A DNA stretch of 64,000 nucleotides from Histomonas meleagridis 2922-C6/04-290x. Its lineage: Eukaryota; Protista; Parabasalia. The position numbers and the translations under genes were made by a program. The notes under the pieces are model-generated. The model searched no databases and was not told the DNA's origin. It saw nothing but the letters and a program-made list of their open reading frames with translations. How positions within the stretch are numbered: position 1 is the stretch's first letter; the number at the start of each line of letters is the position of its first letter. Positions 1 through 64,000 of the stretch are shown piece by piece. The stretch spans positions 124,001 through 188,000 of the forward strand of contig JAANOX010000238.1 in the NCBI GenBank assembly GCA_020184695.1. Direction: 5' to 3'.

Positions 1-183
1 CCTACTCCTGAAATCAGAGAACTGAAAAAAGAAATTGCACAAAGAGAAAAAATTGTTAATCAGCTTCAAGAAGTATATGATGAAATGCAGTTACAAAAAG
101 ACCTTAAAGATGGCGAACATACCACATATGAGGATGATGAGGGAAATGTTTCTTATCAATGGAAGAGAGAAAGAAAACACTAA
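1..183 (+). CDS. 3' end of a coiled-coil hypothetical protein (partial)
   Basis: Open frame from base 1 (PTPEIRELKKEIAQREK...YQWKRERKH) to TAA at 181-183. Confidence 0.6.
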   Translation, partial: PTPEIRELKKEIAQREKIVNQLQEVYDEMQLQKDLKDGEHTTYEDDEGNVSYQWKRERKH

Positions 184-752
184 CAATATTTAATAAAATA
201 GAACTTTAATTTTAATTTTTAGAGTGTGCTAAAGTAAAAACTCGAAGAAGAATGAAACAAATTAATTTACTGATGGCGACCGTTAACACCGATTTGATGA
301 GATAATTCTTCGATTCTTAATGTTAAACGATGTTATTACCTTATTTTGAACCAAATTATGGAAGGTGAAATGCTTTATTCAAATTTCTTTTTCAAATATT
401 AAATCTGATATTATCAGGTTGTAATTCAGATTTGTTATTGGTCAACTTATATGAGCCCTCCTTGGTAAGTTAGTGATCAATATTTGTAAGCCAGAAGACA
501 ACAGTTTAAAAATATATTATTAATGATTAATAACTTTCACTATCGAAAAACATTTGAATGGCGTAATTCTTATGACTTAACACTACTCGTAAACAAGAAA
601 GAACTTAAAGTCCTTTTCGAGTTGTGACAAATTTCTTTGTTTTTTTATTTTTTTCAGAACTGTCAACATTTTGAATTTAAAACCAGAGAACAAACCGTTA
701 GATCATTAAAAAATTCAAGGAACAAACCGATCAAAAGGAAGACTGATTGTTG

Positions 753-3611
753 ATGAAGGTTACACAAAATTCATCAATTAACAAATCAAAAAACAATACC
801 CTTTCGTCTCCCAAGAGCCCTACAAAACCTAATAGGACCACAGAACCCGTTTTTCTTGATTCCAAAAAAAGAATTTATGATAAACTATACAGACCTGTAA
901 AAGCAAAAACAGGAAAACAAGAGGAGTTAGAAATTTCTCCTCAAACTTTTCCTTTGCCAGAAAATGTTACAACTAAAAGTAATTATTATTCAGAATGTCG
1001 TGAATGGAAACAACAAACAAAGAAGTTAGTAAGTGGATTCTACTTAGCTACTCCAATTGTTGCGGATTTACGTATACCTCAAAAACCATATCATGTAAAA
1101 GTTGGATCACATCAATACAGAGGATTTAACCCAAGGAAAATGCCGCCAACGCCTATTAACTATGTAGTAATGGACAAAATAATTTTTAGTGGATATGATT
1201 TTAGAGATGAAGATACATTTCCAGTTCAATATCCAAATAGAGACGTACTCAATTTTAAACATCAAGTCACAAAAGAACCTCAATGGCAATCTCAACTTCT
1301 TCCACGTGAACCATATCCGTTTTTATATGATAAATTCCAGGACTTTGAAGAAGCTTATAAAAACTGGAGAAATGTTTGCGCCGAAGGCCTTAAAATTCCT
1401 CTTCGTCCCAAAGCTTTAGACATCAAAGTAGATTTAATTCCAAATTCACCAATATATAAAATGCAAGCAAAACCAAAAGAAAAACTAGAGACGCACGACT
1501 TTTCATGGGCCAAAGGATTAGCGTTTAGTGGCACTGAGGAAGAAGCCTCAAGTCTTAAAAAGCTATCAAATTATCCATCTGGATATCGAATGACATCTGT
1601 ACCTGACAATTGTATTGTAGTTGGCTTTGACCAAACAGAGTTTCTTCTTGACTTCAAATATTATGGGTGTCATATGAGAGCAATTTATTCTGATACTCCA
1701 TTAGTTTGTAGTAAGACTGTACCTCTTGATGACCGAGCAGAGAAACGTATTTTAGAGGTCTTTGCCAAACATGAGCATTCAGGGATGAATCAAATTCTCG
1801 ATCTTTTAAATGTTGGGTTTGATCAAGAATCTTTCCAAATAGCAGCCAACCAAGCCAATCGTATTCGTTCACGTTCTGTTAAACGTAAGTCGAGTTCACA
1901 TCTTAGTTCTCGTTCTAATTCAGTATTTGGTCAAATCCCACGATCAACATCATCTTCCTCCAAACTTGGTCAATCGTTATTACAAAACTCAACCTCACCA
2001 TTAGCGGTTGATGTTCTTGAAGATCAGCCAATGTCCGTTCCGAAGAAAATTGAAGATTCTCCACCGGAGAACGTTAAGGCGGTTTCCGACGGTTCTGACG
2101 AGCATTCATCTTTACGCTCATCAATAACGAAACGACGACGTCAACATCCAATTTATTCGACCATTATGGAATTTTTACAACATTATCTTACTGTTAAGAA
2201 ATTATTTGTTGCGTTATCTCTCATTAAATTATCGCCATTACAATTTGCACGCTTTTCCATTATTTTACCACATTTAATGACACCCAATTTTAGTCTTGAT
2301 TTATTTAATTATATTAAGACTCCAGAAAATTTAGATTCATTATATTCATTAACAGAACAATTATTAGTATTACCAGAACCACGAATTACTTTGATTAAGC
2401 CATCAAATGCGTCAAACTTTGACATATCGTTATCGCAATTGTATTTATTTTCGACTATTTTAGAGTTCCAAAAAGATTTAATGGACACATTATTCTTTGA
2501 CTTAATCATGCAATATTGTCGAGAACTTGATTCGAATGTTGTTAAACAAATCCCGGAACGACGTAATAAGTTATGGAAATCACTTGAATCTAATACCAAA
2601 AGTACTAACTCAAGGTTAATGGGAATGATAGCAGAGATTAAGACGCGAAGTTTAATATGTTCATTAATCGGAAAAGATTTCTTTAAGCGCGCGAATATAA
2701 TTTCTAATTATGATTTAGGCCGACGATTTTTATTACGATTCATATATAACGGAAAAGGTTCAGTCATATCGTCGATAATATTATCATCGAATATATACAT
2801 CGATAATAACTTTACCCAATTCATGAATATGTTTTGTTCTTTGTTATTACAAATTTTGGCAGGACATTTAAATGAATGTAAATTGTGCTTAAACGGTTTC
2901 TTGCTTTTACCAATATTTGATCATGCTGACTTATCGAACTTTTCAAATATGTTCCAACAAGCTGCAAAATTATTATGTAACCCTTCTTTAATATCAAATT
3001 TCTCAGCTGCAAATTATCAAAATAAACTGACAACGATAGCACAGAAGATAACGGATTCTAGGGCGCCCCAAATACAGGTTCTATCGGCGCTGCTACCGTT
3101 CTCTAAAGTTGAGGGTTGTAATTTAACTATTATCGAAAATATTAATTTCATGAATAAGTTGATTTCCAATTTGGATAAATCATCAAATAAAGAATTCTTT
3201 ATGTCATGGAAATTGATGAATTCAATGGTCGACTTCTTACAATGCGGAATGAAATTGTTTTCATATGAACAAATCCAAAAATTGTTTTTGACTTTGGCAA
3301 ATAGTGATGACCCTGCAGTCATTAGACAGTTTATGCATTTCTTAATCAGGTTATGGGGATGTAACTCGGCAGCACTTCGCGCGAAAGTAGTGCAGGCAAC
3401 ATTACCGGCAGTGGGATCAATCGCTTGTTTGATCAAGTTGGCGCCAGCAAAGTTCGAAAAGTATCAGAAGACGCAGGACTTGATAATGCAGTTCTACGAC
3501 ATGTGCTTGGCTACACAAAACACAGAGCAAATAGAGTTCAAGAAGCAGCTCAACACACACATGGACAGCAACACGAAGCAGGACAAGAAGGGAAAAAGCA
3601 AACAAAAATAA
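753..3611 (+). CDS. Large hypothetical protein (~952 aa) with Ser-rich linker and helical, possibly ARM-like, C-terminal half
   Basis: Long ORF in AT-rich DNA; first ATG at 753; no family motif recognised. Confidence 0.8.
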   Translation: MKVTQNSSINKSKNNTLSSPKSPTKPNRTTEPVFLDSKKRIYDKLYRPVKAKTGKQEELEISPQTFPLPENVTTKSNYYSECREWKQQTKKLVSGFYLATPIVADLRIPQKPYHVKVGSHQYRGFNPRKMPPTPINYVVMDKIIFSGYDFRDEDTFPVQYPNRDVLNFKHQVTKEPQWQSQLLPREPYPFLYDKFQDFEEAYKNWRNVCAEGLKIPLRPKALDIKVDLIPNSPIYKMQAKPKEKLETHDFSWAKGLAFSGTEEEASSLKKLSNYPSGYRMTSVPDNCIVVGFDQTEFLLDFKYYGCHMRAIYSDTPLVCSKTVPLDDRAEKRILEVFAKHEHSGMNQILDLLNVGFDQESFQIAANQANRIRSRSVKRKSSSHLSSRSNSVFGQIPRSTSSSSKLGQSLLQNSTSPLAVDVLEDQPMSVPKKIEDSPPENVKAVSDGSDEHSSLRSSITKRRRQHPIYSTIMEFLQHYLTVKKLFVALSLIKLSPLQFARFSIILPHLMTPNFSLDLFNYIKTPENLDSLYSLTEQLLVLPEPRITLIKPSNASNFDISLSQLYLFSTILEFQKDLMDTLFFDLIMQYCRELDSNVVKQIPERRNKLWKSLESNTKSTNSRLMGMIAEIKTRSLICSLIGKDFFKRANIISNYDLGRRFLLRFIYNGKGSVISSIILSSNIYIDNNFTQFMNMFCSLLLQILAGHLNECKLCLNGFLLLPIFDHADLSNFSNMFQQAAKLLCNPSLISNFSAANYQNKLTTIAQKITDSRAPQIQVLSALLPFSKVEGCNLTIIENINFMNKLISNLDKSSNKEFFMSWKLMNSMVDFLQCGMKLFSYEQIQKLFLTLANSDDPAVIRQFMHFLIRLWGCNSAALRAKVVQATLPAVGSIACLIKLAPAKFEKYQKTQDLIMQFYDMCLATQNTEQIEFKKQLNTHMDSNTKQDKKGKSKQK

Positions 3612-3674
3612 ATGAAAGTATAAATAGTTAATTAAAGAAAACATGGATAACCTCTGTTGGAGCTGTGCTGAATG

Positions 3675-3850
3675 TAAAAATAACAAAACATTGAATGGAA
3701 TTAGAACTGTGTTGAATAATATTAAAAATAACAAAACATTGAATGGAATTAGAACTGTGTGAATAATATTAAAAATAACAAAACATCGAATGGAATTATA
3801 AATGTGTGAATATAATTAAAAATAATAAAACACCGAATGGATTTAGGACT
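3675..3850. repeat. Intergenic tandem repeat, ~48-bp unit, ~4 decaying copies
   Basis: Unit TAAAAATAACAAAACATTGAATGGAATTAGAACTGTG(T)TGAATAATAT repeated with increasing divergence. Confidence 0.85.
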
Positions 3851-4169
3851 AAACACCGAATAGCTTGAAGCTTATGTAGAATATTTAGATAATGTTATCA
3901 AAAATCTTCAATGATTTGAAAATTATAATGAATTCATAAATTTGGGATTATAACCACTCAGAAGAATCCATATGATATGGATTTAAAAAAAATAACAATT
4001 TTTATCTGAAGAATTTCAGGTGAATAATAAATGATAGATAAGAAATTGATTCATTTTTTTAATCAAACAAATGATATTATATTCATTATAAAGCAGGTGC
4101 CAAGTTGAGCAAAAGTGACAGCAAAAAATTAACGATCATTTTCCCTTTAAAAAATCGGATTAAAAAGTG

Positions 4170-4508
4170 GCAATGTCCAAAGACCTCCCAACGTTCTTTG
4201 GGATAATTGTCGAACCTGGATTCGATTATAGAGCCTTAGTGCTAGAGGAACTTTCGATAACAAATGCTATCATTGATCCAAAGGCTGAACAAAATCAATC
4301 GGCAAGATTATTTTTGAAAGTTGATAAAAAAAAGATTCCTCTTTGTTATTTGGATCTACAACGCACATCAAATCCACTGAGTATTCACATAACTAGAGGA
4401 ACAGATTTGTTATTAAATGTTGTAGGCAATTGTTCAATACACGTTACCGGATTCTATGAGCCCAAATCAATATCAGTCCCACCAATGTTTGTTATGGCAG
4501 AAGAGTAA
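4170..4508 (+). CDS. Nucleoplasmin-like (NPL) domain protein
   Basis: FFGIIVEPG start, L.ITNA.I, PLCYL, VVGNCSIHVTGFY match the NPL beta-sandwich pattern of FKBP/HD-tuin N-termini. Confidence 0.7.
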   Translation, partial: AMSKDLPTFFGIIVEPGFDYRALVLEELSITNAIIDPKAEQNQSARLFLKVDKKKIPLCYLDLQRTSNPLSIHITRGTDLLLNVVGNCSIHVTGFYEPKSISVPPMFVMAEE

Positions 4509-4735
4509 TTTGTTCATAAATATATGTTTTATTTGTTTCTATTTATTTTTTCTCAATCAAATTTCCAAGCTTTCTTCCATGATGAATCACGAAAGCGAGC
4601 ATTCTGTGCATGTTTTCCTACTGGTGCTCGTAATAAAGAACACCTACATATTTGAATATTTTAAACATTTACTTGTGATTCATGAATGATTTATATTGAT
4701 TTAATAAATAAATAAAAATAATAATTTTATTTTTT

Positions 4736-5345
4736 TTAAAATGTGTTTACTTGTATCTGACTTATAAATTTTTCTTCTTTGAAATCGTCTGCAAATGGAT
4801 CTTCTTCAATATTTGAATTATTAATCCCAACTGAAAAAGTATTGTCGATTTCATCTGAAATATTCATTTCTTCTTCATTTTGTTTTCGCTTCTTATTTTG
4901 ATATTTAATCATAAAAATTATCATTATCATCATATACAATAATTATTACAATTACAATAACAATTATAATGATAATTAATGTATTATTATCATCGGCGTT
5001 TATTATTACATCTTCAATTTAAGAAATATATAAGTAAAATATTCTGGATAATATATAATTGTATAATTATAATATATAAAATCGACATTTAAGTGATGTA
5101 CAATTAACAAATGCACATGAATTAATAGAATGAGCATTTTCAACAATGAAAATTGTTTCTAAATTAATGCAACTTGAAAAAACATATAAGTAACTGAAAT
5201 AGGAATTGTAAAATGTTTTACTTTTCCCATTCGGATAACTAATAATTTGCGTAATATTTTTATCATATAAAATGCCATCATTTTCATAATTCGAATATTC
5301 AATATTTTCATATCGTGAATTCGGTTCATCATAAAGTTTTCTCAT
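4736..5345 (-). pseudogene. Degenerate BspA-like (TpLRR) surface protein gene remnant
   Basis: Fragments ENDGILYDKNITQIISYP and INSCAFVNCTSL, a hydrophobic TM-like stretch and an acidic tail EEDPFADDF, like the intact gene at 16.9-19.8 kb; broken by stops and frameshifts. Confidence 0.7.
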
Positions 5346-5621
5346 ATGGCGCTAAAAGCGAATTTTTGAAATTGATCTGATTATAGACGCGCATTAAATG
5401 TGTGACTGTAGAAGTTCCATTATATGAATAACAAGCAAATCTTTATCTTAGTGCATACAATAATTTATGCAATATGCATTAAATTGTGCATTTTTGAGGT
5501 AAATTTTTAATTTTATTTTCATAAAGTGAAGTAACTTTCTAAAGTTTACATACAACTGTACCGATAAAACACAAAAAGTAAAACTTCAGACGGTTATCTA
5601 TTCAAATATATTTATTAAAAT

Positions 5622-8600
5622 TTACACTTTTGCATTATGCAATTTTTTGATTATTGGCATAATATTTGGCGGCGCCTTGTTTCCAATTCCTTGTAACAAT
5701 GCATTTACGACTTCTTTGTATGCAGCAAACCTTTTCTTAACTCCTTCCGCTTCTTCAACCTTTTCTTTTATCATTGCTAACAATTCAACAATTTTCTTTT
5801 CGTCAGCATTTTCAACGCTTTCTATTTCTAACATTTCGCAAAGCATTTTTGCAATATCTTTAAGTGGCATTGACTCATATAATGATTGCATCATTTCTTT
5901 ATTTGCTTTTTCCAGTTCGTATATTCTTCCGCAATGTTTCCCATTTGTATTTTTAAGTTCTGTTACGCTTATGTCCTTAAAAAGTTCGTTATTATCGACT
6001 TTATTTGATAAAAGACATTTGCGTAATCCAAGCGCAGAATTATAAATTTGAAGCTTATGTGGAACAGTGATATTTGGTATTAACTGAAATGTTGATAAAA
6101 GTATTGCTTGTAATTTAATTATTTTTCTATGTATTGCTTTAGAATCTATATTTGTTGATACTGTTGGATATTGTGGGAAAACTATTTGTAATGTATCATT
6201 ATAAGAATTAATTATATCATTAAAATTGCTGAGAAATTGTTCAAATTTTGATTTAAATTCAGTGAATTGTGATATGAAAACGTCATATTTGCTATTGAAT
6301 TGTTGAACGAATTCGTTTAGAGAAGTGAAATGTGAAGTGAATTTTGTATTGAAATTTGAAACGATTTGATTTATAAACAATTCAATTAATTTGTTCAGCG
6401 GCAAATCATTTGAATAATTGGATTTAAGCGTTGGAAATGCTTTAATAATTAAATTTACTGTGTCTTGATCGATTTTGTTTAGATGAGAAAGTGATGCATC
6501 TAAAGACTTACATTTCTTAGCTACTTGCATTGCTTTGGCTTCAAGTTTTTTATGTTTTTCGATACTTTTCATTGCTTCATCAAGTTTTTGATCACGAATT
6601 TTAATATCATTTTGTAATTCATTAACTTGTAACAATTGTTTAGATATATTTTCATTTAATTTCTGCATTTTATTTTCGTTATTTTTGTTAATTTCTTTAA
6701 GTTTCTGTTCTTTAATTTTATATTCATTAATTGTATTACGATAATTTGTAAATTGTTTATCAGCAAAAGTAATGAAACTATTTAAATTCGAATTAATATC
6801 TGCCGTTGAAATGTTCGGAGATAAATTATTTTGATTTTCTTTGAAATCAAATAAATTATAAATTGTCTGAAATGCGTTTTGTGCATTTCGTATGATGTCA
6901 TTACTATGAACAAGTAAATTTTCTGTTGACTGAAGTTTGCTTCGATATGTTTCGTTCTCTGCTTCATTCGCTTTTATCTTTTCTTCTTTGTGTTTGTTGT
7001 CTTCTTCGAGCGTTTCGTTTTCTTTTTCGATTTTTTGGATTTTCTCTTCATTCGATTTCTTTAATTCTTCAAGCTTTGAAATATTTTCTTCTTTTATTTT
7101 GTTATCTTTTTCGATTTTTTGGATTTTCTCTTCATTCGATTTTATGTTTGCGGACATTTTTAATATTTTCTCTTCATTTTCTTTATTCTTATTTTCGATT
7201 TCTTTTATCTTTTCATCTTTTTGCTTGTTGTCTTCTTCAATTTCCTTTATTTTGTTTTCATTTGATTTATTCTCTTCTTCAAGTATCAAATTCTTTTCTT
7301 CCTTTAATTTGTTTTCTTTTTCAAGCGTTTGGATTTTCTCTTCCTTTGCTTTATTTAATTCTTCAAGTGACTTCTTCTCTTCATTAAGTATTTGTATTTT
7401 TTCTTCGTTTTCTTTGTTCCTATTTTCCATTTCTTTGATTCTTTCTTCATTTGTTTTATTCTCTTCTTCCATTTCCGATATTTTCTCTTCTTTTGCTTTA
7501 TTTAATTCTTCAAGTGCCTTCTTCTCTTCATTAAGCGTTTGGATGCTTTCTTCATTCTTTTTGTTTTCTTTTTCCATTTCTTTGATTCTTTCTTCATTTG
7601 TTTTGTTCTTTTCTTCCATTTTCGATATTTTCTCTTCTTTTGCTTTATTTAATTCTTCAAGTGACTTCTTCTCTTCATTAAGTTTGTGTATGTTTTCTTC
7701 GTTTTGCTTGTTCTTGTTTTCCATTTCAGATATTTTCTCTTCTTTTAATTTATTCTCTTCTTCAATTTTTGTGATTTTTTCTTCATTTTCTTTGTTCTTT
7801 TCCTCCATTTCTATTATCTTTTCTTCGTTTTGTCTGTTCCTTTCTTGAAGAGATCTCTTTTCTTCTTCAATTGACAAAATTTTCTTTTCGATTGTATTAT
7901 TATCTGCTTTAATGATTGACATCATTTCTTCATTTGCATTAATCTTTTCTTTAAGTGAATTTTTCTCTTTCTCAATTTCTGATAACTTTTCATCTTTTGA
8001 CTTATTAACTTCTTCAAGTGTCTTCTTTTCTTCTTCAATTTTAATTATCTTTTCTTCACTTTCTTTATTCTGATTTTCAATTTCTTTTATCTTTTCATCT
8101 TTCATTTTGTTCTCTTCTTCAATTCTTTTTATCTTTTCATCTTTTGATTGATTTACCTCTTCAAGTGTATTCTTTTCTTCTTCGATTTTAATGATTTTCT
8201 CTTCCTTTTCTTTATTTTTATTTTCAATTTCTTTTATCTTTTCATCTTTCATTTTGTTCTCTTCTTCAATTTTTTGTATCTTTTCATCTTTTGATTGATT
8301 TACCTCTTCAAGTGTCTTCTTTTCTTCTTCGATTTTAATGATTTTCTCTTCCTTTTCTTTATTTTTATTTTCAATTTCTTTTATCTTTTCATCTTTCATT
8401 TTGTTCTCTTCCTCAATTTTAATGATTTTCTCTTCATTTTCTTTGTTTTTATTCTCTATTTTGGTTATCTTTTCATCTTTCATTTTGTTCTCTTCCTCAA
8501 TTTCTTTTATTTTTTCATCTTTTGACATATTAAGTTCTTCAAGTGATTTCTTCTCTTCTTCAATCTTAATTATCTTTTCTTCTTTCATTTTATTCTCTTC

Positions 8601-9542
8601 ATTAAGTGCATGGATTTCTTCTTCTTTTGACTTATTTACCTCTTCAAGTGACTTCTTTTCTTCTTCAATTTTAATTATCTTTTCTTCATTTTCTTTATTT
8701 TTACTTTCAATTTCTTTTATCTTTTCATCTTTCATTTTGTTCTCTTCTTCAATTTTAATGATTTTCTCTTCATTTTCTTTATTCTGATTTTCGATTTCTT
8801 TTATCTTTTCTTCTTTTGACTGATACATTTGTTCAAGCGATTTCTTTTCTTCTTCAATTTTTATTATTTTTTCTTCATTTAATTTGGTTTTATTTTCCAT
8901 TTCCTTTATCTTATCATCCTTTGATTTGTTTGCTTCTTCCAATTTTTGTATTTTTTCTTCATTTTCTTTGATTCTGTTTTCTGTTTCTTTTATTTTTTCT
9001 TCGTTATTTTTGTTTATTTCTTCAATTTTTTGAATTATTCGATTTTTTGTATTTAATTCTTCTTGAAGTGTTTGGTTATTCTTTTCTAAATTGTTAATTT
9101 GTGATTCCATCTTTAGTTTTTCTTCGGTGAGCGACTTAATTTCATTCATTAAATCATTGGCCTTTCGTTGATTTTGTTCTGAATTTTGAATTTCCTCATT
9201 TTCTATTTCACTGATACGCTCTTTCAATTTTTGGATTTCAGCTTTCATTCTTGAAAACTCATTTTGATTTTCTCCACTTAGTTTTCTTTTCATTATTAAT
9301 TCACCAAGTTTTCTCAGAGCAGAAAATTTTATTGCTTCTACATCACTTACCCATTTACCATTATCTGAAGTTTCGGATACAATTTGAGAAATTATGTTAA
9401 TCGGATCAATCAATGCAGAATCTAATTTCTCTTTAATTTTCATAAAATCAACAGTAAAATTTGATGTTAAGCATTCATCCATTAGAGCCAACCCACGTTG
9501 GTAGTGATTTCCCTCATCTGTAGGGAAATTTGTTTTGCTCAT
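5622..9542 (-). CDS. Long repetitive Glu/Lys-rich coiled-coil protein (~1306 aa)
   Basis: ORF from ATG 9542 (MSKTNF); central ~49-aa repeats built from 14/21-aa heptad modules (KIEEENKMKDEKIKEIENKNKE...). Confidence 0.85.
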   Translation of the reverse strand: MSKTNFPTDEGNHYQRGLALMDECLTSNFTVDFMKIKEKLDSALIDPINIISQIVSETSDNGKWVSDVEAIKFSALRKLGELIMKRKLSGENQNEFSRMKAEIQKLKERISEIENEEIQNSEQNQRKANDLMNEIKSLTEEKLKMESQINNLEKNNQTLQEELNTKNRIIQKIEEINKNNEEKIKETENRIKENEEKIQKLEEANKSKDDKIKEMENKTKLNEEKIIKIEEEKKSLEQMYQSKEEKIKEIENQNKENEEKIIKIEEENKMKDEKIKEIESKNKENEEKIIKIEEEKKSLEEVNKSKEEEIHALNEENKMKEEKIIKIEEEKKSLEELNMSKDEKIKEIEEENKMKDEKITKIENKNKENEEKIIKIEEENKMKDEKIKEIENKNKEKEEKIIKIEEEKKTLEEVNQSKDEKIQKIEEENKMKDEKIKEIENKNKEKEEKIIKIEEEKNTLEEVNQSKDEKIKRIEEENKMKDEKIKEIENQNKESEEKIIKIEEEKKTLEEVNKSKDEKLSEIEKEKNSLKEKINANEEMMSIIKADNNTIEKKILSIEEEKRSLQERNRQNEEKIIEMEEKNKENEEKITKIEEENKLKEEKISEMENKNKQNEENIHKLNEEKKSLEELNKAKEEKISKMEEKNKTNEERIKEMEKENKKNEESIQTLNEEKKALEELNKAKEEKISEMEEENKTNEERIKEMENRNKENEEKIQILNEEKKSLEELNKAKEEKIQTLEKENKLKEEKNLILEEENKSNENKIKEIEEDNKQKDEKIKEIENKNKENEEKILKMSANIKSNEEKIQKIEKDNKIKEENISKLEELKKSNEEKIQKIEKENETLEEDNKHKEEKIKANEAENETYRSKLQSTENLLVHSNDIIRNAQNAFQTIYNLFDFKENQNNLSPNISTADINSNLNSFITFADKQFTNYRNTINEYKIKEQKLKEINKNNENKMQKLNENISKQLLQVNELQNDIKIRDQKLDEAMKSIEKHKKLEAKAMQVAKKCKSLDASLSHLNKIDQDTVNLIIKAFPTLKSNYSNDLPLNKLIELFINQIVSNFNTKFTSHFTSLNEFVQQFNSKYDVFISQFTEFKSKFEQFLSNFNDIINSYNDTLQIVFPQYPTVSTNIDSKAIHRKIIKLQAILLSTFQLIPNITVPHKLQIYNSALGLRKCLLSNKVDNNELFKDISVTELKNTNGKHCGRIYELEKANKEMMQSLYESMPLKDIAKMLCEMLEIESVENADEKKIVELLAMIKEKVEEAEGVKKRFAAYKEVVNALLQGIGNKAPPNIMPIIKKLHNAKV

Positions 9543-10038
9543 GGACGAACGTATTTCCAACGGTTAGAATTGTATTGTTTACATGTCAAACAAAAACTTC
9601 TTGGTTTGTTCGAAAATATTCGATTTTATTCCACTTTTTGAACACGATTCTATTAAAAACGATCAAAATCACTGCTTTTCAACCAATTTATGTGACCGAT
9701 TTTAAAAATTCTAATTTCTCAAAAATCCTAACATTTTGTGAATTATAAACATTAAGGAGTAAAATGTCTTCTCTAAGGCACTCTCAAATTAGAAACTATC
9801 TAAAAATTTTCTCATCTATTAAATGATATATTGATAAAATTTTTTTAAGTTTTTTCCTTGTGTCTTGTCTTTGGTGATATTGTAAATTCATAAGATATCT
9901 GTGGTAAAACATTCTCAGTATAATTTCACGCGACCTAAATGGTCATTTCGTTTTTTCATACAAAAGAAGTTTTTTTCTTTTTATTAAATTTTTCTAACGA
10001 CAACATGTAACGCATACAAATTGGACGGTTATTTCAGA

Positions 10039-11250
10039 ATGAGTGGCTTCAACCCCAATGGTTACGACCCGAATTTTGGCGTAAACGGCGAACAGGAACA
10101 AGACCCAAACAGGCAAGACAACCCAAACCGAACAAACAATGGGGGAAGGGATCTCCAAACAGATCAAATAAATTATGCATATCAAATTCTCAAACGCCAA
10201 CTTGATACGCCCGAAGCTTTTGACTTCGAAAATCCGCAGAAGAGTTTATTTTCAAATTTCTTTAAAGAACCAACCTATGCACTCCATCTTACTTCAATAG
10301 ATTGGTCAATTGAAAGCAATAATGCCTTTTTCGACAATGACAGCATCAAGCTGAGATATGCTCTAAACTCCAATACCTTAGTTTGTGCAATTGCTTTCAA
10401 TTCCACCGGAGATTTATTCTCATTTTCGAACGGGCGAACTCTTTTCATTCTAGATTCAAATGATTGTTCTCTCATTTTAAATTATGCGCTACCACATTAC
10501 GTCAAACAAATAGAAATGCATACTCGAGTATTAAAATTTTCCCCAGATAACAAATATATTGCACTTAATGGAAGCTGCTATCGTATTCTAGTGTACTCTC
10601 TCGAAGAAAATACATTTGTAGGAAGTCTTGAAGGTCATTATGATGTTGTTTCATCAATTTTATTTACATCAGATTCCAAATATATGCTTACTGGAGGCTA
10701 CGATGGCGTTATTTGTGTATGGAGCTTTCCAGATTTTACACTTGTCAAACGTATTGAATACAATATGAATGAAGAACGACAGTCAATTGTATCATTAGCA
10801 CTAAGTAACGATGACCAATATCTTTTCATTTCTTTTCTTTCAGGTGCTGTAGGTTTATGTAATTCTTCATTTACTGTTCCGATGAATACAATTATCGAAT
10901 ATCAGGACTCATTATTACGTTCTTCTCTTTCCAACAATAACAAAATGATTGCAACGGCTTCTAAAGATAATACACTTAAAATATGGGATATTCAAGATTT
11001 AGTTGTATGTAAGCAAAACTTGATTGGTCATACAAGTTTTGTTGTTTCTTGTTGTTTTAGTCCTAATGATGAATATTTATTTTCAGGGTCGAAAGATGAA
11101 AGCATTAAATTATGGAAACAAGAAACAGGCGAATTACTCTGTACAATACATGCACATAAAAATACTGTGTTCCAAATCGAACATCACCCGAGAAGAAACT
11201 CTTTTTTGACGTGCGGCGGCGACGGAATACTTTGTATGTGGGACTATTGA
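10039..11250 (+). CDS. WD40-repeat protein (Tup1-like architecture)
   Basis: Multiple GH...WD-type repeats (GHYDVVSSILF...W, SKDNTLKIWD, GHTSFVVSCCFS, GDGILCMWD); ATG at 10039. Confidence 0.9.
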   Translation: MSGFNPNGYDPNFGVNGEQEQDPNRQDNPNRTNNGGRDLQTDQINYAYQILKRQLDTPEAFDFENPQKSLFSNFFKEPTYALHLTSIDWSIESNNAFFDNDSIKLRYALNSNTLVCAIAFNSTGDLFSFSNGRTLFILDSNDCSLILNYALPHYVKQIEMHTRVLKFSPDNKYIALNGSCYRILVYSLEENTFVGSLEGHYDVVSSILFTSDSKYMLTGGYDGVICVWSFPDFTLVKRIEYNMNEERQSIVSLALSNDDQYLFISFLSGAVGLCNSSFTVPMNTIIEYQDSLLRSSLSNNNKMIATASKDNTLKIWDIQDLVVCKQNLIGHTSFVVSCCFSPNDEYLFSGSKDESIKLWKQETGELLCTIHAHKNTVFQIEHHPRRNSFLTCGGDGILCMWDY

Positions 11251-11953
11251 TGTTAGAAAAGTGACATTTGATGCTCAAATTGATTTGGCGGTTATGTTAA
11301 TTGAAGTACCAAATAACAACAGCTGCTTTAATCCTTTTAGTATGAATTTAGATTTATATAAATATTTATATGTCATTATGATATGTTTTTTAGTGTGATT
11401 TTTATGTAAAGTTCGAAAAAAGCTTTTTACATAAAAATGGTTAAACAAAAAGAAATTGATGAAAATACTAAAATTATTTTTCATTATAACTGAAAAATTA
11501 TTTGAAGAAAAGGAAAGTTGTTGCAACATTCGGGTTTTGGGGCTTTTTGTCATTGTAAATAATTGAATGCCAGAAACACCAAGCAAAAAACGAAAATAAA
11601 ATTATTCAATAAATTCAACTAATTTTGTAGTTCACCACAAACAAAATCCGTTTATAATTTGTTGCATGTGAGCTGCCCTTATTGTCAAATCGAATTTCTT
11701 TTTTCAAATTCTTTTTTCTCTAACTCTGAGGAAATTTTTGTAATAAAAATTTGTTCTTTCTATTTTTATTACTAACTATCCCATATATTTATTCATTCTA
11801 TAAGTTTATTTATATATATATATTATTGGGGTAAATGTATCACAAAAAATGACTAATATTTGGCCAAATGAAACAGCAAAAGTAAAGCAATTAAAAAGTT
11901 CACTTTGCAAAAACTTGCCTTTTAATTTGAAAGCTTGCATCGGCAACGGTTAT

Positions 11954-11961
11954 TCATTTTT
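11954..11961 (+). promoter_or_regulatory. Parabasalid initiator (Inr) element upstream of alpha-SNAP
   Basis: TCATTTTT 11 nt upstream of ATG 11965; the same motif precedes the PARP-like and BRO1-like ATGs. Confidence 0.6.
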
Positions 11962-11964
11962 TAA

Positions 11965-12825
11965 ATGTCTAATCGTGGGGACGATTTCTATGCCAATGCA
12001 GAAAAGGCACTTAAGAAATTCCGAGTTTTTGATAAATCAGGCAAGTACTCAGAAGCAGGTGATTTGTTTATGAAAGCAGGAAACGCTTATAAATCTGTTC
12101 GTAATTTCGAGCGTGCTGGTGATGCTTATACACGAGCTGCTGATTGCTTCCAAGCATTGAATTCTCTTAATGAAGCCGCCTCAGCAGCTGCAGAATCCGG
12201 TAAAATGTTTGCAAAGAATCCAGAAACGACTTCAAAAGCAATTGAAGCATTCCGTTTCGCATCACAAATTTATCGCGAGAACTCAAAAGCAACAAATGCT
12301 GCACGTCTTCTTGTTGACGCTGCAAAATTATTCCAAGATAACGGTGATCTTGATAGTGCTATAGACACATTAACAGATGCTGCTCAGCTTTACGATGACG
12401 AGAACCAGCCAATTCAAGCAGCTACTCAACTTGCCATGATTGCTGATCTTCAATCCATGAAGAAAGATTGGCTCAAAGCTGCCAATTCGTACAAAGATGT
12501 TGCAGAACGCAGAATGGGTGACAGACTTACTCAGCTCGCCGCAGGTGAGTACTTCACAAAGGCAATTGCATGTCAGATGGCTGGAGATGATGCAGTTGGT
12601 GCAGAAAAAATGTTAAGAGACTTTGTTAACCTTAACCCTGGATGGGAGAGAACACGTGAGTGTGCTATGCTTCAAGCTACTCTTAAAGCTATTGATGAGA
12701 GAGATGTTGAAGCATTCCAAAATGCTCTAGCGGAATATGATCAATTTAAGAAACTCGATAATTGGATGGTCACAACCTTCACAGAAGTCAAGAAGCTGCT
12801 CGAAGGTGAGGATGACATTTGCTGA
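11965..12825 (+). CDS. NAPA: Alpha-soluble NSF attachment protein (alpha-SNAP/Sec17)
   Basis: A..KA.KK N-terminus, EAGDLFMKAGNAYK, YDQFKKLDNW C-terminal motif, 286 aa. Confidence 0.92.
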   Translation: MSNRGDDFYANAEKALKKFRVFDKSGKYSEAGDLFMKAGNAYKSVRNFERAGDAYTRAADCFQALNSLNEAASAAAESGKMFAKNPETTSKAIEAFRFASQIYRENSKATNAARLLVDAAKLFQDNGDLDSAIDTLTDAAQLYDDENQPIQAATQLAMIADLQSMKKDWLKAANSYKDVAERRMGDRLTQLAAGEYFTKAIACQMAGDDAVGAEKMLRDFVNLNPGWERTRECAMLQATLKAIDERDVEAFQNALAEYDQFKKLDNWMVTTFTEVKKLLEGEDDIC

Positions 12826-13039
12826 ATAAACAGTTTCTTTCAACCGCATCAAACTCGGAGAACGTTTAAAATACGCTCAAAATTTTTATTTTCAAATAAC
12901 AAATGATCGTCAAATTTGACAACTTTTATTAAAAGTGACAATGCGATACAAAAAAATTCATATAACATTTCAAGCTTCTTCATTTTAATGGTTATTTAAT
13001 GAATTTGGATATTCTGTTTTTAGATTCTAACTACTTAAT

Positions 13040-13280
13040 GCTTAATTCAGCATTGATATCAATTCCTTCTTGTTTAAGAAGTAATTTTGCGATTTACTTG
13101 TAACCATTTAGATGCAATTATAAACACTGTATTAAATAAATTCCAAACATTATTTTGAAATATGAGATTATTAAAATAAGTAAAAGAAATATATATCTTT
13201 ATCATTAATATCAATTTCTTTTTGATATAATATTCTAATATATATTTAACAAGCTCAATATTTGGTGATTCAATCAAACA
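13040..13280 (-). pseudogene. Ankyrin-repeat remnant carrying the same AT-rich insert as the 35.5-37.7 kb array
   Basis: Minus strand reads IDINDKD-[64-nt insert containing TTCAAAATAATGTTTGGA]-TVFIIAS...LLxQEGIDINAE, with a frameshift. Confidence 0.75.
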
Positions 13281-13449
13281 ATTTATATTTTTTATGAAAT
13301 TTCATTTTCTTTAAGAAATTCCCAGTTTTTGCTGATTCATTTAATTTTTAAAAATGCTAAAATTTCAAATACCTTTTTTCTTATGTATAACAAAATGAAT
13401 AGAGTTTTAATCATATATAATAATTAAAAAGAGTTAAAAACAAACTTTA

Positions 13450-14805
13450 TTACAAAACAAGATAATTAAAGAAATATCTGAAACATTCTTCATTCTTATC
13501 CAACATATAAAATCTTCGATTAGTTTGCCAATCATGAAAATCCCATGTATGATATTGCATCGATATTGCTCCCGCTTGAGAATTTGACGCTTGAAATATT
13601 TCGGACGATTCCTTTTCTATATAATAACCTCTTTTGCACATTCTCGACATTATTGTATATGAAAAAGTCGATCTAAATGTTAACAAGCATTGATTCGTAT
13701 ACATTAAAAACAAAATATCCACAAGCGCTGAGTTATGATCAAAATCAGGAATTTTTATCGAGTTTGTTAAAATTGTTTTTTCTTTATATACTTTTAAATA
13801 TTCTTTTTCCATTTCTTTACTGTCTGATGAAAATGCAAAGACAGTTGGCTTATTACGAAGTTTATCATTGAGAAATGGAACCATAGCTTTCATGTTTTGT
13901 TCAACGCCATATGTAAAAAAATGTCCTGGCTGATGAAACCGAATATGAATACCAAAGATTCGTACATTCTTAGGAACATCCTTGAATAATTTTTTTACAT
14001 AGTTAAGTTTGTCTTCTGGGATTTTTATAAGAAAATTACTTAAAAAATAAACTGCATGCATGCCAAAATGCTTTATGGCAAAAGTGGCAAGTTGATGTTG
14101 AACATAAATCATCGGAGAAAATACTAATGTTTGGAGATAAAGTGTTTTCCCACGATACGAATAATAATTGTTATGATACCAATGATAAAAAGTATAAAGT
14201 TCGGCTACAGCTCGATTTGAAAGAATCTTAGAAAACGTAGAATTCATATTATAAACTGGATGATGATAACCATATGCATTACCACTTTTATTTGTGGTTA
14301 TACCAGCTTCAATAAAAACTCCTTCGACAACTACAGATCGATTTGTCATCATAGCTAGAAGTAGCATGGCTACGTCCATACCAATACGATTACCAACACC
14401 ATTAGAAACATGGTTGGTTCGAATATATTCTCGTTCTTCGAGTGGAATTTTATCTATGTAATCAATATATTGTTTGATTGTTTGCCATGCATAAACTATT
14501 TGAGAACATGTGACTTCGCTCTTTGGTGAAGTACATGGAGTATAACTGCGTGACCAAGTTGGAAGACGTAATTGTTTAATGGCTTCATTAAGTTCTTCGT
14601 CTGTATATGTAAAAGGTGTAGGTTCTGGAGGTAAACGATTTTCCACTTGTTTATAATTTTTTATGATATTAATTTTTTTATATGGATTTGCAAAATATAT
14701 ATATATGTTAATAATTATTGCAATAATAATTGCAATATCAAGAAAAACTTTTGCTGTCTTCAAGATGAGGCGAGAATTTTTTCGAAGCGCCTTTGGAAGC
14801 CTCAT
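13450..14805 (-). CDS. Type II membrane glycosyltransferase, fucosyltransferase-like (GT-B, GT23/GT37-like)
   Basis: N-terminal TM; GVGNRI...LLAMMTNRS, FGIHIRF, FAFSSDS and ALVDILFL...STFSY motifs. Confidence 0.65.
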   Translation of the reverse strand: MRLPKALRKNSRLILKTAKVFLDIAIIIAIIINIYIYFANPYKKINIIKNYKQVENRLPPEPTPFTYTDEELNEAIKQLRLPTWSRSYTPCTSPKSEVTCSQIVYAWQTIKQYIDYIDKIPLEEREYIRTNHVSNGVGNRIGMDVAMLLLAMMTNRSVVVEGVFIEAGITTNKSGNAYGYHHPVYNMNSTFSKILSNRAVAELYTFYHWYHNNYYSYRGKTLYLQTLVFSPMIYVQHQLATFAIKHFGMHAVYFLSNFLIKIPEDKLNYVKKLFKDVPKNVRIFGIHIRFHQPGHFFTYGVEQNMKAMVPFLNDKLRNKPTVFAFSSDSKEMEKEYLKVYKEKTILTNSIKIPDFDHNSALVDILFLMYTNQCLLTFRSTFSYTIMSRMCKRGYYIEKESSEIFQASNSQAGAISMQYHTWDFHDWQTNRRFYMLDKNEECFRYFFNYLVL

Positions 14806-14927
14806 CTATTTTTAACCGATAATATGTAAAGTTTTCAAATTTGAATACACTTTTTTTTTTATCGGAAAACTCATCGAATGTTTTACTAAAACAAAATTAA
14901 TAAAAAAAATTATAACAATATTAATAT

Positions 14928-16076
14928 TTATTGAAACGAAGCTTTAGTTTTTGACATACGCGAATTATATAAAACAGAGTCCAGTTTTTGTCTCTCTTTT
15001 CTCATATCTTCATTTTCTTTTTTGATATGTTCTATTTCCTTCTTTATGTCGTCTATTTCTTGTTCCAATGCAATGTTATCTTGTATTGCATCTTGTAACT
15101 TATCCATCTGTGTTCGAACTTCTTCCATTTGCTCTTCTTCTCTTTGTTTCGCTCTTTCGATACATTCCTTTAGTTTCTCTATGTCTTGTTTTGTAACTTG
15201 CAATTGACTTTGATTTCTTTTCTCCATTTTAGCAGACAATTGTTGTACTCGTTGAAGTCGTTCATTTGCAGCTTTAATTTCGTTGGAGTGTTTCTCTTTT
15301 TCTTTTTGTTTACGTTGTTCCATCGAAATAATTTGTTCATTATATTGCTGCTTACGTTTTTGGAGCTCTTCACGATATTTCTCAATCTTGGATTGAAGAT
15401 CACGACGTCGAGATTCAAAGGCAAGGCTTGTTTCATCAATCTGAATCCGTGTGTTTTGAAGATCTTGATTTCGTGATGAATGTATTTCTGTGATCTCATT
15501 GTCAAGAATTTCAATTTTTGCTTGAAGTTCGGCCTCACGTTGTTGAAGCTCGATCTTGTTCTGTTGGACTGTAGTAACAGCATTTATCGCATTTTCATTT
15601 ATGGAAATCTTTTTCATTTCGAGCTGATGCTTTAAATCTGCAATTTGGGACTCTTTTTGTGCTTTAAGTGCTTCATTATGACGAGTTGTAAAGAGAGATC
15701 GTTGCTTTTGGGATTTTTCATAATCTTTTTTTAGTGATTGTATTTCTTGTTCTTGTTGTTGTTTTAACTTGGAGATTTCTTCCATTTGATCTTGACGAAG
15801 TTTGGATAATTGTGTGTCAATATCAACTTTCTTTTTTGAAACTTCTCCTTCCAGGCGTTGAATTTCTGACTCAAATAAAGAAGTTTTGGATTTAATTTCT
15901 TGGTTTAGCTTTGAAATCTTTTCTTCAACTTCATCAATTTGATTATTTAACTTTAATATTTCTGTATCAGGCATTTTTGCAACCTTACTTTCATTATTAG
16001 TTAAATTGTTTGTATTAGAGTCCGAAGTAATATCACGAGTGAGATCAATTTGGTCAAGATCTTCGGAATCACTCAT
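14928..16076 (-). CDS. Coiled-coil protein (382 aa)
   Basis: ORF with continuous heptad composition. Confidence 0.8.
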   Translation of the reverse strand: MSDSEDLDQIDLTRDITSDSNTNNLTNNESKVAKMPDTEILKLNNQIDEVEEKISKLNQEIKSKTSLFESEIQRLEGEVSKKKVDIDTQLSKLRQDQMEEISKLKQQQEQEIQSLKKDYEKSQKQRSLFTTRHNEALKAQKESQIADLKHQLEMKKISINENAINAVTTVQQNKIELQQREAELQAKIEILDNEITEIHSSRNQDLQNTRIQIDETSLAFESRRRDLQSKIEKYREELQKRKQQYNEQIISMEQRKQKEKEKHSNEIKAANERLQRVQQLSAKMEKRNQSQLQVTKQDIEKLKECIERAKQREEEQMEEVRTQMDKLQDAIQDNIALEQEIDDIKKEIEHIKKENEDMRKERQKLDSVLYNSRMSKTKASFQ

Positions 16077-16868
16077 TTTTGAAAATTAACGTACGAAAAC
16101 GGTTTTATGATCAAATTCCGATCTTTCATTTTCACAAGCACAAAGTTTTACAGTTTTATGTGTAAAATCAACGATAGAAAGATTTAGTCTCATCTTTGAA
16201 CTAACTCATTAGTTAATGAAATACTTTTTAATTTTGTGGTTATCATTTTTACTGTGTGAGTAATGAAAATTGTTATTGGATTTTCCATGTATATCTCATT
16301 GTATTTCATGTGACCTTAAGCAAAAAACCCACAAACATTAAAATATTTTGCTGAAGTTTCAATATGCAAACATAAAATGGTTAATTTTGATGAATAATTT
16401 TTTCTTTCTCACTGTTTATTTTGAATGATACCTGCAAAAAAAAGTCATATCAAGAGAATAAGATGTTTAAAGAACATTCAAAGAAGGAAGCAACACACTT
16501 CTTTTTGCTAATAATTGGTCACCGGAAAATTTCTTTTGCAGCCATAGCATTGAAAACACTCGGTTAATTGACTTTTCGTAAAATTAATCAACACAATTTT
16601 TTGTGTAAATTTTCGGAAATTACGATGATCATTCATTTTATAACGACGGTTAGGGAGGTTAAATGTTCAAAAGTGAAGTAAACCAAGCAACATTTTTCAA
16701 TGGATTGACCCACTCTGTCAATGAATTATTTTACAGTTGAATTTAGATCAATTAGTGACCATTGCTCTGAATTCTCCAACTGTTCAATTGAACTGTTATA
16801 GAAAAGTAATGGCGAAAGCTTTTATATGGTTTACAAGTATATAAATGTTGCACAAATCTGGTATTCCG

Positions 16869-19772
16869 ATGATTGCTGCAACTATTATAATTTTATTTGC
16901 AAATATTTGTCAAGAACATCTTGCTAAAGAGAGTAATTCATTAGTTGAACAAAAAATCGATGGCAATATTTTGATCGAGAAAATTGATTTACCTATCATA
17001 CAGACTTTATCAACACATTTACATAATTTTAAATATAACCATGTAAATACAATTCGTAGATCTTCAATCCAAAGCTATACAACATCAACGATATTAAAAA
17101 GTAAATATTTAAATATTAATTCTGTTACATATCGTTTATTTGGTTACAATGCTTCTGGTCTATTTAAAGATAATTTGAATATTTTGTTTACTATTTCTTT
17201 GATTATGATCTTCACTTTTTTGTATATTAATAAAATTTTTTCTAAAAAATTCCAAGAGAAATATGATTTATATAATCTCCCTTTCTTTTTGTTTTGCTCT
17301 TGTTCATTACAAACACTAATCAATGAAGATAGTCTTTATATATCTATGACTACTGAATTTACAAATCAGTATAAAAATATAACGAAAACCCTAATCATTG
17401 AAGGTGAAATTGTCACAATTCCATCACGTACTTTTTCACAGTGGCCTTTATTAACTCGTGTTGAAATTGGAGGACAAGTTGAGACAATCGAGACATATGC
17501 ATTTGAAGCATGTAGTCAACTACAAACAGTTTCACTTGGAACTAGTGTTTTAACTATTGATAGTTATTCATTTTCATCATGTACGTCATTAAAATCCATT
17601 CTTATACCAAGTGGAGTTACCACAATTGGATCAAATGTATTTTCATCATGTACTAATCTTGTCTCCATTTCTGTCGTAACATCAAATCAAAATTATGCTA
17701 ATGATGATAATGGCATATTATATAACAAAGATTTAACACAACTTATTTGTTATCCGATTGGAATACAAAGTCAAACATTTACACTTCCAACCACTGTAAA
17801 TTCTATTGCAGAATATGCATTTCGTTATTGTTCATATTTAACAACAGTTACAATTGGAAATAATGTTAATACCATTAATGATCATGCATTTGAATACTGT
17901 ACATCAATAAGCTCAATTACAATTCCTGGGTCAATTACATTATTTGGTTCTAATATATTTTATATGTGTACAGGTCTTCAAACAATTGTTTTCGAAGAAG
18001 GTTTAACAGAAATTGGTTCATATATGTTTCAATCATGTTCGAATATAAAAACAGTTGAAATTCCAAGTTCACTTCAATCGATTGCATCTAATCCATTTTA
18101 TGATTGTAATCAACTTGAGTCCATTAATGTTAATTCTAACAATGTATATTTCTCTAATAATAATGACGATGGAGTACTTTATAATAAAGGCAAAACAGAA
18201 CTTATAATTTATCCAGTCGGAAGACAAGCAACTTCATATACAATACCTGATACAGTTATTACAATTCGTTCATATGCATTTGTTTCAAGTTCTAAATTAG
18301 AAACAATTATATTTGGACAAAAGGTTGAAACTATTGGAGTCTCAGCATTTCAATCATCAAAGAAATTTACTAATATTATAATTCCTGATTCAGTTACCAC
18401 CATTGAAGCTTCTGCATTTTTCTTATGTTCTGATTTACATTCAATAACATTTGGAAGAAACTTAAAAACTATTGGTGATTCAGCATTTCGATTTTGTTCA
18501 AATCTAGAATGTATTTACTTTACTGGTGATTCTTCACCAGACGTTGGGACTAATGCATTTTCATCGATTGGAATTTCTGCAACTTCTGTAATAACACTTC
18601 CATCATATAAAGAAAATTATTTTGGTAATTTACCTGCATCAATGTATCCAGTTGGGGAATGTGAACCACTTCCAACACTTACATTTACTCAATCAAATAC
18701 ATTTACAAAGTCAAATACATTCTCGAATACTTTTACTCAATCAAATACTTTTAGTCAATCAAACACATTTAGTCAATCAAACACATTCACTAAATCGAAT
18801 CCATTTACTCAATCAAACACATTCACTCAGTCAAATACTTTTAGTCAATCAAACACATTTTCACAGTCAAACACGTTTTCACAATCAAATACATTCTCAG
18901 ACACATTTACAGCATCAGAGACATTTTCGAATACATTTACTCAATCTAATTCATTTAGTCAATCAAACACATTTTCAGAGTCAAATACATTCTCTAATAC
19001 CTTTACAAAATCGAATACTTTTAGTCAATCTAACACATATTCTCAATCGAATACTTTTAGTCAATCGAATACATATTCTCAATCAAATACATTTACTCAA
19101 TCAAATACATTTACTCAATCAAATACATTTACTCAATCAAATACATATACACAGTCGAATACATATACACAATCTAACACTTATACTCAATCGAATACAT
19201 TAACGAGATCGAACACATTTCCTAAATCAAATGTATTTACTCGATCGAACACATACACTCAAAGTAATGTATTTACATTATCGAATACATTTACTGAATC
19301 ATTACCACCCGATGTAACAGTCACTAATTCGATTGTACATGTTATTTCTGAAACTAACACAAGAGTGCATAGTGTATTTGCAACAAATTCATACACTTAT
19401 ACATATTTCAATTCAGGTTACACATTTATATTGGCCGACTTTCAAATTGATATGACTACAATGTCATTAATCACAACATATTATAGTTTTTATTCAGAAT
19501 TAATAACACAAGTGGATCAACATGAAAAAGAAAACTCAACAAATGTTGGACTTATTGTTGGTATTGTTATCGCTGCTGTTGTTATAGTCGCAGCACTTAT
19601 CATCGCATTGTTATATATAAGGAATAAAAAGACAATAGTAGAAGAAAAAGTGGTAAATGATGAAGTAGAAGAAAAAATGGTCGACTTCAGGACAGGCTTC
19701 CAAAATGAAGACCTCGATGAAGACCCATTTGCAACGGATTTTGTGGAAGATAATAAAATCGTCAAAATTTAA
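16869..19772 (+). CDS. BspA-like TpLRR surface protein with Thr/Ser stalk, TM helix and acidic DPF tail
   Basis: Signal-like MIAATIIILF at ATG 16869; TpLRR repeats (TIGSNVFSSCTNLVSI); (TFTQSN)n stalk; TM GLIVGIVIAAVVIVAALIIALLY; tail DEDPFATDF. Confidence 0.9.
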   Translation: MIAATIIILFANICQEHLAKESNSLVEQKIDGNILIEKIDLPIIQTLSTHLHNFKYNHVNTIRRSSIQSYTTSTILKSKYLNINSVTYRLFGYNASGLFKDNLNILFTISLIMIFTFLYINKIFSKKFQEKYDLYNLPFFLFCSCSLQTLINEDSLYISMTTEFTNQYKNITKTLIIEGEIVTIPSRTFSQWPLLTRVEIGGQVETIETYAFEACSQLQTVSLGTSVLTIDSYSFSSCTSLKSILIPSGVTTIGSNVFSSCTNLVSISVVTSNQNYANDDNGILYNKDLTQLICYPIGIQSQTFTLPTTVNSIAEYAFRYCSYLTTVTIGNNVNTINDHAFEYCTSISSITIPGSITLFGSNIFYMCTGLQTIVFEEGLTEIGSYMFQSCSNIKTVEIPSSLQSIASNPFYDCNQLESINVNSNNVYFSNNNDDGVLYNKGKTELIIYPVGRQATSYTIPDTVITIRSYAFVSSSKLETIIFGQKVETIGVSAFQSSKKFTNIIIPDSVTTIEASAFFLCSDLHSITFGRNLKTIGDSAFRFCSNLECIYFTGDSSPDVGTNAFSSIGISATSVITLPSYKENYFGNLPASMYPVGECEPLPTLTFTQSNTFTKSNTFSNTFTQSNTFSQSNTFSQSNTFTKSNPFTQSNTFTQSNTFSQSNTFSQSNTFSQSNTFSDTFTASETFSNTFTQSNSFSQSNTFSESNTFSNTFTKSNTFSQSNTYSQSNTFSQSNTYSQSNTFTQSNTFTQSNTFTQSNTYTQSNTYTQSNTYTQSNTLTRSNTFPKSNVFTRSNTYTQSNVFTLSNTFTESLPPDVTVTNSIVHVISETNTRVHSVFATNSYTYTYFNSGYTFILADFQIDMTTMSLITTYYSFYSELITQVDQHEKENSTNVGLIVGIVIAAVVIVAALIIALLYIRNKKTIVEEKVVNDEVEEKMVDFRTGFQNEDLDEDPFATDFVEDNKIVKI
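18680..19295 (+). repeat. 18-bp coding tandem repeat (TFTQSN hexapeptide stalk)
   Basis: About 30 degenerate copies of ACATTTACTCAATCAAAT. Confidence 0.9.
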
Positions 19773-20282
19773 TAAATTACAGATATAAATTACAGAAACG
19801 TAATTTTGCGAACTATTTTGAATATGAGTTATATTACAAAAAAGTTCGAATTAAGTAAAAAATCAACAAAAAAAATTTTTTTTTCGAATTAGAAATTGAT
19901 ATTTTTAAAAAATTTATAATGATAATGATGAAACATAACACTTAGTTCGGTGCATTCAGTTTCGTAAGGAAATTAATGGAATGACCAAAAATTATGTATT
20001 AGTCTGAAATCCAACATTATTAATAATAATATTAATTTCATATTCGTCAAAAAGAAATTTAACTACTTTAATATGATTATTCTATATGCAATAGATTGTG
20101 TTATTTTAAATAATTTCCAAATTTTATTATGAAATATCAAATAAGAAAATAAGTATCTTCTGCATTAAAATCAATTCAATAATTAAATAAAATAAGATAT
20201 TAAATAAGAAAAGAAGCTCAATTTAGTAACACAATTAATAACTTAATATTTATATTATATAAAATAAAAAAACATTTCGATT

Positions 20283-21605
20283 TTATTTATTTTCTTCTAT
20301 TAATTCAGCCAAATGCCTTTGAAAATCGATCAAATTGTTATCTCCTTCGTACGCGATTATATTTGCCAGCACATTTATCACATCGTTTTCATTAATTTTG
20401 TGGATAATTCTCAAGAAGCACTCGTCGTTATATTGTGCCGAGTTAATTATTCCATTTACAACAGGCACAATTATTTTATAATCACTAAACCCTTCCAAAT
20501 AATCAAACAACAAATTCAAAAACGTTTCGTCGCAAAACTTTTCGACAATTTCATAATTTATCTCTCCGATTATCTCTCCCAACAAAATAATTCCGAATCT
20601 TTTCACTTCCATAGCAGACGAGTTAATTATGTGATATAAATGTTCCATAAATTCGAACGTGTTTACGATTGTCATGTCCAAAATCCCTTTTTTATAAAGA
20701 TTCCTCAATACGGAAATTCCATTCTTTTGTACATTCGCTTGTTGTACAAACTCATGTACAATCTCTATAATTAATAACGGATGAATGTTCATGCGAATAT
20801 ATGCAAGAAGATCACTTGCGTTGTCGATTTCTGGAATCGAAATTCGAAGAAATTGGAAAAATGGAATTAAAAATTTCGGATTTTTCGATGGGACAAATTC
20901 GGAAAGTTTGAAAAATAAATTATCTTCTAAAGTAGAAATTTTGGGATGATCAATGATTAAAATGACATTCTCTGGATTCGTTTTAACAAGATAATAACAT
21001 AGCCATGCAAGACGTGGATAAAAATCATCAATATTGAAATTACGTTCCATGATCAAATTGATGATGTTAAATGAAACTTCAGTGTCAATACAATATTGTG
21101 AACATGTAAGATAAATGTTAAGGATATAATCAAACGGAATTGATGAATTGGAAATAACATTGATCGGAAAAGTTCGAAGAAGAGTTGGATCTCTGGAAAG
21201 AATTTCTTTCATAAGATGAATAAGAGTAAACGTAAGTGGCTCAGCGGCTTCTTGAAATCGACTATTATTAAGATGATCTATAAGAATGTCAAATAATCCT
21301 AAGTCAACAAGTTTCTGTGTGTTTTGTTGTCCATTAGTAAAGAAGGAAAGGATTTTAAAAACCTCATATGAAAAATCTGGAGGTGGATTTTTAGCCAATT
21401 CAATCAAAAATATCTCATCTGAATTTGGAAGGCATTCATCATATTTAATATTTGTATTTTCATATTGAGAAATTAAATCAGCAAAATATTTGAGTTCTTT
21501 TTGGTCATCAATAATTTTCTTATAATAATGCTTTATTTCATCTTCTGGTTTAGTCTCTTTCAAATAAATAGGATCATCAAGTAATATATGATAAAACTTG
21601 TTCAA
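20283..21605 (-). CDS. ARM/HEAT-like helical hypothetical protein; start uncertain
   Basis: 440-codon open frame; no in-frame ATG in the first ~131 codons. Confidence 0.65.
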   Translation of the reverse strand: MNKFYHILLDDPIYLKETKPEDEIKHYYKKIIDDQKELKYFADLISQYENTNIKYDECLPNSDEIFLIELAKNPPPDFSYEVFKILSFFTNGQQNTQKLVDLGLFDILIDHLNNSRFQEAAEPLTFTLIHLMKEILSRDPTLLRTFPINVISNSSIPFDYILNIYLTCSQYCIDTEVSFNIINLIMERNFNIDDFYPRLAWLCYYLVKTNPENVILIIDHPKISTLEDNLFFKLSEFVPSKNPKFLIPFFQFLRISIPEIDNASDLLAYIRMNIHPLLIIEIVHEFVQQANVQKNGISVLRNLYKKGILDMTIVNTFEFMEHLYHIINSSAMEVKRFGIILLGEIIGEINYEIVEKFCDETFLNLLFDYLEGFSDYKIIVPVVNGIINSAQYNDECFLRIIHKINENDVINVLANIIAYEGDNNLIDFQRHLAELIEENK

Positions 21606-21793
21606 GTTATTTGTATTTTAACGGTCGACAAGATATGATAATAACCGCCGTTTATTTAACCGCCATTACGATCATATTCGATTCAAAAATAATAATAACC
21701 AATTGAAGTGTAAAACACGTTGTCAGTTTTTGGTTGAATACGACTTATTTTATATTTTTTGCGGTTTTTCGGTTCCTATTCAAATAATTCAAA

Positions 21794-24178
21794 ATGGCGC
21801 AGCGTGCGATCAACGCTTTGATTCGGCCACCAAGAACAAATTATAATATAAAAGAATTATCACTATGCCTCACGGTTGAAGGAGGCGCTAATTTTCTACG
21901 TCATCCAGTCTCATTCACAAATAATAGAGGAATTAATTTAGTTGGATCAGTTTATCATGCAGCACAATTTTCTCCATTGAATGGAGGCCCTTGTGTTGTC
22001 TATCTCCATGGAAATGCTTCATCTCAACTTGAAGGTCAATTTTTAGTTCCTAATTTTTGCCCATATGGTGTATTTGTATTTTGTTTCGACTTCGCAGGAT
22101 GCGGATGTAGTGAAGGTGACTATGTTTCCCTTGGCTATTTTGAACAACAAGATACAAATTATCTTCTAAATGTTCTTCATCAAACATTTAATTTAGGCCC
22201 ATTTGTTCTCTGGGGAAGATCAATGGGGGCTTCTACAGCTCTTCTTGTACAAAATCCACTTGTTGTTGGAAAAATATCAGACTCATCATTTACTTCTGTT
22301 GATGATATGTGTACTGCCATTGCTTCTTCCATGAAGTTTCCAGCAGTATTTGTTTCTATGGCAATATGGTATCTTCGTAAGAAAGTTATATCTGTTGCCA
22401 ATTTCAATTTCGATGAAGTCTCACCATTAGTTGCTGTTAGCCATGGTCCACAAGCACCAGTTGTCTTTGGTCATGCTGAAAAAGATCAATTTATACCATA
22501 TGAACAATGTAAATTATTATACGAAAGTTACAATTCCAAGAACAAATACATTATGCAATTACCAGGAGGTCACAATAGCCGACGTAAGATTGATTGGATT
22601 ACCTTAGGAGTTATTTTTGCTTTTGATCAACTTGGGCTTCCATCAGATAATCTCAAAATTTCTGATTGCCGCAAACTCCAACAAACAACATTCCACTTCT
22701 CATCATTTAATGCTATGGTTCAGCACTCTCCAGACGTCGGCGACAACAAAATCATCGAACAATATGAGAGTGAAGTTCACTCGTCACAAAGCGATTCAAA
22801 AACTAACACAACCGCCACGCCCACCCTGGGTGCAGCCCCAGCGCCAAATATGTCACGTCAACACTCTCACGTACGTAGAAGGAGTCATGCAAGATCAATG
22901 AAATATAATACATCATCTGGTGGCGAACAAAGTCTTGATGAATCGAAAAGAAAGAAAAGAAGACATCATTCGAAAGTATCACTTATTGACTTACATCCAC
23001 CAAATATCCAAGAAATCAATGGAGAAAAGAAAGAAAATAATGAAAAAGAAGAAGAAGAAAAAAAGCAACTCGAAAGCTTAACTCCTTTGTCGCCTCTATC
23101 TGAGAACAGTCCCAAAGTTGAACTTTCTGAAATGCCTCATAATGAAGAATTAACGCCACAACAACAATTAGAATTACAGCAAATGAAAGAGAATGAAGCC
23201 ATACTTCAATCAATGAATGATCAACAAAATAAAGAAACACAACAAACAGTTGAAAATGATAAAGAACAATTACAGCAAACTAAACCGAATGAAGAAGCAC
23301 TTGGTGATAATCAGCAAGCAGTGCACAATGAGGAAGAAACAAAACAAAACTCAAATGGTGACGAACAAATTAAATCTAATGAAGAAACAAAGCAAATTCC
23401 AAATGATGAAGACAATAATGCGAATCATCAAATAGAGCCTAATGAAGAACCGAAACAAGTACAAAATGATAATGAGCAAAGCAAACCTGATGAAGACAAT
23501 GCGAATCATCAAATTAAATCTAATGAAGAAACTAAACAAGTACAAAATGATAATGAACAAAACAAATCTGATGAAGAAAGTAATACAAGTCACCAGTCAG
23601 TACCTACTGAAGAACCGAAGCAATTGCCAAATGACAATGAGCAAAGCAAACCTGATGAAGACAATGCAAATCTTCAATCAGTTACTACTGAAACTAACCA
23701 ATTACCAAATGATAATGAGCAAGATGCACCTAATGAAGATAATGCAAGTCATCAAATAGAACTAAAAGAAGAACCGAAACAATTACCAAATGACAATGAG
23801 CAAGATGCACCAATTGAAGACGTTGCAAATCTTCAATCAGTTACTACTGAAACTAAGCAATTACCGAATGACAATGAGCACGATGCAACTGATGAAGCTC
23901 CTCCGTGCCATCACCCGCTGCCGCCTCTCCCAAAGAAGCCAACGATTTCGTCGGTGGGCAACCACGTGCCTGTGCCGCCGATGCCGTCGTACAGCAGCGC
24001 GAGCCAATCGCTGCATAGGTCGCGCTCGCATCCGCGCCAAACGCTGCCGCCGATGCCTCCTGCGGCAATTCGCTCGCCAGCGTCTGAGGATCCATTTTTG
24101 GGGTGCAAAGAGGTGCCGAAACTAATGCCAGTGCAAATTCCGCTCAACCGAATATACATGTCATCTGACGACAAATGA
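21794..24178 (+). CDS. Alpha/beta hydrolase (peptidase S9/ABHD-like) with long acidic repetitive C-terminus
   Basis: YLHGNAS, FDFAGCGCSEG, WGRSMG nucleophile elbow, DQFIP and GGHN; ~26-aa QLPNDNEQ repeats. Confidence 0.88.
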   Translation: MAQRAINALIRPPRTNYNIKELSLCLTVEGGANFLRHPVSFTNNRGINLVGSVYHAAQFSPLNGGPCVVYLHGNASSQLEGQFLVPNFCPYGVFVFCFDFAGCGCSEGDYVSLGYFEQQDTNYLLNVLHQTFNLGPFVLWGRSMGASTALLVQNPLVVGKISDSSFTSVDDMCTAIASSMKFPAVFVSMAIWYLRKKVISVANFNFDEVSPLVAVSHGPQAPVVFGHAEKDQFIPYEQCKLLYESYNSKNKYIMQLPGGHNSRRKIDWITLGVIFAFDQLGLPSDNLKISDCRKLQQTTFHFSSFNAMVQHSPDVGDNKIIEQYESEVHSSQSDSKTNTTATPTLGAAPAPNMSRQHSHVRRRSHARSMKYNTSSGGEQSLDESKRKKRRHHSKVSLIDLHPPNIQEINGEKKENNEKEEEEKKQLESLTPLSPLSENSPKVELSEMPHNEELTPQQQLELQQMKENEAILQSMNDQQNKETQQTVENDKEQLQQTKPNEEALGDNQQAVHNEEETKQNSNGDEQIKSNEETKQIPNDEDNNANHQIEPNEEPKQVQNDNEQSKPDEDNANHQIKSNEETKQVQNDNEQNKSDEESNTSHQSVPTEEPKQLPNDNEQSKPDEDNANLQSVTTETNQLPNDNEQDAPNEDNASHQIELKEEPKQLPNDNEQDAPIEDVANLQSVTTETKQLPNDNEHDATDEAPPCHHPLPPLPKKPTISSVGNHVPVPPMPSYSSASQSLHRSRSHPRQTLPPMPPAAIRSPASEDPFLGCKEVPKLMPVQIPLNRIYMSSDDK

Positions 24179-25166
24179 AAATTAGAAATTTGTATGTAAA
24201 AGTTTATGTTTTAGGTGAAATTCTTGTGTTGATACAATTTGCATTCGGAACGTAACTGATGTTTGACATGCGATTACACATTGTGGTAATGATACACCGC
24301 GTGCAATTCATTTAAGCTGGAAACATGTGTACAAATAGAGGTGCTTCATCTCCCAAAAAACAGATTTTTTTTCTTCTTTTTTCATTCCATGAATTATACA
24401 ATAATTTATATTTTAAATCAAAAAATTTTAACTCATGAAATATAATTTTTAATCGATTATTCTTTATTTTTTGGGTAACAAAATCTCATGAGATTTCCGC
24501 ATTAACTTTGATAGCAAGCATTCAATAATTGGAAAAAAATTTAAACATTTTTTTATACCACAATCGAAATAATTTTTACTGCCAAAACTAAGTGAGGGCA
24601 CTATGTTAACCATTGTTTCAGTTATGTAGATGATGTTTTCCAAGATGAGTATCAAAATAATTTCAAATAAACTCAGATTCTTTCCAAGATGTTTGTGTTT
24701 GTTTAAGCTCACTTACTAATTAGTTGAAAAATTTTCAAAATAATTCATAAGAACAAAACAAAAATAATATAATAAATTATTTAACAAAAACATTATTGAA
24801 GTTGAATCATTCAATCGCGAAACTATCACAAATGATAGCCAATGATAACTTTTCATTCATTTCTTCATGTGATTTATATTCGTTTCGATTGAGCTAAAAC
24901 AAATATTTCACATATTAAACATAAGAAGATATTAATATTTATGGTAAGATTGGAACATATGGCGAACTTTAATAACTTTTGTATTACATCGAAGAACATT
25001 TTCTTTAAGTTTTCTGATTCACATTTTGTATTATGTTTCCAATCTTCGATATTAATTCTCCAGCAATAAATTCATTTGCATTACACATTAAACATTCTGC
25101 TTTTAATATTATACAATGAAAACCATTTAAAAAGTTTTCGAGTTGTTGTTTAACATTTTTAATAAA

Positions 25167-27308
25167 TTACATTTGTCTATTTTTTAAATAGTTTACATTT
25201 TGGGGGTCCCCCAAAAGTATTTGTTTGTCTTGTAAAGAGTTAATGATCACGTCCAAAGCCATATATAATTCTTTTGGTTGTTGGAAATCCTTTTGGAACA
25301 TTGACATAATTTTGATAATGCATAGTCCAATGTTTTGTAAGTCACCATCTATTTCACCGCTATAACTCCTCAAATATAACACCAAATTATTAAAGAAACA
25401 TTGCAAGTTTTGGAAGTCGATAATTTCCTTATTTGCGAATCTTAATGCATAATACATACAATACGAAGCGTTACCCAACTCTTGTAAGGTTAACAAGTCC
25501 GGTGTTAATATTGCGTCGATAATTTGGTTTGAAATTTTAGCGAATTCTTCGACATTTAATTGAGATAAATCAGCAACGAACACCAAAATGGACAATTTTA
25601 ATGAAGAATCAGAAGATATTAAAATCTTTGGAATGATTGGTAATATCAATGATATCATTTGATTATTTGGTGATTTCCTTAAAATTTCATCTATGATATT
25701 TATTGAATAAGATATTAATGATTCATCTTCATTAAATAATAAAACAATTCGATTAATGAATTGATCATTAATATTTGTTTCCATTTTTGTAGCACAAGCG
25801 GAAATTACTTTTAATGACATTATTGCATTTTGTTTATTATCAGATACTAAAAAATTATTATAATGGAATTGATAAAACTCAATAAAGTTTGGACATTCAT
25901 TAAATGATTCACAAAAATATAAAAACCAAAATATAAAATCAGAGATCTCTTCGATCTCTAATTCATTTGCTATTTGCATTGATCCTTTTATCAACTCAAT
26001 ATATATTGGCTTACATTGATAACTTAATTGGGTGAAACAATTCAAAAGTATTTTTCGAATTTGTGTTCGAATTTCAATGTCATTAATACATATAAATGGA
26101 AATATATCATCAATAACAGTAACGACATTCATAATGTTTTGGTTATGGATCAAGTTAAAAAACGAATTTATCGATTCGATGATTTGGAATGGCTCTTTTA
26201 AAGTTTTCATTGAGTTAATCACAAAGGTATAACAATGTACAAATTGTTCTGGATTTAATGATAATGAAATCGATGATATTATACGAAATGCTAAAGATGG
26301 ATCTTGTTCAATTCGTGAATATAAATATGGTACAACTTCATTGGGATAATTCTTACATAAACATTGCAATGATGTAATGCATTGTTGTGAAATACCATAA
26401 ATATTAATGTCATAATCAGAAGCTAATCGACTATAAAGTGCATCCACAACAGATTTAAGAGCTTCAGTTGAGCCTTGGAAATTAATGTCATTCTCAAAGA
26501 TAAACGCTGCAGAGGTTGAAATGATTTCGTTGTCGAATTTGATGAATTCAATGATAAAATTTAAGATCGAAAGAATTAACGTCGAATCATATGTCTCACT
26601 GGTATGCAAAAATGTGGATATTAAGTCAAGGATTTGAGATATGAATAAATTCGCTGATAATTCGTCAAGTTGTTTGAGGTTTTGTAATGATGGATATATG
26701 AAATTGGTAAAAAGAGGGCCTTGAAATAAGGCTAAATGTTGGAAATTAGATAAGATACGAAAGATTGTGGGATATAAATCAGGATGTTGTGAAAAAATGA
26801 CAGAGCAAAATTGAAATGCTTCAGATTCAAAAGCTGGATTTCCTAGTTCCATCTCACTAATAATCTCTAATTGGGTCCGTGGATCTTGAATTTGTTGGAA
26901 AATTTCATTAAGATTAAAATTTGTAAGTTGAAAAACAGTGATGCACTTGGCTAAAAGAGCAGCAAGTGATGGAACAAAATCAGGTCTTTCAGTATTCATA
27001 ATTTCAAATATGATTTTAATTGTGGAATCTATAAAAAAATTGGGATATCTACCATTAGCATTTAAATTATGCCGTATTAAATTACACGAAATACAACGAA
27101 TTTGTGGTGGATAATTTTTGTTATAAAGAACATAAAGTAAATATACGCAAAAATCTTTGGATTCTGAGAGATTTTGAAAAAAATGAAAACATTGTTGTTG
27201 AATGTTTCCATCCATTGAATTATAATTTAACAAATAGAATTGTATTTGTTCTAATAGATTTTGATCAAAATTAAATCCCGGAAAATATTCATTTTGTGGA
27301 AAATTCAT
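25167..27308 (-). CDS. Karyopherin-beta/transportin-like HEAT-repeat protein
   Basis: N-terminal IBN_N-like helices (QQCFHFFQNL...IRCISCNLIRHNL); all-helical, 713 aa. Confidence 0.6.
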   Translation of the reverse strand: MNFPQNEYFPGFNFDQNLLEQIQFYLLNYNSMDGNIQQQCFHFFQNLSESKDFCVYLLYVLYNKNYPPQIRCISCNLIRHNLNANGRYPNFFIDSTIKIIFEIMNTERPDFVPSLAALLAKCITVFQLTNFNLNEIFQQIQDPRTQLEIISEMELGNPAFESEAFQFCSVIFSQHPDLYPTIFRILSNFQHLALFQGPLFTNFIYPSLQNLKQLDELSANLFISQILDLISTFLHTSETYDSTLILSILNFIIEFIKFDNEIISTSAAFIFENDINFQGSTEALKSVVDALYSRLASDYDINIYGISQQCITSLQCLCKNYPNEVVPYLYSRIEQDPSLAFRIISSISLSLNPEQFVHCYTFVINSMKTLKEPFQIIESINSFFNLIHNQNIMNVVTVIDDIFPFICINDIEIRTQIRKILLNCFTQLSYQCKPIYIELIKGSMQIANELEIEEISDFIFWFLYFCESFNECPNFIEFYQFHYNNFLVSDNKQNAIMSLKVISACATKMETNINDQFINRIVLLFNEDESLISYSINIIDEILRKSPNNQMISLILPIIPKILISSDSSLKLSILVFVADLSQLNVEEFAKISNQIIDAILTPDLLTLQELGNASYCMYYALRFANKEIIDFQNLQCFFNNLVLYLRSYSGEIDGDLQNIGLCIIKIMSMFQKDFQQPKELYMALDVIINSLQDKQILLGDPQNVNYLKNRQM

Positions 27309-27438
27309 TTATTTTGGTCTTGAAATTGAACAAACTTTGTTAAATTCTCATTTCAAATTTTTGTACAACAGGGTGCCCCGAAAGTCACCCGTTTAAATAA
27401 TTATAATTTCATGTCGGAATCTGCGCTCTACAAAACCA

Positions 27439-28147
27439 ATGTCTTTAACAAACATGGCATGTCAAGTTTTTTCAATAATAAAAACGAGCTGTCAAACAAC
27501 ATTTGATAAAGTTGCAGATGAAATCTTTGAAATAATTGGTAAAAATTCTAGTGATTCTACAAATGATCAGAGAACTCTTAGGAGAAGGGTATATGATGTT
27601 TTAAATGTACTTTATGCTGCTGGCTTTGTCGAAAAAGATAAAAAAAAAAATTTCTTTTCAAACTCCGACTTTTGATTTAAGCTCAATTTTCCCTGAACAA
27701 CAAAGCGATATTGTTGATAGGGTTGCACAAAAAGAACAAGCACTAATTGATAAAACTAAAATATTAATTTACCATAAATTATTAATTGAAAGAAACAGAA
27801 AATTGCCAAGGCCATCAACAGCAATTCAATTACCGTCCATATTTGTTGGGTTTAGGGATGTTGGTAATGGACAAATTCAAAGAGCATTAAATGGACGTGA
27901 ATTAGAAATTATTGCACAATCTCCTCCTTTATTTTTCTCCCCTATGAATGTATTTGATAGCATTAATTTTAGTTATGATTTGAAAGTTGAATGTTTAAGA
28001 AAAATCCGAAATTTAGCTTCTTTAGAATCAATAGTTTTTTCCAAAAACAAAGATTTTTTGCAACCTATCCAGGAATACAGTAATATTCATCCAGTAATAT
28101 CATTTGATTCTCCTAAAGAAAAAGAAGAAGATGAAAAAAATAAATAA
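27439..28147 (+). CDS. E2F/DP-family (DP-like) transcription factor split by a +1 frameshift in an A11 run
   Basis: TFDKVADEI and RRRVYDVLNVL winged-helix signature; removing one A from 27640-27650 fuses ORFs 27439-27675 and 27605-28147. Confidence 0.8.
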
Positions 28148-28409
28148 GTAAATGTTTGTATGTTTTACATCGACCGTTAAGCATTATAACGTTCTTTTTT
28201 AAATGGATATATGGTCACTTCCCATAACGATATTTCACAAAAAGTTGAGCAAGTAAACTCATCAAAAGGTTGTTATTTTAACACATCTTATACACGAAAT
28301 CACATCCCCTTCTGAAGAAAACGCGCGTCGAATTCTTTTTCTCTTTTTGAATGATGTGACATTTTCCTTTTGAGTTGCATTTATCAGTGTTCGCTGTTCC
28401 TAATTCTAC

Positions 28410-28700
28410 TGCCATCACAAAGCTTTAACCCATCTGAAGACTTGTTCACCTTCATAGTGATAAAAATTGGGAAATGCACGTTCGTGCCGTGAAAGATGGC
28501 GTGCGTTCTTAAGTCCTAATCTTGTGAATTGTCCATGGTCACATGAAGAAGATCAACATCTCTAAAAAATGGTTAAGGAATATAACAAAAGTGGAAGCGT
28601 ATATCACAAGAGTTTAATGATGCGGCATTTACGCCGAATGGTTCAAGGACCTGCACCTAATGTTGCTGATGCTGAAACTATCACATTTGTGATGACATAA
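28410..28700 (+). pseudogene. R2R3-Myb pseudogene
   Basis: Manual translation gives FNPSED, KNW and RSCRERWRAFLSPNLVNCPWSHEEDQHL*KMVKEY, with a frameshift/deletion and a TAA at 28563. Confidence 0.7.
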
Positions 28701-28738
28701 ACGCTTAATTTCTTAACTTTACATTTCAGCCGTTTATT

Positions 28739-30232
28739 TTAGTTGTTTTGTTTTGCTTGTTGTTCTTGGAAATTTAATACATCATATAAAGTTGGCACAG
28801 TAAATGAATTTTGAGTTGGATCGAAAGAGAAGGAGCTTTCAGTCACCATTACAAACCTTACAATGCATGCAGATTCATCTTTCAATGTATATAATGATCC
28901 ATGATCACTTAAAGATGCATTAGGCACTACTTCACACAAAGCTATCATTGTTAAATTCTTTGGGAGCTCACTTGCGATGTACTTATTACTCATTTTTGAT
29001 GAATAATCAAATGACATACTAGAATTCTTTGCAAAATATATTCCTTCGCCATAAGCAGTGCCATGTATTACACCGCCAGGTACTTTTGACATGTTTTTAA
29101 GCCCATTTCTAACAATAGAATGCCATCTATCAGCACCACTTCCATGCCACATATAAAGACTTCTTCCATGATTTTTTTTCTTCTTTTTTTGAAATATATC
29201 TTCTGCAAATTGATCTGAGATCAATGTCATAAATTGGAAATTTGTTGGAATATTATGGTTTTGTTGTTTAACTTGTAATGATGAAGGTAATGTAATAATA
29301 TGGGACTTATTAGACAACAAAAGCCATCGTAAAAAATCTAAAGTATCTTTTCCAAATTGTCGGGTGATGTCGGCGTCTGTTAAGCAGCTTGATGCGATTT
29401 GGCGCATTGAAGGTAATTGGCTCAAAAGATTTTTCCCAACATTAAATAGGTTGAGAGGTGGTGATGGGTTACAATAACCACTTTTAAGAGATGTCCCAAA
29501 TATGGTAAAAAGAAAATCTGCTGCAAGTGGATCACGTCGGATTTCTTGGGCAACTGATGTACCAACACCGATCTCTTGGAATGCAACAGAACATAAACGT
29601 GATTCACATATAGAAGGTTTAATCCCAGAGTTTGGTAATCGTTTTCTACAAATGCAACAATGATTATTAAGATCTAAAAAAGCTTCAACAATTTCATAGA
29701 TAAGATAGAGAAGATGACAATTATTGAGGTCAATAAGTTGGGTAGTTATGGGCTTACAACGATTGTTGAAATTATTTGAATTCGAAATTTCAGAAAAAAC
29801 ATAGGAAATAGAAGAGTAAGTGGGCTTGGGCTTATAAGAGGGAGAAAAGAAATTGCGAATGGCTGCTTCAACTAATGGTCTCCCAATATAATTGCGTTTA
29901 TATAAAGGATGAGATACATCAAGTTTTTCAATACCTGAATGCCAGTTATAGCCTGAAATGATAACATTGATTTCTAAAAGTATTTTGGAAAAATGAAATC
30001 CTCCGATCATTTGTATGGATGGAGGTAATACTGAACTAGGAATTGCAATGTAAATGTTACTGCCTGTAGCTTTAATTGTGTATGTTTTGAAAAAGGAAGA
30101 GAATATTTTTATATTATAATTTATTTGAGAAAAATCTGGGATGACAAATCCGATGTCATTTGATGAATCAATTTTCATATCAAAGTCTTCATCATCCCCA
30201 ATAATGATTTCTTCCTCATCAGAAAATTCCAT
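28739..30232 (-). CDS. PARP-family ADP-ribosyltransferase (PARP6/8-like, probably mono-ART)
   Basis: WHGS...WHSIVRNGL and AYGEGIYFA motifs; Cys/His cluster HCCICR...C.S.LC; the catalytic Glu position appears to be Leu. Confidence 0.85.
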   Translation of the reverse strand: MEFSDEEEIIIGDDEDFDMKIDSSNDIGFVIPDFSQINYNIKIFSSFFKTYTIKATGSNIYIAIPSSVLPPSIQMIGGFHFSKILLEINVIISGYNWHSGIEKLDVSHPLYKRNYIGRPLVEAAIRNFFSPSYKPKPTYSSISYVFSEISNSNNFNNRCKPITTQLIDLNNCHLLYLIYEIVEAFLDLNNHCCICRKRLPNSGIKPSICESRLCSVAFQEIGVGTSVAQEIRRDPLAADFLFTIFGTSLKSGYCNPSPPLNLFNVGKNLLSQLPSMRQIASSCLTDADITRQFGKDTLDFLRWLLLSNKSHIITLPSSLQVKQQNHNIPTNFQFMTLISDQFAEDIFQKKKKKNHGRSLYMWHGSGADRWHSIVRNGLKNMSKVPGGVIHGTAYGEGIYFAKNSSMSFDYSSKMSNKYIASELPKNLTMIALCEVVPNASLSDHGSLYTLKDESACIVRFVMVTESSFSFDPTQNSFTVPTLYDVLNFQEQQAKQNN

Positions 30233-30510
30233 AAAAATGAAGTGGCAAAATTTCCACCCAAAAATTAAACAAAGGTTTGTATACTTTACGTCATTATAAA
30301 AAATAAACGTTCATTATTATATCGACATCTTAAATGAAAAGATTTTTTAATATCAATTAAATCCAAATGTTTTAATATTAATGATCATTATAAACAAAAA
30401 TCTGTAAGAAGTTTTGAAAATTACTACAAAATACATCGTAAATAGAATTTAGCAATATTTGATTTTTAATGAAAAAGATAACAGAAAACCAATGCCTTTT
30501 TTTAGTTATT

Positions 30511-31053
30511 TTAGTTGGCCATTTCCTTGTCCATGAACTTACGAGGAGCAAAGCAGATCCACCATTTATCGGCTGTTCCATCCTTGAAAACGATATCAAG
30601 AAGACGACTAGCCGTTTCGTTACGAACAGTCTTGAAGAATGCAAGAAGATCTGCTTTTTCAGCATTGCTCTTTGGCGATGTAACAAGGGATGCCAATATA
30701 AATCCACCTTCACCTGGAATTGGGAATGCATTCATACTCCATGATTGAATTTCTTTTTGGCACTTTGCCTTATCCTTTGGATTCTTTGCGAAGAATTTGA
30801 GACATTTCATTGCAAAGAATGTAATGTAAATAAGAAGACGGTCAGCGTCATTCTTGATCTTAAAATCACGCATGAAAATGTTTGTACGGAAGTGATAAAG
30901 TGCTTCGTCAACAATGTCAAATGCAGGCGTTGTTTGTCTCTTAGAAGTGTCGCGAATCGGAAGTATTGGAATACCAGCAATTACTGGTGCACCTGTGTTA
31001 ATAAAAACAGAATTCTTTGAGTCTGCAGCTGGCTCAGTTGGAAGTTTGGACAT
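30511..31053 (-). CDS. ARPC3: Arp2/3 complex subunit 3 (p21-Arc)
   Basis: DIVDEALYHFRTNIF, ADRLLIYIT, FPIPGEGGF and KWWICF...FM motifs. Confidence 0.93.
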   Translation of the reverse strand: MSKLPTEPAADSKNSVFINTGAPVIAGIPILPIRDTSKRQTTPAFDIVDEALYHFRTNIFMRDFKIKNDADRLLIYITFFAMKCLKFFAKNPKDKAKCQKEIQSWSMNAFPIPGEGGFILASLVTSPKSNAEKADLLAFFKTVRNETASRLLDIVFKDGTADKWWICFAPRKFMDKEMAN

Positions 31054-31317
31054 AGAATGCCACTTTTTACCTTTTGAATCAAATTTTATTTCCTGTCAAA
31101 TCCAAATATGTCCGCAAACGTTCACCGGATGAAAAACTATGATCAAAAAGAATCATATTTAAAACTGTAAAACAATGAAAACAAACAAAATAGTTTCAGG
31201 TTGTGAGTTATTAACATAAGGAAATTGGTATAAACTTGATTTTCCTCAAAAAGAATGAAAACGGTTATTAGGGTGGCCTGAAATTTGTAGGCACTGTACG
31301 TTAAGCAACAACCATTG

Positions 31318-32601
31318 ATGACAAGCAAAAAAATCACGCTATCCTCACTTAGAAGCCAACATCAACTATGTAAAGCCAAATTTCAATACAAAGAAGTAAA
31401 ATCTTCAGAAGAAAAATTATTAGAGAGCATTTCTGCCAAGCAAAATATAATTCTAAATCTTGAAAAATCTATCAAAGAAAAGCAAAAAATACTATCTGAC
31501 CTTCTTATAAATGTAGGACAAGCTGAAGCTGCATGTAAATCAGCCGAAGAAAAACGAATTGCAGCTGAATTACGAACATTTGAACTTACACGTGAAGCCG
31601 AAGAAGCTTTGTCGTGCAAAAACTTAATTCTTAGTGATATTAAAGAAGCCAATGAGGACCTTGCAAAAATTGAGGAGAAAATCGAAAAAGCAAACGAAAC
31701 ATATATGACGGTTACCGATAGCTTAACCGAAACCGAAACTTTGCGAAATGAAATTATTCGACAAATATCAGATGAAAAGTCAAAACTTCAAGTTCTTATA
31801 GATGAAACAACTAAGCATCAACATGAGCTCCAAGGTTACAAAGCACAAATTGATGAATCTATTCAATCATTAAAAGAAATCAAAGAACAATTTGTACAAA
31901 AACAAAGTGATCTTAAACACATCAATGAAGAAATCTGTGAAATGGAAGCCAAAAAAGAACAGCTCTCACAACAATACAAATCACTTCAAGAATCACATTC
32001 TACGGTGATGAAAGAACTTTCTGAGGCTAAAGAGCGGCAAAGTCAAATCATTATTGAGATTGGTAAAGCCCAAATGCAACATGCCTCAGTTCTTGATGAG
32101 ATTGCAGTTGAAGATAAGCGGAAGAAAGAACTTTCAAATCAAATCACCAAGTTTGAGCACACCTACAATGAGCTAATATTCAAGATTTCCAAAGCCAAGA
32201 AGGAACTTGGTGATGCCAATGCTAATTTATCAGTTCAACAACGAATCCAATCCGAAACCGAAGTTGAAATCATCGAATCCAAGAAGAAGCTCACCAAGCT
32301 TGCCGAGGAAGTCAATTCGATGCGTAAGCAGTACATTTCGTTCCTTGACAAAATTGCAGATGCTCATAAGATGCACAATGAAATCATCGAGGAAATGGTC
32401 GGCACGGCCGAAACGCATGACGAGGTGATACAGCAGCTGAACAGGGCCAAGAGGGCGCGCGCGCAGATGACTCCGGTGTCAATAACGAAGAAGTTAAGCT
32501 TCAGTTCACCAGTGACGGACATTGTGACGAAGCATTGCCCGCTGACGCCTGTGCTGAAGAGGTGCGAAGACTGCGCTGGGCGAGCTAATGTTGTGATGTA
32601 A
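31318..32601 (+). CDS. Coiled-coil protein (~427 aa)
   Basis: Long heptad-rich ORF. Confidence 0.8.
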   Translation: MTSKKITLSSLRSQHQLCKAKFQYKEVKSSEEKLLESISAKQNIILNLEKSIKEKQKILSDLLINVGQAEAACKSAEEKRIAAELRTFELTREAEEALSCKNLILSDIKEANEDLAKIEEKIEKANETYMTVTDSLTETETLRNEIIRQISDEKSKLQVLIDETTKHQHELQGYKAQIDESIQSLKEIKEQFVQKQSDLKHINEEICEMEAKKEQLSQQYKSLQESHSTVMKELSEAKERQSQIIIEIGKAQMQHASVLDEIAVEDKRKKELSNQITKFEHTYNELIFKISKAKKELGDANANLSVQQRIQSETEVEIIESKKKLTKLAEEVNSMRKQYISFLDKIADAHKMHNEIIEEMVGTAETHDEVIQQLNRAKRARAQMTPVSITKKLSFSSPVTDIVTKHCPLTPVLKRCEDCAGRANVVM

Positions 32602-33055
32602 TTTGGTCCCTTATTTCTCTAAAAATAAATATAAATAAATGAAAATATGTTAATTTTTATTATAATTGAAAGAAAATATTTTGGTAAAATTGCATATTTA
32701 CCTGCGTTTAAAACATATGCGTTATTTAACAATTGAAAATATACTGCTTAATCAATTAAATTGAACATCTTTCATAAAGTTGTATTTAAAATCGTTTTGC
32801 GATGTGATTTCTTGATGTTTTTTGATTTCATCATTTCGAATTATTTTTAGTATTTTAGTTGGATTAACTTCTTCTTTAATTAATCGCTGATGAAGTATGA
32901 AAGGTCATCAATATTTGTCATCTTCATTCATAACAAAATTATCTAATATTTGATTAACATTTTCTGCTTGATATTCATTTGGATCACATTCATTAATTTC
33001 ATTTGAATTTTGTTTTATTCTTTTGTTCTTGCGTACAATAAAAACGTTTATTTTA

Positions 33056-33637
33056 ATGAAATCAAAAGACCAAATTGTTAAATTTCTTTTAATTGGAAAC
33101 TCTTCTGTTGGTGTGCAAAAGCTATTAGTCACATATGCTACTGGAACGTATTCGTATGAAACATTACCATGTTTCACTGATTGTACTAAACTAATAACTT
33201 ATAATGACCAGCCTTATAAGATACAAGTAGAACTATCTCATTGGACTGACGAATATGAAAAGATAAAGCAATTAAGGTGTCAAGAAACGGATGTTTTTAT
33301 ACTTTGTTTTTCACTTGTTTCGCTAGAATCATTAGAATTTCTCCAAGATGTTTGTGTGCCAGAACTCCAAAGGTTTTGTCCCAATAACCTATGTATTTTA
33401 GTTGGACTGAACAGTGATCTTCTCGATGATGAGAATGCTGAAAAAAAATATTCAACAATTTCAAAGCAGAAAATAGAAGAAGTGAAAAGCATTATAGGGG
33501 CACGTGGCTATGTAGAATGTTCACCTAAAAATAATGAGCATGTAGATGATATCTTTACATTAGCACTTCAAGTTGCTTTATCAGAAGGTCTTGCCCACCA
33601 TCGACGCGAAGAACATTCTAAATGTAAAATATATTAA
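33056..33637 (+). CDS. Divergent Rho/Rac-family small GTPase
   Basis: KFLLIG, TDVFILCFSLVS, ILVG..SDL, YVECS and C-terminal CAAX CKIY; G1/G3/G4 motifs degenerate. Confidence 0.8.
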   Translation: MKSKDQIVKFLLIGNSSVGVQKLLVTYATGTYSYETLPCFTDCTKLITYNDQPYKIQVELSHWTDEYEKIKQLRCQETDVFILCFSLVSLESLEFLQDVCVPELQRFCPNNLCILVGLNSDLLDDENAEKKYSTISKQKIEEVKSIIGARGYVECSPKNNEHVDDIFTLALQVALSEGLAHHRREEHSKCKIY

Positions 33638-33914
33638 AAATGATTAATTAATTTCTTTCCCTATATACCGGTAACTTAAGTTTTCTTATTTTATTTCATA
33701 CATAAAAGAAAAATGTATATCAAAAAAATCACAAATAACTCATTAAAAACTTATATTAGAAAAGTACACTTGTCTATAAAGACATTTTTTGAAATTTCTT
33801 TTGTATATTTTTGAATAATATCATTATTATTAATATCACTACTTTAGTAAAAGAAACGTTGAAAAAATCAATATGGTAATCTAATATTAGATTGAATAAT
33901 GGATTATTTGCATG

Positions 33915-34080
33915 TTACATGAAATTGACAAAAAGAAGAGCAGTTTTAAATAATTCATAAAAAATCCAAAAATTATTTTTGAACATAACATTAATAAAAC
34001 AAATTTTAATAAAAGCAAATAAATATTTTTTACGTTAAGATCAATTCCTTCTTGTTCAAGAAGTAACTTAACTATTTTGT
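33915..34080 (-). pseudogene. Inverted ankyrin-repeat remnant with 80-nt insert
   Basis: Minus strand: KIVKLLLEQEGIDLNVKN-[80 nt, 34024-33945]-TALLFVNFM*. Confidence 0.75.
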
Positions 34081-34536
34081 ATAACCATATTTAAATTAAA
34101 AATAATTTTAACAAGAGTTTTTAACACTTTAATGTCTTCAGTGACTTTTGGTTTCTTTGGATTTTTGAGATCTTCCATGTATTATAAAGGAGAAAAAAAT
34201 ATTTATACTCCAATCACTTTTTAAAAAATTTTATAACGCTACTTTTTAAATTCTGAACGATCAAAACAAGAACCCGAATTTTTAAAAAGTGTAATATAAA
34301 CTTCAGAAAAATTTCTGATTGAATTAAAACAATCGTTGATACCGTTTAATAAACAATTCGGATATAGCAGTTTTTTCGAGCAGAAAAATGAAAAATCGAG
34401 ATCAGAATGAATGGGAAACATTTTTATCAATCAGACAAATAATTTTTAATTTAAACTCAAAAAATCTTGACCAGTCAACTAATTTTATAATTAATAAATT
34501 TGATGATAATTATCTTTTAATACAGTTATCATTCAA

Positions 34537-37500
34537 ATGACATATATTAGACTTGTTACGAAAATAAATGATATTGATGTCTATTTAGAATTTCTTAAAG
34601 GAATTGAAACATTTGAAGAAAACAATAAAATCAAATCAAAAATCCTTCAAATGTTCTCATGTTTTCTTGATAAAAAGCACCCCTACGAATCATTTTATAT
34701 TATGAATAAGATGAATGAACAAAATATTCTTGATTCAAAATATATTAAAAATTTGAGCAAACCTAATTCGGTATATTATTCTGATACTCAAAGTAATTAT
34801 TATTATGTAAAAATTTTAAAGAATGATTTCGAACTTCATAAAAAATATGTTAAAGAAGGAAATAATCCGAATGAAATTGCACAAATAATTCGAAATGATG
34901 AAATCGAAAAACTTCAAGAAATATCATCACATACAAATTTCGATTTTAATCAATATGTTATACCATCACTTTATGAAAAATATTCATTTATTAATAAAGA
35001 TAATGTTTCACTCATTGATTATGCAGCATTTTTTGGATCTGTTAAATGTTTTAAATATTTACTTATGAATGGTGCTAAAGTAGAAAATACAGGTAAATAT
35101 GCAATTTCAGGTGGAAATGAAGAAATTATTCATTTATGTGAACAAAATCATTCTTCATTTAAAGATGCATATGAAACAGCAATTCAATACCATAAAAATG
35201 ATATATTTAAATATCTTTATGAGAATAAAATCGATCAATTTAATGATTTGGAATTTTTAGGAGAAAAATGTATTTTATATTATAATTTTGAAATTTTATC
35301 ATATTTAATTGAAGAAGGAATGAAAATTAATGATAAAATTATTAATACATCAGCAAAAATTGGAAATCTATATCTTACAAAACATTTCCTTCAAAATAAA
35401 CAAATTCCAAAAGATATATTAAATTATTCATTTGATTCTAAAAATATTGAACATTTTAAATATATTTTAGAACAAGAAGGAATTGATATTAATGCTAAAG
35501 ATATCTATTTGTTTTATTTAATATTTATTTTAATAATTTTGGATTTCAAAATAATATTTGGAAATGATTTAATTTATTTAGAACAGCGCTTATTTGTGCA
35601 TCTTTATATAGTTATACAGAAATAGTCAAATTACTTCTTGAACAAAAAGGAATTGATATAAATGCAAAAGATATTAATTTGTTTTATTTAAGATATATTT
35701 CAATAATTTGATATTTCAAAATAATATTTGGAAATTATTTAAATTATTTCAAACAGCACTTATATTAGCATCTTTTTTTGGTCATGTAGAAATCGTTCAA
35801 TTCCTTCTAAAACATAAAGAAATTGATATAAATGCAAAAGATATTAATTTGTTTTATTTAAGATATATTTCAATAATTTGATATTTCAAAATAATATTTG
35901 GAAATTATTTAAATTATTTCGAACAGCACTTATGGAAGCATCTAATAAAGGTTATAAAGGTTATATAGATATTGTTAAATTACTTCTTGAACATAAAGAA
36001 ATTTATATAAATGCAAAAGATATTAATTTGTTTTAATAATTTAATATTTCAAAATAATATTTGGAAATTATTTAAATTATTTCAAACAGCACTTTTGTTT
36101 GCGTCTTATTGTGGGTATGAAAAAATAATTAAATTACTTCTCAAAAAAAATGAGATTGATCTTATAAAATGTACTTATTTATTTTATTTAATATATGTTT
36201 TAATAATATATTGTTTCAAATTAATATTTGGAAATTATTTCAATCGTTTTGCAAAGTTCTTATTTTAGCATCTAAAGAAGGTTTCATTGAAATTGTTAAA
36301 TTTATTCATGAACAAAAAGGAATTAATGTCAATACTAAATATATTTTTTTGTTTTAGTTAGTGTTTATTTGATTGGTTTGATGTCTGTTTTAATGATTTT
36401 TATATTTTATTATATTTGGAAATTATTTAAATTATTTCAAACAGCACTTATTAAAGCATCTTTTTTTGGTCACGTAGAAATCGTTCAATTACTTCTAAAA
36501 CATAAAGAAATTGATATCAATGCAGAAGATATTCATTTGTTTTATATAATCTTCGTTGTAATAATTTGATATTATAAAATAATATTTGGAAATTATATAA
36601 ATTATATTATACATCTCTTATGTGTGCAACTCACTTTGGATTTATAGAAATCGTTAAATTACTTCTTGAACAAGAAGGAATTGATATTAATACTAAAGAT
36701 ATTTATTTGTCATATTTAGAATTTATTTTAATAATTTTTTATTTCAAAATAATATTTGAAAATTATTTAAATTATTTAGAACAGCACTTATGTTAGCATC
36801 TTTAAATGGTCATACAGAAATAGTTAAATTACTTCTTGAACAAGAAGGAATTGATATTAATGCTAAAGATATTTGTTTATTTAATTTGAAATTTATATTA
36901 ATAATTTGACATTTCAAAATAATATTTGAAAATTATTTAAATTATTTAGAACAGCACTTATGTTAGCATCTTTAAATGGTCATACAGAAATCGTTAAATT
37001 ACTTCTTGAACAAGAAGGAATTGATATTAATACTAAAGATATTTATTTGTCATATTTAGAATTTATTTTAATAATTTTTTATTTCAAAATAATATTTGGA
37101 AATGATTTAAATTATTTCAAACAGCACTTATTTTGGCATCTTTATATGGTCGTACAGAAATAGTTAAATTACTTCTTGAACAAGAAGTAATTGACATTAA
37201 TGCTGAAAATATTTATTTGTTTTATTTGATATTTATTTTAATAATTTAAATTTTCAAAATAATATTTGGGAATTATTTAAATTATTTGAAACATCACTTA
37301 TGTTAGCATCTTTAAATGGTCATACAGAAATAGTTAAATTACTTCTTGAACAAGAAGGAATTGAAATAAATGCTAAAAATATTTATTTATTTTGTTTAAT
37401 CTTTTTTTGAAATATTTAATATTTGAAGATTTGATTTGAAATTTTTTCATGATATTTAGAACAGCACTACAATGTGCATCAAAATTTGGATACATAAATA

Positions 37501-37738
37501 TAATTAAATTACTTCTTGAACAAGAAGGAATTGATATTAATGCTAAAGATATATATTTGTTTTGTTTAAAATTTATTATAATAATTTAAGATATCAAAAC
37601 AATATTTGGAAATGATTTAATTTATTTAAAACAGCGCTTTTTATAGTATCACAAAAAGGTTATACAGAAATAAAAAAATTATTTCTTGAAAGATTGGGAA
37701 TTGACATTTATTATAAAGACAAGAATTATCAAGGTTAA
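34537..37738 (+). CDS. DUF3447-type ankyrin protein whose 13 C-terminal ankyrin repeats are each interrupted by a frame-breaking insert
   Basis: N-terminal ORF has SLIDYAAFFGSVKCFKYL and AISGGNEEIIHLCEQ; 13 stop-free segments TALxxASxxGxxEIVKLLLEQEGIDINAKD follow; the last runs to TAA at 37736-37738. Confidence 0.75.
35503..37630 (+). repeat. ~170-bp tandem unit (90-nt ankyrin-coding segment + 80-nt AT-rich insert) x13
   Basis: Inserts at 35503-35582, 35673-35752, 35843-35922, 36022-36085, 36173-36252, 36343-36440, 36531-36610, 36701-36780, 36871-36950, 37041-37120, 37211-37290, 37381-37460, 37551-37630. Confidence 0.92.
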
Positions 37739-38197
37739 ATTAGATTGTGTATTAAATTTACGAATAAATTTTTTTATTATATAATATTATCTATGAAAAT
37801 AATCTTTTAATAACAGAAAAAATTTTGTTATCTATGTAATCAAATTTAATTCATATGTTTAAATAACCCAATTCGAAACTTCGTGAAATAAGCTTTTCAC
37901 CTTTATCATCTATAGGTGCTTATGACCACAAGTGAAAATATTTTGGAAGCAAAGAAATAAAAAAATGATTAAGATTTTTGATTATAATTTTTTATATGTG
38001 TCTTTTCTGTAATTTTAATTTTATATCAATTTTAAGGCAATCGCTTAAATATTTTAATTCTAATCATTTGTACAATTTCCATTTTATTTAATAATATTCT
38101 TAAATTTAACATAATAAATATTCAAAGAATTTTCAAATTAATTTTATTGAATTTTTTATAATATTTATTTTTCTTAAAAGAAAAACAATAAACGAAA

Positions 38198-40756
38198 TCA
38201 AATCGGTTCCTCTTTATGCGTAATTATCAATCTCTTTATCATAGCCAATATTCTCGTTTCGTTCAATGAGTTACCAGACAATATTTCATTTAATATCATT
38301 GCTTCTTTCTCGTCGATACCCAAATAATTCACAGCTATTTTCACCATATCCTCCACGTTACATATTCCGACTTTAATGATATCCATCAACAATTGCAACG
38401 CATTTCTTAAGACGTCTTCATCGAAAGCGACGAATACTCCTTTAATCAATGATCCGATGATTAAATTTATCGAGTTCATGATCAAATTTTGTGGAAATAT
38501 TTCCATGATACGTCTTAATATTGCTAAAGTTTCGCTAACGATTCTTTGATCGAAGACATTTAAAAATTGCAATATGTATTCGATCGTAAAGAAATTAATG
38601 AAATTTTCCCATTTCGATATCTCAAACAAATGTTTAATGAAACATAACGAATCAAAAATGATTTGTGAATCATTAACATTATTAACGTTTTGTAGAAATA
38701 ACATTACATTATTCGATGGTAAAAACTGATCGAGCTTCTTAAGCAAATCAAAATGTGAATGAACTGGCGTTTGATGTAATGATACGCCAATCCATTCGAG
38801 GATTTCATTTTGGTTCGATACGATTCTCGAATCGATACATAACATTAAAAATTCACATAATGAACTTACAACTGTTTCTTGTTGTGGATTAGTCCATAAT
38901 GGATTTAACAACACAAATATTTGTTGATATAACAACTTGAATGTGTTACTAACAATACTATTCGGGTCCCAATGATCGAAACTTGTCATTATTTTGTAAC
39001 TCTTCGCAAATTTGTTCAGATAGAGAAATATCGTCGGATTCGAAGTTTGTAACAAATGATTAAATAAGTTCATATATGAGTTAACTATCGTCTCAATGAT
39101 TTGTGGAATATGAAATACTTCCGATTGCGTAATTGGTACAGTGTAAAGGATATTAAATAATGTCCGATTTATGGTTGTGATAAGTGTCGGATTTGTTATG
39201 TTTGGTAATAATGTAACTAATGGAAATATTAATAATTCTTTATTAGATAAAAATACATGATAATACATCTTGGAGATAGTCTTAATCGTTTTCGCATAAT
39301 GTATGGATATCTCGGAGTTCAGATTTTTGTTGAATTCAGCATATAAAAAAATAATTAATTTTGATATGTGTGGTGAAATATGTTCACAACAGGAACGTAT
39401 GAAATATAATGTAATTGGGGATAAAGGTGGTTTAACTAATGATGTAAATAATATTGGAGTAAAATAACTTTTCAAGGTTGGTGACGTGAACGATGAAATA
39501 GAGTATACAATTCCGGGGGTTAGGCCCTGCTCAATTTTGTGCCGATAGAAGCCGAGTAAAACATTCAATGTATCGGCCGAAGGTTCGTCTGGATTATAAA
39601 CAGATGAAAAGGAATCAAAAGCTTCAGAAAACCTATTGACCCAATAAACTTCAATGTTTTGATCGACAAGTGTTATCATGAAATCTAAAAAGCGTGGTAC
39701 ATATGGTAAAAAATGTGGAAAAGATTCATATTGGGATAAATTGCGAAATTGTTCTCCAACCATATAAAGTATATCAATTAATTCATTAGGAATCTCTGCA
39801 AGTGCTGGAAGAGATGCAATTAAGTGTTCAAATGCTGCTAATGAAAATGTTGATACAAGATCTGATAAAAGTTGAGTAGAGTAATCAATAATTTCATTCC
39901 ATATGTATGAAGCTTGTTGGATTTCTACATCTTCACATGGTGGTTGAATAAGGATACCGCATATATTAATTCCAATTTCAAATATACGTTGGATAAAAGA
40001 AATGTCCCCTTGCGATTCAACAGAATTCTCATAGTCACTCATTGTAATTGCGTTTAACAGTTCTGTGTATGATGAATAAAAAATCGAATTTCTTGGAATT
40101 AATTCAATTTTAGGAATAAGTTGATAAAAATCGTTATACGTATCTTGGCAAAAAGTATTTATAGTGTTGGCAAGAAGATGAATCCAATCTTTGGATATAT
40201 CTATGTTTTGTAAAACAGTGATTATATGAGGATATAATAAAACCATCTTTTCCTTGAAGAGTTGACTGCCATTTGACATATTTTCAAGTAAGCTCTTGAA
40301 AAAATAAGGTAAAATATTTGGTGGAAATTCAGGAAATGTATCAATATAATTTGGAAAAAGAAGACATATTGTTGTAATACAATCAATGAATTTATAAGCA
40401 CACATTTCTGAAAGACCAGGACAAGTTGGCTGATTAATTCTTTTTTGTAATGATCTAAATATTGTTTCAATTGCCATTTCATTGAATTGATCTGTAAAAT
40501 GAAAAACCTGAAACATAATAGCTTTCACAGCAAAAAATAAGAGATTTTGATTAGATGAATTTTCTATGATTTCAATAGAAGCTCCAACTGATTCAAAACT
40601 TCTTTCCCATTTAACAAGCCATGCATCGGCATTCCTTCTCTGTTCTTCATTGGTGCCGAAAAGTGCTTCTACAGCTCGAGAAACAGCTTCAATCAAAGCA
40701 GTAATTATGAAAAAAGTGCTAAAATTTTTGCCAAAATTAGGACACCCTAATTTCAT
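38198..40756 (-). CDS. Karyopherin (importin-13/transportin-SR/exportin-like) HEAT-repeat protein
   Basis: N-terminal AVEALFGTNEEQRRNADAWLVKWERS...LLFFAVKAI resembles IBN_N; helical, 852 aa. Confidence 0.6.
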   Translation of the reverse strand: MKLGCPNFGKNFSTFFIITALIEAVSRAVEALFGTNEEQRRNADAWLVKWERSFESVGASIEIIENSSNQNLLFFAVKAIMFQVFHFTDQFNEMAIETIFRSLQKRINQPTCPGLSEMCAYKFIDCITTICLLFPNYIDTFPEFPPNILPYFFKSLLENMSNGSQLFKEKMVLLYPHIITVLQNIDISKDWIHLLANTINTFCQDTYNDFYQLIPKIELIPRNSIFYSSYTELLNAITMSDYENSVESQGDISFIQRIFEIGINICGILIQPPCEDVEIQQASYIWNEIIDYSTQLLSDLVSTFSLAAFEHLIASLPALAEIPNELIDILYMVGEQFRNLSQYESFPHFLPYVPRFLDFMITLVDQNIEVYWVNRFSEAFDSFSSVYNPDEPSADTLNVLLGFYRHKIEQGLTPGIVYSISSFTSPTLKSYFTPILFTSLVKPPLSPITLYFIRSCCEHISPHISKLIIFLYAEFNKNLNSEISIHYAKTIKTISKMYYHVFLSNKELLIFPLVTLLPNITNPTLITTINRTLFNILYTVPITQSEVFHIPQIIETIVNSYMNLFNHLLQTSNPTIFLYLNKFAKSYKIMTSFDHWDPNSIVSNTFKLLYQQIFVLLNPLWTNPQQETVVSSLCEFLMLCIDSRIVSNQNEILEWIGVSLHQTPVHSHFDLLKKLDQFLPSNNVMLFLQNVNNVNDSQIIFDSLCFIKHLFEISKWENFINFFTIEYILQFLNVFDQRIVSETLAILRRIMEIFPQNLIMNSINLIIGSLIKGVFVAFDEDVLRNALQLLMDIIKVGICNVEDMVKIAVNYLGIDEKEAMILNEILSGNSLNETRILAMIKRLIITHKEEPI

Positions 40757-40814
40757 TTCACTTTTATTCCATACGTTAATTTTTTTGAAAAAGTTGAAAT
40801 GGCGCGGACAGTAA

Positions 40815-43301
40815 ATGGCAGATGCTGTTGGGCAATTGGTTGAAGAATTTCTTGTTTGTTTCAGAACATTACAACTTTCTAGAGTTAGTGATATTTTTGA
40901 TCAAATAATTCAACAAATAGGTGATAATAGCTTAAATTCAAATTATGTTTCAAGAATCTCATCAATTGTTTTCCCAATTTTATACCCAAATGATAACACA
41001 ACATCTAGATTAAGATTTAATATTCAATGTATAACATGTTCTTATTTAATTAGAATTGCACCTGAATCAAGAGCTGAAATTTTAAACTCAATAATTGATA
41101 CTTTTAAACAATTCCCTCATGCCTTTGTTGGTAGGTCGATAATGAAAGATTTAACTGTATCATTTTTTCAATTTACTCCCAATTATTGGGACATGCTTCG
41201 TTTTCAATTCCAAAACTATTCTATTGATCTTATTTGGTGTTTCATTATATATTGTTCTGATAATACAACAATATTATCAATGCCAAATTGGGATTTAATC
41301 GTTGAATTACTTTCAAATCCTAAAACATTTACAAATAGACAATTTTCCGAAATTGTCACTTTTTTAATTACAGCAACAAAAACATGGGGACCAAATCCAT
41401 TAGTTTCTGCATCTTTTATAGATTATTGTCTTAATTTAACAATAATATCCGATATTCCAAGTTTTTTATATAATTCAAATTGTTCTCCACAAACTCTTCA
41501 AGAAAATATTATATATTTAATGAGTATTAATTGCTCAGTTGTTTCCCCACAAACAGCACGAGTATTATCAACAATTGTTCGAAATGATGAAAAATATCAA
41601 TCAAAAATATTTGAGTTATCATTATTTATATCATTAATGTTAAATGTTTCTTCAAATTATATAAATCCAATTTTACAAAGAATAAAATTACTTATCGAAA
41701 ATTCAAATTTTGAACCATTAATTGCTTCACATATTTGTGTAGCAACATCGATATGTAATATACAAAAATATTCTTTTCTTGATATTTTTACAAAACAATT
41801 TTCAGGAAATAATATTTTGTTTTCGGCATTTTTTGGAAGTTTTGCTGAATGTGTTGAATGTTTACCAATTGTACAAACGATTCCATTATTACAAGATATA
41901 TTTAAATCCATTATAAACAGTGGTCCATCAAATGGTATATGTGATTTTGCATCAAAATTACTTGATAAAGTCATTAAAAATCCCGAATGTTTTAATATAG
42001 ATGACTTACAAGTATTAAATCAATATATTGATATATTATTATCTTCAATTTATCAATTTTGTTTGACGTCAGATAAATCAATTCCTTATATAATATTATT
42101 TTCAGCTGCTTCAATTATATCAAAACTTTCTTTTTTATTTTCAACAACGATTAATCCATTGTTTGATTTGAATTGTTTATCCAAAACTTATTTTATTTGT
42201 GCAATATGTGCAATTTCTTTAAGTTATTCAACAATTGGTAGTCATTCAATTGCATTTGAATATTCATTTACAGCAAATATAATTTCACAATTATTCGGAT
42301 TTAAAAATCTTTCAAAATATTTCTCATTAATACCAGAAATTTATGGAATTCCTTCAATGTTTCCACCAGGTTTTATATTACCAAATGAATTTGCTCAAAT
42401 TATTTTTAATTCTGCAAAAATATCAGAAAAAGATGGACTTTGTTCAGATGAAGACTTCTATCAATTAATTATATATATTTTGGAAATAATACAAGCAAAT
42501 GATATAATTAAAAAATTTATTTCAAAGTTTTGGTCTATAAAAAAGTCGATAAATATGTCATTAAATTTATTTTCTCGATTTATTACAATTATTATGAAAT
42601 ATAATTGTTTTGAATATTGCAAATCTTATTTTATATATTTAATAAATGAAAATAATAAAACATTTTTAAATCAACTTAAAGAAGTTTTTAAAGAGAATTC
42701 AACTTTTAGATATTTATTCTTAACAAAAATTCTTTCAGTTTCTGCTTTTAAAATCCCATTTTCATTTTACATTGCAAGAAAAATTAATCTTGATAGTGTA
42801 GAATATGAATATATGATTCCTTCATTAATAAATGTTTTACCTTATAAGACTAATTCTTCAAGTATTCTTCGTGCTGAAGCAATAAAATTTGTTGCTTGTT
42901 CTTCTTGTTCACCAAAGCCAATTGTAGAATATTGTAAAAGTGTTTCTTTAAATTTATTACTTCAAAAAAACGAAAAACCTCAATTTCCTAAAATTAACAA
43001 TAAATCTTATGATACAATTGAATATAATGCTTTTTCTTCTATAGATCATGTTATAAATACAAGTAAAAATGCGGCAGCAAAAGAAATTGAAGCGGCACTT
43101 TATTTCTTGGAAAAAGCAATGGAAATAGAAATGATACCAATAAAAAATGAAGATCTTGATAAAATACATAAATCAGTAAAACATTCAAAGGATCCAAGAT
43201 TAATAAAACCTTATTTAAGATTCCTCAGTTCTCTTGGATTACATGGAATACCTTATGCTGCACAAATATCTTCGTGTGTACAACAGATTCCATTTTATTG
43301 A
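40815..43301 (+). CDS. Hypothetical helical protein (828 aa)
   Basis: Long ORF; no motif recognised. Confidence 0.75.
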   Translation: MADAVGQLVEEFLVCFRTLQLSRVSDIFDQIIQQIGDNSLNSNYVSRISSIVFPILYPNDNTTSRLRFNIQCITCSYLIRIAPESRAEILNSIIDTFKQFPHAFVGRSIMKDLTVSFFQFTPNYWDMLRFQFQNYSIDLIWCFIIYCSDNTTILSMPNWDLIVELLSNPKTFTNRQFSEIVTFLITATKTWGPNPLVSASFIDYCLNLTIISDIPSFLYNSNCSPQTLQENIIYLMSINCSVVSPQTARVLSTIVRNDEKYQSKIFELSLFISLMLNVSSNYINPILQRIKLLIENSNFEPLIASHICVATSICNIQKYSFLDIFTKQFSGNNILFSAFFGSFAECVECLPIVQTIPLLQDIFKSIINSGPSNGICDFASKLLDKVIKNPECFNIDDLQVLNQYIDILLSSIYQFCLTSDKSIPYIILFSAASIISKLSFLFSTTINPLFDLNCLSKTYFICAICAISLSYSTIGSHSIAFEYSFTANIISQLFGFKNLSKYFSLIPEIYGIPSMFPPGFILPNEFAQIIFNSAKISEKDGLCSDEDFYQLIIYILEIIQANDIIKKFISKFWSIKKSINMSLNLFSRFITIIMKYNCFEYCKSYFIYLINENNKTFLNQLKEVFKENSTFRYLFLTKILSVSAFKIPFSFYIARKINLDSVEYEYMIPSLINVLPYKTNSSSILRAEAIKFVACSSCSPKPIVEYCKSVSLNLLLQKNEKPQFPKINNKSYDTIEYNAFSSIDHVINTSKNAAAKEIEAALYFLEKAMEIEMIPIKNEDLDKIHKSVKHSKDPRLIKPYLRFLSSLGLHGIPYAAQISSCVQQIPFY

Positions 43302-44189
43302 AACTTTTAATCTCAATTATTTGTTAAAAAATTCTTTAATATAAGTGTTTTTTATTATCTAACTTTTATATTCAAATTTTCATGGATTACTGCTCCTTAA
43401 TTTGCAACTTTAAGGAAGAAGAGGTTTGTAATATTCTGCGAGAAGGTCATTTTCCGCATCGCTGGGTTCTTTTACTTGGTTGGCGATATCGGTTCTGCTA
43501 TTTCCTGATATTTCTTTTCTAATTTGGATAACGATTTCTGGTGTGAGAGCACTTCTCAAATTTTTTAATGTCACTGCTATAAGGTATTCGTATTGTTTTA
43601 TTTGATAGTTGGACGAGAAAACATGTCATTTCTTGTTCCGCCACCTAGAAAATTCAAGAATTACTATTGATCGTGTTTTGGAGGTTATCTTATCAAATAC
43701 AAAATCAGAGGCATTGAAAAGTCAATTGTGATATGTTAGATGAAAATCTGCCAGTAAACAAAATTTTATAATTGAATAGTTTACAATTACAAACCAAAAT
43801 CATGACCACTTTCAAAGCGATAAAATATGTTCATTCAATAACATTTGAAACCAGCCATATCTCTGCATCACTACTGTGCACCATTATCCATTAAATTCTT
43901 TTTGTAACATAATGAAAATGTAATTCTACATGGAACCAACTGCATTTAGAATTCTCCTTACAACTTCATAATCATCAACCACTGCTGCGTTCGAGCTCGA
44001 TATTTAAAAATGCGCATTTTTACATTTGAAACCATTTCTAATTGTTAATGACAACAAAAAGTAAAAGTAAACTTTAATCCTCTCAATATTGAAAAGGTGA
44101 TGTTACAACCGTTTGGATTCAACGCACTTTAGAAAAAGCAAATAATTCATACAAAAAGTTAAACTTTTTCAACAATCACTTTGAGATGT

Positions 44190-45908
44190 TTATGCACTGT
44201 TAATTCTTCCTTTCAATGTGTTCAAGTTTTGTAATATGTCGTTATAGCAGCTAATTCCCTGACTAAAGCCGCCTTTAACGGACACCATATCTGTTTGGTA
44301 TTGCTGCAAGTTCATCTCCTTACACTTCCTCATTTCGGCAACTCTTCGCGATACTTCCATGAAAATTGGATTTAGCTCCGATGATACTTCGTTAAATCTC
44401 TTGTTGACTTCGATTTGGATGTTAACGATATCACGAGTGTCTATCTCTCCCGCGTACTTCTGAATCAAATCTTGTGCAATATCATTAGCTTTTCTTTGTA
44501 GATTTACAATTTGTGTCCGTAGTCCACTAAGAACATTGAATGCGTCAGACATTGGCTGTATGAGTGACATCGCTTTTCCGTATTGCATTTCGAAGAAGTT
44601 ATCAGTGTTTGCTGCTTGTTCGATTATACCCACGTAACGTGTGTAATGTTGGATGTCATTAGGTGCATACATTTGAAGGTAATCACCACGTTGTCGAACT
44701 ATGACTGAGATTGATGAAAGAGTTTCATTTGCTAAATTACGTTTTGCATATAACTCTGCGATTAAGTTTTGTAACTCATTAGCTGTCGCCGCTGGGTAAT
44801 ATTGTAAGCATTCATCAATGTCATGTAATGCACGTGATGCTTCGCTTTGGATGTTGTTGTGGCGCTGGCCGATAGACTGTACAATTGTGTTGGAAAGTGA
44901 CATGTTCAACGGCGCAATTTGAATGGTCGAGTTGAGGAAGTCAAACTTTGATGGGCAGTCAAACTTGTTGGACGCTGGAATAGCAGCTGGCGTGGCTGGA
45001 ACAGGCTCTAAATAAATGCCTTTGTTGTCGACTTCAGTTTGATTAAAGATGACTGAAAATGGTGATAATAAAGATTCATACATTAATCTAGTATTAACCT
45101 TTTTGCTGACAGGTGGAAGTAAAGACATGGCTGTGCGGCCGTATGAGAGACCATTGCCATACTCACCTTTTGTAAACTTGTTTAATGCCATCTCAACATT
45201 AGCGATAAAATCAAAGTAGTTGGAATGCGCTCGTTGACATGGATCACAGTTGTTATAGCATGCAGAAAGTAATTTGGCTAATTTAGCTATTAATAATGAA
45301 TTTTCAGGTGATTTGATTAGAGCAGTTGCAATTGTTGCATGATTATAAAACGTGTCAATATACACAGAAAGAGCATCAATGTTAGTCCTTGGGACAATTT
45401 GAGAAAATTCATCATGATAAAATTGAGACAATATGTTACATAGAGCACGTGAGCCAGTAACATTTGTGATAAATGCTTGGATGGAATCGAGAGTGTTAAG
45501 TTTAATTTGACATGCTTCATTTAAGAGGCAAATTATGATGGAATATGCCATGCAAAAGATATCAAAATCAACTGTGCTATGTGAAACTTTAGACCATGTG
45601 AATGTGATTCCAGCACCTTGCGTAGAGATGTCAATTCCTTCTGTGAGTGTTTTTACAAGTTTGATATAATCAGCAAACAATTGCCAATTTTCTTTTGGAA
45701 GTGCTAGATTCCTCAGTATTTGTTGGCGGATGTTATCTAATCTACTAATGTTTTGTGAGAAATTGTCAGGAAGTGTTAATTGCAATTTCTGAATAAGGTA
45801 AGTATATAGAAGACGGCCAACATCAACAGGTGCTGGATCTAGTGGTTTAAATGGAATCATTGGTGGACTTTCGCATGTGAACCTGATCACGTATTTATCA
45901 GACTGCAT
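44190..45908 (-). CDS. BRO1-domain-like (ALIX/Bro1-type) protein
   Basis: IPFKP..P.DV...Y, LDNIRQ, FADYIKLVKTL and ITFTW fit the BRO1 N-terminal pattern; helical V-domain-like tail; TCATTTTTT Inr upstream of ATG 45908. Confidence 0.6.
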   Translation of the reverse strand: MQSDKYVIRFTCESPPMIPFKPLDPAPVDVGRLLYTYLIQKLQLTLPDNFSQNISRLDNIRQQILRNLALPKENWQLFADYIKLVKTLTEGIDISTQGAGITFTWSKVSHSTVDFDIFCMAYSIIICLLNEACQIKLNTLDSIQAFITNVTGSRALCNILSQFYHDEFSQIVPRTNIDALSVYIDTFYNHATIATALIKSPENSLLIAKLAKLLSACYNNCDPCQRAHSNYFDFIANVEMALNKFTKGEYGNGLSYGRTAMSLLPPVSKKVNTRLMYESLLSPFSVIFNQTEVDNKGIYLEPVPATPAAIPASNKFDCPSKFDFLNSTIQIAPLNMSLSNTIVQSIGQRHNNIQSEASRALHDIDECLQYYPAATANELQNLIAELYAKRNLANETLSSISVIVRQRGDYLQMYAPNDIQHYTRYVGIIEQAANTDNFFEMQYGKAMSLIQPMSDAFNVLSGLRTQIVNLQRKANDIAQDLIQKYAGEIDTRDIVNIQIEVNKRFNEVSSELNPIFMEVSRRVAEMRKCKEMNLQQYQTDMVSVKGGFSQGISCYNDILQNLNTLKGRINSA

Positions 45909-46447
45909 AAACAAAAAATGAAATTCGCTTATTTACATAAACTTATCAAATATTTCACCGGTAACAGAATATTCTGTCAAAAACTGGCAGCCTCCAAATT
46001 TGCTAATTGTTTGGATTGGCAAAAATTGGTAAAAGATGAAAATGCCATTAGTGAAATGAGTGTGGAAAAATATGTAAAAAATTATTAAAGATAAAATATT
46101 TTAGAGATTTTTATTGTTTTGAGATCTTATGTCGGAATGTGATGCATTAGATCATACGAAATTCTAATATAAATCAATATTCACAGACAACATTTAACAA
46201 ATAGATTTAGAGTAAATGTGTTTATGAAATTTTATCGCCGATCTACAAATAAGTCACAAAATTTTCCAAAAAATATGATTTTGCATTGAATACTTTACTG
46301 AATTTCGTCAGTTTTGTCGCTGGAAAAAAATAAAATTAAATTTAATTAAAAGATATCTTGAATGAAACATGTTTAAATCGTTGAAAATAATTCGGAATAG
46401 ATGTTTATGATTTTTTTTTTAAATTCGGAAATCGATTTCCTTTTTTC

Positions 46448-46891
46448 TTATTTCCTTCGTCTTGAAACAAGCGAAAGAACAAATGCTGCTCCAGCTAAGA
46501 TGGCTGCGCCAACTCCTAATCCAATTGCAACATTTTTTTCCGTTTCACCTTCATGTTCATTTTTAATTTGCTTATAAATTTCCTTAGCAAGGTGTTCGTT
46601 TTGTGAGTACCTTACGTTTTTACATAGTTTAATGCATTCGTCATCATTTTTAAGACGGTACAATACCAAAATTATCAAAAATTCTCTTTGTGCCTGTTGA
46701 TTAGGTGCATCTTCAGGGAAAGATCTAAGCGATTCATATGCTACCTTGACGTTTTCTTTCGATTCTGATCTAGCAAGTGCATCTATCAGTCGCATCATAT
46801 CAGTCATGTCACCGCTTTCATCCATTGCTGCTTGAGCCTCGTTGATTTCATCAACTGAGGATGGCTTTAAAAAGGGTTTACAACTTCTCAT
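46448..46891 (-). CDS. FIS1: Fis1-like tail-anchored TPR protein
   Basis: 147 aa; LIDALARS...REFLIILVLYRL TPR-like helices; C-terminal TM followed by RRRK. Confidence 0.7.
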   Translation of the reverse strand: MRSCKPFLKPSSVDEINEAQAAMDESGDMTDMMRLIDALARSESKENVKVAYESLRSFPEDAPNQQAQREFLIILVLYRLKNDDECIKLCKNVRYSQNEHLAKEIYKQIKNEHEGETEKNVAIGLGVGAAILAGAAFVLSLVSRRRK

Positions 46892-46989
46892 CGAAATTTA
46901 TTGAAGTGACCAAATAACGAAATTTAAGTTATTAAAAAACTGCCATGTAAAGTATTTAATATGAAAGAAAATATTAAACAAAACTTCAA

Positions 46990-47733
46990 CTAAAGTTCTT
47001 CCTCTTCTTCTGACTCACTAATTTCTTCTTCTTCCGGATACGCTTCTTTGTATGCTTTGCGTGCTGCAAGGATTACTGTTTTAGCAACTTCACAGCCAAG
47101 AGGCTTGAACGTCCTAACTTCCATCTTTTCAAGTTTCCGATAATCGTTAAAAAATTGGTTGATCATGAGCATCTTAAATGGAGGGAGTTCTGAAATGTCA
47201 TGGTAAATGTTATATTCAGGATCAGATATAGATACCGCTACTATTTTATCATCTGGTTCGCCACATTTCATCATCGGCATTACACCAATAGGGCGTGCAC
47301 GAATCAGTGATAGTGGTGGAACGGAAACTTGGCATAAAACTAATATATCTAAAGGAACTGCATTATCAACAATCGTTTCTGGAATAAAACCATAGTTAGC
47401 AGGATAAACTACAGAAGAATGGATGATACGGTCAACTTTAAGAAGACCCGTTTCAACATCTAGCTCTGTTTTTACTCTTGAAAATGCAGGAATTTCGATA
47501 ATTGCATTAACAACATCAGGACAAGCATTACCTATACTAACTGCATGCCATGGGTTGTGCATCATTAATGTTCTTTCTGTTGAAACTTGTGTAATTGGTT
47601 TTTTAGCATCAACTGATGAATATATTTGATCTAAGTAATCTTGGTATTCTATTTCAGACTTGGAAACACGGATACCGTCCCGCATGACAAATTCTGTAGT
47701 TTGGAATGTTTCTGCAAGAACAATTGTCGACAT
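46990..47733 (-). CDS. Family I soluble inorganic pyrophosphatase-like protein
   Basis: IIEIP...K.E, VDRIIHSSVVYPANYGFIPET, PLDILV, DDKIVAV and FFNDYRKLE. Confidence 0.88.
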   Translation of the reverse strand: MSTIVLAETFQTTEFVMRDGIRVSKSEIEYQDYLDQIYSSVDAKKPITQVSTERTLMMHNPWHAVSIGNACPDVVNAIIEIPAFSRVKTELDVETGLLKVDRIIHSSVVYPANYGFIPETIVDNAVPLDILVLCQVSVPPLSLIRARPIGVMPMMKCGEPDDKIVAVSISDPEYNIYHDISELPPFKMLMINQFFNDYRKLEKMEVRTFKPLGCEVAKTVILAARKAYKEAYPEEEEISESEEEEEL

Positions 47734-48154
47734 TTTTTAGGAAGAAAATGTCAAAACCGATAATTTTAAACAAACTTTTTTGACTGAATTTTTTTATGCC
47801 AATTTAATTTTTCTTAAAATTCATTAAAAAAAATTATGCCAACATTGTTGCCTAGTCAATTCACCTTTCAATGTTCATTTCGATATAGAATCAGAACTTA
47901 AATGCGATTTATACGAGATTAACATTTGGGGCCTGTGTCAAGAAAGTCAAATTTTGAATGTTGAAAAGTATTAAAATCAAAGTATTAAAAAAAAATCTTG
48001 GGGTATACACCATAAACAGTGAAAATGATTATTTTGCAAAAAATGTGTTGTAAATGATTTACAAGGTTAAATGATATTCACATTACATTATTATAATGTA
48101 ATTGATGATTACAAAATAAAAAAAAATTTGTAACGTTTTTTTAACGTACTCTAA

Positions 48155-50734
48155 ATGTCTTTTTCTTCAATCCTTACTGAAAGACTTAAAAATAGAAATT
48201 TTATTTCTGTCAGTTTGGACTATGAAGTCCTGCAATTATTTTGCGAAGACATATGTTCTAAGCTTGATGAACTTGATGAAAAAATATTAATTCTTGAAAA
48301 AGCACAAACAAGCAAAGAAAACTTTGAAGAAACACAGCACATTACAGCTGAAAAGCAAAGCAACGAATATGAAAGTCGAATATCATCACTTGAAAATAAT
48401 AACAAAGAACTTACTGAACAACTAAATTCACTCAAACAAGAAATACAAAATATGCTCAAAGATAATAATGAAAAAATAGATGCATCAATTGGGAAATGTA
48501 TCATTGATACCGGCAATATCACACGAAACCTTATTCAAGAAAGTGCTCCTGAAGTTGCAAACAATGCAATGAAATTGATTCCCAACCTTGATTCTTTAAT
48601 ACGTGATAACATTGAAAAGCAAAAACAGATCGACTCATTGAATTCAACACTCAATGAAATGAAAAATGAAATAAACCAATTAAAACAGCACAAGCAATCA
48701 AATGTCTCTTCTTTTTCAACACCACGACAACATTCAAATGAATCATCAATAATTCTTCAACAACCACAACAACCCGAAACCGATGAAATCCCTTCCCAAA
48801 ACAACGTATCTTTAGAGACAAATCAAGAGACCGAACAAAATAATATTGATTACCCGTCAAATGATTCATCAATAAATATCAACAAATTTAAAGAAGAACT
48901 TTCATATATGCAAAGCAACATGGAGCAAGACATTGAGCCCATTCGTGGTGATATTGAATGCCTTCAATCCTTAATACGTGATGTCGAAGATAATCACATT
49001 GAAGATATTGCACAACTTAAAGCACGAATTGAAGGACTTGAAAGCGCAGTTCAAAAGCCACTTGACATATCTGCGATTACAAAGAGTAATGGCGATATTG
49101 ATATTGCACCAATTCTCCAACAACTTCAACATCAGAAGTCACTTATTCAGTCAAACTCAGAACGAATATCGACAATTGAAGAGAAACTCAAGACGAAAAT
49201 TTCTGAAATACAGCAACAAAACTCGAATATAAACGACAACATATTTGATATACCAAACAAAGAAATGATTCCGGAAAAAAGTCAAACATTTAACACACAG
49301 CAAAATTCAAATATAAATTCATTTGACCATAATAAACCAAAACCAAACATACCACCGCATAATAAGCTAAAGATAACGCATATGAATGACCAACGATTCG
49401 ATTCCCTTAATCAATCTGTGCGTGTGCTCGAGAAAGAGATGAAAGAAGTAAAGAATGCACTGCACTCACTGAATTATGAAATGCCAACGCCACAAGAAAC
49501 AAATACTAATGACAACAACACAAAAATACAAAATATCGAAACACCAAAAATTCGTTCATTAAATTCTGGTGAAGATGACAATAGTAATAACAATGAATTT
49601 ACAATTAAAACGCGTTCAGAACCAAACAAAATTGCTAAAGCTAACAACGAAACTATAATAAGCGAACGCCGAAATAATGAAAATTCAACAAATACAAATA
49701 ACGAAGAAAATCCAAATCAAAATCCAAATGAAATATATTCGCTAACAACTTCAAATAACACTAACGAAGAAATTCATTCCAACGCGCGAAGTAATTCCAA
49801 ATCCAATCGAACATATTCGCCGAACATCAACACTGAAGAAGTTACGTACAAAGTTTCGCGCAAAGAATTCCACGAAGTTCCGCAGCTCCATAACTACTCC
49901 GAGATACGCTCCGAGCTCAATCAGATCTGGTCCAAACTCAAAGAGCTCACCGAACTCGAAAACGAAGACATTAATAATAATAATAATTCATTTAAAGATA
50001 CAAATGATTTCATACCGAAAACAACAGATTTAACTTCGCACGCAAACACAACAACGCCGAAAGTCATTCACACGATATTCGAGAAGACGATTTTACCAAA
50101 AATATCAGCGAAACAACAAACGCAAACACAAAAAAATAATGCAAATTCACAAATCGAAGACATAAAACTGAGTAATACATTCGATAAAGTGGATAAACAA
50201 GAAAACCTTTTGTACCAACTAAAAAGAGCTGTCGAGATTCAACAAAGAAACATTTTGCAACTCGATGAAGCAAAAGTCGATAAAAATTCGGCGCAAGCGT
50301 TGTTCGAACAATTTAGAATCGCATTGAGTGAGCTAAACTCGAGATTAAACACAATAAAAAAGGCATTGATCGGAAAGGTAAATGCTGCAGATTTGAATAC
50401 TTACTTCGGTAATTTGATGGGCGAGTTTAACAATGACGAAACTTCGACAGGTACTGAAAATATTCGGTGTTTATGTTGTGGAAGGCCAAGGAGAAATATT
50501 AAAGGCGCAATCGATGACCCTTCGATGGTGAATAAAATAGCCGGGCCTGTCTCTACAAGAGTATTAGGTGATGGAGAAGGTCAGGTTTGCTTCGTTTATG
50601 GAGAAAGAGGTGATATGTATATTGGTCGATCTGGAAATGGAAAATCGATCTTTAGTAAGGCTCCAAGCGTAAATAGCTCGCCGAAAAGGAAGTCAAGGGA
50701 AACGCCAAAAAGTTTGGAGCCTCTTTCGAAATGA
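48155..50734 (+). CDS. Coiled-coil protein with C-terminal CxxC (RCLCCGRP) motif
   Basis: 859-aa ORF with Asn/Thr-rich middle. Confidence 0.8.
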   Translation: MSFSSILTERLKNRNFISVSLDYEVLQLFCEDICSKLDELDEKILILEKAQTSKENFEETQHITAEKQSNEYESRISSLENNNKELTEQLNSLKQEIQNMLKDNNEKIDASIGKCIIDTGNITRNLIQESAPEVANNAMKLIPNLDSLIRDNIEKQKQIDSLNSTLNEMKNEINQLKQHKQSNVSSFSTPRQHSNESSIILQQPQQPETDEIPSQNNVSLETNQETEQNNIDYPSNDSSININKFKEELSYMQSNMEQDIEPIRGDIECLQSLIRDVEDNHIEDIAQLKARIEGLESAVQKPLDISAITKSNGDIDIAPILQQLQHQKSLIQSNSERISTIEEKLKTKISEIQQQNSNINDNIFDIPNKEMIPEKSQTFNTQQNSNINSFDHNKPKPNIPPHNKLKITHMNDQRFDSLNQSVRVLEKEMKEVKNALHSLNYEMPTPQETNTNDNNTKIQNIETPKIRSLNSGEDDNSNNNEFTIKTRSEPNKIAKANNETIISERRNNENSTNTNNEENPNQNPNEIYSLTTSNNTNEEIHSNARSNSKSNRTYSPNINTEEVTYKVSRKEFHEVPQLHNYSEIRSELNQIWSKLKELTELENEDINNNNNSFKDTNDFIPKTTDLTSHANTTTPKVIHTIFEKTILPKISAKQQTQTQKNNANSQIEDIKLSNTFDKVDKQENLLYQLKRAVEIQQRNILQLDEAKVDKNSAQALFEQFRIALSELNSRLNTIKKALIGKVNAADLNTYFGNLMGEFNNDETSTGTENIRCLCCGRPRRNIKGAIDDPSMVNKIAGPVSTRVLGDGEGQVCFVYGERGDMYIGRSGNGKSIFSKAPSVNSSPKRKSRETPKSLEPLSK

Positions 50735-50823
50735 ATTTGACAGCGGAAAATTTTGTTTAGTAATTTTTAATAAAATATTGAAATTGTTTTGTAAATTTGC
50801 CAATCAAAAAAATCGGTAAAAAA

Positions 50824-51225
50824 ATGAAAGAAAATGAAAAACAAAATGATATCAAATCACAATTATTGGAATTGATGAATGAAATAGATGAAAAAGCTAA
50901 TAAATATTCCGAAGATCAAAAGAAAAAAATACAACAACAATTGATTTTTGAATACAAATTTATTTTGAAAAATAAACTTGAAGATAAAAACACGACTATA
51001 GAGCCTTGTGATGAAAAAGAATTCAACGAAATTTATACTACATTCTCTAAAGACAAAGACATCAAAAAGTCAAAAAAAGTTGAAAATCTTCGGCAAATTG
51101 CAATGAAACTTGCAAATGTCTCTGGAATAAAGCTCCTCAGTGAAACAATGAAGCACAAAAAAACATTGACACAATGGTTTAAGCTGTATATGGATGATCT
51201 AAAAATGTATATTGATTCAATATAA
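50824..51225 (+). CDS. Small hypothetical protein
   Basis: ORF from ATG MKENEKQ; no family recognised. Confidence 0.5.
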   Translation: MKENEKQNDIKSQLLELMNEIDEKANKYSEDQKKKIQQQLIFEYKFILKNKLEDKNTTIEPCDEKEFNEIYTTFSKDKDIKKSKKVENLRQIAMKLANVSGIKLLSETMKHKKTLTQWFKLYMDDLKMYIDSI

Positions 51226-51416
51226 TGATACACAACCAGCAAACATAGTAAACCTCAATTGTATAGAGTACATTTCTATAGTTTTTTTTGTTTTTTATGT
51301 TGCACATTAAATCAGATCACCAAAATCAGTTTAAGAAATTTTAAAAAATTTTACAGATTTAAATCTCATTGAAATTACTAAAAATATGCAAAAATAATAC
51401 GAGATAAATTGATATT

Positions 51417-51671
51417 TTATTGACGATAAACGTTTTCTAAAAGACCTTTCTCTGTTGCAATGCGATTGAGAGCATTGTCAGCTTCTCCAAGGTTACGAAG
51501 ATAGCCTGAGAAAACAACTGTTTCGAATTCACCTGTTGGGAGACCTTCTTCATTTAACTTGGCGATTCTGAATTGAACAGATGCATGGTCATGTGGCGGG
51601 ATAAGGCGGTGTGTGGCATCACACTTGCGAGGAATAAGTCTGTCGACAACTTCACCCTTTTCGTTTTGCAT
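51417..51671 (-). CDS. RPS21: 40S ribosomal protein S21
   Basis: MQNEKGEVVD..IPRKCDAT.RLI...DHASVQ signature. Confidence 0.95.
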   Translation of the reverse strand: MQNEKGEVVDRLIPRKCDATHRLIPPHDHASVQFRIAKLNEEGLPTGEFETVVFSGYLRNLGEADNALNRIATEKGLLENVYRQ

Positions 51672-52244
51672 TTATAAAAGAGAGACCATAACGGTTAATA
51701 ACCGCACATGATTTGGTCGGATAAAAAGTGCTAAAATAAATGCCGAAACGATTAATTTTAATACAAAAAAATTGGAATCTTTCAAAGATAAGAAAATTTG
51801 TTAAAAAATTAATGTGTCGGAATGATATTTAAAAATAGCAGTTAGTTAGATATGAATTAAACAATGAACAAAATTTATTACATCAATTAGCTAGAATAGT
51901 TAATATTTAACACGCTTCACAAGAAAAATAAATCGTGCATAAGATGATATCATCAACCAGAGACCATAATCAACGTAAAATATCGTAAGATTTATTAAGT
52001 TGGTTATTGAGTAAATGCAATTCAAATTGTACTAGTAATCATATTCATGTAGATTGTATAAGGGATAATAAGAAAGTGATACAAACATTATTATCCACAA
52101 CAATTTCTAAAAAAATTGTTCCAATGCATTTATTATTTTTTTTAATAACTTTTTACAATTAACAATTAACAATTCCGATTCAATAAAAAATTATTTTGTT
52201 TCATACCAAATATTTTTATTGAATTTATATAAATTTTTTATTTA

Positions 52245-53336
52245 TTACATTGATTTAATTCCCGCTTTAAGTGCTTCAGATTTTCTCAAAATCACCAAAA
52301 TTACCACGCCAAATGATACATAATACAAAACAAGCATTGCTCCGCTTATCGTAAATTCATTATTTTTCATGTTTGGAAACATCTCTTTCAAAGTTGTTTC
52401 TGTTGCCTTATCATAAAACCCCTTTTTAATATTGTTTATCACTGTTTCAAGTTTTTGTGGCTCTTTTAATTCATCCACCAAATGAAACGAATTTTTGCTT
52501 TTATCGGCAATAAATATCGACGGCAATGTCAAATTCGCGTTTGGATAATATGTCTTAAATTTGTTTATGTGGATTTTGCCAAACAAAATGTATTTAGTGT
52601 TAATTCCAACTAAACTTCGAAAATCAACAAGTTGCGAATAATTGGAATAAACAAAGAAGACAAAGTGTCGTGGAGTGGTAATACCGTCCCTTAGTTTCCA
52701 ATCGCCCATTTGAACTTTGCTTATGTCATTCGTAAATTTTGCCATTGAATCAATGTCAAAATTACCATTGTATTCGACAAAAACTTTTTCAAAAATGTAA
52801 TATCGAAAGGATTTTGTTGACGTTGAGTTATTGCCAATATAAAATGGTACTTTTGTATTGGATTTATCTTTGATTTGATCAACTTGGGAACATCGATATT
52901 CATCAGTGCTTCCACCCTGATAAAGGAAAAATGGATATTCTTTCTTAAAATCGATGGGAAATCGTGAACATTTGACAGCCATATTAATTTTCTTAAGTTT
53001 TTCAGCTTCCTCAATAAAAGATTCTAAATTCCTTTCAGGATCAATTTCTGTTGCTTTTCCTCTAATGACTTTAACAAAAGTTGGGAAGCCAGATAATCTG
53101 AAAATTTCATCGCATGATGACATAAACTGAGCACAGTTAATTTCGCCCACTGTGATGTTTTGGTCTTTTTCATATTTGCTCATAAATTGAATCCATTCAG
53201 GATGAATTTGTTTACAATGACTGCAATAAGGTGAATACATTAATAAAAAAGCTGGCACATCGTAACTACTGTAAATAATATTTTTAAAGGTTTTATCTGT
53301 TAATATTTCTCTTAGAGAAATTAATAAGATAATCAT
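52245..53336 (-). CDS. Thioredoxin/PDI-like membrane protein
   Basis: Signal-like N-terminus; FLLMYSPYCSHCKQ (CxxC), GEINCAQ and GFPTF; C-terminal TM. Confidence 0.85.
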   Translation of the reverse strand: MIILLISLREILTDKTFKNIIYSSYDVPAFLLMYSPYCSHCKQIHPEWIQFMSKYEKDQNITVGEINCAQFMSSCDEIFRLSGFPTFVKVIRGKATEIDPERNLESFIEEAEKLKKINMAVKCSRFPIDFKKEYPFFLYQGGSTDEYRCSQVDQIKDKSNTKVPFYIGNNSTSTKSFRYYIFEKVFVEYNGNFDIDSMAKFTNDISKVQMGDWKLRDGITTPRHFVFFVYSNYSQLVDFRSLVGINTKYILFGKIHINKFKTYYPNANLTLPSIFIADKSKNSFHLVDELKEPQKLETVINNIKKGFYDKATETTLKEMFPNMKNNEFTISGAMLVLYYVSFGVVILVILRKSEALKAGIKSM

Positions 53337-53592
53337 CAAAGAGAGCGACTCTTGTTTGCTCCAGTTGAAGCCGATAAGAAGCGGTTATCAGAACGTTATT
53401 ACTGAATTAACATGGAAGTTTTAATACCGAATAAATAAAAAAAATAAATTAAATAATTATTATATAATATTTATCTAAATATATTTAGATAAAAGCCGAG
53501 AAATAATGTATTACTCACCAAATTCCAAAAATTTTCAAAAAATCGAAATCACTAAAAACATCAAATTTAATCTGTTTTAAATGAGACTGTTG

Positions 53593-54332
53593 TGTACGTG
53601 AATTGTCAAAAATCATTCAATTCATGAGTAAACTATTCAAGCTAAAATTTTCACTATATCGTACTAGCGACCGTTAGAGGCTGAAGGAAGACCATTGTTG
53701 AAGCAGCAAATGCATATTAAATTTAATTTGGCAATTCAGCGCTGAATCTCATAAATTTATGAATTCTTTGAAAAAGTGTAATTCAAAATATTTTAGCATA
53801 CATTAAAAGCATACAGTGATACAAAAAATGTGAAAATTTAGTGAAAAGAACTGAAAATTCTTGTGGACCACCCCAAAACCGTTGACAATCGGAATACACA
53901 TGAAACTTTTATACAAATATGTAAAATAGAATACAACAATATATCACACACAAAAAGTTGAAGGGTTCATTAATCCATTTGTTTACTATGAGACAAAACG
54001 AATATACAACTCTAAAACAAATTTTTACATGCGAGCGCCGAAGTAGCGAGCGGTTGTGATCGTATTTCACTGAAAAAGCCTATATTCTTCAGTGAAATAC
54101 GATCACAACCGCAGAAGTGGGTTGACATGTGATTGAATAGTTTACATCGAAATTTAATGATTTTTGAGAATTTCCGTACAGCTGGTATACAAAAAATCTC
54201 GAAAATGATATGAATGATTATGTATCCAAACAGACTACTCAATTATTTCACAACGTAAATTAAAATCTGTTCAATTTCCACTTTTTGAGTGGTTTACTCG
54301 AAAATTGAATGATTTTTGAGAATTTCCGTACA
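53593..54332. mobile_element. Degenerate non-autonomous inverted-repeat element (~740 bp)
   Basis: About 48-bp imperfect inverted repeats at 53593-53640 and 54285-54332; an extra internal direct copy at ~54150-54182. Confidence 0.55.
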
Positions 54333-54463
54333 GGACACTGTTTAAAGTGAGACATAACGGGTCGTATTCTAATTTTCTTATAGATTTTAAATATTTTAAA
54401 ATATTTAAAAAAAATTTCATATGTTTTAATAAGAAAGAAGACTTTGCTTTAATTTCATCTCAT

Positions 54464-54814
54464 TATCAATAATCAGATCCAACGAAATATGTTACAGGAT
54501 GAAATTTCCATATGGAATCTTGTCAAAATAGATGAAAACAATGTTAAAAAAAATAACATTGTCTCCTCAGATTCTTCAAAATCATGTTTTTGCATTACTG
54601 ATAAATTGAATACCCCTTTATTGGTGAAATTAAGAACGGATCAATAGTAATTCATCCTGCGAATTTCAAATTTATTATTACGTCAAATCACAGTATTGAA
54701 GAAGCTTTCTCTAATAGTTCTGAAGATGACATAATGGCAATATAAAAAAAATACGAAGAAGTGAATATAACAGGGCCGGATGACTTATTCCTAAGTAGAA
54801 ATCCAATGGATTAA
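54464..54814 (+). pseudogene. rep: Degenerate CRESS-type Rep, SF3 helicase C-terminal half
   Basis: Manual translation: LVKIDE (Walker B), TDK/YPFIGEIKNGSIVIHPANFKFIITSNH (motif C), DIMAI*KKY; contains stops and frameshifts. Confidence 0.75.
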
Positions 54815-54889
54815 ATAAACAATTCATTTGAAAATTTTTTCCTTAAATTGTTTTTAATATACCTATAAATTTGTGACTTTTTGAATGGA

Positions 54890-55102
54890 GACCGTTATGT
54901 ACCATTCTCGAAATTACGGTTATCACGATCAAAATGAATTGAATTTAGAAATAAAGTATTCAATTCTGGAGACCGTTATGTACCAAAATAGATATTTTTT
55001 TGCTATAGTAATATAATCTTGACTGGAGGTACCGCTAACGTCCTCCGCAAGATGGTGCCTAGCATAAGAATTTTTATTTTTTAACGTCCTAAAATAACGG
55101 TC
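54890..55102 (+). repeat. 213-bp repeat, copy 1 (9-bp terminal inverted repeats GACCGTTAT/ATAACGGTC)
   Basis: 211/213 identical to 61340-61552. Confidence 0.9.
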
Positions 55103-55209
55103 GGAATTGAAAAATAAAATTACTCAGATTTCCCATAGTTATCCGATTTTGTAAAGTATTTAATTCCACAGAAATGACGACCGTTTGAGGATGACCATTC
55201 AATACATTG

Positions 55210-56466
55210 ATGATTCATCCTAAGTTTGTGTTTACTCAATCTTTTACAACGAAGCGAAAATGGTATCGCTATCATGAAGACAAGGTGCTAGTTGAAGAAA
55301 TATTTAAAGCGTTTGATATTGGAATGAAACTTGTAGATATCCAAAAAGAAACAAATGTACCTGCAAGTCTTTTTGGGAAATGGAGAAAAAAATATAAGGC
55401 AGATCACAACTATAGGCCAGGCCAACAATATGGAATCTGGCGAAGAAAATTTACAAAAGATCAAGAAATTGCCGTAGCTGATTTTTTGAGGATCCAATAT
55501 ATTCTCCCTGGAATTGTGGTCAAAAGAAAACATTTATGTAATTTGTTGTTTGAACTATGGAAATCTTTTGATCTCCAAAACAGATGACATTTTGATGGTT
55601 CTTTTTCCTATCATTTTGTCACTGACTTTTGTGAGAGAAATGACCTTTCTTTCCGTAAAATGCGGAAAAAGAAGAGGTCTGATTTGAACGAAGATGAAGT
55701 TGCTCACTTTGCAAAACAGTACATGAAAGCTCTATTAAACACACCTCCTGAATATATATTGAACATGGATGAAACTCCATGGAATTATGTATTCAGGAGG
55801 GGCTTTGTTCTGGCTGAACGAGGGAAAGAAGAGGTAGATGCCAAGCTACCAGATGATTACAGAAAGACTTTTACTGTTATTGCAACTATTTCAAGATCAG
55901 GAAATAAATATCCACCATTATTTCTCGCCAAAGGCACAACAAATCAATGCCACAAACAATTTTCACAAATGGTGTCAAGCGCCTCAAAGTATGAGCTATG
56001 GCATGCAAAGGCGGGTTACACTGATGAGCAGTGCATGCTTCACTATTTGGACTTGGTTCAAAAATGGGTTGAATGTCAAAGATGCGTTTTACTTTTGGAT
56101 CGCTACAAAACCCATCGAACACATAATGTAAAAGAATATGCCAAAAGCAAAAATATCAAATTGATCTTTGTCCCCACCTCAGGAACAGAAAAATATCAAC
56201 CATTAGACAAGAAAGTAAATGGAATTCTCAAATCAATAGGACAATCATTATTTGATGATTTTTTATGGGACAGAGGCTACACGAAATCATAGGCAGCTGA
56301 TTTGTTTCTTACTTGTTGGAAAAAGCTGACCAATAAAGCAGTAATTCAATCATGGAACTTTGCCGATATCATATCTGATGATGATGACGATATTGAAAAT
56401 GAAATCGAAAGTTCTGATGAAGACCAATTATATGAAGTATCTGATGAACAGGGATCAAGCAATTAG
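55210..56466 (+). pseudogene. pogo-type DDE_1 transposase with two premature stops
   Basis: Single frame: HTH-like N-terminus, LNMDET, LLLD, YQPLD (35 residues between D2 and D3); in-frame TGA at 55585 and TAG at 56290. Confidence 0.88.
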
Positions 56467-56850
56467 GTTATCCGTGTTTTTATTGAAAAAATTAATGGAT
56501 TGAAAAGCCAAAATTTCATCATTTGCCATGTTAACGTGCTCTATAACGATCAAAATTAACGCAAAATCAAATGAAGAACATCCAGGTGCACCGAAGAATA
56601 ATCTTATTTAAATATAGCAAATTCCAAAAAAATGATGAACATCGGCCCAAAAATATCGGATTTTGTTCTTGAAAAAGCTTCAAAAATTATGAAGTAAAAA
56701 ATACTAATCGAAACTTTTTATAAAAATTCGTAATAACAATATTCGAAATAAATCTAATGATATCCAAAGGGTTGCAATCTTCAAGATGTATTGATGGGAA
56801 CAATTCTAAACCAACTTATGAAGCTATGATTTTCCTAGCAAAAAACGTGT

Positions 56851-58260
56851 TGTTGCAAGAGAAAATCCGTACGACTTCACCTTTCCCCACTTTTTGATAG
56901 ACCACATAGAAATGTTATATGAGTTCATACAAAAAGCTGTATTGAATGGTTTATAATTCCCGCTTTTTCATAATCACAATTAATATATTATATGAGATTT
57001 ATCAATATCACTTTTTCATAAGATATTTATTCAATGTTCAGGAAACTTATTGATCCATGCGATGGAATTGATTTAGATGCATTCCGCAGGTCAATTGAAG
57101 AGAATGGAGTTGAGGCAACCATGAAGATATTCTTTGTTGGGAGAGAGAGACTCAGAGCCATATGCCAACAAGCCAATATCCCAATTCCAGGAAGAGGAAG
57201 ACCTTGCGAACAATGCAAGTCAAGAAACGGTCAGCTACATCCAAGGATACAAGAGCGACTACCATGGTGCCGGATATCAGCGAGTTGCTGGAGTTGCCAA
57301 ACGGAAGGGATTTTCAGCCACTGAATGGAATGTTCGAAAGTTTTTCGGAGAGCAGAACCTATTTAACTACCACAAGCCACCGAAGAAACCTAATGAGCAC
57401 AATAGCCTCTTTGTTGCTCGTTATGCTGGGCAACTATGGCATGCTGATATCCACTATGTTAGAATTGATGATAATCAATTCTATCTCCTTGGCTTCATCG
57501 ATGATCGTACACGCTTTCTACTGCACTATGAAGTTCTCGCAAGCAAGGATTCGAAACTCTGTAGCGAGGCACTCGAGAGAGCTTTGAACAAGGTGCAGTT
57601 TCGACCAAAGATGCTCACCATTGACAATGGTGGAGAGTTTGTTGGAAATCCTTTCCAAATTGTTCTAAGTGCAAATGGGATAGAAGAATTCCGTACTCAC
57701 CCTTATACTCCCCAGCAGAATGGGAAGATAGAAAGATTTTGGTCTACGATCGAGAGAGCTAGAGGTCCATTATTTAAGTGGAGTCTCGAGAAGATCCAAG
57801 AAACGATCAATGAGTACAATACCTATTGGAATCATCGAAGCCTGAAGAAGCTAACTGGTCAAAACATGACTCCCCTTGAAGCATGGAACACCATGGTGAA
57901 GTACACAGGTCAAGATGATGCCATAATTGAGTCGGTTTAATAAATCGCATCTCAATCCACCCTATTTTTTATGAGAACGTTTATTTTGGCCTGGTACTGA
58001 TATGACTTGGAATTGTATAATTTCCAGGTTCCCGATAGGCTGGTCAAATTTGGATTCCGATGTGCATCTATATGTAATAATATTCTCTTGCATATAGACG
58101 ACGGACCGATACAACTTTTTGAGAGTACTCTCAAAAAGTTGTATCGGTGTTTTATTATAAACCATTCAATACAGCTTTTTGTATGAACTCATATAACATT
58201 TCTATGTGGTCTATCAAAAAGTGGGGAAAGGTGAAGTCGTACGGATTTTCTCTTACCACA
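56851..58260 (+). mobile_element. IS481EU-type DNA transposon (1410 bp)
   Basis: TGT...ACA ends; 107-bp TIRs (56851-56957 / 58154-58260, 2 mismatches); 16-bp TSD CTAGCAAAAAACGTGT at 56835-56850 and 58261-58276. Confidence 0.9.
57034..57940 (+). CDS. rve/integrase-like DDE transposase, split by a +1 frameshift near 57200
   Basis: LWHADIHYV, IDDRTRF, LTIDNGGEF and PYTPQQNGKIERFWSTIE; the N-terminal ORF 57034-57324 overlaps the +1 frame. Confidence 0.88.
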
Positions 58261-58430
58261 CTAGCAAAAAACGTGTTAGCATTTAAAAAGTCATAACCGC
58301 CACAAAAAAAGGAAAACTATGGGAAATCTGGGTAAACCTGACCCCCATTTCTAGTACACTTTATACTGATCACCTGTCTACGCCCTTTTATAAAAAAGTG
58401 CTCCGCGGAGTCGGGCTTCGGCAGGTTTGT

Positions 58431-58620
58431 GATAAATGCACTCATTCGCCATTAGGGCTCTCTTTGGGGGAGGGGGTACCTTGGTTTAAAGAAAAAGAAA
58501 AAAGTTCTCAATTGCCCGTAGAGTGAACAAACTTTGTTATTATCACTTATGTGCTGAGTCGAAAAGAGAAAAAAATTAACCAGAAAAACCGATAGAAAAA
58601 AGAAAATATCTTAAAATCAA
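58431..58620 (+). repeat. Direct repeat A, copy 1 (46 bp identical, then ~140 bp diverged)
   Basis: GATAAATGCACTCATTCGCCATTAGGGCTCTCTTTGGGGGAGGGGG also at 60056-60101; GAACAAACTTTGTTATTATCACT shared downstream. Confidence 0.85.
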
Positions 58621-58642
58621 TTGAATGGTTTAATTTTTACAA

Positions 58643-59113
58643 TTAAAAATTAAATAAATAATTAGAATTAGGAACAATTAAAACACTTGGGGCAGCTACT
58701 TCAAAATTAGTTTCACGAATATAAAATACAAGAGAATTATTAAATGTATAAAAACCAACTATACGATCATTAACTGATGGAAAAGTAGTACCAAAATCAT
58801 ATAAATAATAATAAAAAGTACCTACACTAGATAATAGAGATTTACAAATAAAGAATTTATGGATTTGATAATTAACAGTTATCTCTGTAAAATCAGAATT
58901 GGGTTGATTGCGTTCAATAACAATAAAAACATAATAATGAGTACCATCTATTGATGGTAATGGATGACTTGCATCACGTAATGAAAATTGTTTCAAAGAA
59001 AATAAACCAGAAACATCTGAAATAGAAATATAAGATATTGGTATATTAACGCTAATAGTAGAACCTACATCTAATGCTCCCTTCTTATTTATTAAAAACT
59101 TTGATATATACAA
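58643..59113 (-). CDS. Beta-rich hypothetical protein divergent from Rep (possible viral structural protein)
   Basis: 156-aa ORF rich in aromatic and beta-branched residues; ambisense to Rep. Confidence 0.5.
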   Translation of the reverse strand: MYISKFLINKKGALDVGSTISVNIPISYISISDVSGLFSLKQFSLRDASHPLPSIDGTHYYVFIVIERNQPNSDFTEITVNYQIHKFFICKSLLSSVGTFYYYLYDFGTTFPSVNDRIVGFYTFNNSLVFYIRETNFEVAAPSVLIVPNSNYLFNF

Positions 59114-59243
59114 ATATCAATTGAATACTTTATTTAGAAAAGTGGTGGCATAAATAAAATCTATAAAGAATGCCAAAATTAATCGAAAAAATGCCAAATA
59201 GTATGAAATAAATGCCGCAATTTGTTGATTTCATTTGTTCAAA

Positions 59244-60080
59244 ATGGGAGCTAAACGCGGTATCAAGAGGAACAATGTAAGGAATAATGTAGATGGTGAA
59301 AGAGATATTCAACAATTAAATCCCAGAGGTTGTCGATGGGTCGGCACACTCAATAACCCTCTCAACAATTGGCAAGACTTATTCCAAAGTATTGCAAAAG
59401 ACTTAAATATTAAGTATTTAGTGGCGGAGAAGGAGTTCGCCCCAACAACGGGCACTCCACACATTCAGTTTTATTTCAGATTATCCAATAGATTATACAA
59501 AAATACAATCACTAGTAAGTTTACCGGATGTTTTATAGACATCGCAAATGGTTCTGAAGTTGCAAATTATAAGTATTGTACGAAAACCAAAGTTGAATTA
59601 TTAGAAATTGGTAATCCTATTGCTGCTATTGAAGCTGAGAGAAACAAATTGGAGAAAACTAAAGAGATGCTTTCAGATGTTTTGGAATTATCCTGGAATG
59701 AGTTTGAGGCAAAGTGGCCTTACCAGGCATTCCACCATTATAACAAACTAATGGAGTATAAGTTGCGTCATGATAAAACAATTAAGATTTGGGACGGAAA
59801 TTTGAAATCGAAGAATAAGTGGGTCTATGGTCCGCCAGGAACCGGTAAGAGCCGGTGGGCGAGACAACAGGCGACGAACATTAGTAAAGTATATAAAAAG
59901 AACCTCAACAAATGGTGGGATGGGTTCCACCATGAAGAGGCTGAAGTGGTCGTATTAGATGAGATGAACCTGTCGAAGAGTGTACTGGTGGATCAACTCA
60001 AAAATTGGGGAGACCGTTATCCTCTCGAAGGAGAGGTTAAGGGGTCTGCGATGACGATAAATGCACTCATTCGCCATTAG
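59244..60080 (+). CDS. rep: CRESS-DNA-virus replication initiator protein (HUH endonuclease + SF3 helicase), 3'-truncated endogenous viral element
   Basis: Motif I WVGTLNN, motif II PHIQ, motif III YCTK, Walker A GPPGTGKS, KWWDG, Walker B VVLDE; motif C and Arg finger missing; TCATTT 13 nt upstream of the ATG. Confidence 0.93.
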   Translation: MGAKRGIKRNNVRNNVDGERDIQQLNPRGCRWVGTLNNPLNNWQDLFQSIAKDLNIKYLVAEKEFAPTTGTPHIQFYFRLSNRLYKNTITSKFTGCFIDIANGSEVANYKYCTKTKVELLEIGNPIAAIEAERNKLEKTKEMLSDVLELSWNEFEAKWPYQAFHHYNKLMEYKLRHDKTIKIWDGNLKSKNKWVYGPPGTGKSRWARQQATNISKVYKKNLNKWWDGFHHEEAEVVVLDEMNLSKSVLVDQLKNWGDRYPLEGEVKGSAMTINALIRH

Positions 60081-60240
60081 GGCTCTCTTTGGGGGAGGGG
60101 GGATTAAATTTTATAAAATAAAGAAAATTAAAAAAAAAAATTTAATAGCCCATTGAACGAACAAACTTTGTTATTATCACTCATGTGCATAGTCAAAAAG
60201 AAAAAAAGTTATATCAAAAAAAACCGATAGAAAAGAAATG
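60056..60240 (+). repeat. Direct repeat A, copy 2 (replaces the Rep 3' end)
   Basis: See 58431; period 1625 bp. Confidence 0.85.
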
Positions 60241-61339
60241 TTTTTACAACTGACTAAACATCAAATTAAAAAAATTAATTGAAAAAATGTCGAAAACACA
60301 TCAAAAAAGCAAATTTAATCACGTACGATAAAAATTGAATAAAATTACAAATGTCACAATAAATTTGAGAATTTTAAATATGTCAGTTATCGTTAAAAAT
60401 AAAAAAGGTATGTCAAATAACTAGGTGGAGGTAACTGTCAAACCATCGATTGTAAGAGCCTAGATTGTTTACTACTGTCATTGAATACTTTACTAAAGAG
60501 ATATAAGTCATATAAAAAATCAAACAGTCTCAGTCAAATTACTATTGTCAATCAAGAGAATGAAAAAGTGACAGAAAGGTCATAACATATGAAAAACATC
60601 ATATTTACTGATATCAATTGAAATGGTGTACAAGAAAAGTGACAATATGATCATCATTGAAAAATGGATAAGATAATATGATGCCAAATGGAGTATAACA
60701 TCGAATGGAACATATCATAACTTTGCCACAAAAGTATAATTATAGAATTTAAATATTTCAAAAATAGTGATAAATAGTAATCATTTATTTAATGCAATAA
60801 CAAGAATAACAAATCATTAGATTAGATACAATAACAAAGAACAAAGGTATGTATTATGGTTCCTTATCCAATGGAAATGTGACAATACCTATCAATGAGT
60901 AAGATTTAATGACTTAAATGCTTTTCACTATCTAGATCAATATATGATGCAATTACCACCTGAAGAAGTACAAAATATAATAAAAATAATTTAGTAAAAA
61001 ACAAATCAAAATATCTTCTTTATAAAACAATTGAGAAAAAATAAAAAATAACTGAGATACAAATAAGAATAAAAACTAAATTGCAATTGCTAAATGTAAA
61101 GTATAGAAAAAAATATATAATGAAAAAATGACAGAAAGGACATGTCATATGAAAAACAGCAGATTAACATAACATTGAGAAAAATAAAGTATAAAATGAC
61201 ACATATAAATACACACAATTACGAAAAAACATAATGTAGTCTACCTAAAAATGAATTTCCAGGTACCTGACTCATATTGATAAAAATAATTGTTAAATTG
61301 CTTTTAAGGTACCCCAAAATAGAAAATTTTTTGAATAAG

Positions 61340-61552
61340 GACCGTTATGTACCATTTTCGAAATTACGGTTATCACGATCAAAATGAATTGAATTTAGAA
61401 ATAAAGTATTCAATTCTGGAGACCGTTATGTACCAAAATAGATATTTTTTTGCTATAGTAATATAATCTTGACTGGAGGTACCGCTAACGTCCTCCGCAA
61501 GATGGTGCCTAGCAAAAGAATTTTTATTTTTTAACGTCCTAAAATAACGGTC
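61340..61552 (+). repeat. 213-bp repeat, copy 2
   Basis: 211/213 identical to 54890-55102. Confidence 0.9.
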
Positions 61553-61601
61553 ATCTGACGGGTAAAATTTAAACCTAGCCCCTACGGTAGGTATATAATG
61601 C

Positions 61602-61678
61602 GGTCGGGACTGATCACGAAGACCCTAGGGGCCCTGCCGGAGGCAAAGCCCCTAGGGTCTTCGTGATCAGTCCCGACC
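61602..61678. other. Perfect 31-bp GC-rich inverted repeat (hairpin/cruciform)
   Basis: GGTCGGGACTGATCACGAAGACCCTAGGGGC / GCCCCTAGGGTCTTCGTGATCAGTCCCGACC; 15-nt loop with a TGCC-GGA-GGCA mini-stem. Confidence 0.95.
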
Positions 61679-61689
61679 TTAAGTTTTCA

Positions 61690-61769
61690 CTGGGGGATTG
61701 GAGGGGTCTTCGGCCTCCGGATATGCCCTTCGGACCCCTCCGGAGGCCTCAGACCCCTCCAATCCCCAG
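61690..61769. other. Second GC-rich nested hairpin
   Basis: Outer arms CTGGGG(G)ATTGGAGGGGTCT / AGACCCCTCCAATCCCCAG; inner arms GGCCTCCGG / CCGGAGGCC. Confidence 0.9.
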
Positions 61770-62105
61770 AGTGTGCTCGCTCCGCTCGCTACAAAAATCA
61801 AAATGATTTATGTGAGCCATACAATTCGTCTGAAAATTTGAATACACATTCAATTTTGATCGAACGCGAAACTTTTTGATAGGAACGATAGCACTTTTAG
61901 CACCACTTTTCGCATAAACCTATCAAAAACATCACATTACCAACACGAATTGTCCCCGATTATCTTTGGTCGGACATTTATCCTATTTAATTTATCTTTG
62001 CCAGGAGGTTAATAGACAAAAAACGACGAATATTTGTTGAATGCATGGCAAACTTTATTTTAAATAGTAAATAACTGTTATAAATTATCACTTCATTTTT
62101 TCTTC

Positions 62106-62580
62106 ATGTATGCGAATATTTTTTCCATTGCTCAAATTGCAGACAATATCAAAAATAAGGATCTTGATGCTATTGATGTTGCAATATTCTTTGATCCTAA
62201 ATATAATAAAATGGGAAATTACAACAATTTTATTATCAATCCAATTGGGATGATAATAAAACATAGTAATTCTTCCGATTTTTTTATTTTATTCAAAGAG
62301 AAATAATAGAATTCTTTGACAATCCAATACTAATATCAATTCCAATTACTGAAAATAAGAAACCACCTATAAATCAAAATGTTCATTATTTAGAAATAGA
62401 CTTATTTCCATTGAAATGTAAATTTGGACGATGGTATGCATCATATATCTATGAGTCATATAATGATGAAATTAATCGTACATTATTAGATAATGTAATC
62501 GTTAATAGTCAAAATAAAGACAAAACTCATCAATCTGCTTTTGATTTAAAGCAGGATCATTTTCAAGAGTGTCTAAAATG
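62106..62580 (+). pseudogene. Interrupted hypothetical ORF in the virus-like island
   Basis: Inr-like TCATTTTT before ATG 62106; 66-aa ORF, with coding-like sequence (PITENKKPP...QECLK) continuing in another frame. Confidence 0.35.
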
Positions 62581-62617
62581 AAAATGATTTTAATTTATTT
62601 TATTTATTTTGATTCCA

Positions 62618-62833
62618 TTAAAAACTAGAAGGTGATGTATATATTCTACTATTTTGTCTTTCAATTGGATAATTTGATAATTTTTCAAAATAAATTGAAT
62701 TACTAATAGTTAGTTTTGGTAACTTTATATACTGGATAGATGGATCTATTAACTCAGTTTCTTTATCTATCGTTGATGAATTTGATGTCTCATCGTCATA
62801 ATAAGTCTTGATCACCTTCGTGCTACCAGACAT
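62618..62833 (-). CDS. Small hypothetical protein (MSGSTKVIKTYYDDE...)
   Basis: ATG 62833 preceded by TTTTCATTTTTATTA, identical to the leader of the ORF at 63838. Confidence 0.5.
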   Translation of the reverse strand: MSGSTKVIKTYYDDETSNSSTIDKETELIDPSIQYIKLPKLTISNSIYFEKLSNYPIERQNSRIYTSPSSF

Positions 62834-62967
62834 TAATAAAAATGAAAATTTTATTAAATTATAATGAATTTTTGAAACTGAACTATGACAAATGGGACAC
62901 AGGTGTTCTTTAAGGACGCCTGGGATTTGGAATAGTTTCAAAAACAATATATATAAATAATATTTTA

Positions 62968-63237
62968 TTATTTCTTTTGTCCAACTAGCGCATTTGCTAC
63001 ACCATCTATCACAGGTGAGTATTTATCCGCTATTTTAATTCCTTTTGCAATAGCACCTGCATGACCAGGTAAATCTTCAATTCCAGGTATTTTACCTACT
63101 GTATTTACAACAGGTTTAGCTACTTTATTCCATACATTACCAATCAATCTTCCGACTGGTTTAATAATTTTATTTTTAATCCAAGCACCAGCTTTTTTAA
63201 ATCCGTTTTTAATTTTGTTCCAAAAACCCCAAGCCAT
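62968..63237 (-). CDS. Small basic amphipathic-helix protein (MAWGFWNKIKNGFKK), paralogue 1
   Basis: 89 aa; Trp/Lys amphipathic N-terminus shared with two neighbours. Confidence 0.75.
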   Translation of the reverse strand: MAWGFWNKIKNGFKKAGAWIKNKIIKPVGRLIGNVWNKVAKPVVNTVGKIPGIEDLPGHAGAIAKGIKIADKYSPVIDGVANALVGQKK

Positions 63238-63275
63238 GAATAATAATAAAAATAAAATATTAATTCTTTTTTTTT

Positions 63276-63548
63276 TTATTGATAAAATATAGGATGGATC
63301 TTGTCATTTGCTTCATTTCCTATATTTTTAAATAATGGAATTATTTTATCACCGGTTTCGAATATTTTATCCACAGGTAACTTTTTAAGAGGTTTTATTT
63401 TTTTAATGTCTTCTTTATGTTGTTTAGCAAATTCATAACCTTTCACAATATGTGGACTAATTTTTGCGAACCCTTCTTTCATTTTTTTAAGTAAAGGTCC
63501 TATTTCCTTTATTCCGTTTTTAAATTTGTTCCACAAACCCCACGCCAT
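63276..63548 (-). CDS. Small basic amphipathic-helix protein (MAWGLWNKFKNGIKE), paralogue 2
   Basis: 90 aa from ATG 63548. Confidence 0.75.
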   Translation of the reverse strand: MAWGLWNKFKNGIKEIGPLLKKMKEGFAKISPHIVKGYEFAKQHKEDIKKIKPLKKLPVDKIFETGDKIIPLFKNIGNEANDKIHPIFYQ

Positions 63549-63568
63549 AAATAATAATAAAAATAAAT

Positions 63569-63800
63569 TCATTGTTTTATTAAATCCTGTAATATTAACT
63601 TATTCCTAACTTTTTCTTTTACATCTTTAAATATTATTTTATCATTAGGTTTATATGGTAGAATTCTATTTTTATTACCACCTAAATTCCTTTCATGTTC
63701 TAACCATTTTTTCACATTTTTGTTGAATTTTTCTTGTTGTTCTTTACTTAACTGAAATTTGCTCAAACTTTTTTTAATTTTATTCCAAAAACCCCAACAT
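63569..63800 (-). pseudogene. Paralogue 3 with frameshifted start (ATG-T-TGG GGT TTT TGG AAT AAA = M/WGFWNKIKKSL...)
   Basis: ATG at 63800 is one base out of frame with WGFWNKIK, which then reads open to 63569. Confidence 0.65.
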
Positions 63801-63811
63801 ATTTAAAAATT

Positions 63812-63837
63812 ATGAAAAATATTTTTCATTTTTATTA
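63812..63837. promoter_or_regulatory. Palindromic bidirectional Inr-like promoter
   Basis: ATGAAAAATATTTTTCAT is a perfect 18-bp palindrome giving TCATTTTT or TCATAATT on both strands, between divergent ATGs at 63800 and 63838. Confidence 0.55.
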
Positions 63838-64000
63838 ATGTATTATAATAATACGCAATCTAAAAATGAACAAGATGATCAAGGTAATGTTGGTGCTTAT
63901 TTTGATCGTCTTAAAGATTTAATTGCTAAAAATGATGGTACTCGTTCTTTTATTTTAAGAACTGAAGATTGTCATGATCAAAATGCACCATTTAATCAAT
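63838..64000 (+). CDS. 5' part of a hypothetical, possibly viral structural, protein (runs off the window)
   Basis: Open for 54 codons: MYYNNTQSKNEQDDQGNVGAYFDRLKDLIAKNDGTRSFILRTEDCHDQNAPFNQ. Confidence 0.6.
   Translation, partial: MYYNNTQSKNEQDDQGNVGAYFDRLKDLIAKNDGTRSFILRTEDCHDQNAPFNQ

Follow-up and report, generated by a model that had tools for sequence, protein, structure and literature searches.

Parabasalids are held to be nearly intron-free, and annotation pipelines drop non-canonical splice junctions (PMC12316389). In Trichomonas vaginalis, 63 introns have been validated, all of them GT-AG and at most two per gene (PMC12316389). Trichomonas introns fall into type A (56-196 nt) and type B (23-28 nt), and the validated ones carry a 5' GTAYGT/GTWYWD and a 3' ACTAACACACAG or TCTAAC..AACAG (PMC12316389). 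The gene described here lies in a window of 64,000 nt, the whole stretch of DNA that was analysed, and consists of a 322-aa DUF3447/ankyrin N-terminus followed by 13 inserts that alternate with stop-free ankyrin segments. The inserts resemble the spliceosomal introns of Trichomonas as short parabasalid intervening sequences, some of which also lie in ankyrin-repeat genes, and the roughly 71 nt that would be removed is within the type A range. A Tritrichomonas foetus relative of the inserts has the sequence GT...TTAATACTTAG, similar to the fused branch-site/3' splice-site motif. Unlike Trichomonas introns, however, the inserts number 13 in one gene, the predicted 3' cut is without AG, the motif is missing, and the 5' dinucleotide is more frequently AT than GT.

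Animal ankyrin genes have one 99-nt exon per repeat, produced by tandem exon duplication. As in such one-intron-per-repeat genes, the inserts have an identical position and phase in each repeat, the pattern left by duplication of a repeat together with its intron. Those genes have canonical introns whose length and sequence vary, whereas the inserts hardly depart from 80 nt and keep their sequence at each alignment column from genus to genus. Non-canonical nuclear introns include the non-conventional introns of euglenids and the non-GT-AG introns of Fritillaria borealis. Precise removal without GT-AG ends is implied here as well, but the ends of euglenid introns pair in a stable helix and no such helix is predicted for the inserts; neither group forms a single conserved 80-nt family in one protein-repeat loop. 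Translational bypassing in T4 gene 60 and in the mitochondrial byps of Magnusiomyces crosses gaps of 27-55 nt. The inserts are likewise short, noncoding, frame-breaking gaps in coding sequence, and some copies have a stop right after the last upstream codon; they differ in having no matched take-off and landing codons and no hairpin, in the greater length of the gap (71 nt) and in interrupting a nuclear gene 13 times. The internal eliminated sequences of Paramecium are TA-bounded, show the consensus TAYAGYNR and are removed from somatic DNA. They share with the inserts a short, A/T-rich, frame-breaking, numerous and length-constrained character, but TAYAGYNR was not seen at the insert ends and nuclear dimorphism of this kind is not known from these organisms. 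In the split genes of T. vaginalis, too, adjacent ORFs encode successive parts of a protein, ankyrin families included, but the breaks are single point or frameshift breaks and no conserved repeated insert was reported (bioRxiv 10.64898/2026.08.31.748405).

Architecture of the gene and its relatives

The gene encodes an ankyrin-repeat protein with DUF3447, of a parabasalid family (Table 1). Pfam assigned its N-terminal part to DUF3447 (8.5e-11) and Ank_2 (2.7e-10), and also to Ank_3, Ank_4 and Ank. By direct reading and translation, the inserts stand 3' of the ..IN(A/T)K(D/N) codon and 5' of the T(A/S)L codon. Eleven of them are 80 nt long, one 64 nt and one 98 nt; the internal coding segments measure 90 nt in ten cases and 99 nt and 87 nt in one case each. 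The insert lengths shift successive segments from one of the three frames to another, which leaves no continuous ORF. The lengths and the broken frame match the original prediction exactly, and translation confirmed its statement that the 12 internal segments are stop-free and that the last, which has no insert, ends in TAA. Insert 4 belongs to another class modulo 3, yet the segment after it is intact. The segments fit the helix-turn-helix consensus of ankyrin repeats and read TALxxASxxGHxEIVKLLLEQxGIDINAKD. Tandem Repeats Finder reported a period of 170 nt over 35470-37690, with 13.0 copies and 76% matches, and the window contains 13 matches to a 24-nt insert core, for which shuffles gave an expectation of 0.00. 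That the split falls at one and the same point in each repeat, as had also been claimed, was seen, but it does not represent 13 separate insertions, since one repeat-plus-insert unit was tandemly duplicated.

Table 1. Features of the split ankyrin gene (positions in the window)
Feature	Positions	Strand	Basis
Whole gene, ATG 34537 to TAA 37736-37738	34537..37738	+	
N-terminal coding part, 322 aa, ends ..GIDINAKD	34537..35502	+	ORF from ATG; Pfam; relatives
Insert 1, 80 nt; incoming frame open to TAG 35623-35625 (362-aa ORF)	35503..35582	+	alignment
Ankyrin segment 1, 30 aa, TALICAS..INAKD	35583..35672	+	translation
Insert 2, 80 nt	35673..35752	+	alignment
Ankyrin segment 2, 30 aa	35753..35842	+	translation
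Insert 3, 80 nt	35843..35922	+	alignment
Ankyrin segment 3, 33 aa; 3 added codons in helix-turn region	35923..36021	+	translation
Insert 4, 64 nt; 16-nt internal deletion at about columns 10-25	36022..36085	+	alignment
Ankyrin segment 4, 29 aa	36086..36172	+	translation
Insert 5, 80 nt	36173..36252	+	alignment
Ankyrin segment 5, 30 aa, KVLILAS.., most divergent segment	36253..36342	+	translation
Insert 6, 98 nt; 18 additional nt in 5' half	36343..36440	+	alignment
Ankyrin segment 6, 30 aa	36441..36530	+	translation
Insert 7, 80 nt; open incoming and outgoing frames without overlap	36531..36610	+	alignment
Ankyrin segment 7, 30 aa	36611..36700	+	translation
Insert 8, 80 nt; 71-nt frame-restoring GT...AG pair	36701..36780	+	alignment, splice-pair scan
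Ankyrin segment 8, 30 aa	36781..36870	+	translation
Insert 9, 80 nt; open frames without overlap	36871..36950	+	alignment
Ankyrin segment 9, 30 aa	36951..37040	+	translation
Insert 10, 80 nt	37041..37120	+	alignment
Ankyrin segment 10, 30 aa	37121..37210	+	translation
Insert 11, 80 nt	37211..37290	+	alignment
Ankyrin segment 11, 30 aa	37291..37380	+	translation
Insert 12, 80 nt, most divergent insert; open frames without overlap	37381..37460	+	alignment
Ankyrin segment 12, 30 aa	37461..37550	+	translation
Insert 13, 80 nt; open frames without overlap	37551..37630	+	alignment
Final ankyrin segment and C-terminus, 35 aa, TAA 37736-37738	37631..37738	+	translation

Histomonas meleagridis and relatives from gut metagenomes have homologous inserts, mostly of exactly 80 nt, in register at the same loop position; those of T. 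foetus are homologous and variable in length. An 80-nt insert is found at the same codon boundary, in register, in two gut-metagenome contigs and four times at the H. meleagridis locus L003, and a further H. meleagridis array (L005) holds about 26 repeat-plus-insert units with 80-nt inserts at this boundary. Identity of the inserts is 57-65% in register, compared with 36-44% when the alignment is shifted. Three genera have the split architecture and, within it, intact 30-aa segments. Relatives of the N-terminal part have an identity of 42-67% in H. meleagridis and of about 50% in gut metagenomes, and between the genera that share the architecture the N-termini are just 42-53% identical. At least four independent assemblies, from cultures and metagenomes, carry the insert-bearing form; no insert-free allele was seen among them, and a metagenome scan for insert-free junctions gave unrelated generic ankyrin genes only. 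One paralogue (L001 1848-1874) has an insert-free junction, N-VMFE-SAL, whose loop shows Phe-x ahead of S/T. The T. foetus gene TRFO_21112 has a 72-nt in-frame intron, GTAGGC...TTTTTAATACTTAG (L006 7993-8064), in the same ankyrin loop, two codons upstream of the insert site in the window. This canonical-looking intron suggests a spliceosomal origin of the inserts.

Selection on the segments and stop codons in the inserts

All 13 segments in the window are stop-free, against 5.5 expected after an equal number of random substitutions from the codon-wise family consensus (P of about 1.5e-5, which is overstated because independence was assumed, yet the units share ancestry). Over all arrays, 39 of 43 segments are stop-free against 15.6 expected, in contrast to three dispersed copies in the window that have decayed. 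Identity between loci is highest at codon position 2 (0.80), followed by position 1 (0.66) and position 3 (0.60), and segment indels are whole codons. Inside the window array, pN/pS is just 0.73, and divergence is about equal in the inserts and the coding parts (0.20 against 0.23). At the level of sequence comparison, the coding segments are shown to be under selection. The earlier claim of a selected coding frame therefore stands on the stop-free excess, the codon-position conservation and the retention in three genera, and is weaker within the array. If the coding frames are under selection, the inserts have to be taken out or skipped.

The interiors of 36 inserts were stop-free in 7, 0 and 8 cases in the three frames, with a stop at columns 37-39 in 19 of the 36 and at columns 52-54 in eight. 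The last insert codon, read in the outgoing frame, never is a stop, although 6.5 were expected and none of 20,000 shuffles gave so low a count; this protection is confined to the outgoing frame. The codon preceding the Phe near the 3' end of the insert is a stop in 7 of 36, against 5.0 expected. At the 5' end, five of ten family proteins stop directly past the first insert codon. The distribution of stops shows an interior that reads as noncoding, and only the first codon and the last two codons behave as coding. Removal of 71 nt, which had been proposed to yield 33-aa repeats, gives the best fit to this mapping. The usual insert length is 80 or 83 nt, both 2 modulo 3, and intact segments also follow inserts of 60, 64, 75, 81, 83, 91 and 98 nt, so that all classes modulo 3 are represented.

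Position-specific conservation extends over the entire insert, with a TTTGG block at columns 55-59 among the conserved parts, and most copies keep the length of 80 nt without indels. Such column-by-column conservation and fixed length are unusual for an intron.

Candidate routes past the inserts

Among the window junctions scanned, a frame-restoring GT-AG pair was found in one (insert 8); insert 1, which lay outside the scan as did some other junctions, has GT and AG positioned as in insert 8. Such pairs are rare in the inserts of H. meleagridis and T. foetus as well. The predicted 3' cut is restricted to columns 74-78, which read A,T,T,T; it has to lie in A/T-T-T and so is never AG. The insert ends are not GT-AG, GC-AG or AT-AC, and an exhaustive search of cut-site pairs for conserved terminal dinucleotides gave nothing canonical. 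Columns 1-2 are AT in 29 of 36 inserts and GT in 5; columns 5-6 are AT in 22 and GT in 7. AT...AC solutions were discarded because the TAL codons would be deleted, no frame-restoring AT-AC pair keeping TAL. A U12-type intron (5' /RTATCCTT, branch TCCTTRAY 10-15 nt upstream of the 3' end, terminal AC or AG) was also rejected, with matches at 5 of 8-9 positions and misfitting phases. The parabasalid branch/3' motif ACTAACACACAG (PMC12316389) is in none of the inserts, nor do they combine RCTAACACAYAG or TCTAAC..AACAG with a 5' GTAYGT/GTWYWD. Across the window, the parabasalid 3' motif has two near-matches against 1.04 expected, which is chance level. RNAalifold predicted 0 conserved pairs over 16 sequences, and Rfam had no match in the window, which speaks against a structured RNA gene or a self-splicing intron.

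Several other readings of the insert were rejected. An introner or MITE does not agree with ends that are both T-rich, not complementary and without terminal inverted repeats. A hydrophobic peptide or tail-anchor in the incoming frame is ruled out by stops in all frames. A sense meaning of TGA, considered where one site varies between TGA, TGG and TTG, is ruled out by the termination of 7 of the 22 long window ORFs at TGA.

We give about even odds to the explanation that each insert is an intervening sequence removed from the pre-mRNA through recognition of its boundaries, as a U-rich intron of about 71 nt with non-canonical ends. The stops in all frames, the lack of conserved structure and of matched codons, and the tolerance of any length class favour boundary-defined removal at the RNA level; the same properties are evidence against frameshifting and hopping. 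As for a U2-type intron, removal would appear to be set by the boundaries and to tolerate internal changes of length. A removal step of a kind not yet described is likely; the removal, its RNA level and the exact cut sites are what we infer from the pattern of stops and frames. The cut sites are ambiguous by 1-2 nt (approximately columns 4-74 or 5-75 of 80) because of T runs. In this scheme, one ancestral ankyrin repeat would have gained the insert in its loop, 3' of ..INAKD and 5' of TAL.., and tandem duplication and growth of the DUF3447-ankyrin gene family would then have multiplied the repeat-plus-insert unit, probably before the Histomonas lineage separated from that of the window organism. 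Exon sequence would include the insert's opening codon (Ile/Val) and its two closing codons (Phe-x). With a mature junction of approximately ..INAKD-I-F-x-TAL.., the repeats would have the canonical length of 33 aa and the protein about 790 aa.

Transcript searches with the C-terminal part of the H. meleagridis protein P0017 and with a 505-aa downstream ORF of this species gave no match; the second search did not return the ORF itself and so says little. Of the 23 close representatives that a whole-library search with the N-terminus returned, none had a spliced array, and length differences within protein clusters reflected repeat number or 1-nt indels, not spliced arrays. Looking up the window ORF by exact match gave no transcript-derived sequence. 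The 505-aa ORF extends the frame of the last split repeat, but it could be a separate gene because its ATG lies inside an insert.

It is conceivable, although unlikely, that the genes are simply truncated, with proteins of the N-terminus, one repeat and a short tail that end in the first insert, and that the downstream array is an untranslated minisatellite or pseudogene kept intact by recent duplication or gene conversion. All close family members called from genomes and metagenomes terminate within the first insert, the H. meleagridis gene models among them. The 170-nt period resembles a satellite, the near-identity of units 8-10 indicates recent duplication, and the pN/pS and the equal divergence of inserts and coding parts fit such an array. 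Decayed copies also exist: three dispersed copies elsewhere in the window carry indels and stops, and the L005 array, which lies behind a transposase-like remnant, has four broken segments. However, an untranslated array would explain neither the number of stop-free segments over all arrays nor the whole-codon indels, the codon-position conservation across genera and the protection of the last insert codon in the outgoing frame only. Three genera keep the architecture despite their diverged N-termini, and gene conversion between species is impossible. The inserts might instead stay in the mRNA and be crossed by the ribosome through -1 frameshifting, stop readthrough or hopping, which we consider decidedly improbable. 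Parabasalids are without dph genes (PMC6143161), and this loss of diphthamide synthesis might favour recoding, as might the prevalence of lengths that are 2 modulo 3, the canonical slippery heptamer T_TTA_AAT that many window inserts show at columns 66-72 in the incoming frame, and the 923 unexplained frameshift-split genes and the readthrough transcripts reported in T. vaginalis (bioRxiv 10.64898/2026.08.31.748405). Against these points stand the stops in every frame, the four of 13 window inserts (7, 9, 12 and 13) whose open frames do not overlap, the intact segments after inserts of 60, 64, 75, 81 and 91 nt, which belong to other classes modulo 3, and the lack of a predicted conserved structure. 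The best take-off/landing pair reaches 45%, is plain TTT/TTT and lies beyond stop-bearing codons; 13 serial events would leave a negligible yield, and the product would bear 13 hydrophobic 27-aa loops. The heptamer is missing from most Histomonas inserts, and a -1 frameshift at this site was rejected, as it is unconserved outside the window lineage, the frames do not overlap and lengths other than 2 modulo 3 are tolerated. The T4 gene 60/byp-like hopping put forward originally fails for want of matched codons and conserved structure, and on the non-overlapping frames and the varied lengths.

An improbable variant of splicing treats TTT-GGA-AAT (columns 55-63, incoming frame) as a 9-nt micro-exon that supplies the ankyrin loop F-G-x, flanked by an in-frame element of about 51-54 nt and a second, frame-breaking element of 11-17 nt; it implies that TTTGGAAAT is present in the mature RNA. 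Column 58 is G in 34 of 36 inserts that are otherwise G-poor, codon 58-60 is GGA, GGT or GGG (Gly) or GAA/GAT, D-x-F-G-x-TAL is a classic ankyrin loop, and columns 55-80 are spared in all length variants. In addition, two H. meleagridis junctions (L005 16105-16139 and 17074-17108) retain only the 3' part of the insert, ..NAK-G-K plus 17-23 frame-breaking nt. The micro-exon would, however, require removal of 11-17 nt without splice signals, which is below any known intron size, and its block falls outside the incoming frame in the 64-nt and 60-nt variants. The stops at codon 52-54 also oppose it, and a last insert codon that is coding in the outgoing frame would lead to a loop of 5-6 residues. 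Excision from the genome of expressing cells, in an IES-like or transposon-like manner, has very little probability. The strongly conserved length and the short A/T-rich direct repeats at both ends of the T-rich insert (TTATTT, columns 3-8 and 72-77) would suit it, but deletion between these repeats would leave 11 nt, out of frame, and terminal inverted repeats are absent. All of the at least four independent assemblies are insert-bearing, and parabasalids are not known to have a germline/soma split.

Implications for parabasalid genes

We offer as a tentative possibility, with the odds against it, that tritrichomonads have a dedicated non-GT-AG excision of a conserved U-rich mRNA element. A genome would have dozens to hundreds of such events in its ankyrin genes, and they would explain part of the frameshift-split genes of trichomonads. 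This excision could follow a strongly divergent splice-site rule of a reduced spliceosome, or it could be a non-spliceosomal cut-and-join guided by the insert.

If the proposed removal is true, gene counts, protein lengths and calls of 'pseudogenes' would be systematically wrong for the gene families that are largest in Histomonas, Tritrichomonas and related organisms. The reduced spliceosome, or something else, would use intron recognition rules that are yet to be described. It would also provide a concrete candidate cause for a puzzle that dates from 2007, the approximately 900 frameshift-split genes of Trichomonas.

The split ankyrin gene and its neighborhood

The gene starts with the ATG at position 34537 and its N-terminal part closes with ..GIDINAKD at 35502, after which 13 inserts and segments alternate until the final piece terminates at a TAA (37736-37738). 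The inserts are 80 nt (11 copies), 64 nt (one) or 98 nt (one) long, and the ankyrin segments 30 aa (ten), 33 aa (one) or 29 aa (one). The insert lengths make the segments rotate through all three frames, so no continuous ORF exists. Reading and translation thus confirmed exactly the layout of the original prediction, in which inserts break the frame between ankyrin segments, including the lengths, the frames and the terminal TAA. Tandem Repeats Finder described the array as 13.0 copies of a 170-nt period with 76% matches, and the window contains 13 copies of a 24-nt core of the insert (0 expected). At 36701-37120, insert 8 is nearly identical to insert 10 and segment 8 to segment 9; this near-identity indicates that two adjacent units of the array (340 nt) were recently duplicated together.

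The best matches to the N-terminal 322 aa are proteins on short gut-metagenome contigs (~50% identity). The nearest named relatives belong to Histomonas meleagridis (42-67% identity), and those of Tritrichomonas foetus and T. musculus are more distant. The window has a G+C content of 30% and contains long uninterrupted ORFs. It encodes DUF3447-ankyrin, BspA-type LRR, Ras, PARP and BRO1 proteins (see the table), and several further ORFs, 800-1,300 aa long, gave no Pfam match. Stop codon use is normal, with TAA in 11 cases, TGA in 7 and TAG in 4. No tRNA genes were found in the 64 kb. Together these features mark the window as nuclear DNA from a parabasalid of the tritrichomonad type, close to Histomonas.

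Coordinates of features in the window
Feature	Position	Strand	Remark
BspA-type leucine-rich-repeat protein	16845-19772	+	LRR_5, 1.2e-70
PARP catalytic-domain protein	28739-30232	-	neighboring gene
BRO1-domain protein	44190-45914	-	neighboring gene
Decayed repeat-plus-insert copy	13128-13212	-	isolated, intergenic, indels/stops in ankyrin part
Decayed repeat-plus-insert copy	20103-20171	-	isolated, intergenic, indels/stops in ankyrin part
Decayed repeat-plus-insert copy	33931-34042	-	isolated, intergenic, indels/stops in ankyrin part

The insert family in other loci and species

Judged by sequence comparison, the insert is a conserved family and is not private to this gene. A nucleotide profile of the insert and its flanks identified 52 copies in the DNA examined; where both flanking segments are intact, 25 inserts are 80 nt long and others are 60, 64 (two), 75, 81 and 83 nt. 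Inserts of exactly 80 nt lie at the same codon boundary in paralogues on two metagenome contigs (L001 and L002), and a second H. meleagridis locus, L005, carries ~26 repeat-plus-insert units. Ungapped identity between inserts of different loci is 57-65% in register versus 36-44% when slid by 1-7 nt, so the copies are homologous position by position. Almost all columns of the 80-nt alignment favor one base; column 35, for example, is T in 36/36 and column 58 is G in 34/36.

In the H. meleagridis locus L003 (WSYJ01000186.1, assembly GCA_020186115.1), a protein annotated to end ..DINAQNI stops within an 80-nt insert, which is followed by three further units of repeat plus 80 nt. Beyond these, a 505-aa ORF (MFKTALMWAS...) carries on in the same frame as the last half-repeat. 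At L003 6001-9614, four such units alone separate two annotated genes, that of the 506-aa 'cask-interacting protein' and that of the 505-aa ORF, which lacks Pfam domains and has a tail rich in Ser, Thr and Pro. The two may be one gene of ~1,140 aa; the ATG of the 505-aa ORF lies inside the last insert, so that a separate gene is also possible. At L005 9300-10420, between the N-terminal gene P0018 and its long ankyrin array, there is a broken ORF with a ..PYSPDIAPSDFW.. motif, typical of mariner/Tc1 transposases; the longest piece of this ORF has no Pfam match. Among near-identical long DUF3447 proteins of Tritrichomonas musculus and metagenome/Logan copies (P0188 versus P0074, P0197 versus P0199), the C-termini are altered by apparent 1-2-nt indels, which are either strain differences or homopolymer errors of one assembly.

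In T. foetus, the same loops of TRFO_21112, TRFO_20532 and TRFO_31612 are interrupted by T-rich inserts that break the frame and measure ~19 to ~220 nt. The TRFO_21112 locus also contains an unannotated, canonical-looking 72-nt in-frame insert (L006 7993-8064) that starts with GTAGGC and ends with TTTTTAATACTTAG, its 3' end being like the fused branch-site/3' splice-site of Trichomonas introns (motif according to PMC12316389). Its last codon is the annotated stop of TRFO_21112, the deposited model running into the insert and ending there. If this insert is spliced, the protein would extend through at least one further ankyrin repeat. The insert of one paralogue on a gut-metagenome contig (ERZ25039387; L004 1921-2002) is 63 nt long and is therefore read through in frame, which lengthens the ankyrin loop by 21 residues (KIYFNDFIFQNNIWGFLKLFK); a comparable in-frame case of 87 nt begins at L006 7522 in TRFO_21112.

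Selection on the segments and the coding limits of the insert

The claim that the coding frame is under selection holds clearly across loci and weakly inside this one array. Within the array, pN/pS is 0.73, and nucleotide divergence amounts to 0.23 for the segments and 0.20 for the inserts, so the original argument, built on this gene, was weaker than it seemed. Compared with other loci, the window segments are 0.66, 0.80 and 0.60 identical at codon positions 1, 2 and 3. When the codon-wise family consensus was mutated at random with as many substitutions as each segment shows, 36% were expected to be stop-free; 39/43 were (binomial P ~1e-13), including 13/13 in the window (5.5 expected, P ~1.5e-5) and 21/25 in L005 (8.3 expected), and although these P values presume independent units and overstate the significance, the contrast is still large. 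Inserts are stop-free in only 7/36, 0/36 and 8/36 across the three frames. The three decayed copies in the window show true neutral decay of the unit as well as its genomic dispersal; in two of them the insert is reduced, to 64 and 53 nt.

The exon limits were gauged with stop codons as a ruler across 36 inserts of 80 nt. In the frame of the downstream segment, columns 78-80 contain no stop versus 6.5 expected from column base frequencies (0/20,000 column shuffles were that low) and encode Q, R, K, E, W, Y, N or S, the variable residue preceding the Thr of the ankyrin loop. In 28/36 inserts, columns 75-77 read TTT (Phe). Stops at columns 72-74 number 7/36 versus 5.0 expected, so this codon is unprotected. 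At the 5' side, the first insert codon encodes Ile or Val, the synonymous triplets ATT, ATC and ATA all occurring, and the second is a stop in 5/10 aligned family proteins (ending ..KDI) and in the first insert of L003. This mapping suggests that about 3 + 6 nt of the insert are coding and about 71 nt would be removed (columns 4-74, or 5-75 with T at column 4), giving a probable mature junction of about ..KD-I-F-x-TAL and 33-aa repeats. Of the two removals originally proposed, 71 nt is thus preferred, and 68 nt, with a fourth residue retained, would be the alternative. In a paralogue, the one junction that lacks an insert has the sequence N-V-M-F-E-S-A-L (L001 1848-1874). The firm result is that the 3' cut falls within A-T-T-T and so cannot follow AG.

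How the inserts may be removed or skipped

Canonical splicing does not account for the inserts. Among the junctions scanned, a frame-restoring GT...AG was found at one window junction only (insert 8) and was rare in other species, and an exhaustive scan of cut-site pairs gave no conserved solution of the GT-AG, GC-AG or AT-AC type that preserves the ankyrin consensus. The dinucleotide at the 5' end is AT in 29/36 and GT in 5/36 inserts if placed at columns 1-2, or AT in 22/36 and GT in 7/36 if placed at columns 5-6. The Trichomonas 3' motif is absent from the inserts, RNAalifold predicted no conserved base pair in 16 sequences, and Rfam gave no match. Ribosomal frameshifting could draw on the textbook T_TTA_AAT heptamer present in the right frame in many window inserts, but the open frames do not overlap in 4/13 of these, conservation of the heptamer does not extend to Histomonas, and intact segments follow inserts of 60, 64, 75, 81 and 91 nt. 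Recoding stays a minor rival, since parabasalids lack the diphthamide synthesis genes (PMC6143161). Two mechanisms offered in the original prediction found little support: no take-off/landing codon pair matches consistently for hopping of the T4 gene 60/byp type, and excision at the DNA level is disfavored by the insert-bearing form in every independent assembly and by the short direct repeats at the insert ends, deletion between which would give an out-of-frame junction. With splicing of the canonical type, structure, frameshifting, hopping and DNA excision all disfavored, what remains is a boundary-defined removal that tolerates internal indels, which would be an intron-like excision with non-canonical ends.

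The conservation of the insert over its whole length and its almost fixed length exceed the needs of a neutral intron. The most conserved block, TTTGG(A)AAT at columns 55-63, reads F-G-N in the frame of the upstream segment, a classic ankyrin loop, and columns 55-80 are spared in all length variants. This block may serve as a recognition element inside the insert, for instance a branch site or a site for protein binding, or it may point to a micro-exon anatomy. At L005 16105-16139 and 17074-17108, all that is left of the 80-nt element is its 3' part, ..NAK-G-K being followed by 17-23 frame-breaking nt; these short inserts measure ~17-29 nt, depending on the ends chosen, and the ~970-nt spacing of the two suggests a higher-order repeat.

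T. vaginalis has 63 validated introns, and ~84 introns are given for T. stableri; the validated ones of T. vaginalis are all GT-AG with extended motifs, at most two per gene, and the discovery pipeline drops junctions without these motifs (PMC12316389). Predicted introns occur in a few percent of genes in the published annotations of H. meleagridis, T. foetus and T. musculus, and the insert element is described in none of them (PMC8529796, PMC13735942, PMC11978803). No account of a conserved, recurrent insert in ankyrin loops turned up in our literature search. The T. vaginalis genome project listed 923 frameshift-split genes of unknown meaning, and a preprint of 2026 describes mature transcripts long enough to span several predicted genes, ankyrin genes included (bioRxiv 10.64898/2026.08.31.748405). 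The observation is real, conserved across genera and unexplained by any canonical mechanism. The inserts are probably removed or skipped in expression, and we infer, with slightly better than even confidence, that this occurs by intron-like excision at the RNA level, the micro-exon variant included.

Follow-up and report, generated by a model that had tools for sequence, protein, structure and literature searches.

Both kinds of viral fossil treated here are already catalogued in the genome of Histomonas meleagridis. For CRESS viruses, 145 endogenous viral elements (EVEs) have been recorded in two assemblies, and 102 of the 104 Rep-like ones were assigned to Kirkoviridae (PMC9615429); that study gives counts and no locus anatomy. 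The left part of the present locus resembles those EVEs in its host genome and in a Rep that joins an HUH endonuclease to an SF3 helicase, and differs in being made of fragments of more than one copy, in which an origin-like stem-loop has been kept three times and which are split by nested transposons. As in described kirkoviruses (PMC10654594, PMC12892396), its relatives are circles of ~3.9 kb on which Rep and a capsid gene are accompanied by additional ORFs.

The second kind is represented by Polinton/Maverick and Polinton-like virus (PLV) relics of parabasalids, namely the capsid genes of the "Metamonada group" (PMC10120064) and the Mavericks of Trichomonas vaginalis. These have in common with the right part of the locus a double-jelly-roll capsid gene, a probable packaging ATPase and a parabasalid host, and in its relatives a protein-primed polymerase and terminal inverted repeats are likewise present. 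In the JAANOX assembly, 72 PLV-type capsid matches have already been counted (PMC10120064, supplement).

Overview of the locus

The window, i.e., the whole stretch of 64 kb that was analysed, is 100% identical to contig JAANOX010000238.1 of GCA_020184695.1 from H. meleagridis, a parasite of turkeys. With a probability of about 0.85, we read the locus as two unrelated endogenous viral elements lying side by side, decayed and later cut by two transposons, and not as a hybrid virus: positions 54608-61600 would be a patchwork of kirkovirus-type CRESS fragments, and a degraded dsDNA element of the Polinton-like kind would begin at ~61602 and continue past the edge of the window. This probability covers the whole locus, both viral fossils and the later transposon insertions included. 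The locus as a whole does nothing, and open frames are kept only in Rep 2, orf156, pepA and pepB.

The features are listed in Table 1. Most of what the first-pass annotation had described for 54464-64000 was recovered there: two Rep relics, a beta-rich ambisense ORF, two large and strongly folded GC hairpins, three paralogous peptide genes on the minus strand with one N-terminal motif common to them, an ORF that leaves the window at its edge, and an invasion by two transposons, one nested in the other, whose target duplications are clean. These features far exceed chance, yet they form no single unit.

Table 1. Features of the locus in window coordinates; positions beyond 64000 are window-equivalent
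Feature	Position	Strand	Description
Rep relic A	54608..54796	+	tblastn of full-length Reps: residues 256-316, one frame, 1 stop
Intergenic region after Rep, copy D1	54813..55122	+	Origin-like stem-loop, core ~54990-55085
pogo/Tc1-like DNA transposon	55123..58332	+	In intergenic region; ~30-nt terminal inverted repeats; TA duplication 55121-55122 / 58333-58334
IS481EU-type transposon	56851..58260	+	Inside pogo-like element; 107-nt inverted repeats; TGT...ACA ends; 16-bp duplication 56835-56850 / 58261-58276
Same intergenic region, resumed after transposon	58335..58607	+	Includes seg, 58431-58607
orf156	58643..59113	-	5'-truncated relic of kirkovirus-type 221-codon gene; frame open
Rep 2 upstream region	59084..59243	+	Common to L004 locus
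Rep 2	59244..60080	+	HUH endonuclease and helicase Walker A and B; Pfam
seg' (second copy of seg)	60056..60222	+	Fused directly to cut end of Rep 2
Left arm of inverted repeat	60480..61168	.	Partner at 66141-66859, between capsid and ATPase relics
Third intergenic fragment D1'	61293..61600	+	Origin-like stem-loop; cut on 5' side; abuts GC hairpins
Two GC-rich hairpins	61602..61767	.	61602-61678 and 61693-61767, where the two virus-derived parts meet
Conserved non-coding stretch, Polinton-like	61775..61885	-	76% identical to L011 3047-3161
Relic of ~163-codon gene	62097..62581	+	1 frameshift; 163-aa product of L011 matches in two frames, 7.6e-18
orf109	62618..62947	-	Position of 92-codon gene in L011 (gene order)
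pepA	62968..63237	-	Intact, 89 codons, basic amphipathic, net charge +12
pepB	63276..63548	-	Intact paralogue, 90 codons from conserved start; mechanical ORF to 63572
Third peptide paralogue	63569..63802	-	N-terminal motif present; 1 break, not intact
Relic of double-jelly-roll major capsid gene	63838..64000, on to 65463	+	One frame, 542 codons, 4 in-frame stops

Kirkovirus-type fragments

Rep 2 gave Pfam matches above the cut-offs to Viral_Rep (2.3e-08) and RNA_helicase (4.9e-07); it contains no frameshift or stop, and HUH motifs I-III and Walker A and B are readable. It corresponds to residues 1-273 of 317 of a full-length Rep, with ~45 codons including motif C gone at the 3' end, where homology stops near 60055. 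Rep relic A is 5'-truncated; of a kirkovirus-type Rep it has no more than the final ~60 codons, motif C of the helicase among them. The order expected of Cressdnaviricota Reps, HUH motifs I-III followed by SF3 Walker A/B and motif C, can be read in the two relics, motif C being taken from relic A as it is truncated off Rep 2.

The nearest relative of Rep 2 is a "replicase" of H. meleagridis itself (P0002, 78% identical), and the Reps on circular contigs of 3915 and 3943 nt are 54-56% identical. The matches included no Rep of a named kirkovirus; the closest named one was Human fecal virus Jorvi2, with a cluster representative that is 44% identical. We call the Rep "kirkovirus-type", and its probable placement in Kirkoviridae is taken from the published phylogeny and from the layout of the genome. 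Concerning layout, the closest relatives from outside Histomonas, L007 (3915 nt) and L009 (3943 nt with an assembly overlap of 141 nt removed), are circular genomes with five ORFs each, which agrees with the ~3.9-kb circle of Rep, capsid gene and three to five further ORFs; of such a genome, nothing but Rep, the intergenic region and one more gene is left in the window.

The intergenic pieces can be followed in detail. Copy D1 is 74-79% identical to the stretch directly 3' of the full-length Rep at L004, another H. meleagridis locus, and its core is 80-84% identical to the 3.9-kb circular metagenome genomes. The origin-like stem-loop has five compensatory pairs and folds in L003 at -24.9 kcal/mol (z -10). 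After the transposon, 58461-58607 is 72-74% identical to L007 175-325, L009 3939-4083 and L010 3124-3275, and seg adjoins the stop of the 221-codon gene in free genomes; D1 and seg match the intergenic region of free genomes in the same order. Further on, 59084-59216 is 89% identical to L004 706-838, seg' is 77-83% identical to 58431-58588, and D1' is 93% identical to 54843-55102 and also matches L004 and the free genomes. A conserved origin-like stem-loop is hereby documented for this kirkovirus lineage.

The beta-rich ORF, orf156, has no Pfam match. We identify it as a relic of the 221-codon gene, which stands third in the 127/162/221 module, because the two are linked via P0333 (214 aa): orf156 is matched by P0333 residues 65-213 (E 1.1e-20), and the N-terminus of P0333, third in a 126/165/214 gene row, matches ORF221 of L007 (6e-08).

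The left pieces stand in the order of kirkovirus-type genomes, with the Rep tail, the intergenic region, the 221-codon gene in opposite orientation and the 5' part of Rep. A free genome of this type would be copied by rolling circle, with Rep nicking the loop of the stem-loop downstream of rep. The first stretch of the left part keeps the viral order, with the middle genes deleted, and is followed by the 5' part of Rep and by the second and third intergenic pieces; the whole may have come from integrated concatemeric or broken replicative DNA that suffered deletions afterwards. The earlier proposal of tandemly integrated genomes of a parabasalid ssDNA virus holds as far as integrated CRESS virus DNA is concerned; in place of a clean tandem we find a patchwork from more than one copy.

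Polinton-like element

The ORF at the window edge was followed beyond 64 kb, where the capsid relic and, after it, a frameshifted relic of a probable packaging ATPase were found. The edge ORF gave a one-frame tblastn match to 541-aa proteins (58-60% identity; 79% to the partial one of L011). A model of this capsid family, of moderate quality (pLDDT 63, TM 0.3-0.45), matches the capsid proteins of iridovirus, PBCV-1, Sputnik, mavirus and PRD1, and in Foldseek searches of PDB and BFVD it retrieved double-jelly-roll capsid proteins only (E 4e-09 to 6e-07, probability 1.0); the family is predicted from it to provide the double-jelly-roll major capsid protein characteristic of Polinton-like viruses and Bamfordvirae. 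The ATPase homologue (5.97e-43) has a readable Walker A, and its family scores 20.6 bits with Pfam Pox_A32, under the cut-off of 22.8 bits. The element reaches at least window-equivalent position 68168.

Its relatives are contigs of ~16 kb with terminal inverted repeats, a protein-primed polymerase and no Rep; L018, for example, has DNA_pol_B_2 (2.2e-33) and terminal inverted repeats of ~200-300 nt. In the relatives read, neither integrase nor protease was established (rve at a sub-threshold E of 0.0084, no PDB match), and in Pfam no match, to a penton (single-jelly-roll) protein, a maturation protease or otherwise, came up for the remaining proteins of L017 and L018. Polintons/Mavericks in the strict sense combine a protein-primed family B polymerase with a retroviral-type integrase; at the H. 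meleagridis locus, the 21 kb read contained neither of these genes. In orf109, no similarity to the 92-codon gene of L011 and no Pfam match were detected.

The two GC hairpins fold at -45.9 kcal/mol (61602-61678, z -14.3) and -36.2 kcal/mol (61693-61767, z -8.6), and no Rfam family reached threshold. They are absent from the free kirkovirus intergenic regions examined, and L011, the nearest Polinton-like relative, has GC hairpins in the same place, following the same conserved motif. They most likely belong to the Polinton-like element, as judged from position and one relative (L011) and not from sequence identity.

By this comparison the peptides, the edge ORF and probably the hairpins belong to an unrelated Polinton-like fragment that adjoins the Rep fragments, which is the outcome that the first-pass annotation had itself named as contrary to its proposal. 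The locus ties a large anonymous family of gut-metagenome contigs (~16 kb, protein-primed polymerase, double-jelly-roll capsid) to a parabasalid host, in the way in which endogenous Reps linked kirkoviruses to parabasalids; for the capsid of this family, the search returned 497 clusters at E <= 0.001.

Junction of the two parts

The first-pass annotation had proposed a single Rep-driven element in which CRESS replication is mixed with entry peptides, and a chimera in which a CRESS Rep drives a cassette of Polinton-type capsid and entry proteins has some points in its favour. The parts are contiguous, the origin-bearing D1' directly abutting the GC hairpins, which speaks against two separate elements, and the arms of an inverted repeat enclose the stretch from 60480 to window-equivalent position 66859. 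This repeat, whose outer 286 nt are 97% identical between the arms, has no target duplication, and the enclosed stretch leaves out the ATPase relic, though this is the partner of the capsid gene. The parts differ in degree of decay, and their relatives occur apart: five-gene circles of 3.9 kb carry Rep without pepA, the other peptide genes or the capsid gene seen here, whereas the ~16-kb polymerase contigs lack Rep, and no contig with both gene sets was found among those examined. A chimera is on this evidence very improbable; the peptide genes and the edge ORF sit in a separate element. The idea of an ssDNA replicon with dsDNA-virus entry genes fails, so that it would be wrong to cite the locus as an example of a chimeric virus.

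The inverted repeat had no match in any of the virus contigs compared. One of its arms is in the CRESS patchwork and the other within the Polinton-like element, and therefore the parts exchanged or shared sequence after arrival, a further point against two separate elements.

Under a different explanation, the adjacency is not due to chance: kirkovirus DNA would tend to be taken up at or within Polinton-like copies, with their breakage-prone palindromic hairpins as a possible point of entry. The junction lies exactly at two very stable palindromes, and a second common sequence, the inverted-repeat arm, is inside the Polinton-like relic, both of which favour capture. Against it stands that this is a single locus, that L004, the other Rep locus examined, has no Polinton-like neighbour, and that ~50 Rep-like and ~70 capsid-like relics are on record per assembly, so that in a genome that we take to be ~45 Mb chance alone would give about one pair of neighbours no more than 5 kb apart. 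Capture of this kind is quite unlikely. An assembly artefact that fused repeats of different loci is hardly credible: the many repeats and palindromes found here are able to mislead assemblers, but the same arrangement is present in GCA_020186115.1, 99.8-99.9% identical over the 14.8 kb compared (49257-64000), although both assemblies stem from one parental strain (PMC9615429).

Small basic proteins and gene starts

In the reading as two adjoining elements, the peptide genes are part of the Polinton-like one. For pepA, 31 homologues were found (E down to 2e-32), all on metagenome contigs next to the 541-codon capsid gene, and pepB matches a 69-codon gene of L011. The N-terminus MAWGxWNKIKNGFKK is invariant in the family, its hydrophobic moment is only moderate (0.43-0.51), and peptides of the pepA/pepB type had no Pfam match at E 0.1.

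Adenovirus protein VI and the proposed membrane-active capsid proteins of adintoviruses are small and associated with the virion; their N-terminus is amphipathic, and their genes lie close to that for a double-jelly-roll capsid. The present peptides are likewise small, amphipathic at the N-terminus and encoded near such a gene, and the earlier remark that they recall adenovirus/Polinton-type viruses pointed to the right kind of element. They have no detectable sequence relationship with either, and their strong positive charge would be just as much in keeping with a core protein that condenses DNA. Most likely they would be virion-internal proteins serving membrane penetration or DNA condensation, and they may work like the membrane-lytic factor protein VI. 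A membrane-lytic factor recognized by homology to protein VI or as a protease-released amphipathic helix was considered and set aside, with no Pfam match, moderate amphipathicity and no viral protease identified.

Host-type Inr leaders had been claimed for the small ORFs. Among genes in relatives of the Polinton-like element, TCAYW occurs within 30 nt upstream of the start in 5 of 52, as against a background of 15%, and the claim is not borne out. The gene starts of this family have TAAATG after a T-rich block, which is the late-promoter pattern of poxviruses. Possibly new are TAAATG at the gene starts and the peptide N-terminus that does not vary; in the literature searched, neither these gene starts nor small basic proteins with such an N-terminus turned up, and the protein family and the promoter-like pattern deserve a proper survey.

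It is doubtful, on present evidence, that the right-hand relic is the footprint of a large undescribed virus family of gut parabasalids, with genomes of ~16 kb that have inverted repeats at their ends and a polymerase gene. If it were, such viruses would use transcription of the giant-virus type, as virophage-like dependants of "egoviruses", and the MAWGxWNKIKNGFKK proteins would be an entry or core factor. These pox-related "egoviruses" have reportedly been proposed of late to infect Parabasalia.

Nested transposons

The ends and target duplications of both transposons were read directly in the sequence. The outer one has ORFs for HTH (55207-55587) and DDE_1 (55660-56292), with Pfam matches to DDE_1 (2.1e-14) and, weakly, to HTH_Tnp_1, and agrees with pogo/Tc1-mariner elements in its TA duplication, terminal inverted repeats and DDE_1 transposase with HTH. 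The inner one encodes an rve transposase (57134-57940; Pfam rve 9.9e-15) and, with its TGT...ACA termini and a duplication within the 15-16 bp typical of the group, has the signature described for IS481EU of H. meleagridis (PMC10045372). The pogo-like transposon evidently landed at a TA of the intergenic region, and IS481EU then inside the pogo-like element. Compared with described members of both groups, these copies are nothing unusual; they are later invaders and part of neither virus.

Overall arrangement of the locus

All features that the first-pass annotation listed for this region exist, apart from its host-type Inr leaders, and their positions are compiled in the table. The left part (window 54608-61600) consists of kirkovirus-type CRESS fragments, and the right part, from about 61602 past the window edge, is a relic of a Polinton-like element. 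The Rep protein of the window occurs on two H. meleagridis contigs, and one of them, JAANOX010000238.1 (GCA_020184695.1), matches the window at 100% identity. Sequence beyond 64 kb was read in L006, the same locus from window 49244 to window-equivalent 70080, which makes 6 kb past the edge readable. The second assembly (GCA_020186115.1) has an arrangement identical to that of the window at 99.8-99.9% identity, and both H. meleagridis assemblies have one parental strain as their source (PMC9615429).

Features of the locus (window positions unless L006 is named)
Feature	Position	Remarks
Rep tail (relic A)	54608-54796	Residues 256-316 of full-length Reps; 5'-truncated, one in-frame stop
D1	54813-55122	Intergenic region copy
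Pogo-like element	55123-58332	Inverted ends of about 30 nt, TA duplication, HTH ORF and DDE_1 ORF
IS481EU-type element	56851-58260	Inside pogo-like element; 107-nt inverted repeats, TGT...ACA ends, 16-bp duplication, rve transposase
seg	58431-58607	Matches free circles beside the stop of the 221-codon gene
orf156		Strand opposite to Rep 2; 5'-truncated, no internal breaks
Rep 2	59244-60080	Pfam Viral_Rep and RNA_helicase; 3'-truncated, no internal breaks
seg'	60056-60222	Second copy of seg
Inverted repeat	60480-61168 and L006 16898-17616 (window-equivalent 66141-66859)	Outer 286 nt (60480-60762 and window-equivalent 66574-66859) 97% identical; similarity weaker inward
D1'	61293-61600	Second copy of D1
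Match to non-coding L011 stretch	61775-61885	
163-codon gene relic	62097-62500	Matches L011 gene; one frameshift
pepA	62968-63237	Minus strand
TAAATG/T-rich site	63238-63275	Minus strand
pepB	63276-63548	Minus strand
TAAATG/T-rich site	63549-63572	Minus strand
Third paralogue	63569-63802	Minus strand
Capsid relic	63844 to window-equivalent 65451 (L006 14601-16208)	Four in-frame stops in 542 codons
ATPase relic	L006 18142-18925	Match in two frames
Open frames after ATPase relic	L006 18969-20818 (window-equivalent 68212-70061)	142, 277 and 173 codons

Kirkovirus-type sequences in the left part

Both annotated Rep relics and the ambisense ORF, orf156, were recovered. Rep 2 is closest to an H. meleagridis 'replicase' (78%) and to unnamed Reps on small contigs (54-56%). 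Because the free contigs L007 and L009 have a terminal overlap of 141 nt, they represent circles of 3915 and 3943 nt. Each contains five ORFs: one strand has Rep plus an ORF of 116 codons, and the opposite strand holds ORFs of 127, 162 and 221 codons. The 162-codon product of the free circles has a basic N-terminus. When compared with kirkovirus genome maps, as had been proposed, the circles match the published size and layout (PMC10654594, PMC12892396).

A Pfam search gave no match for orf156, and an exhaustive HMMER search found a 214-aa homologue (P0333) whose C-terminal 150 residues match it with an E-value of 1.1e-20. Since the N-terminus of P0333 matches that of the L007 221-codon product (6e-08) and P0333 occupies the third place in a 126/165/214 gene row, orf156 is a 5'-cut copy of the 221-codon gene. 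A family model of this gene built from three sequences reached a pLDDT of 32 and gave no fold, and tblastn found no additional remnants of Rep or the 221-codon gene in 60130-61300.

The left part is arranged in the order of Rep tail, D1, (transposons), seg, 221-codon gene (minus strand), Rep upstream region, Rep 2, seg', about 1.1 kb, and D1'. The proposal of tandem integrated ssDNA-virus genomes is partly supported. The first four items of this order are collinear with a single viral genome whose middle genes have been deleted; the remaining ones derive from other copies, as judged by identities of about 80% for seg and seg' and 93% for D1 and D1'. The annotated transposon invasion consists of two nested elements, and the inner one has exactly the signature reported for IS481EU of H. 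meleagridis (PMC10045372). Once both are discounted, the viral intergenic region is continuous. Just left of the Rep tail, a near-perfect 28-nt hairpin (54050-54112) and a 49-nt direct repeat (54133-54333) were observed.

D1-type sequence is also found directly after Rep in another H. meleagridis locus, L004, and the D1 core shows 80-84% identity with the free circles at about 185 nt past the Rep stop. This core folds as a long stem with the conserved loop motif GGTAATAT(A/G)(A/T)TC. In a set of six sequences, double changes preserve five of its pairs, and the stem of the free virus has a folding energy of -24.9 kcal/mol (z -10). The stem-loop is taken as the putative replication origin. In the free circles L003, L007 and L009, the origin-like stem-loop begins the same distance (about 185 nt) past the Rep stop, where convergent genes meet with their 3' ends, and is followed by a C-rich and then a G-rich run, which are also preserved in the Histomonas copies. 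A 17-nt unit occurs in two direct copies in D1 (54887-54903, 54968-54984) and D1' (61337-61353, 61418-61434); it is similar to the part of the Rep gene that codes for the WGDRY motif (compare 60003-20), and the units could be iterons or decayed Rep fragments. In L004 (JAANOX010000080.1, 1843-3318), the D1-type region likewise comes after a second Rep relic, with a pogo-like pair of HTH and DDE next to it; the transposase of this pair is only 28-31% identical to that of the window and the insertion point differs.

Polinton-like relic in the right part

The ORF annotated at the window edge starts at 63838 and exits the window. Homologues of pepA (31, metagenomic without exception) led to its identification: in every contig read, the pepA-type gene is head to head with a 541-codon gene, and the 541-aa protein matches the window-edge region, as read in L006, in a single frame with 58-60% identity. 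A partial protein of this family in the metagenomic contig L011 is 79% identical to the window copy. Pfam and PDB sequence searches gave no match for the family, and structure prediction, suggested earlier as a check, gave an AlphaFold family model from 30 members (pLDDT 63, pTM 0.58) whose only matches in PDB and BFVD were double-jelly-roll capsid proteins (E 4e-09 to 6e-07, probability 1.0), namely those of grouper iridovirus, PBCV-1 (Vp54), Sputnik, mavirus and PRD1 (P3). The family ATPase matches downstream of the capsid relic, and the split of this match over two frames indicates one frameshift. A chromodomain assignment for two ORFs that lie past the capsid relic and before that of the ATPase had no support in Pfam or PDB and was rejected. 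The three open frames after the ATPase relic had no match in Pfam or in the metagenome relatives read.

The three paralogous small genes are present, and an N-terminal motif is common to all of them. Since the gene order of L011 (capsid, 69, 101, 90, 92, 163) is the same as that of the window (capsid, third paralogue, pepB, pepA, orf109, 163-relic), the triplication predates integration. The N-terminus MAWG(F/L/I/V)WNKIKNGFKK is nearly invariant among relatives with capsids merely about 59% identical to the Histomonas copy, and the peptides have 86-93 residues in the relatives, 89 in pepA and 90 in pepB. The measured peptides are lysine-rich with a net charge of +9 to +13, without a long hydrophobic stretch, and their N-terminus has a moderate hydrophobic moment. 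They would act as either a membrane-penetration factor or a DNA-condensing core protein, and neither is preferred.

Larger contigs of this family are 15.9-18.3 kb long. They may represent either virions or integrated elements present in multiple copies, both being compatible with metagenome assembly alone. L018 and L019, obtained from two samples and 99.65% identical, have terminal inverted repeats of about 200-300 nt. Their products include a protein-primed polymerase of 928 aa (PF03175, 2.2e-33), a GDSL lipase and an HNH nuclease; Rep is absent from both. A 527-aa candidate integrase had no match in a PDB sequence search, and Pfam gave nothing for all small ORFs and most proteins of the metagenome relatives. 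Because these relatives have their own polymerase and no Rep, a single virus mixing CRESS replication with Polinton-type entry genes is not supported. The H. meleagridis genome comprises roughly 45 Mb. For the two H. meleagridis assemblies together, Kinsella et al. give a total of 145 CRESS EVEs, of which 102 are kirkovirus Reps and 41 Cap-like (PMC9615429), and Bellas et al. give 72 PLV-type capsid hits for JAANOX (PMC10120064). From these counts and this genome size, about one Rep relic within 5 kb of a capsid relic is expected by chance.

Gene-start motifs, hairpins and inverted repeat

The annotated Inr leaders did not hold up, as genes of the Polinton-like family show no upstream enrichment of host Inr motifs. 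In five contigs (L011, L012, L015, L017, L018), TAAATG was found at 20 of 52 gene starts against a background of 4.4% (p 2e-14, a value inflated because the motif was picked after inspection), and a T-rich block within 40 nt upstream at 26 of 52 against 3%. This combination resembles poxvirus late promoters. A preprint, in which promoters are not mentioned, proposes pox-related egoviruses in Parabasalia with gene flow to their polintons.

The two large GC hairpins are present as annotated (-45.9 and -36.2 kcal/mol, z-scores -14 and -8.6). In L011, two GC hairpins come after the conserved stretch, which ends there in a short motif shared with the window, and the free kirkovirus-type circles lack hairpins of this kind in their intergenic regions; on these grounds the hairpins are assigned, with a probability of about 0.6, to the Polinton-like element. 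Those of L011 sit between two same-orientation genes, and the hairpins would most likely act as a signal, for transcript ends or of another structural kind, and also as a palindrome whose fragility made it a breakpoint. An Rfam scan of 54000-64000 gave only generic hairpin matches below threshold, and exact-pattern scans for the hairpin-side motif (IMG/VR) and hairpin arm (IMG/VR, JGI metagenomes) only unrelated chance matches.

One arm of the inverted repeat is within the CRESS patchwork, and the other is in the stretch that separates the capsid relic from that of the ATPase. Neither a target duplication nor a match among the sequences compared was found. The outer ends of the repeat share a short motif with the upstream region of Rep 2 and, in inverted orientation, with D1.

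Other repeats in the window

A 170-nt satellite is present in 13 copies at 35470-37690, where the local GC content is 19-20%. The segment 7013-9036, with strong T and C skew and nested repeats of 21, 42, 84, 147 and 294 nt, probably represents repetitive coding sequence of the minus strand.
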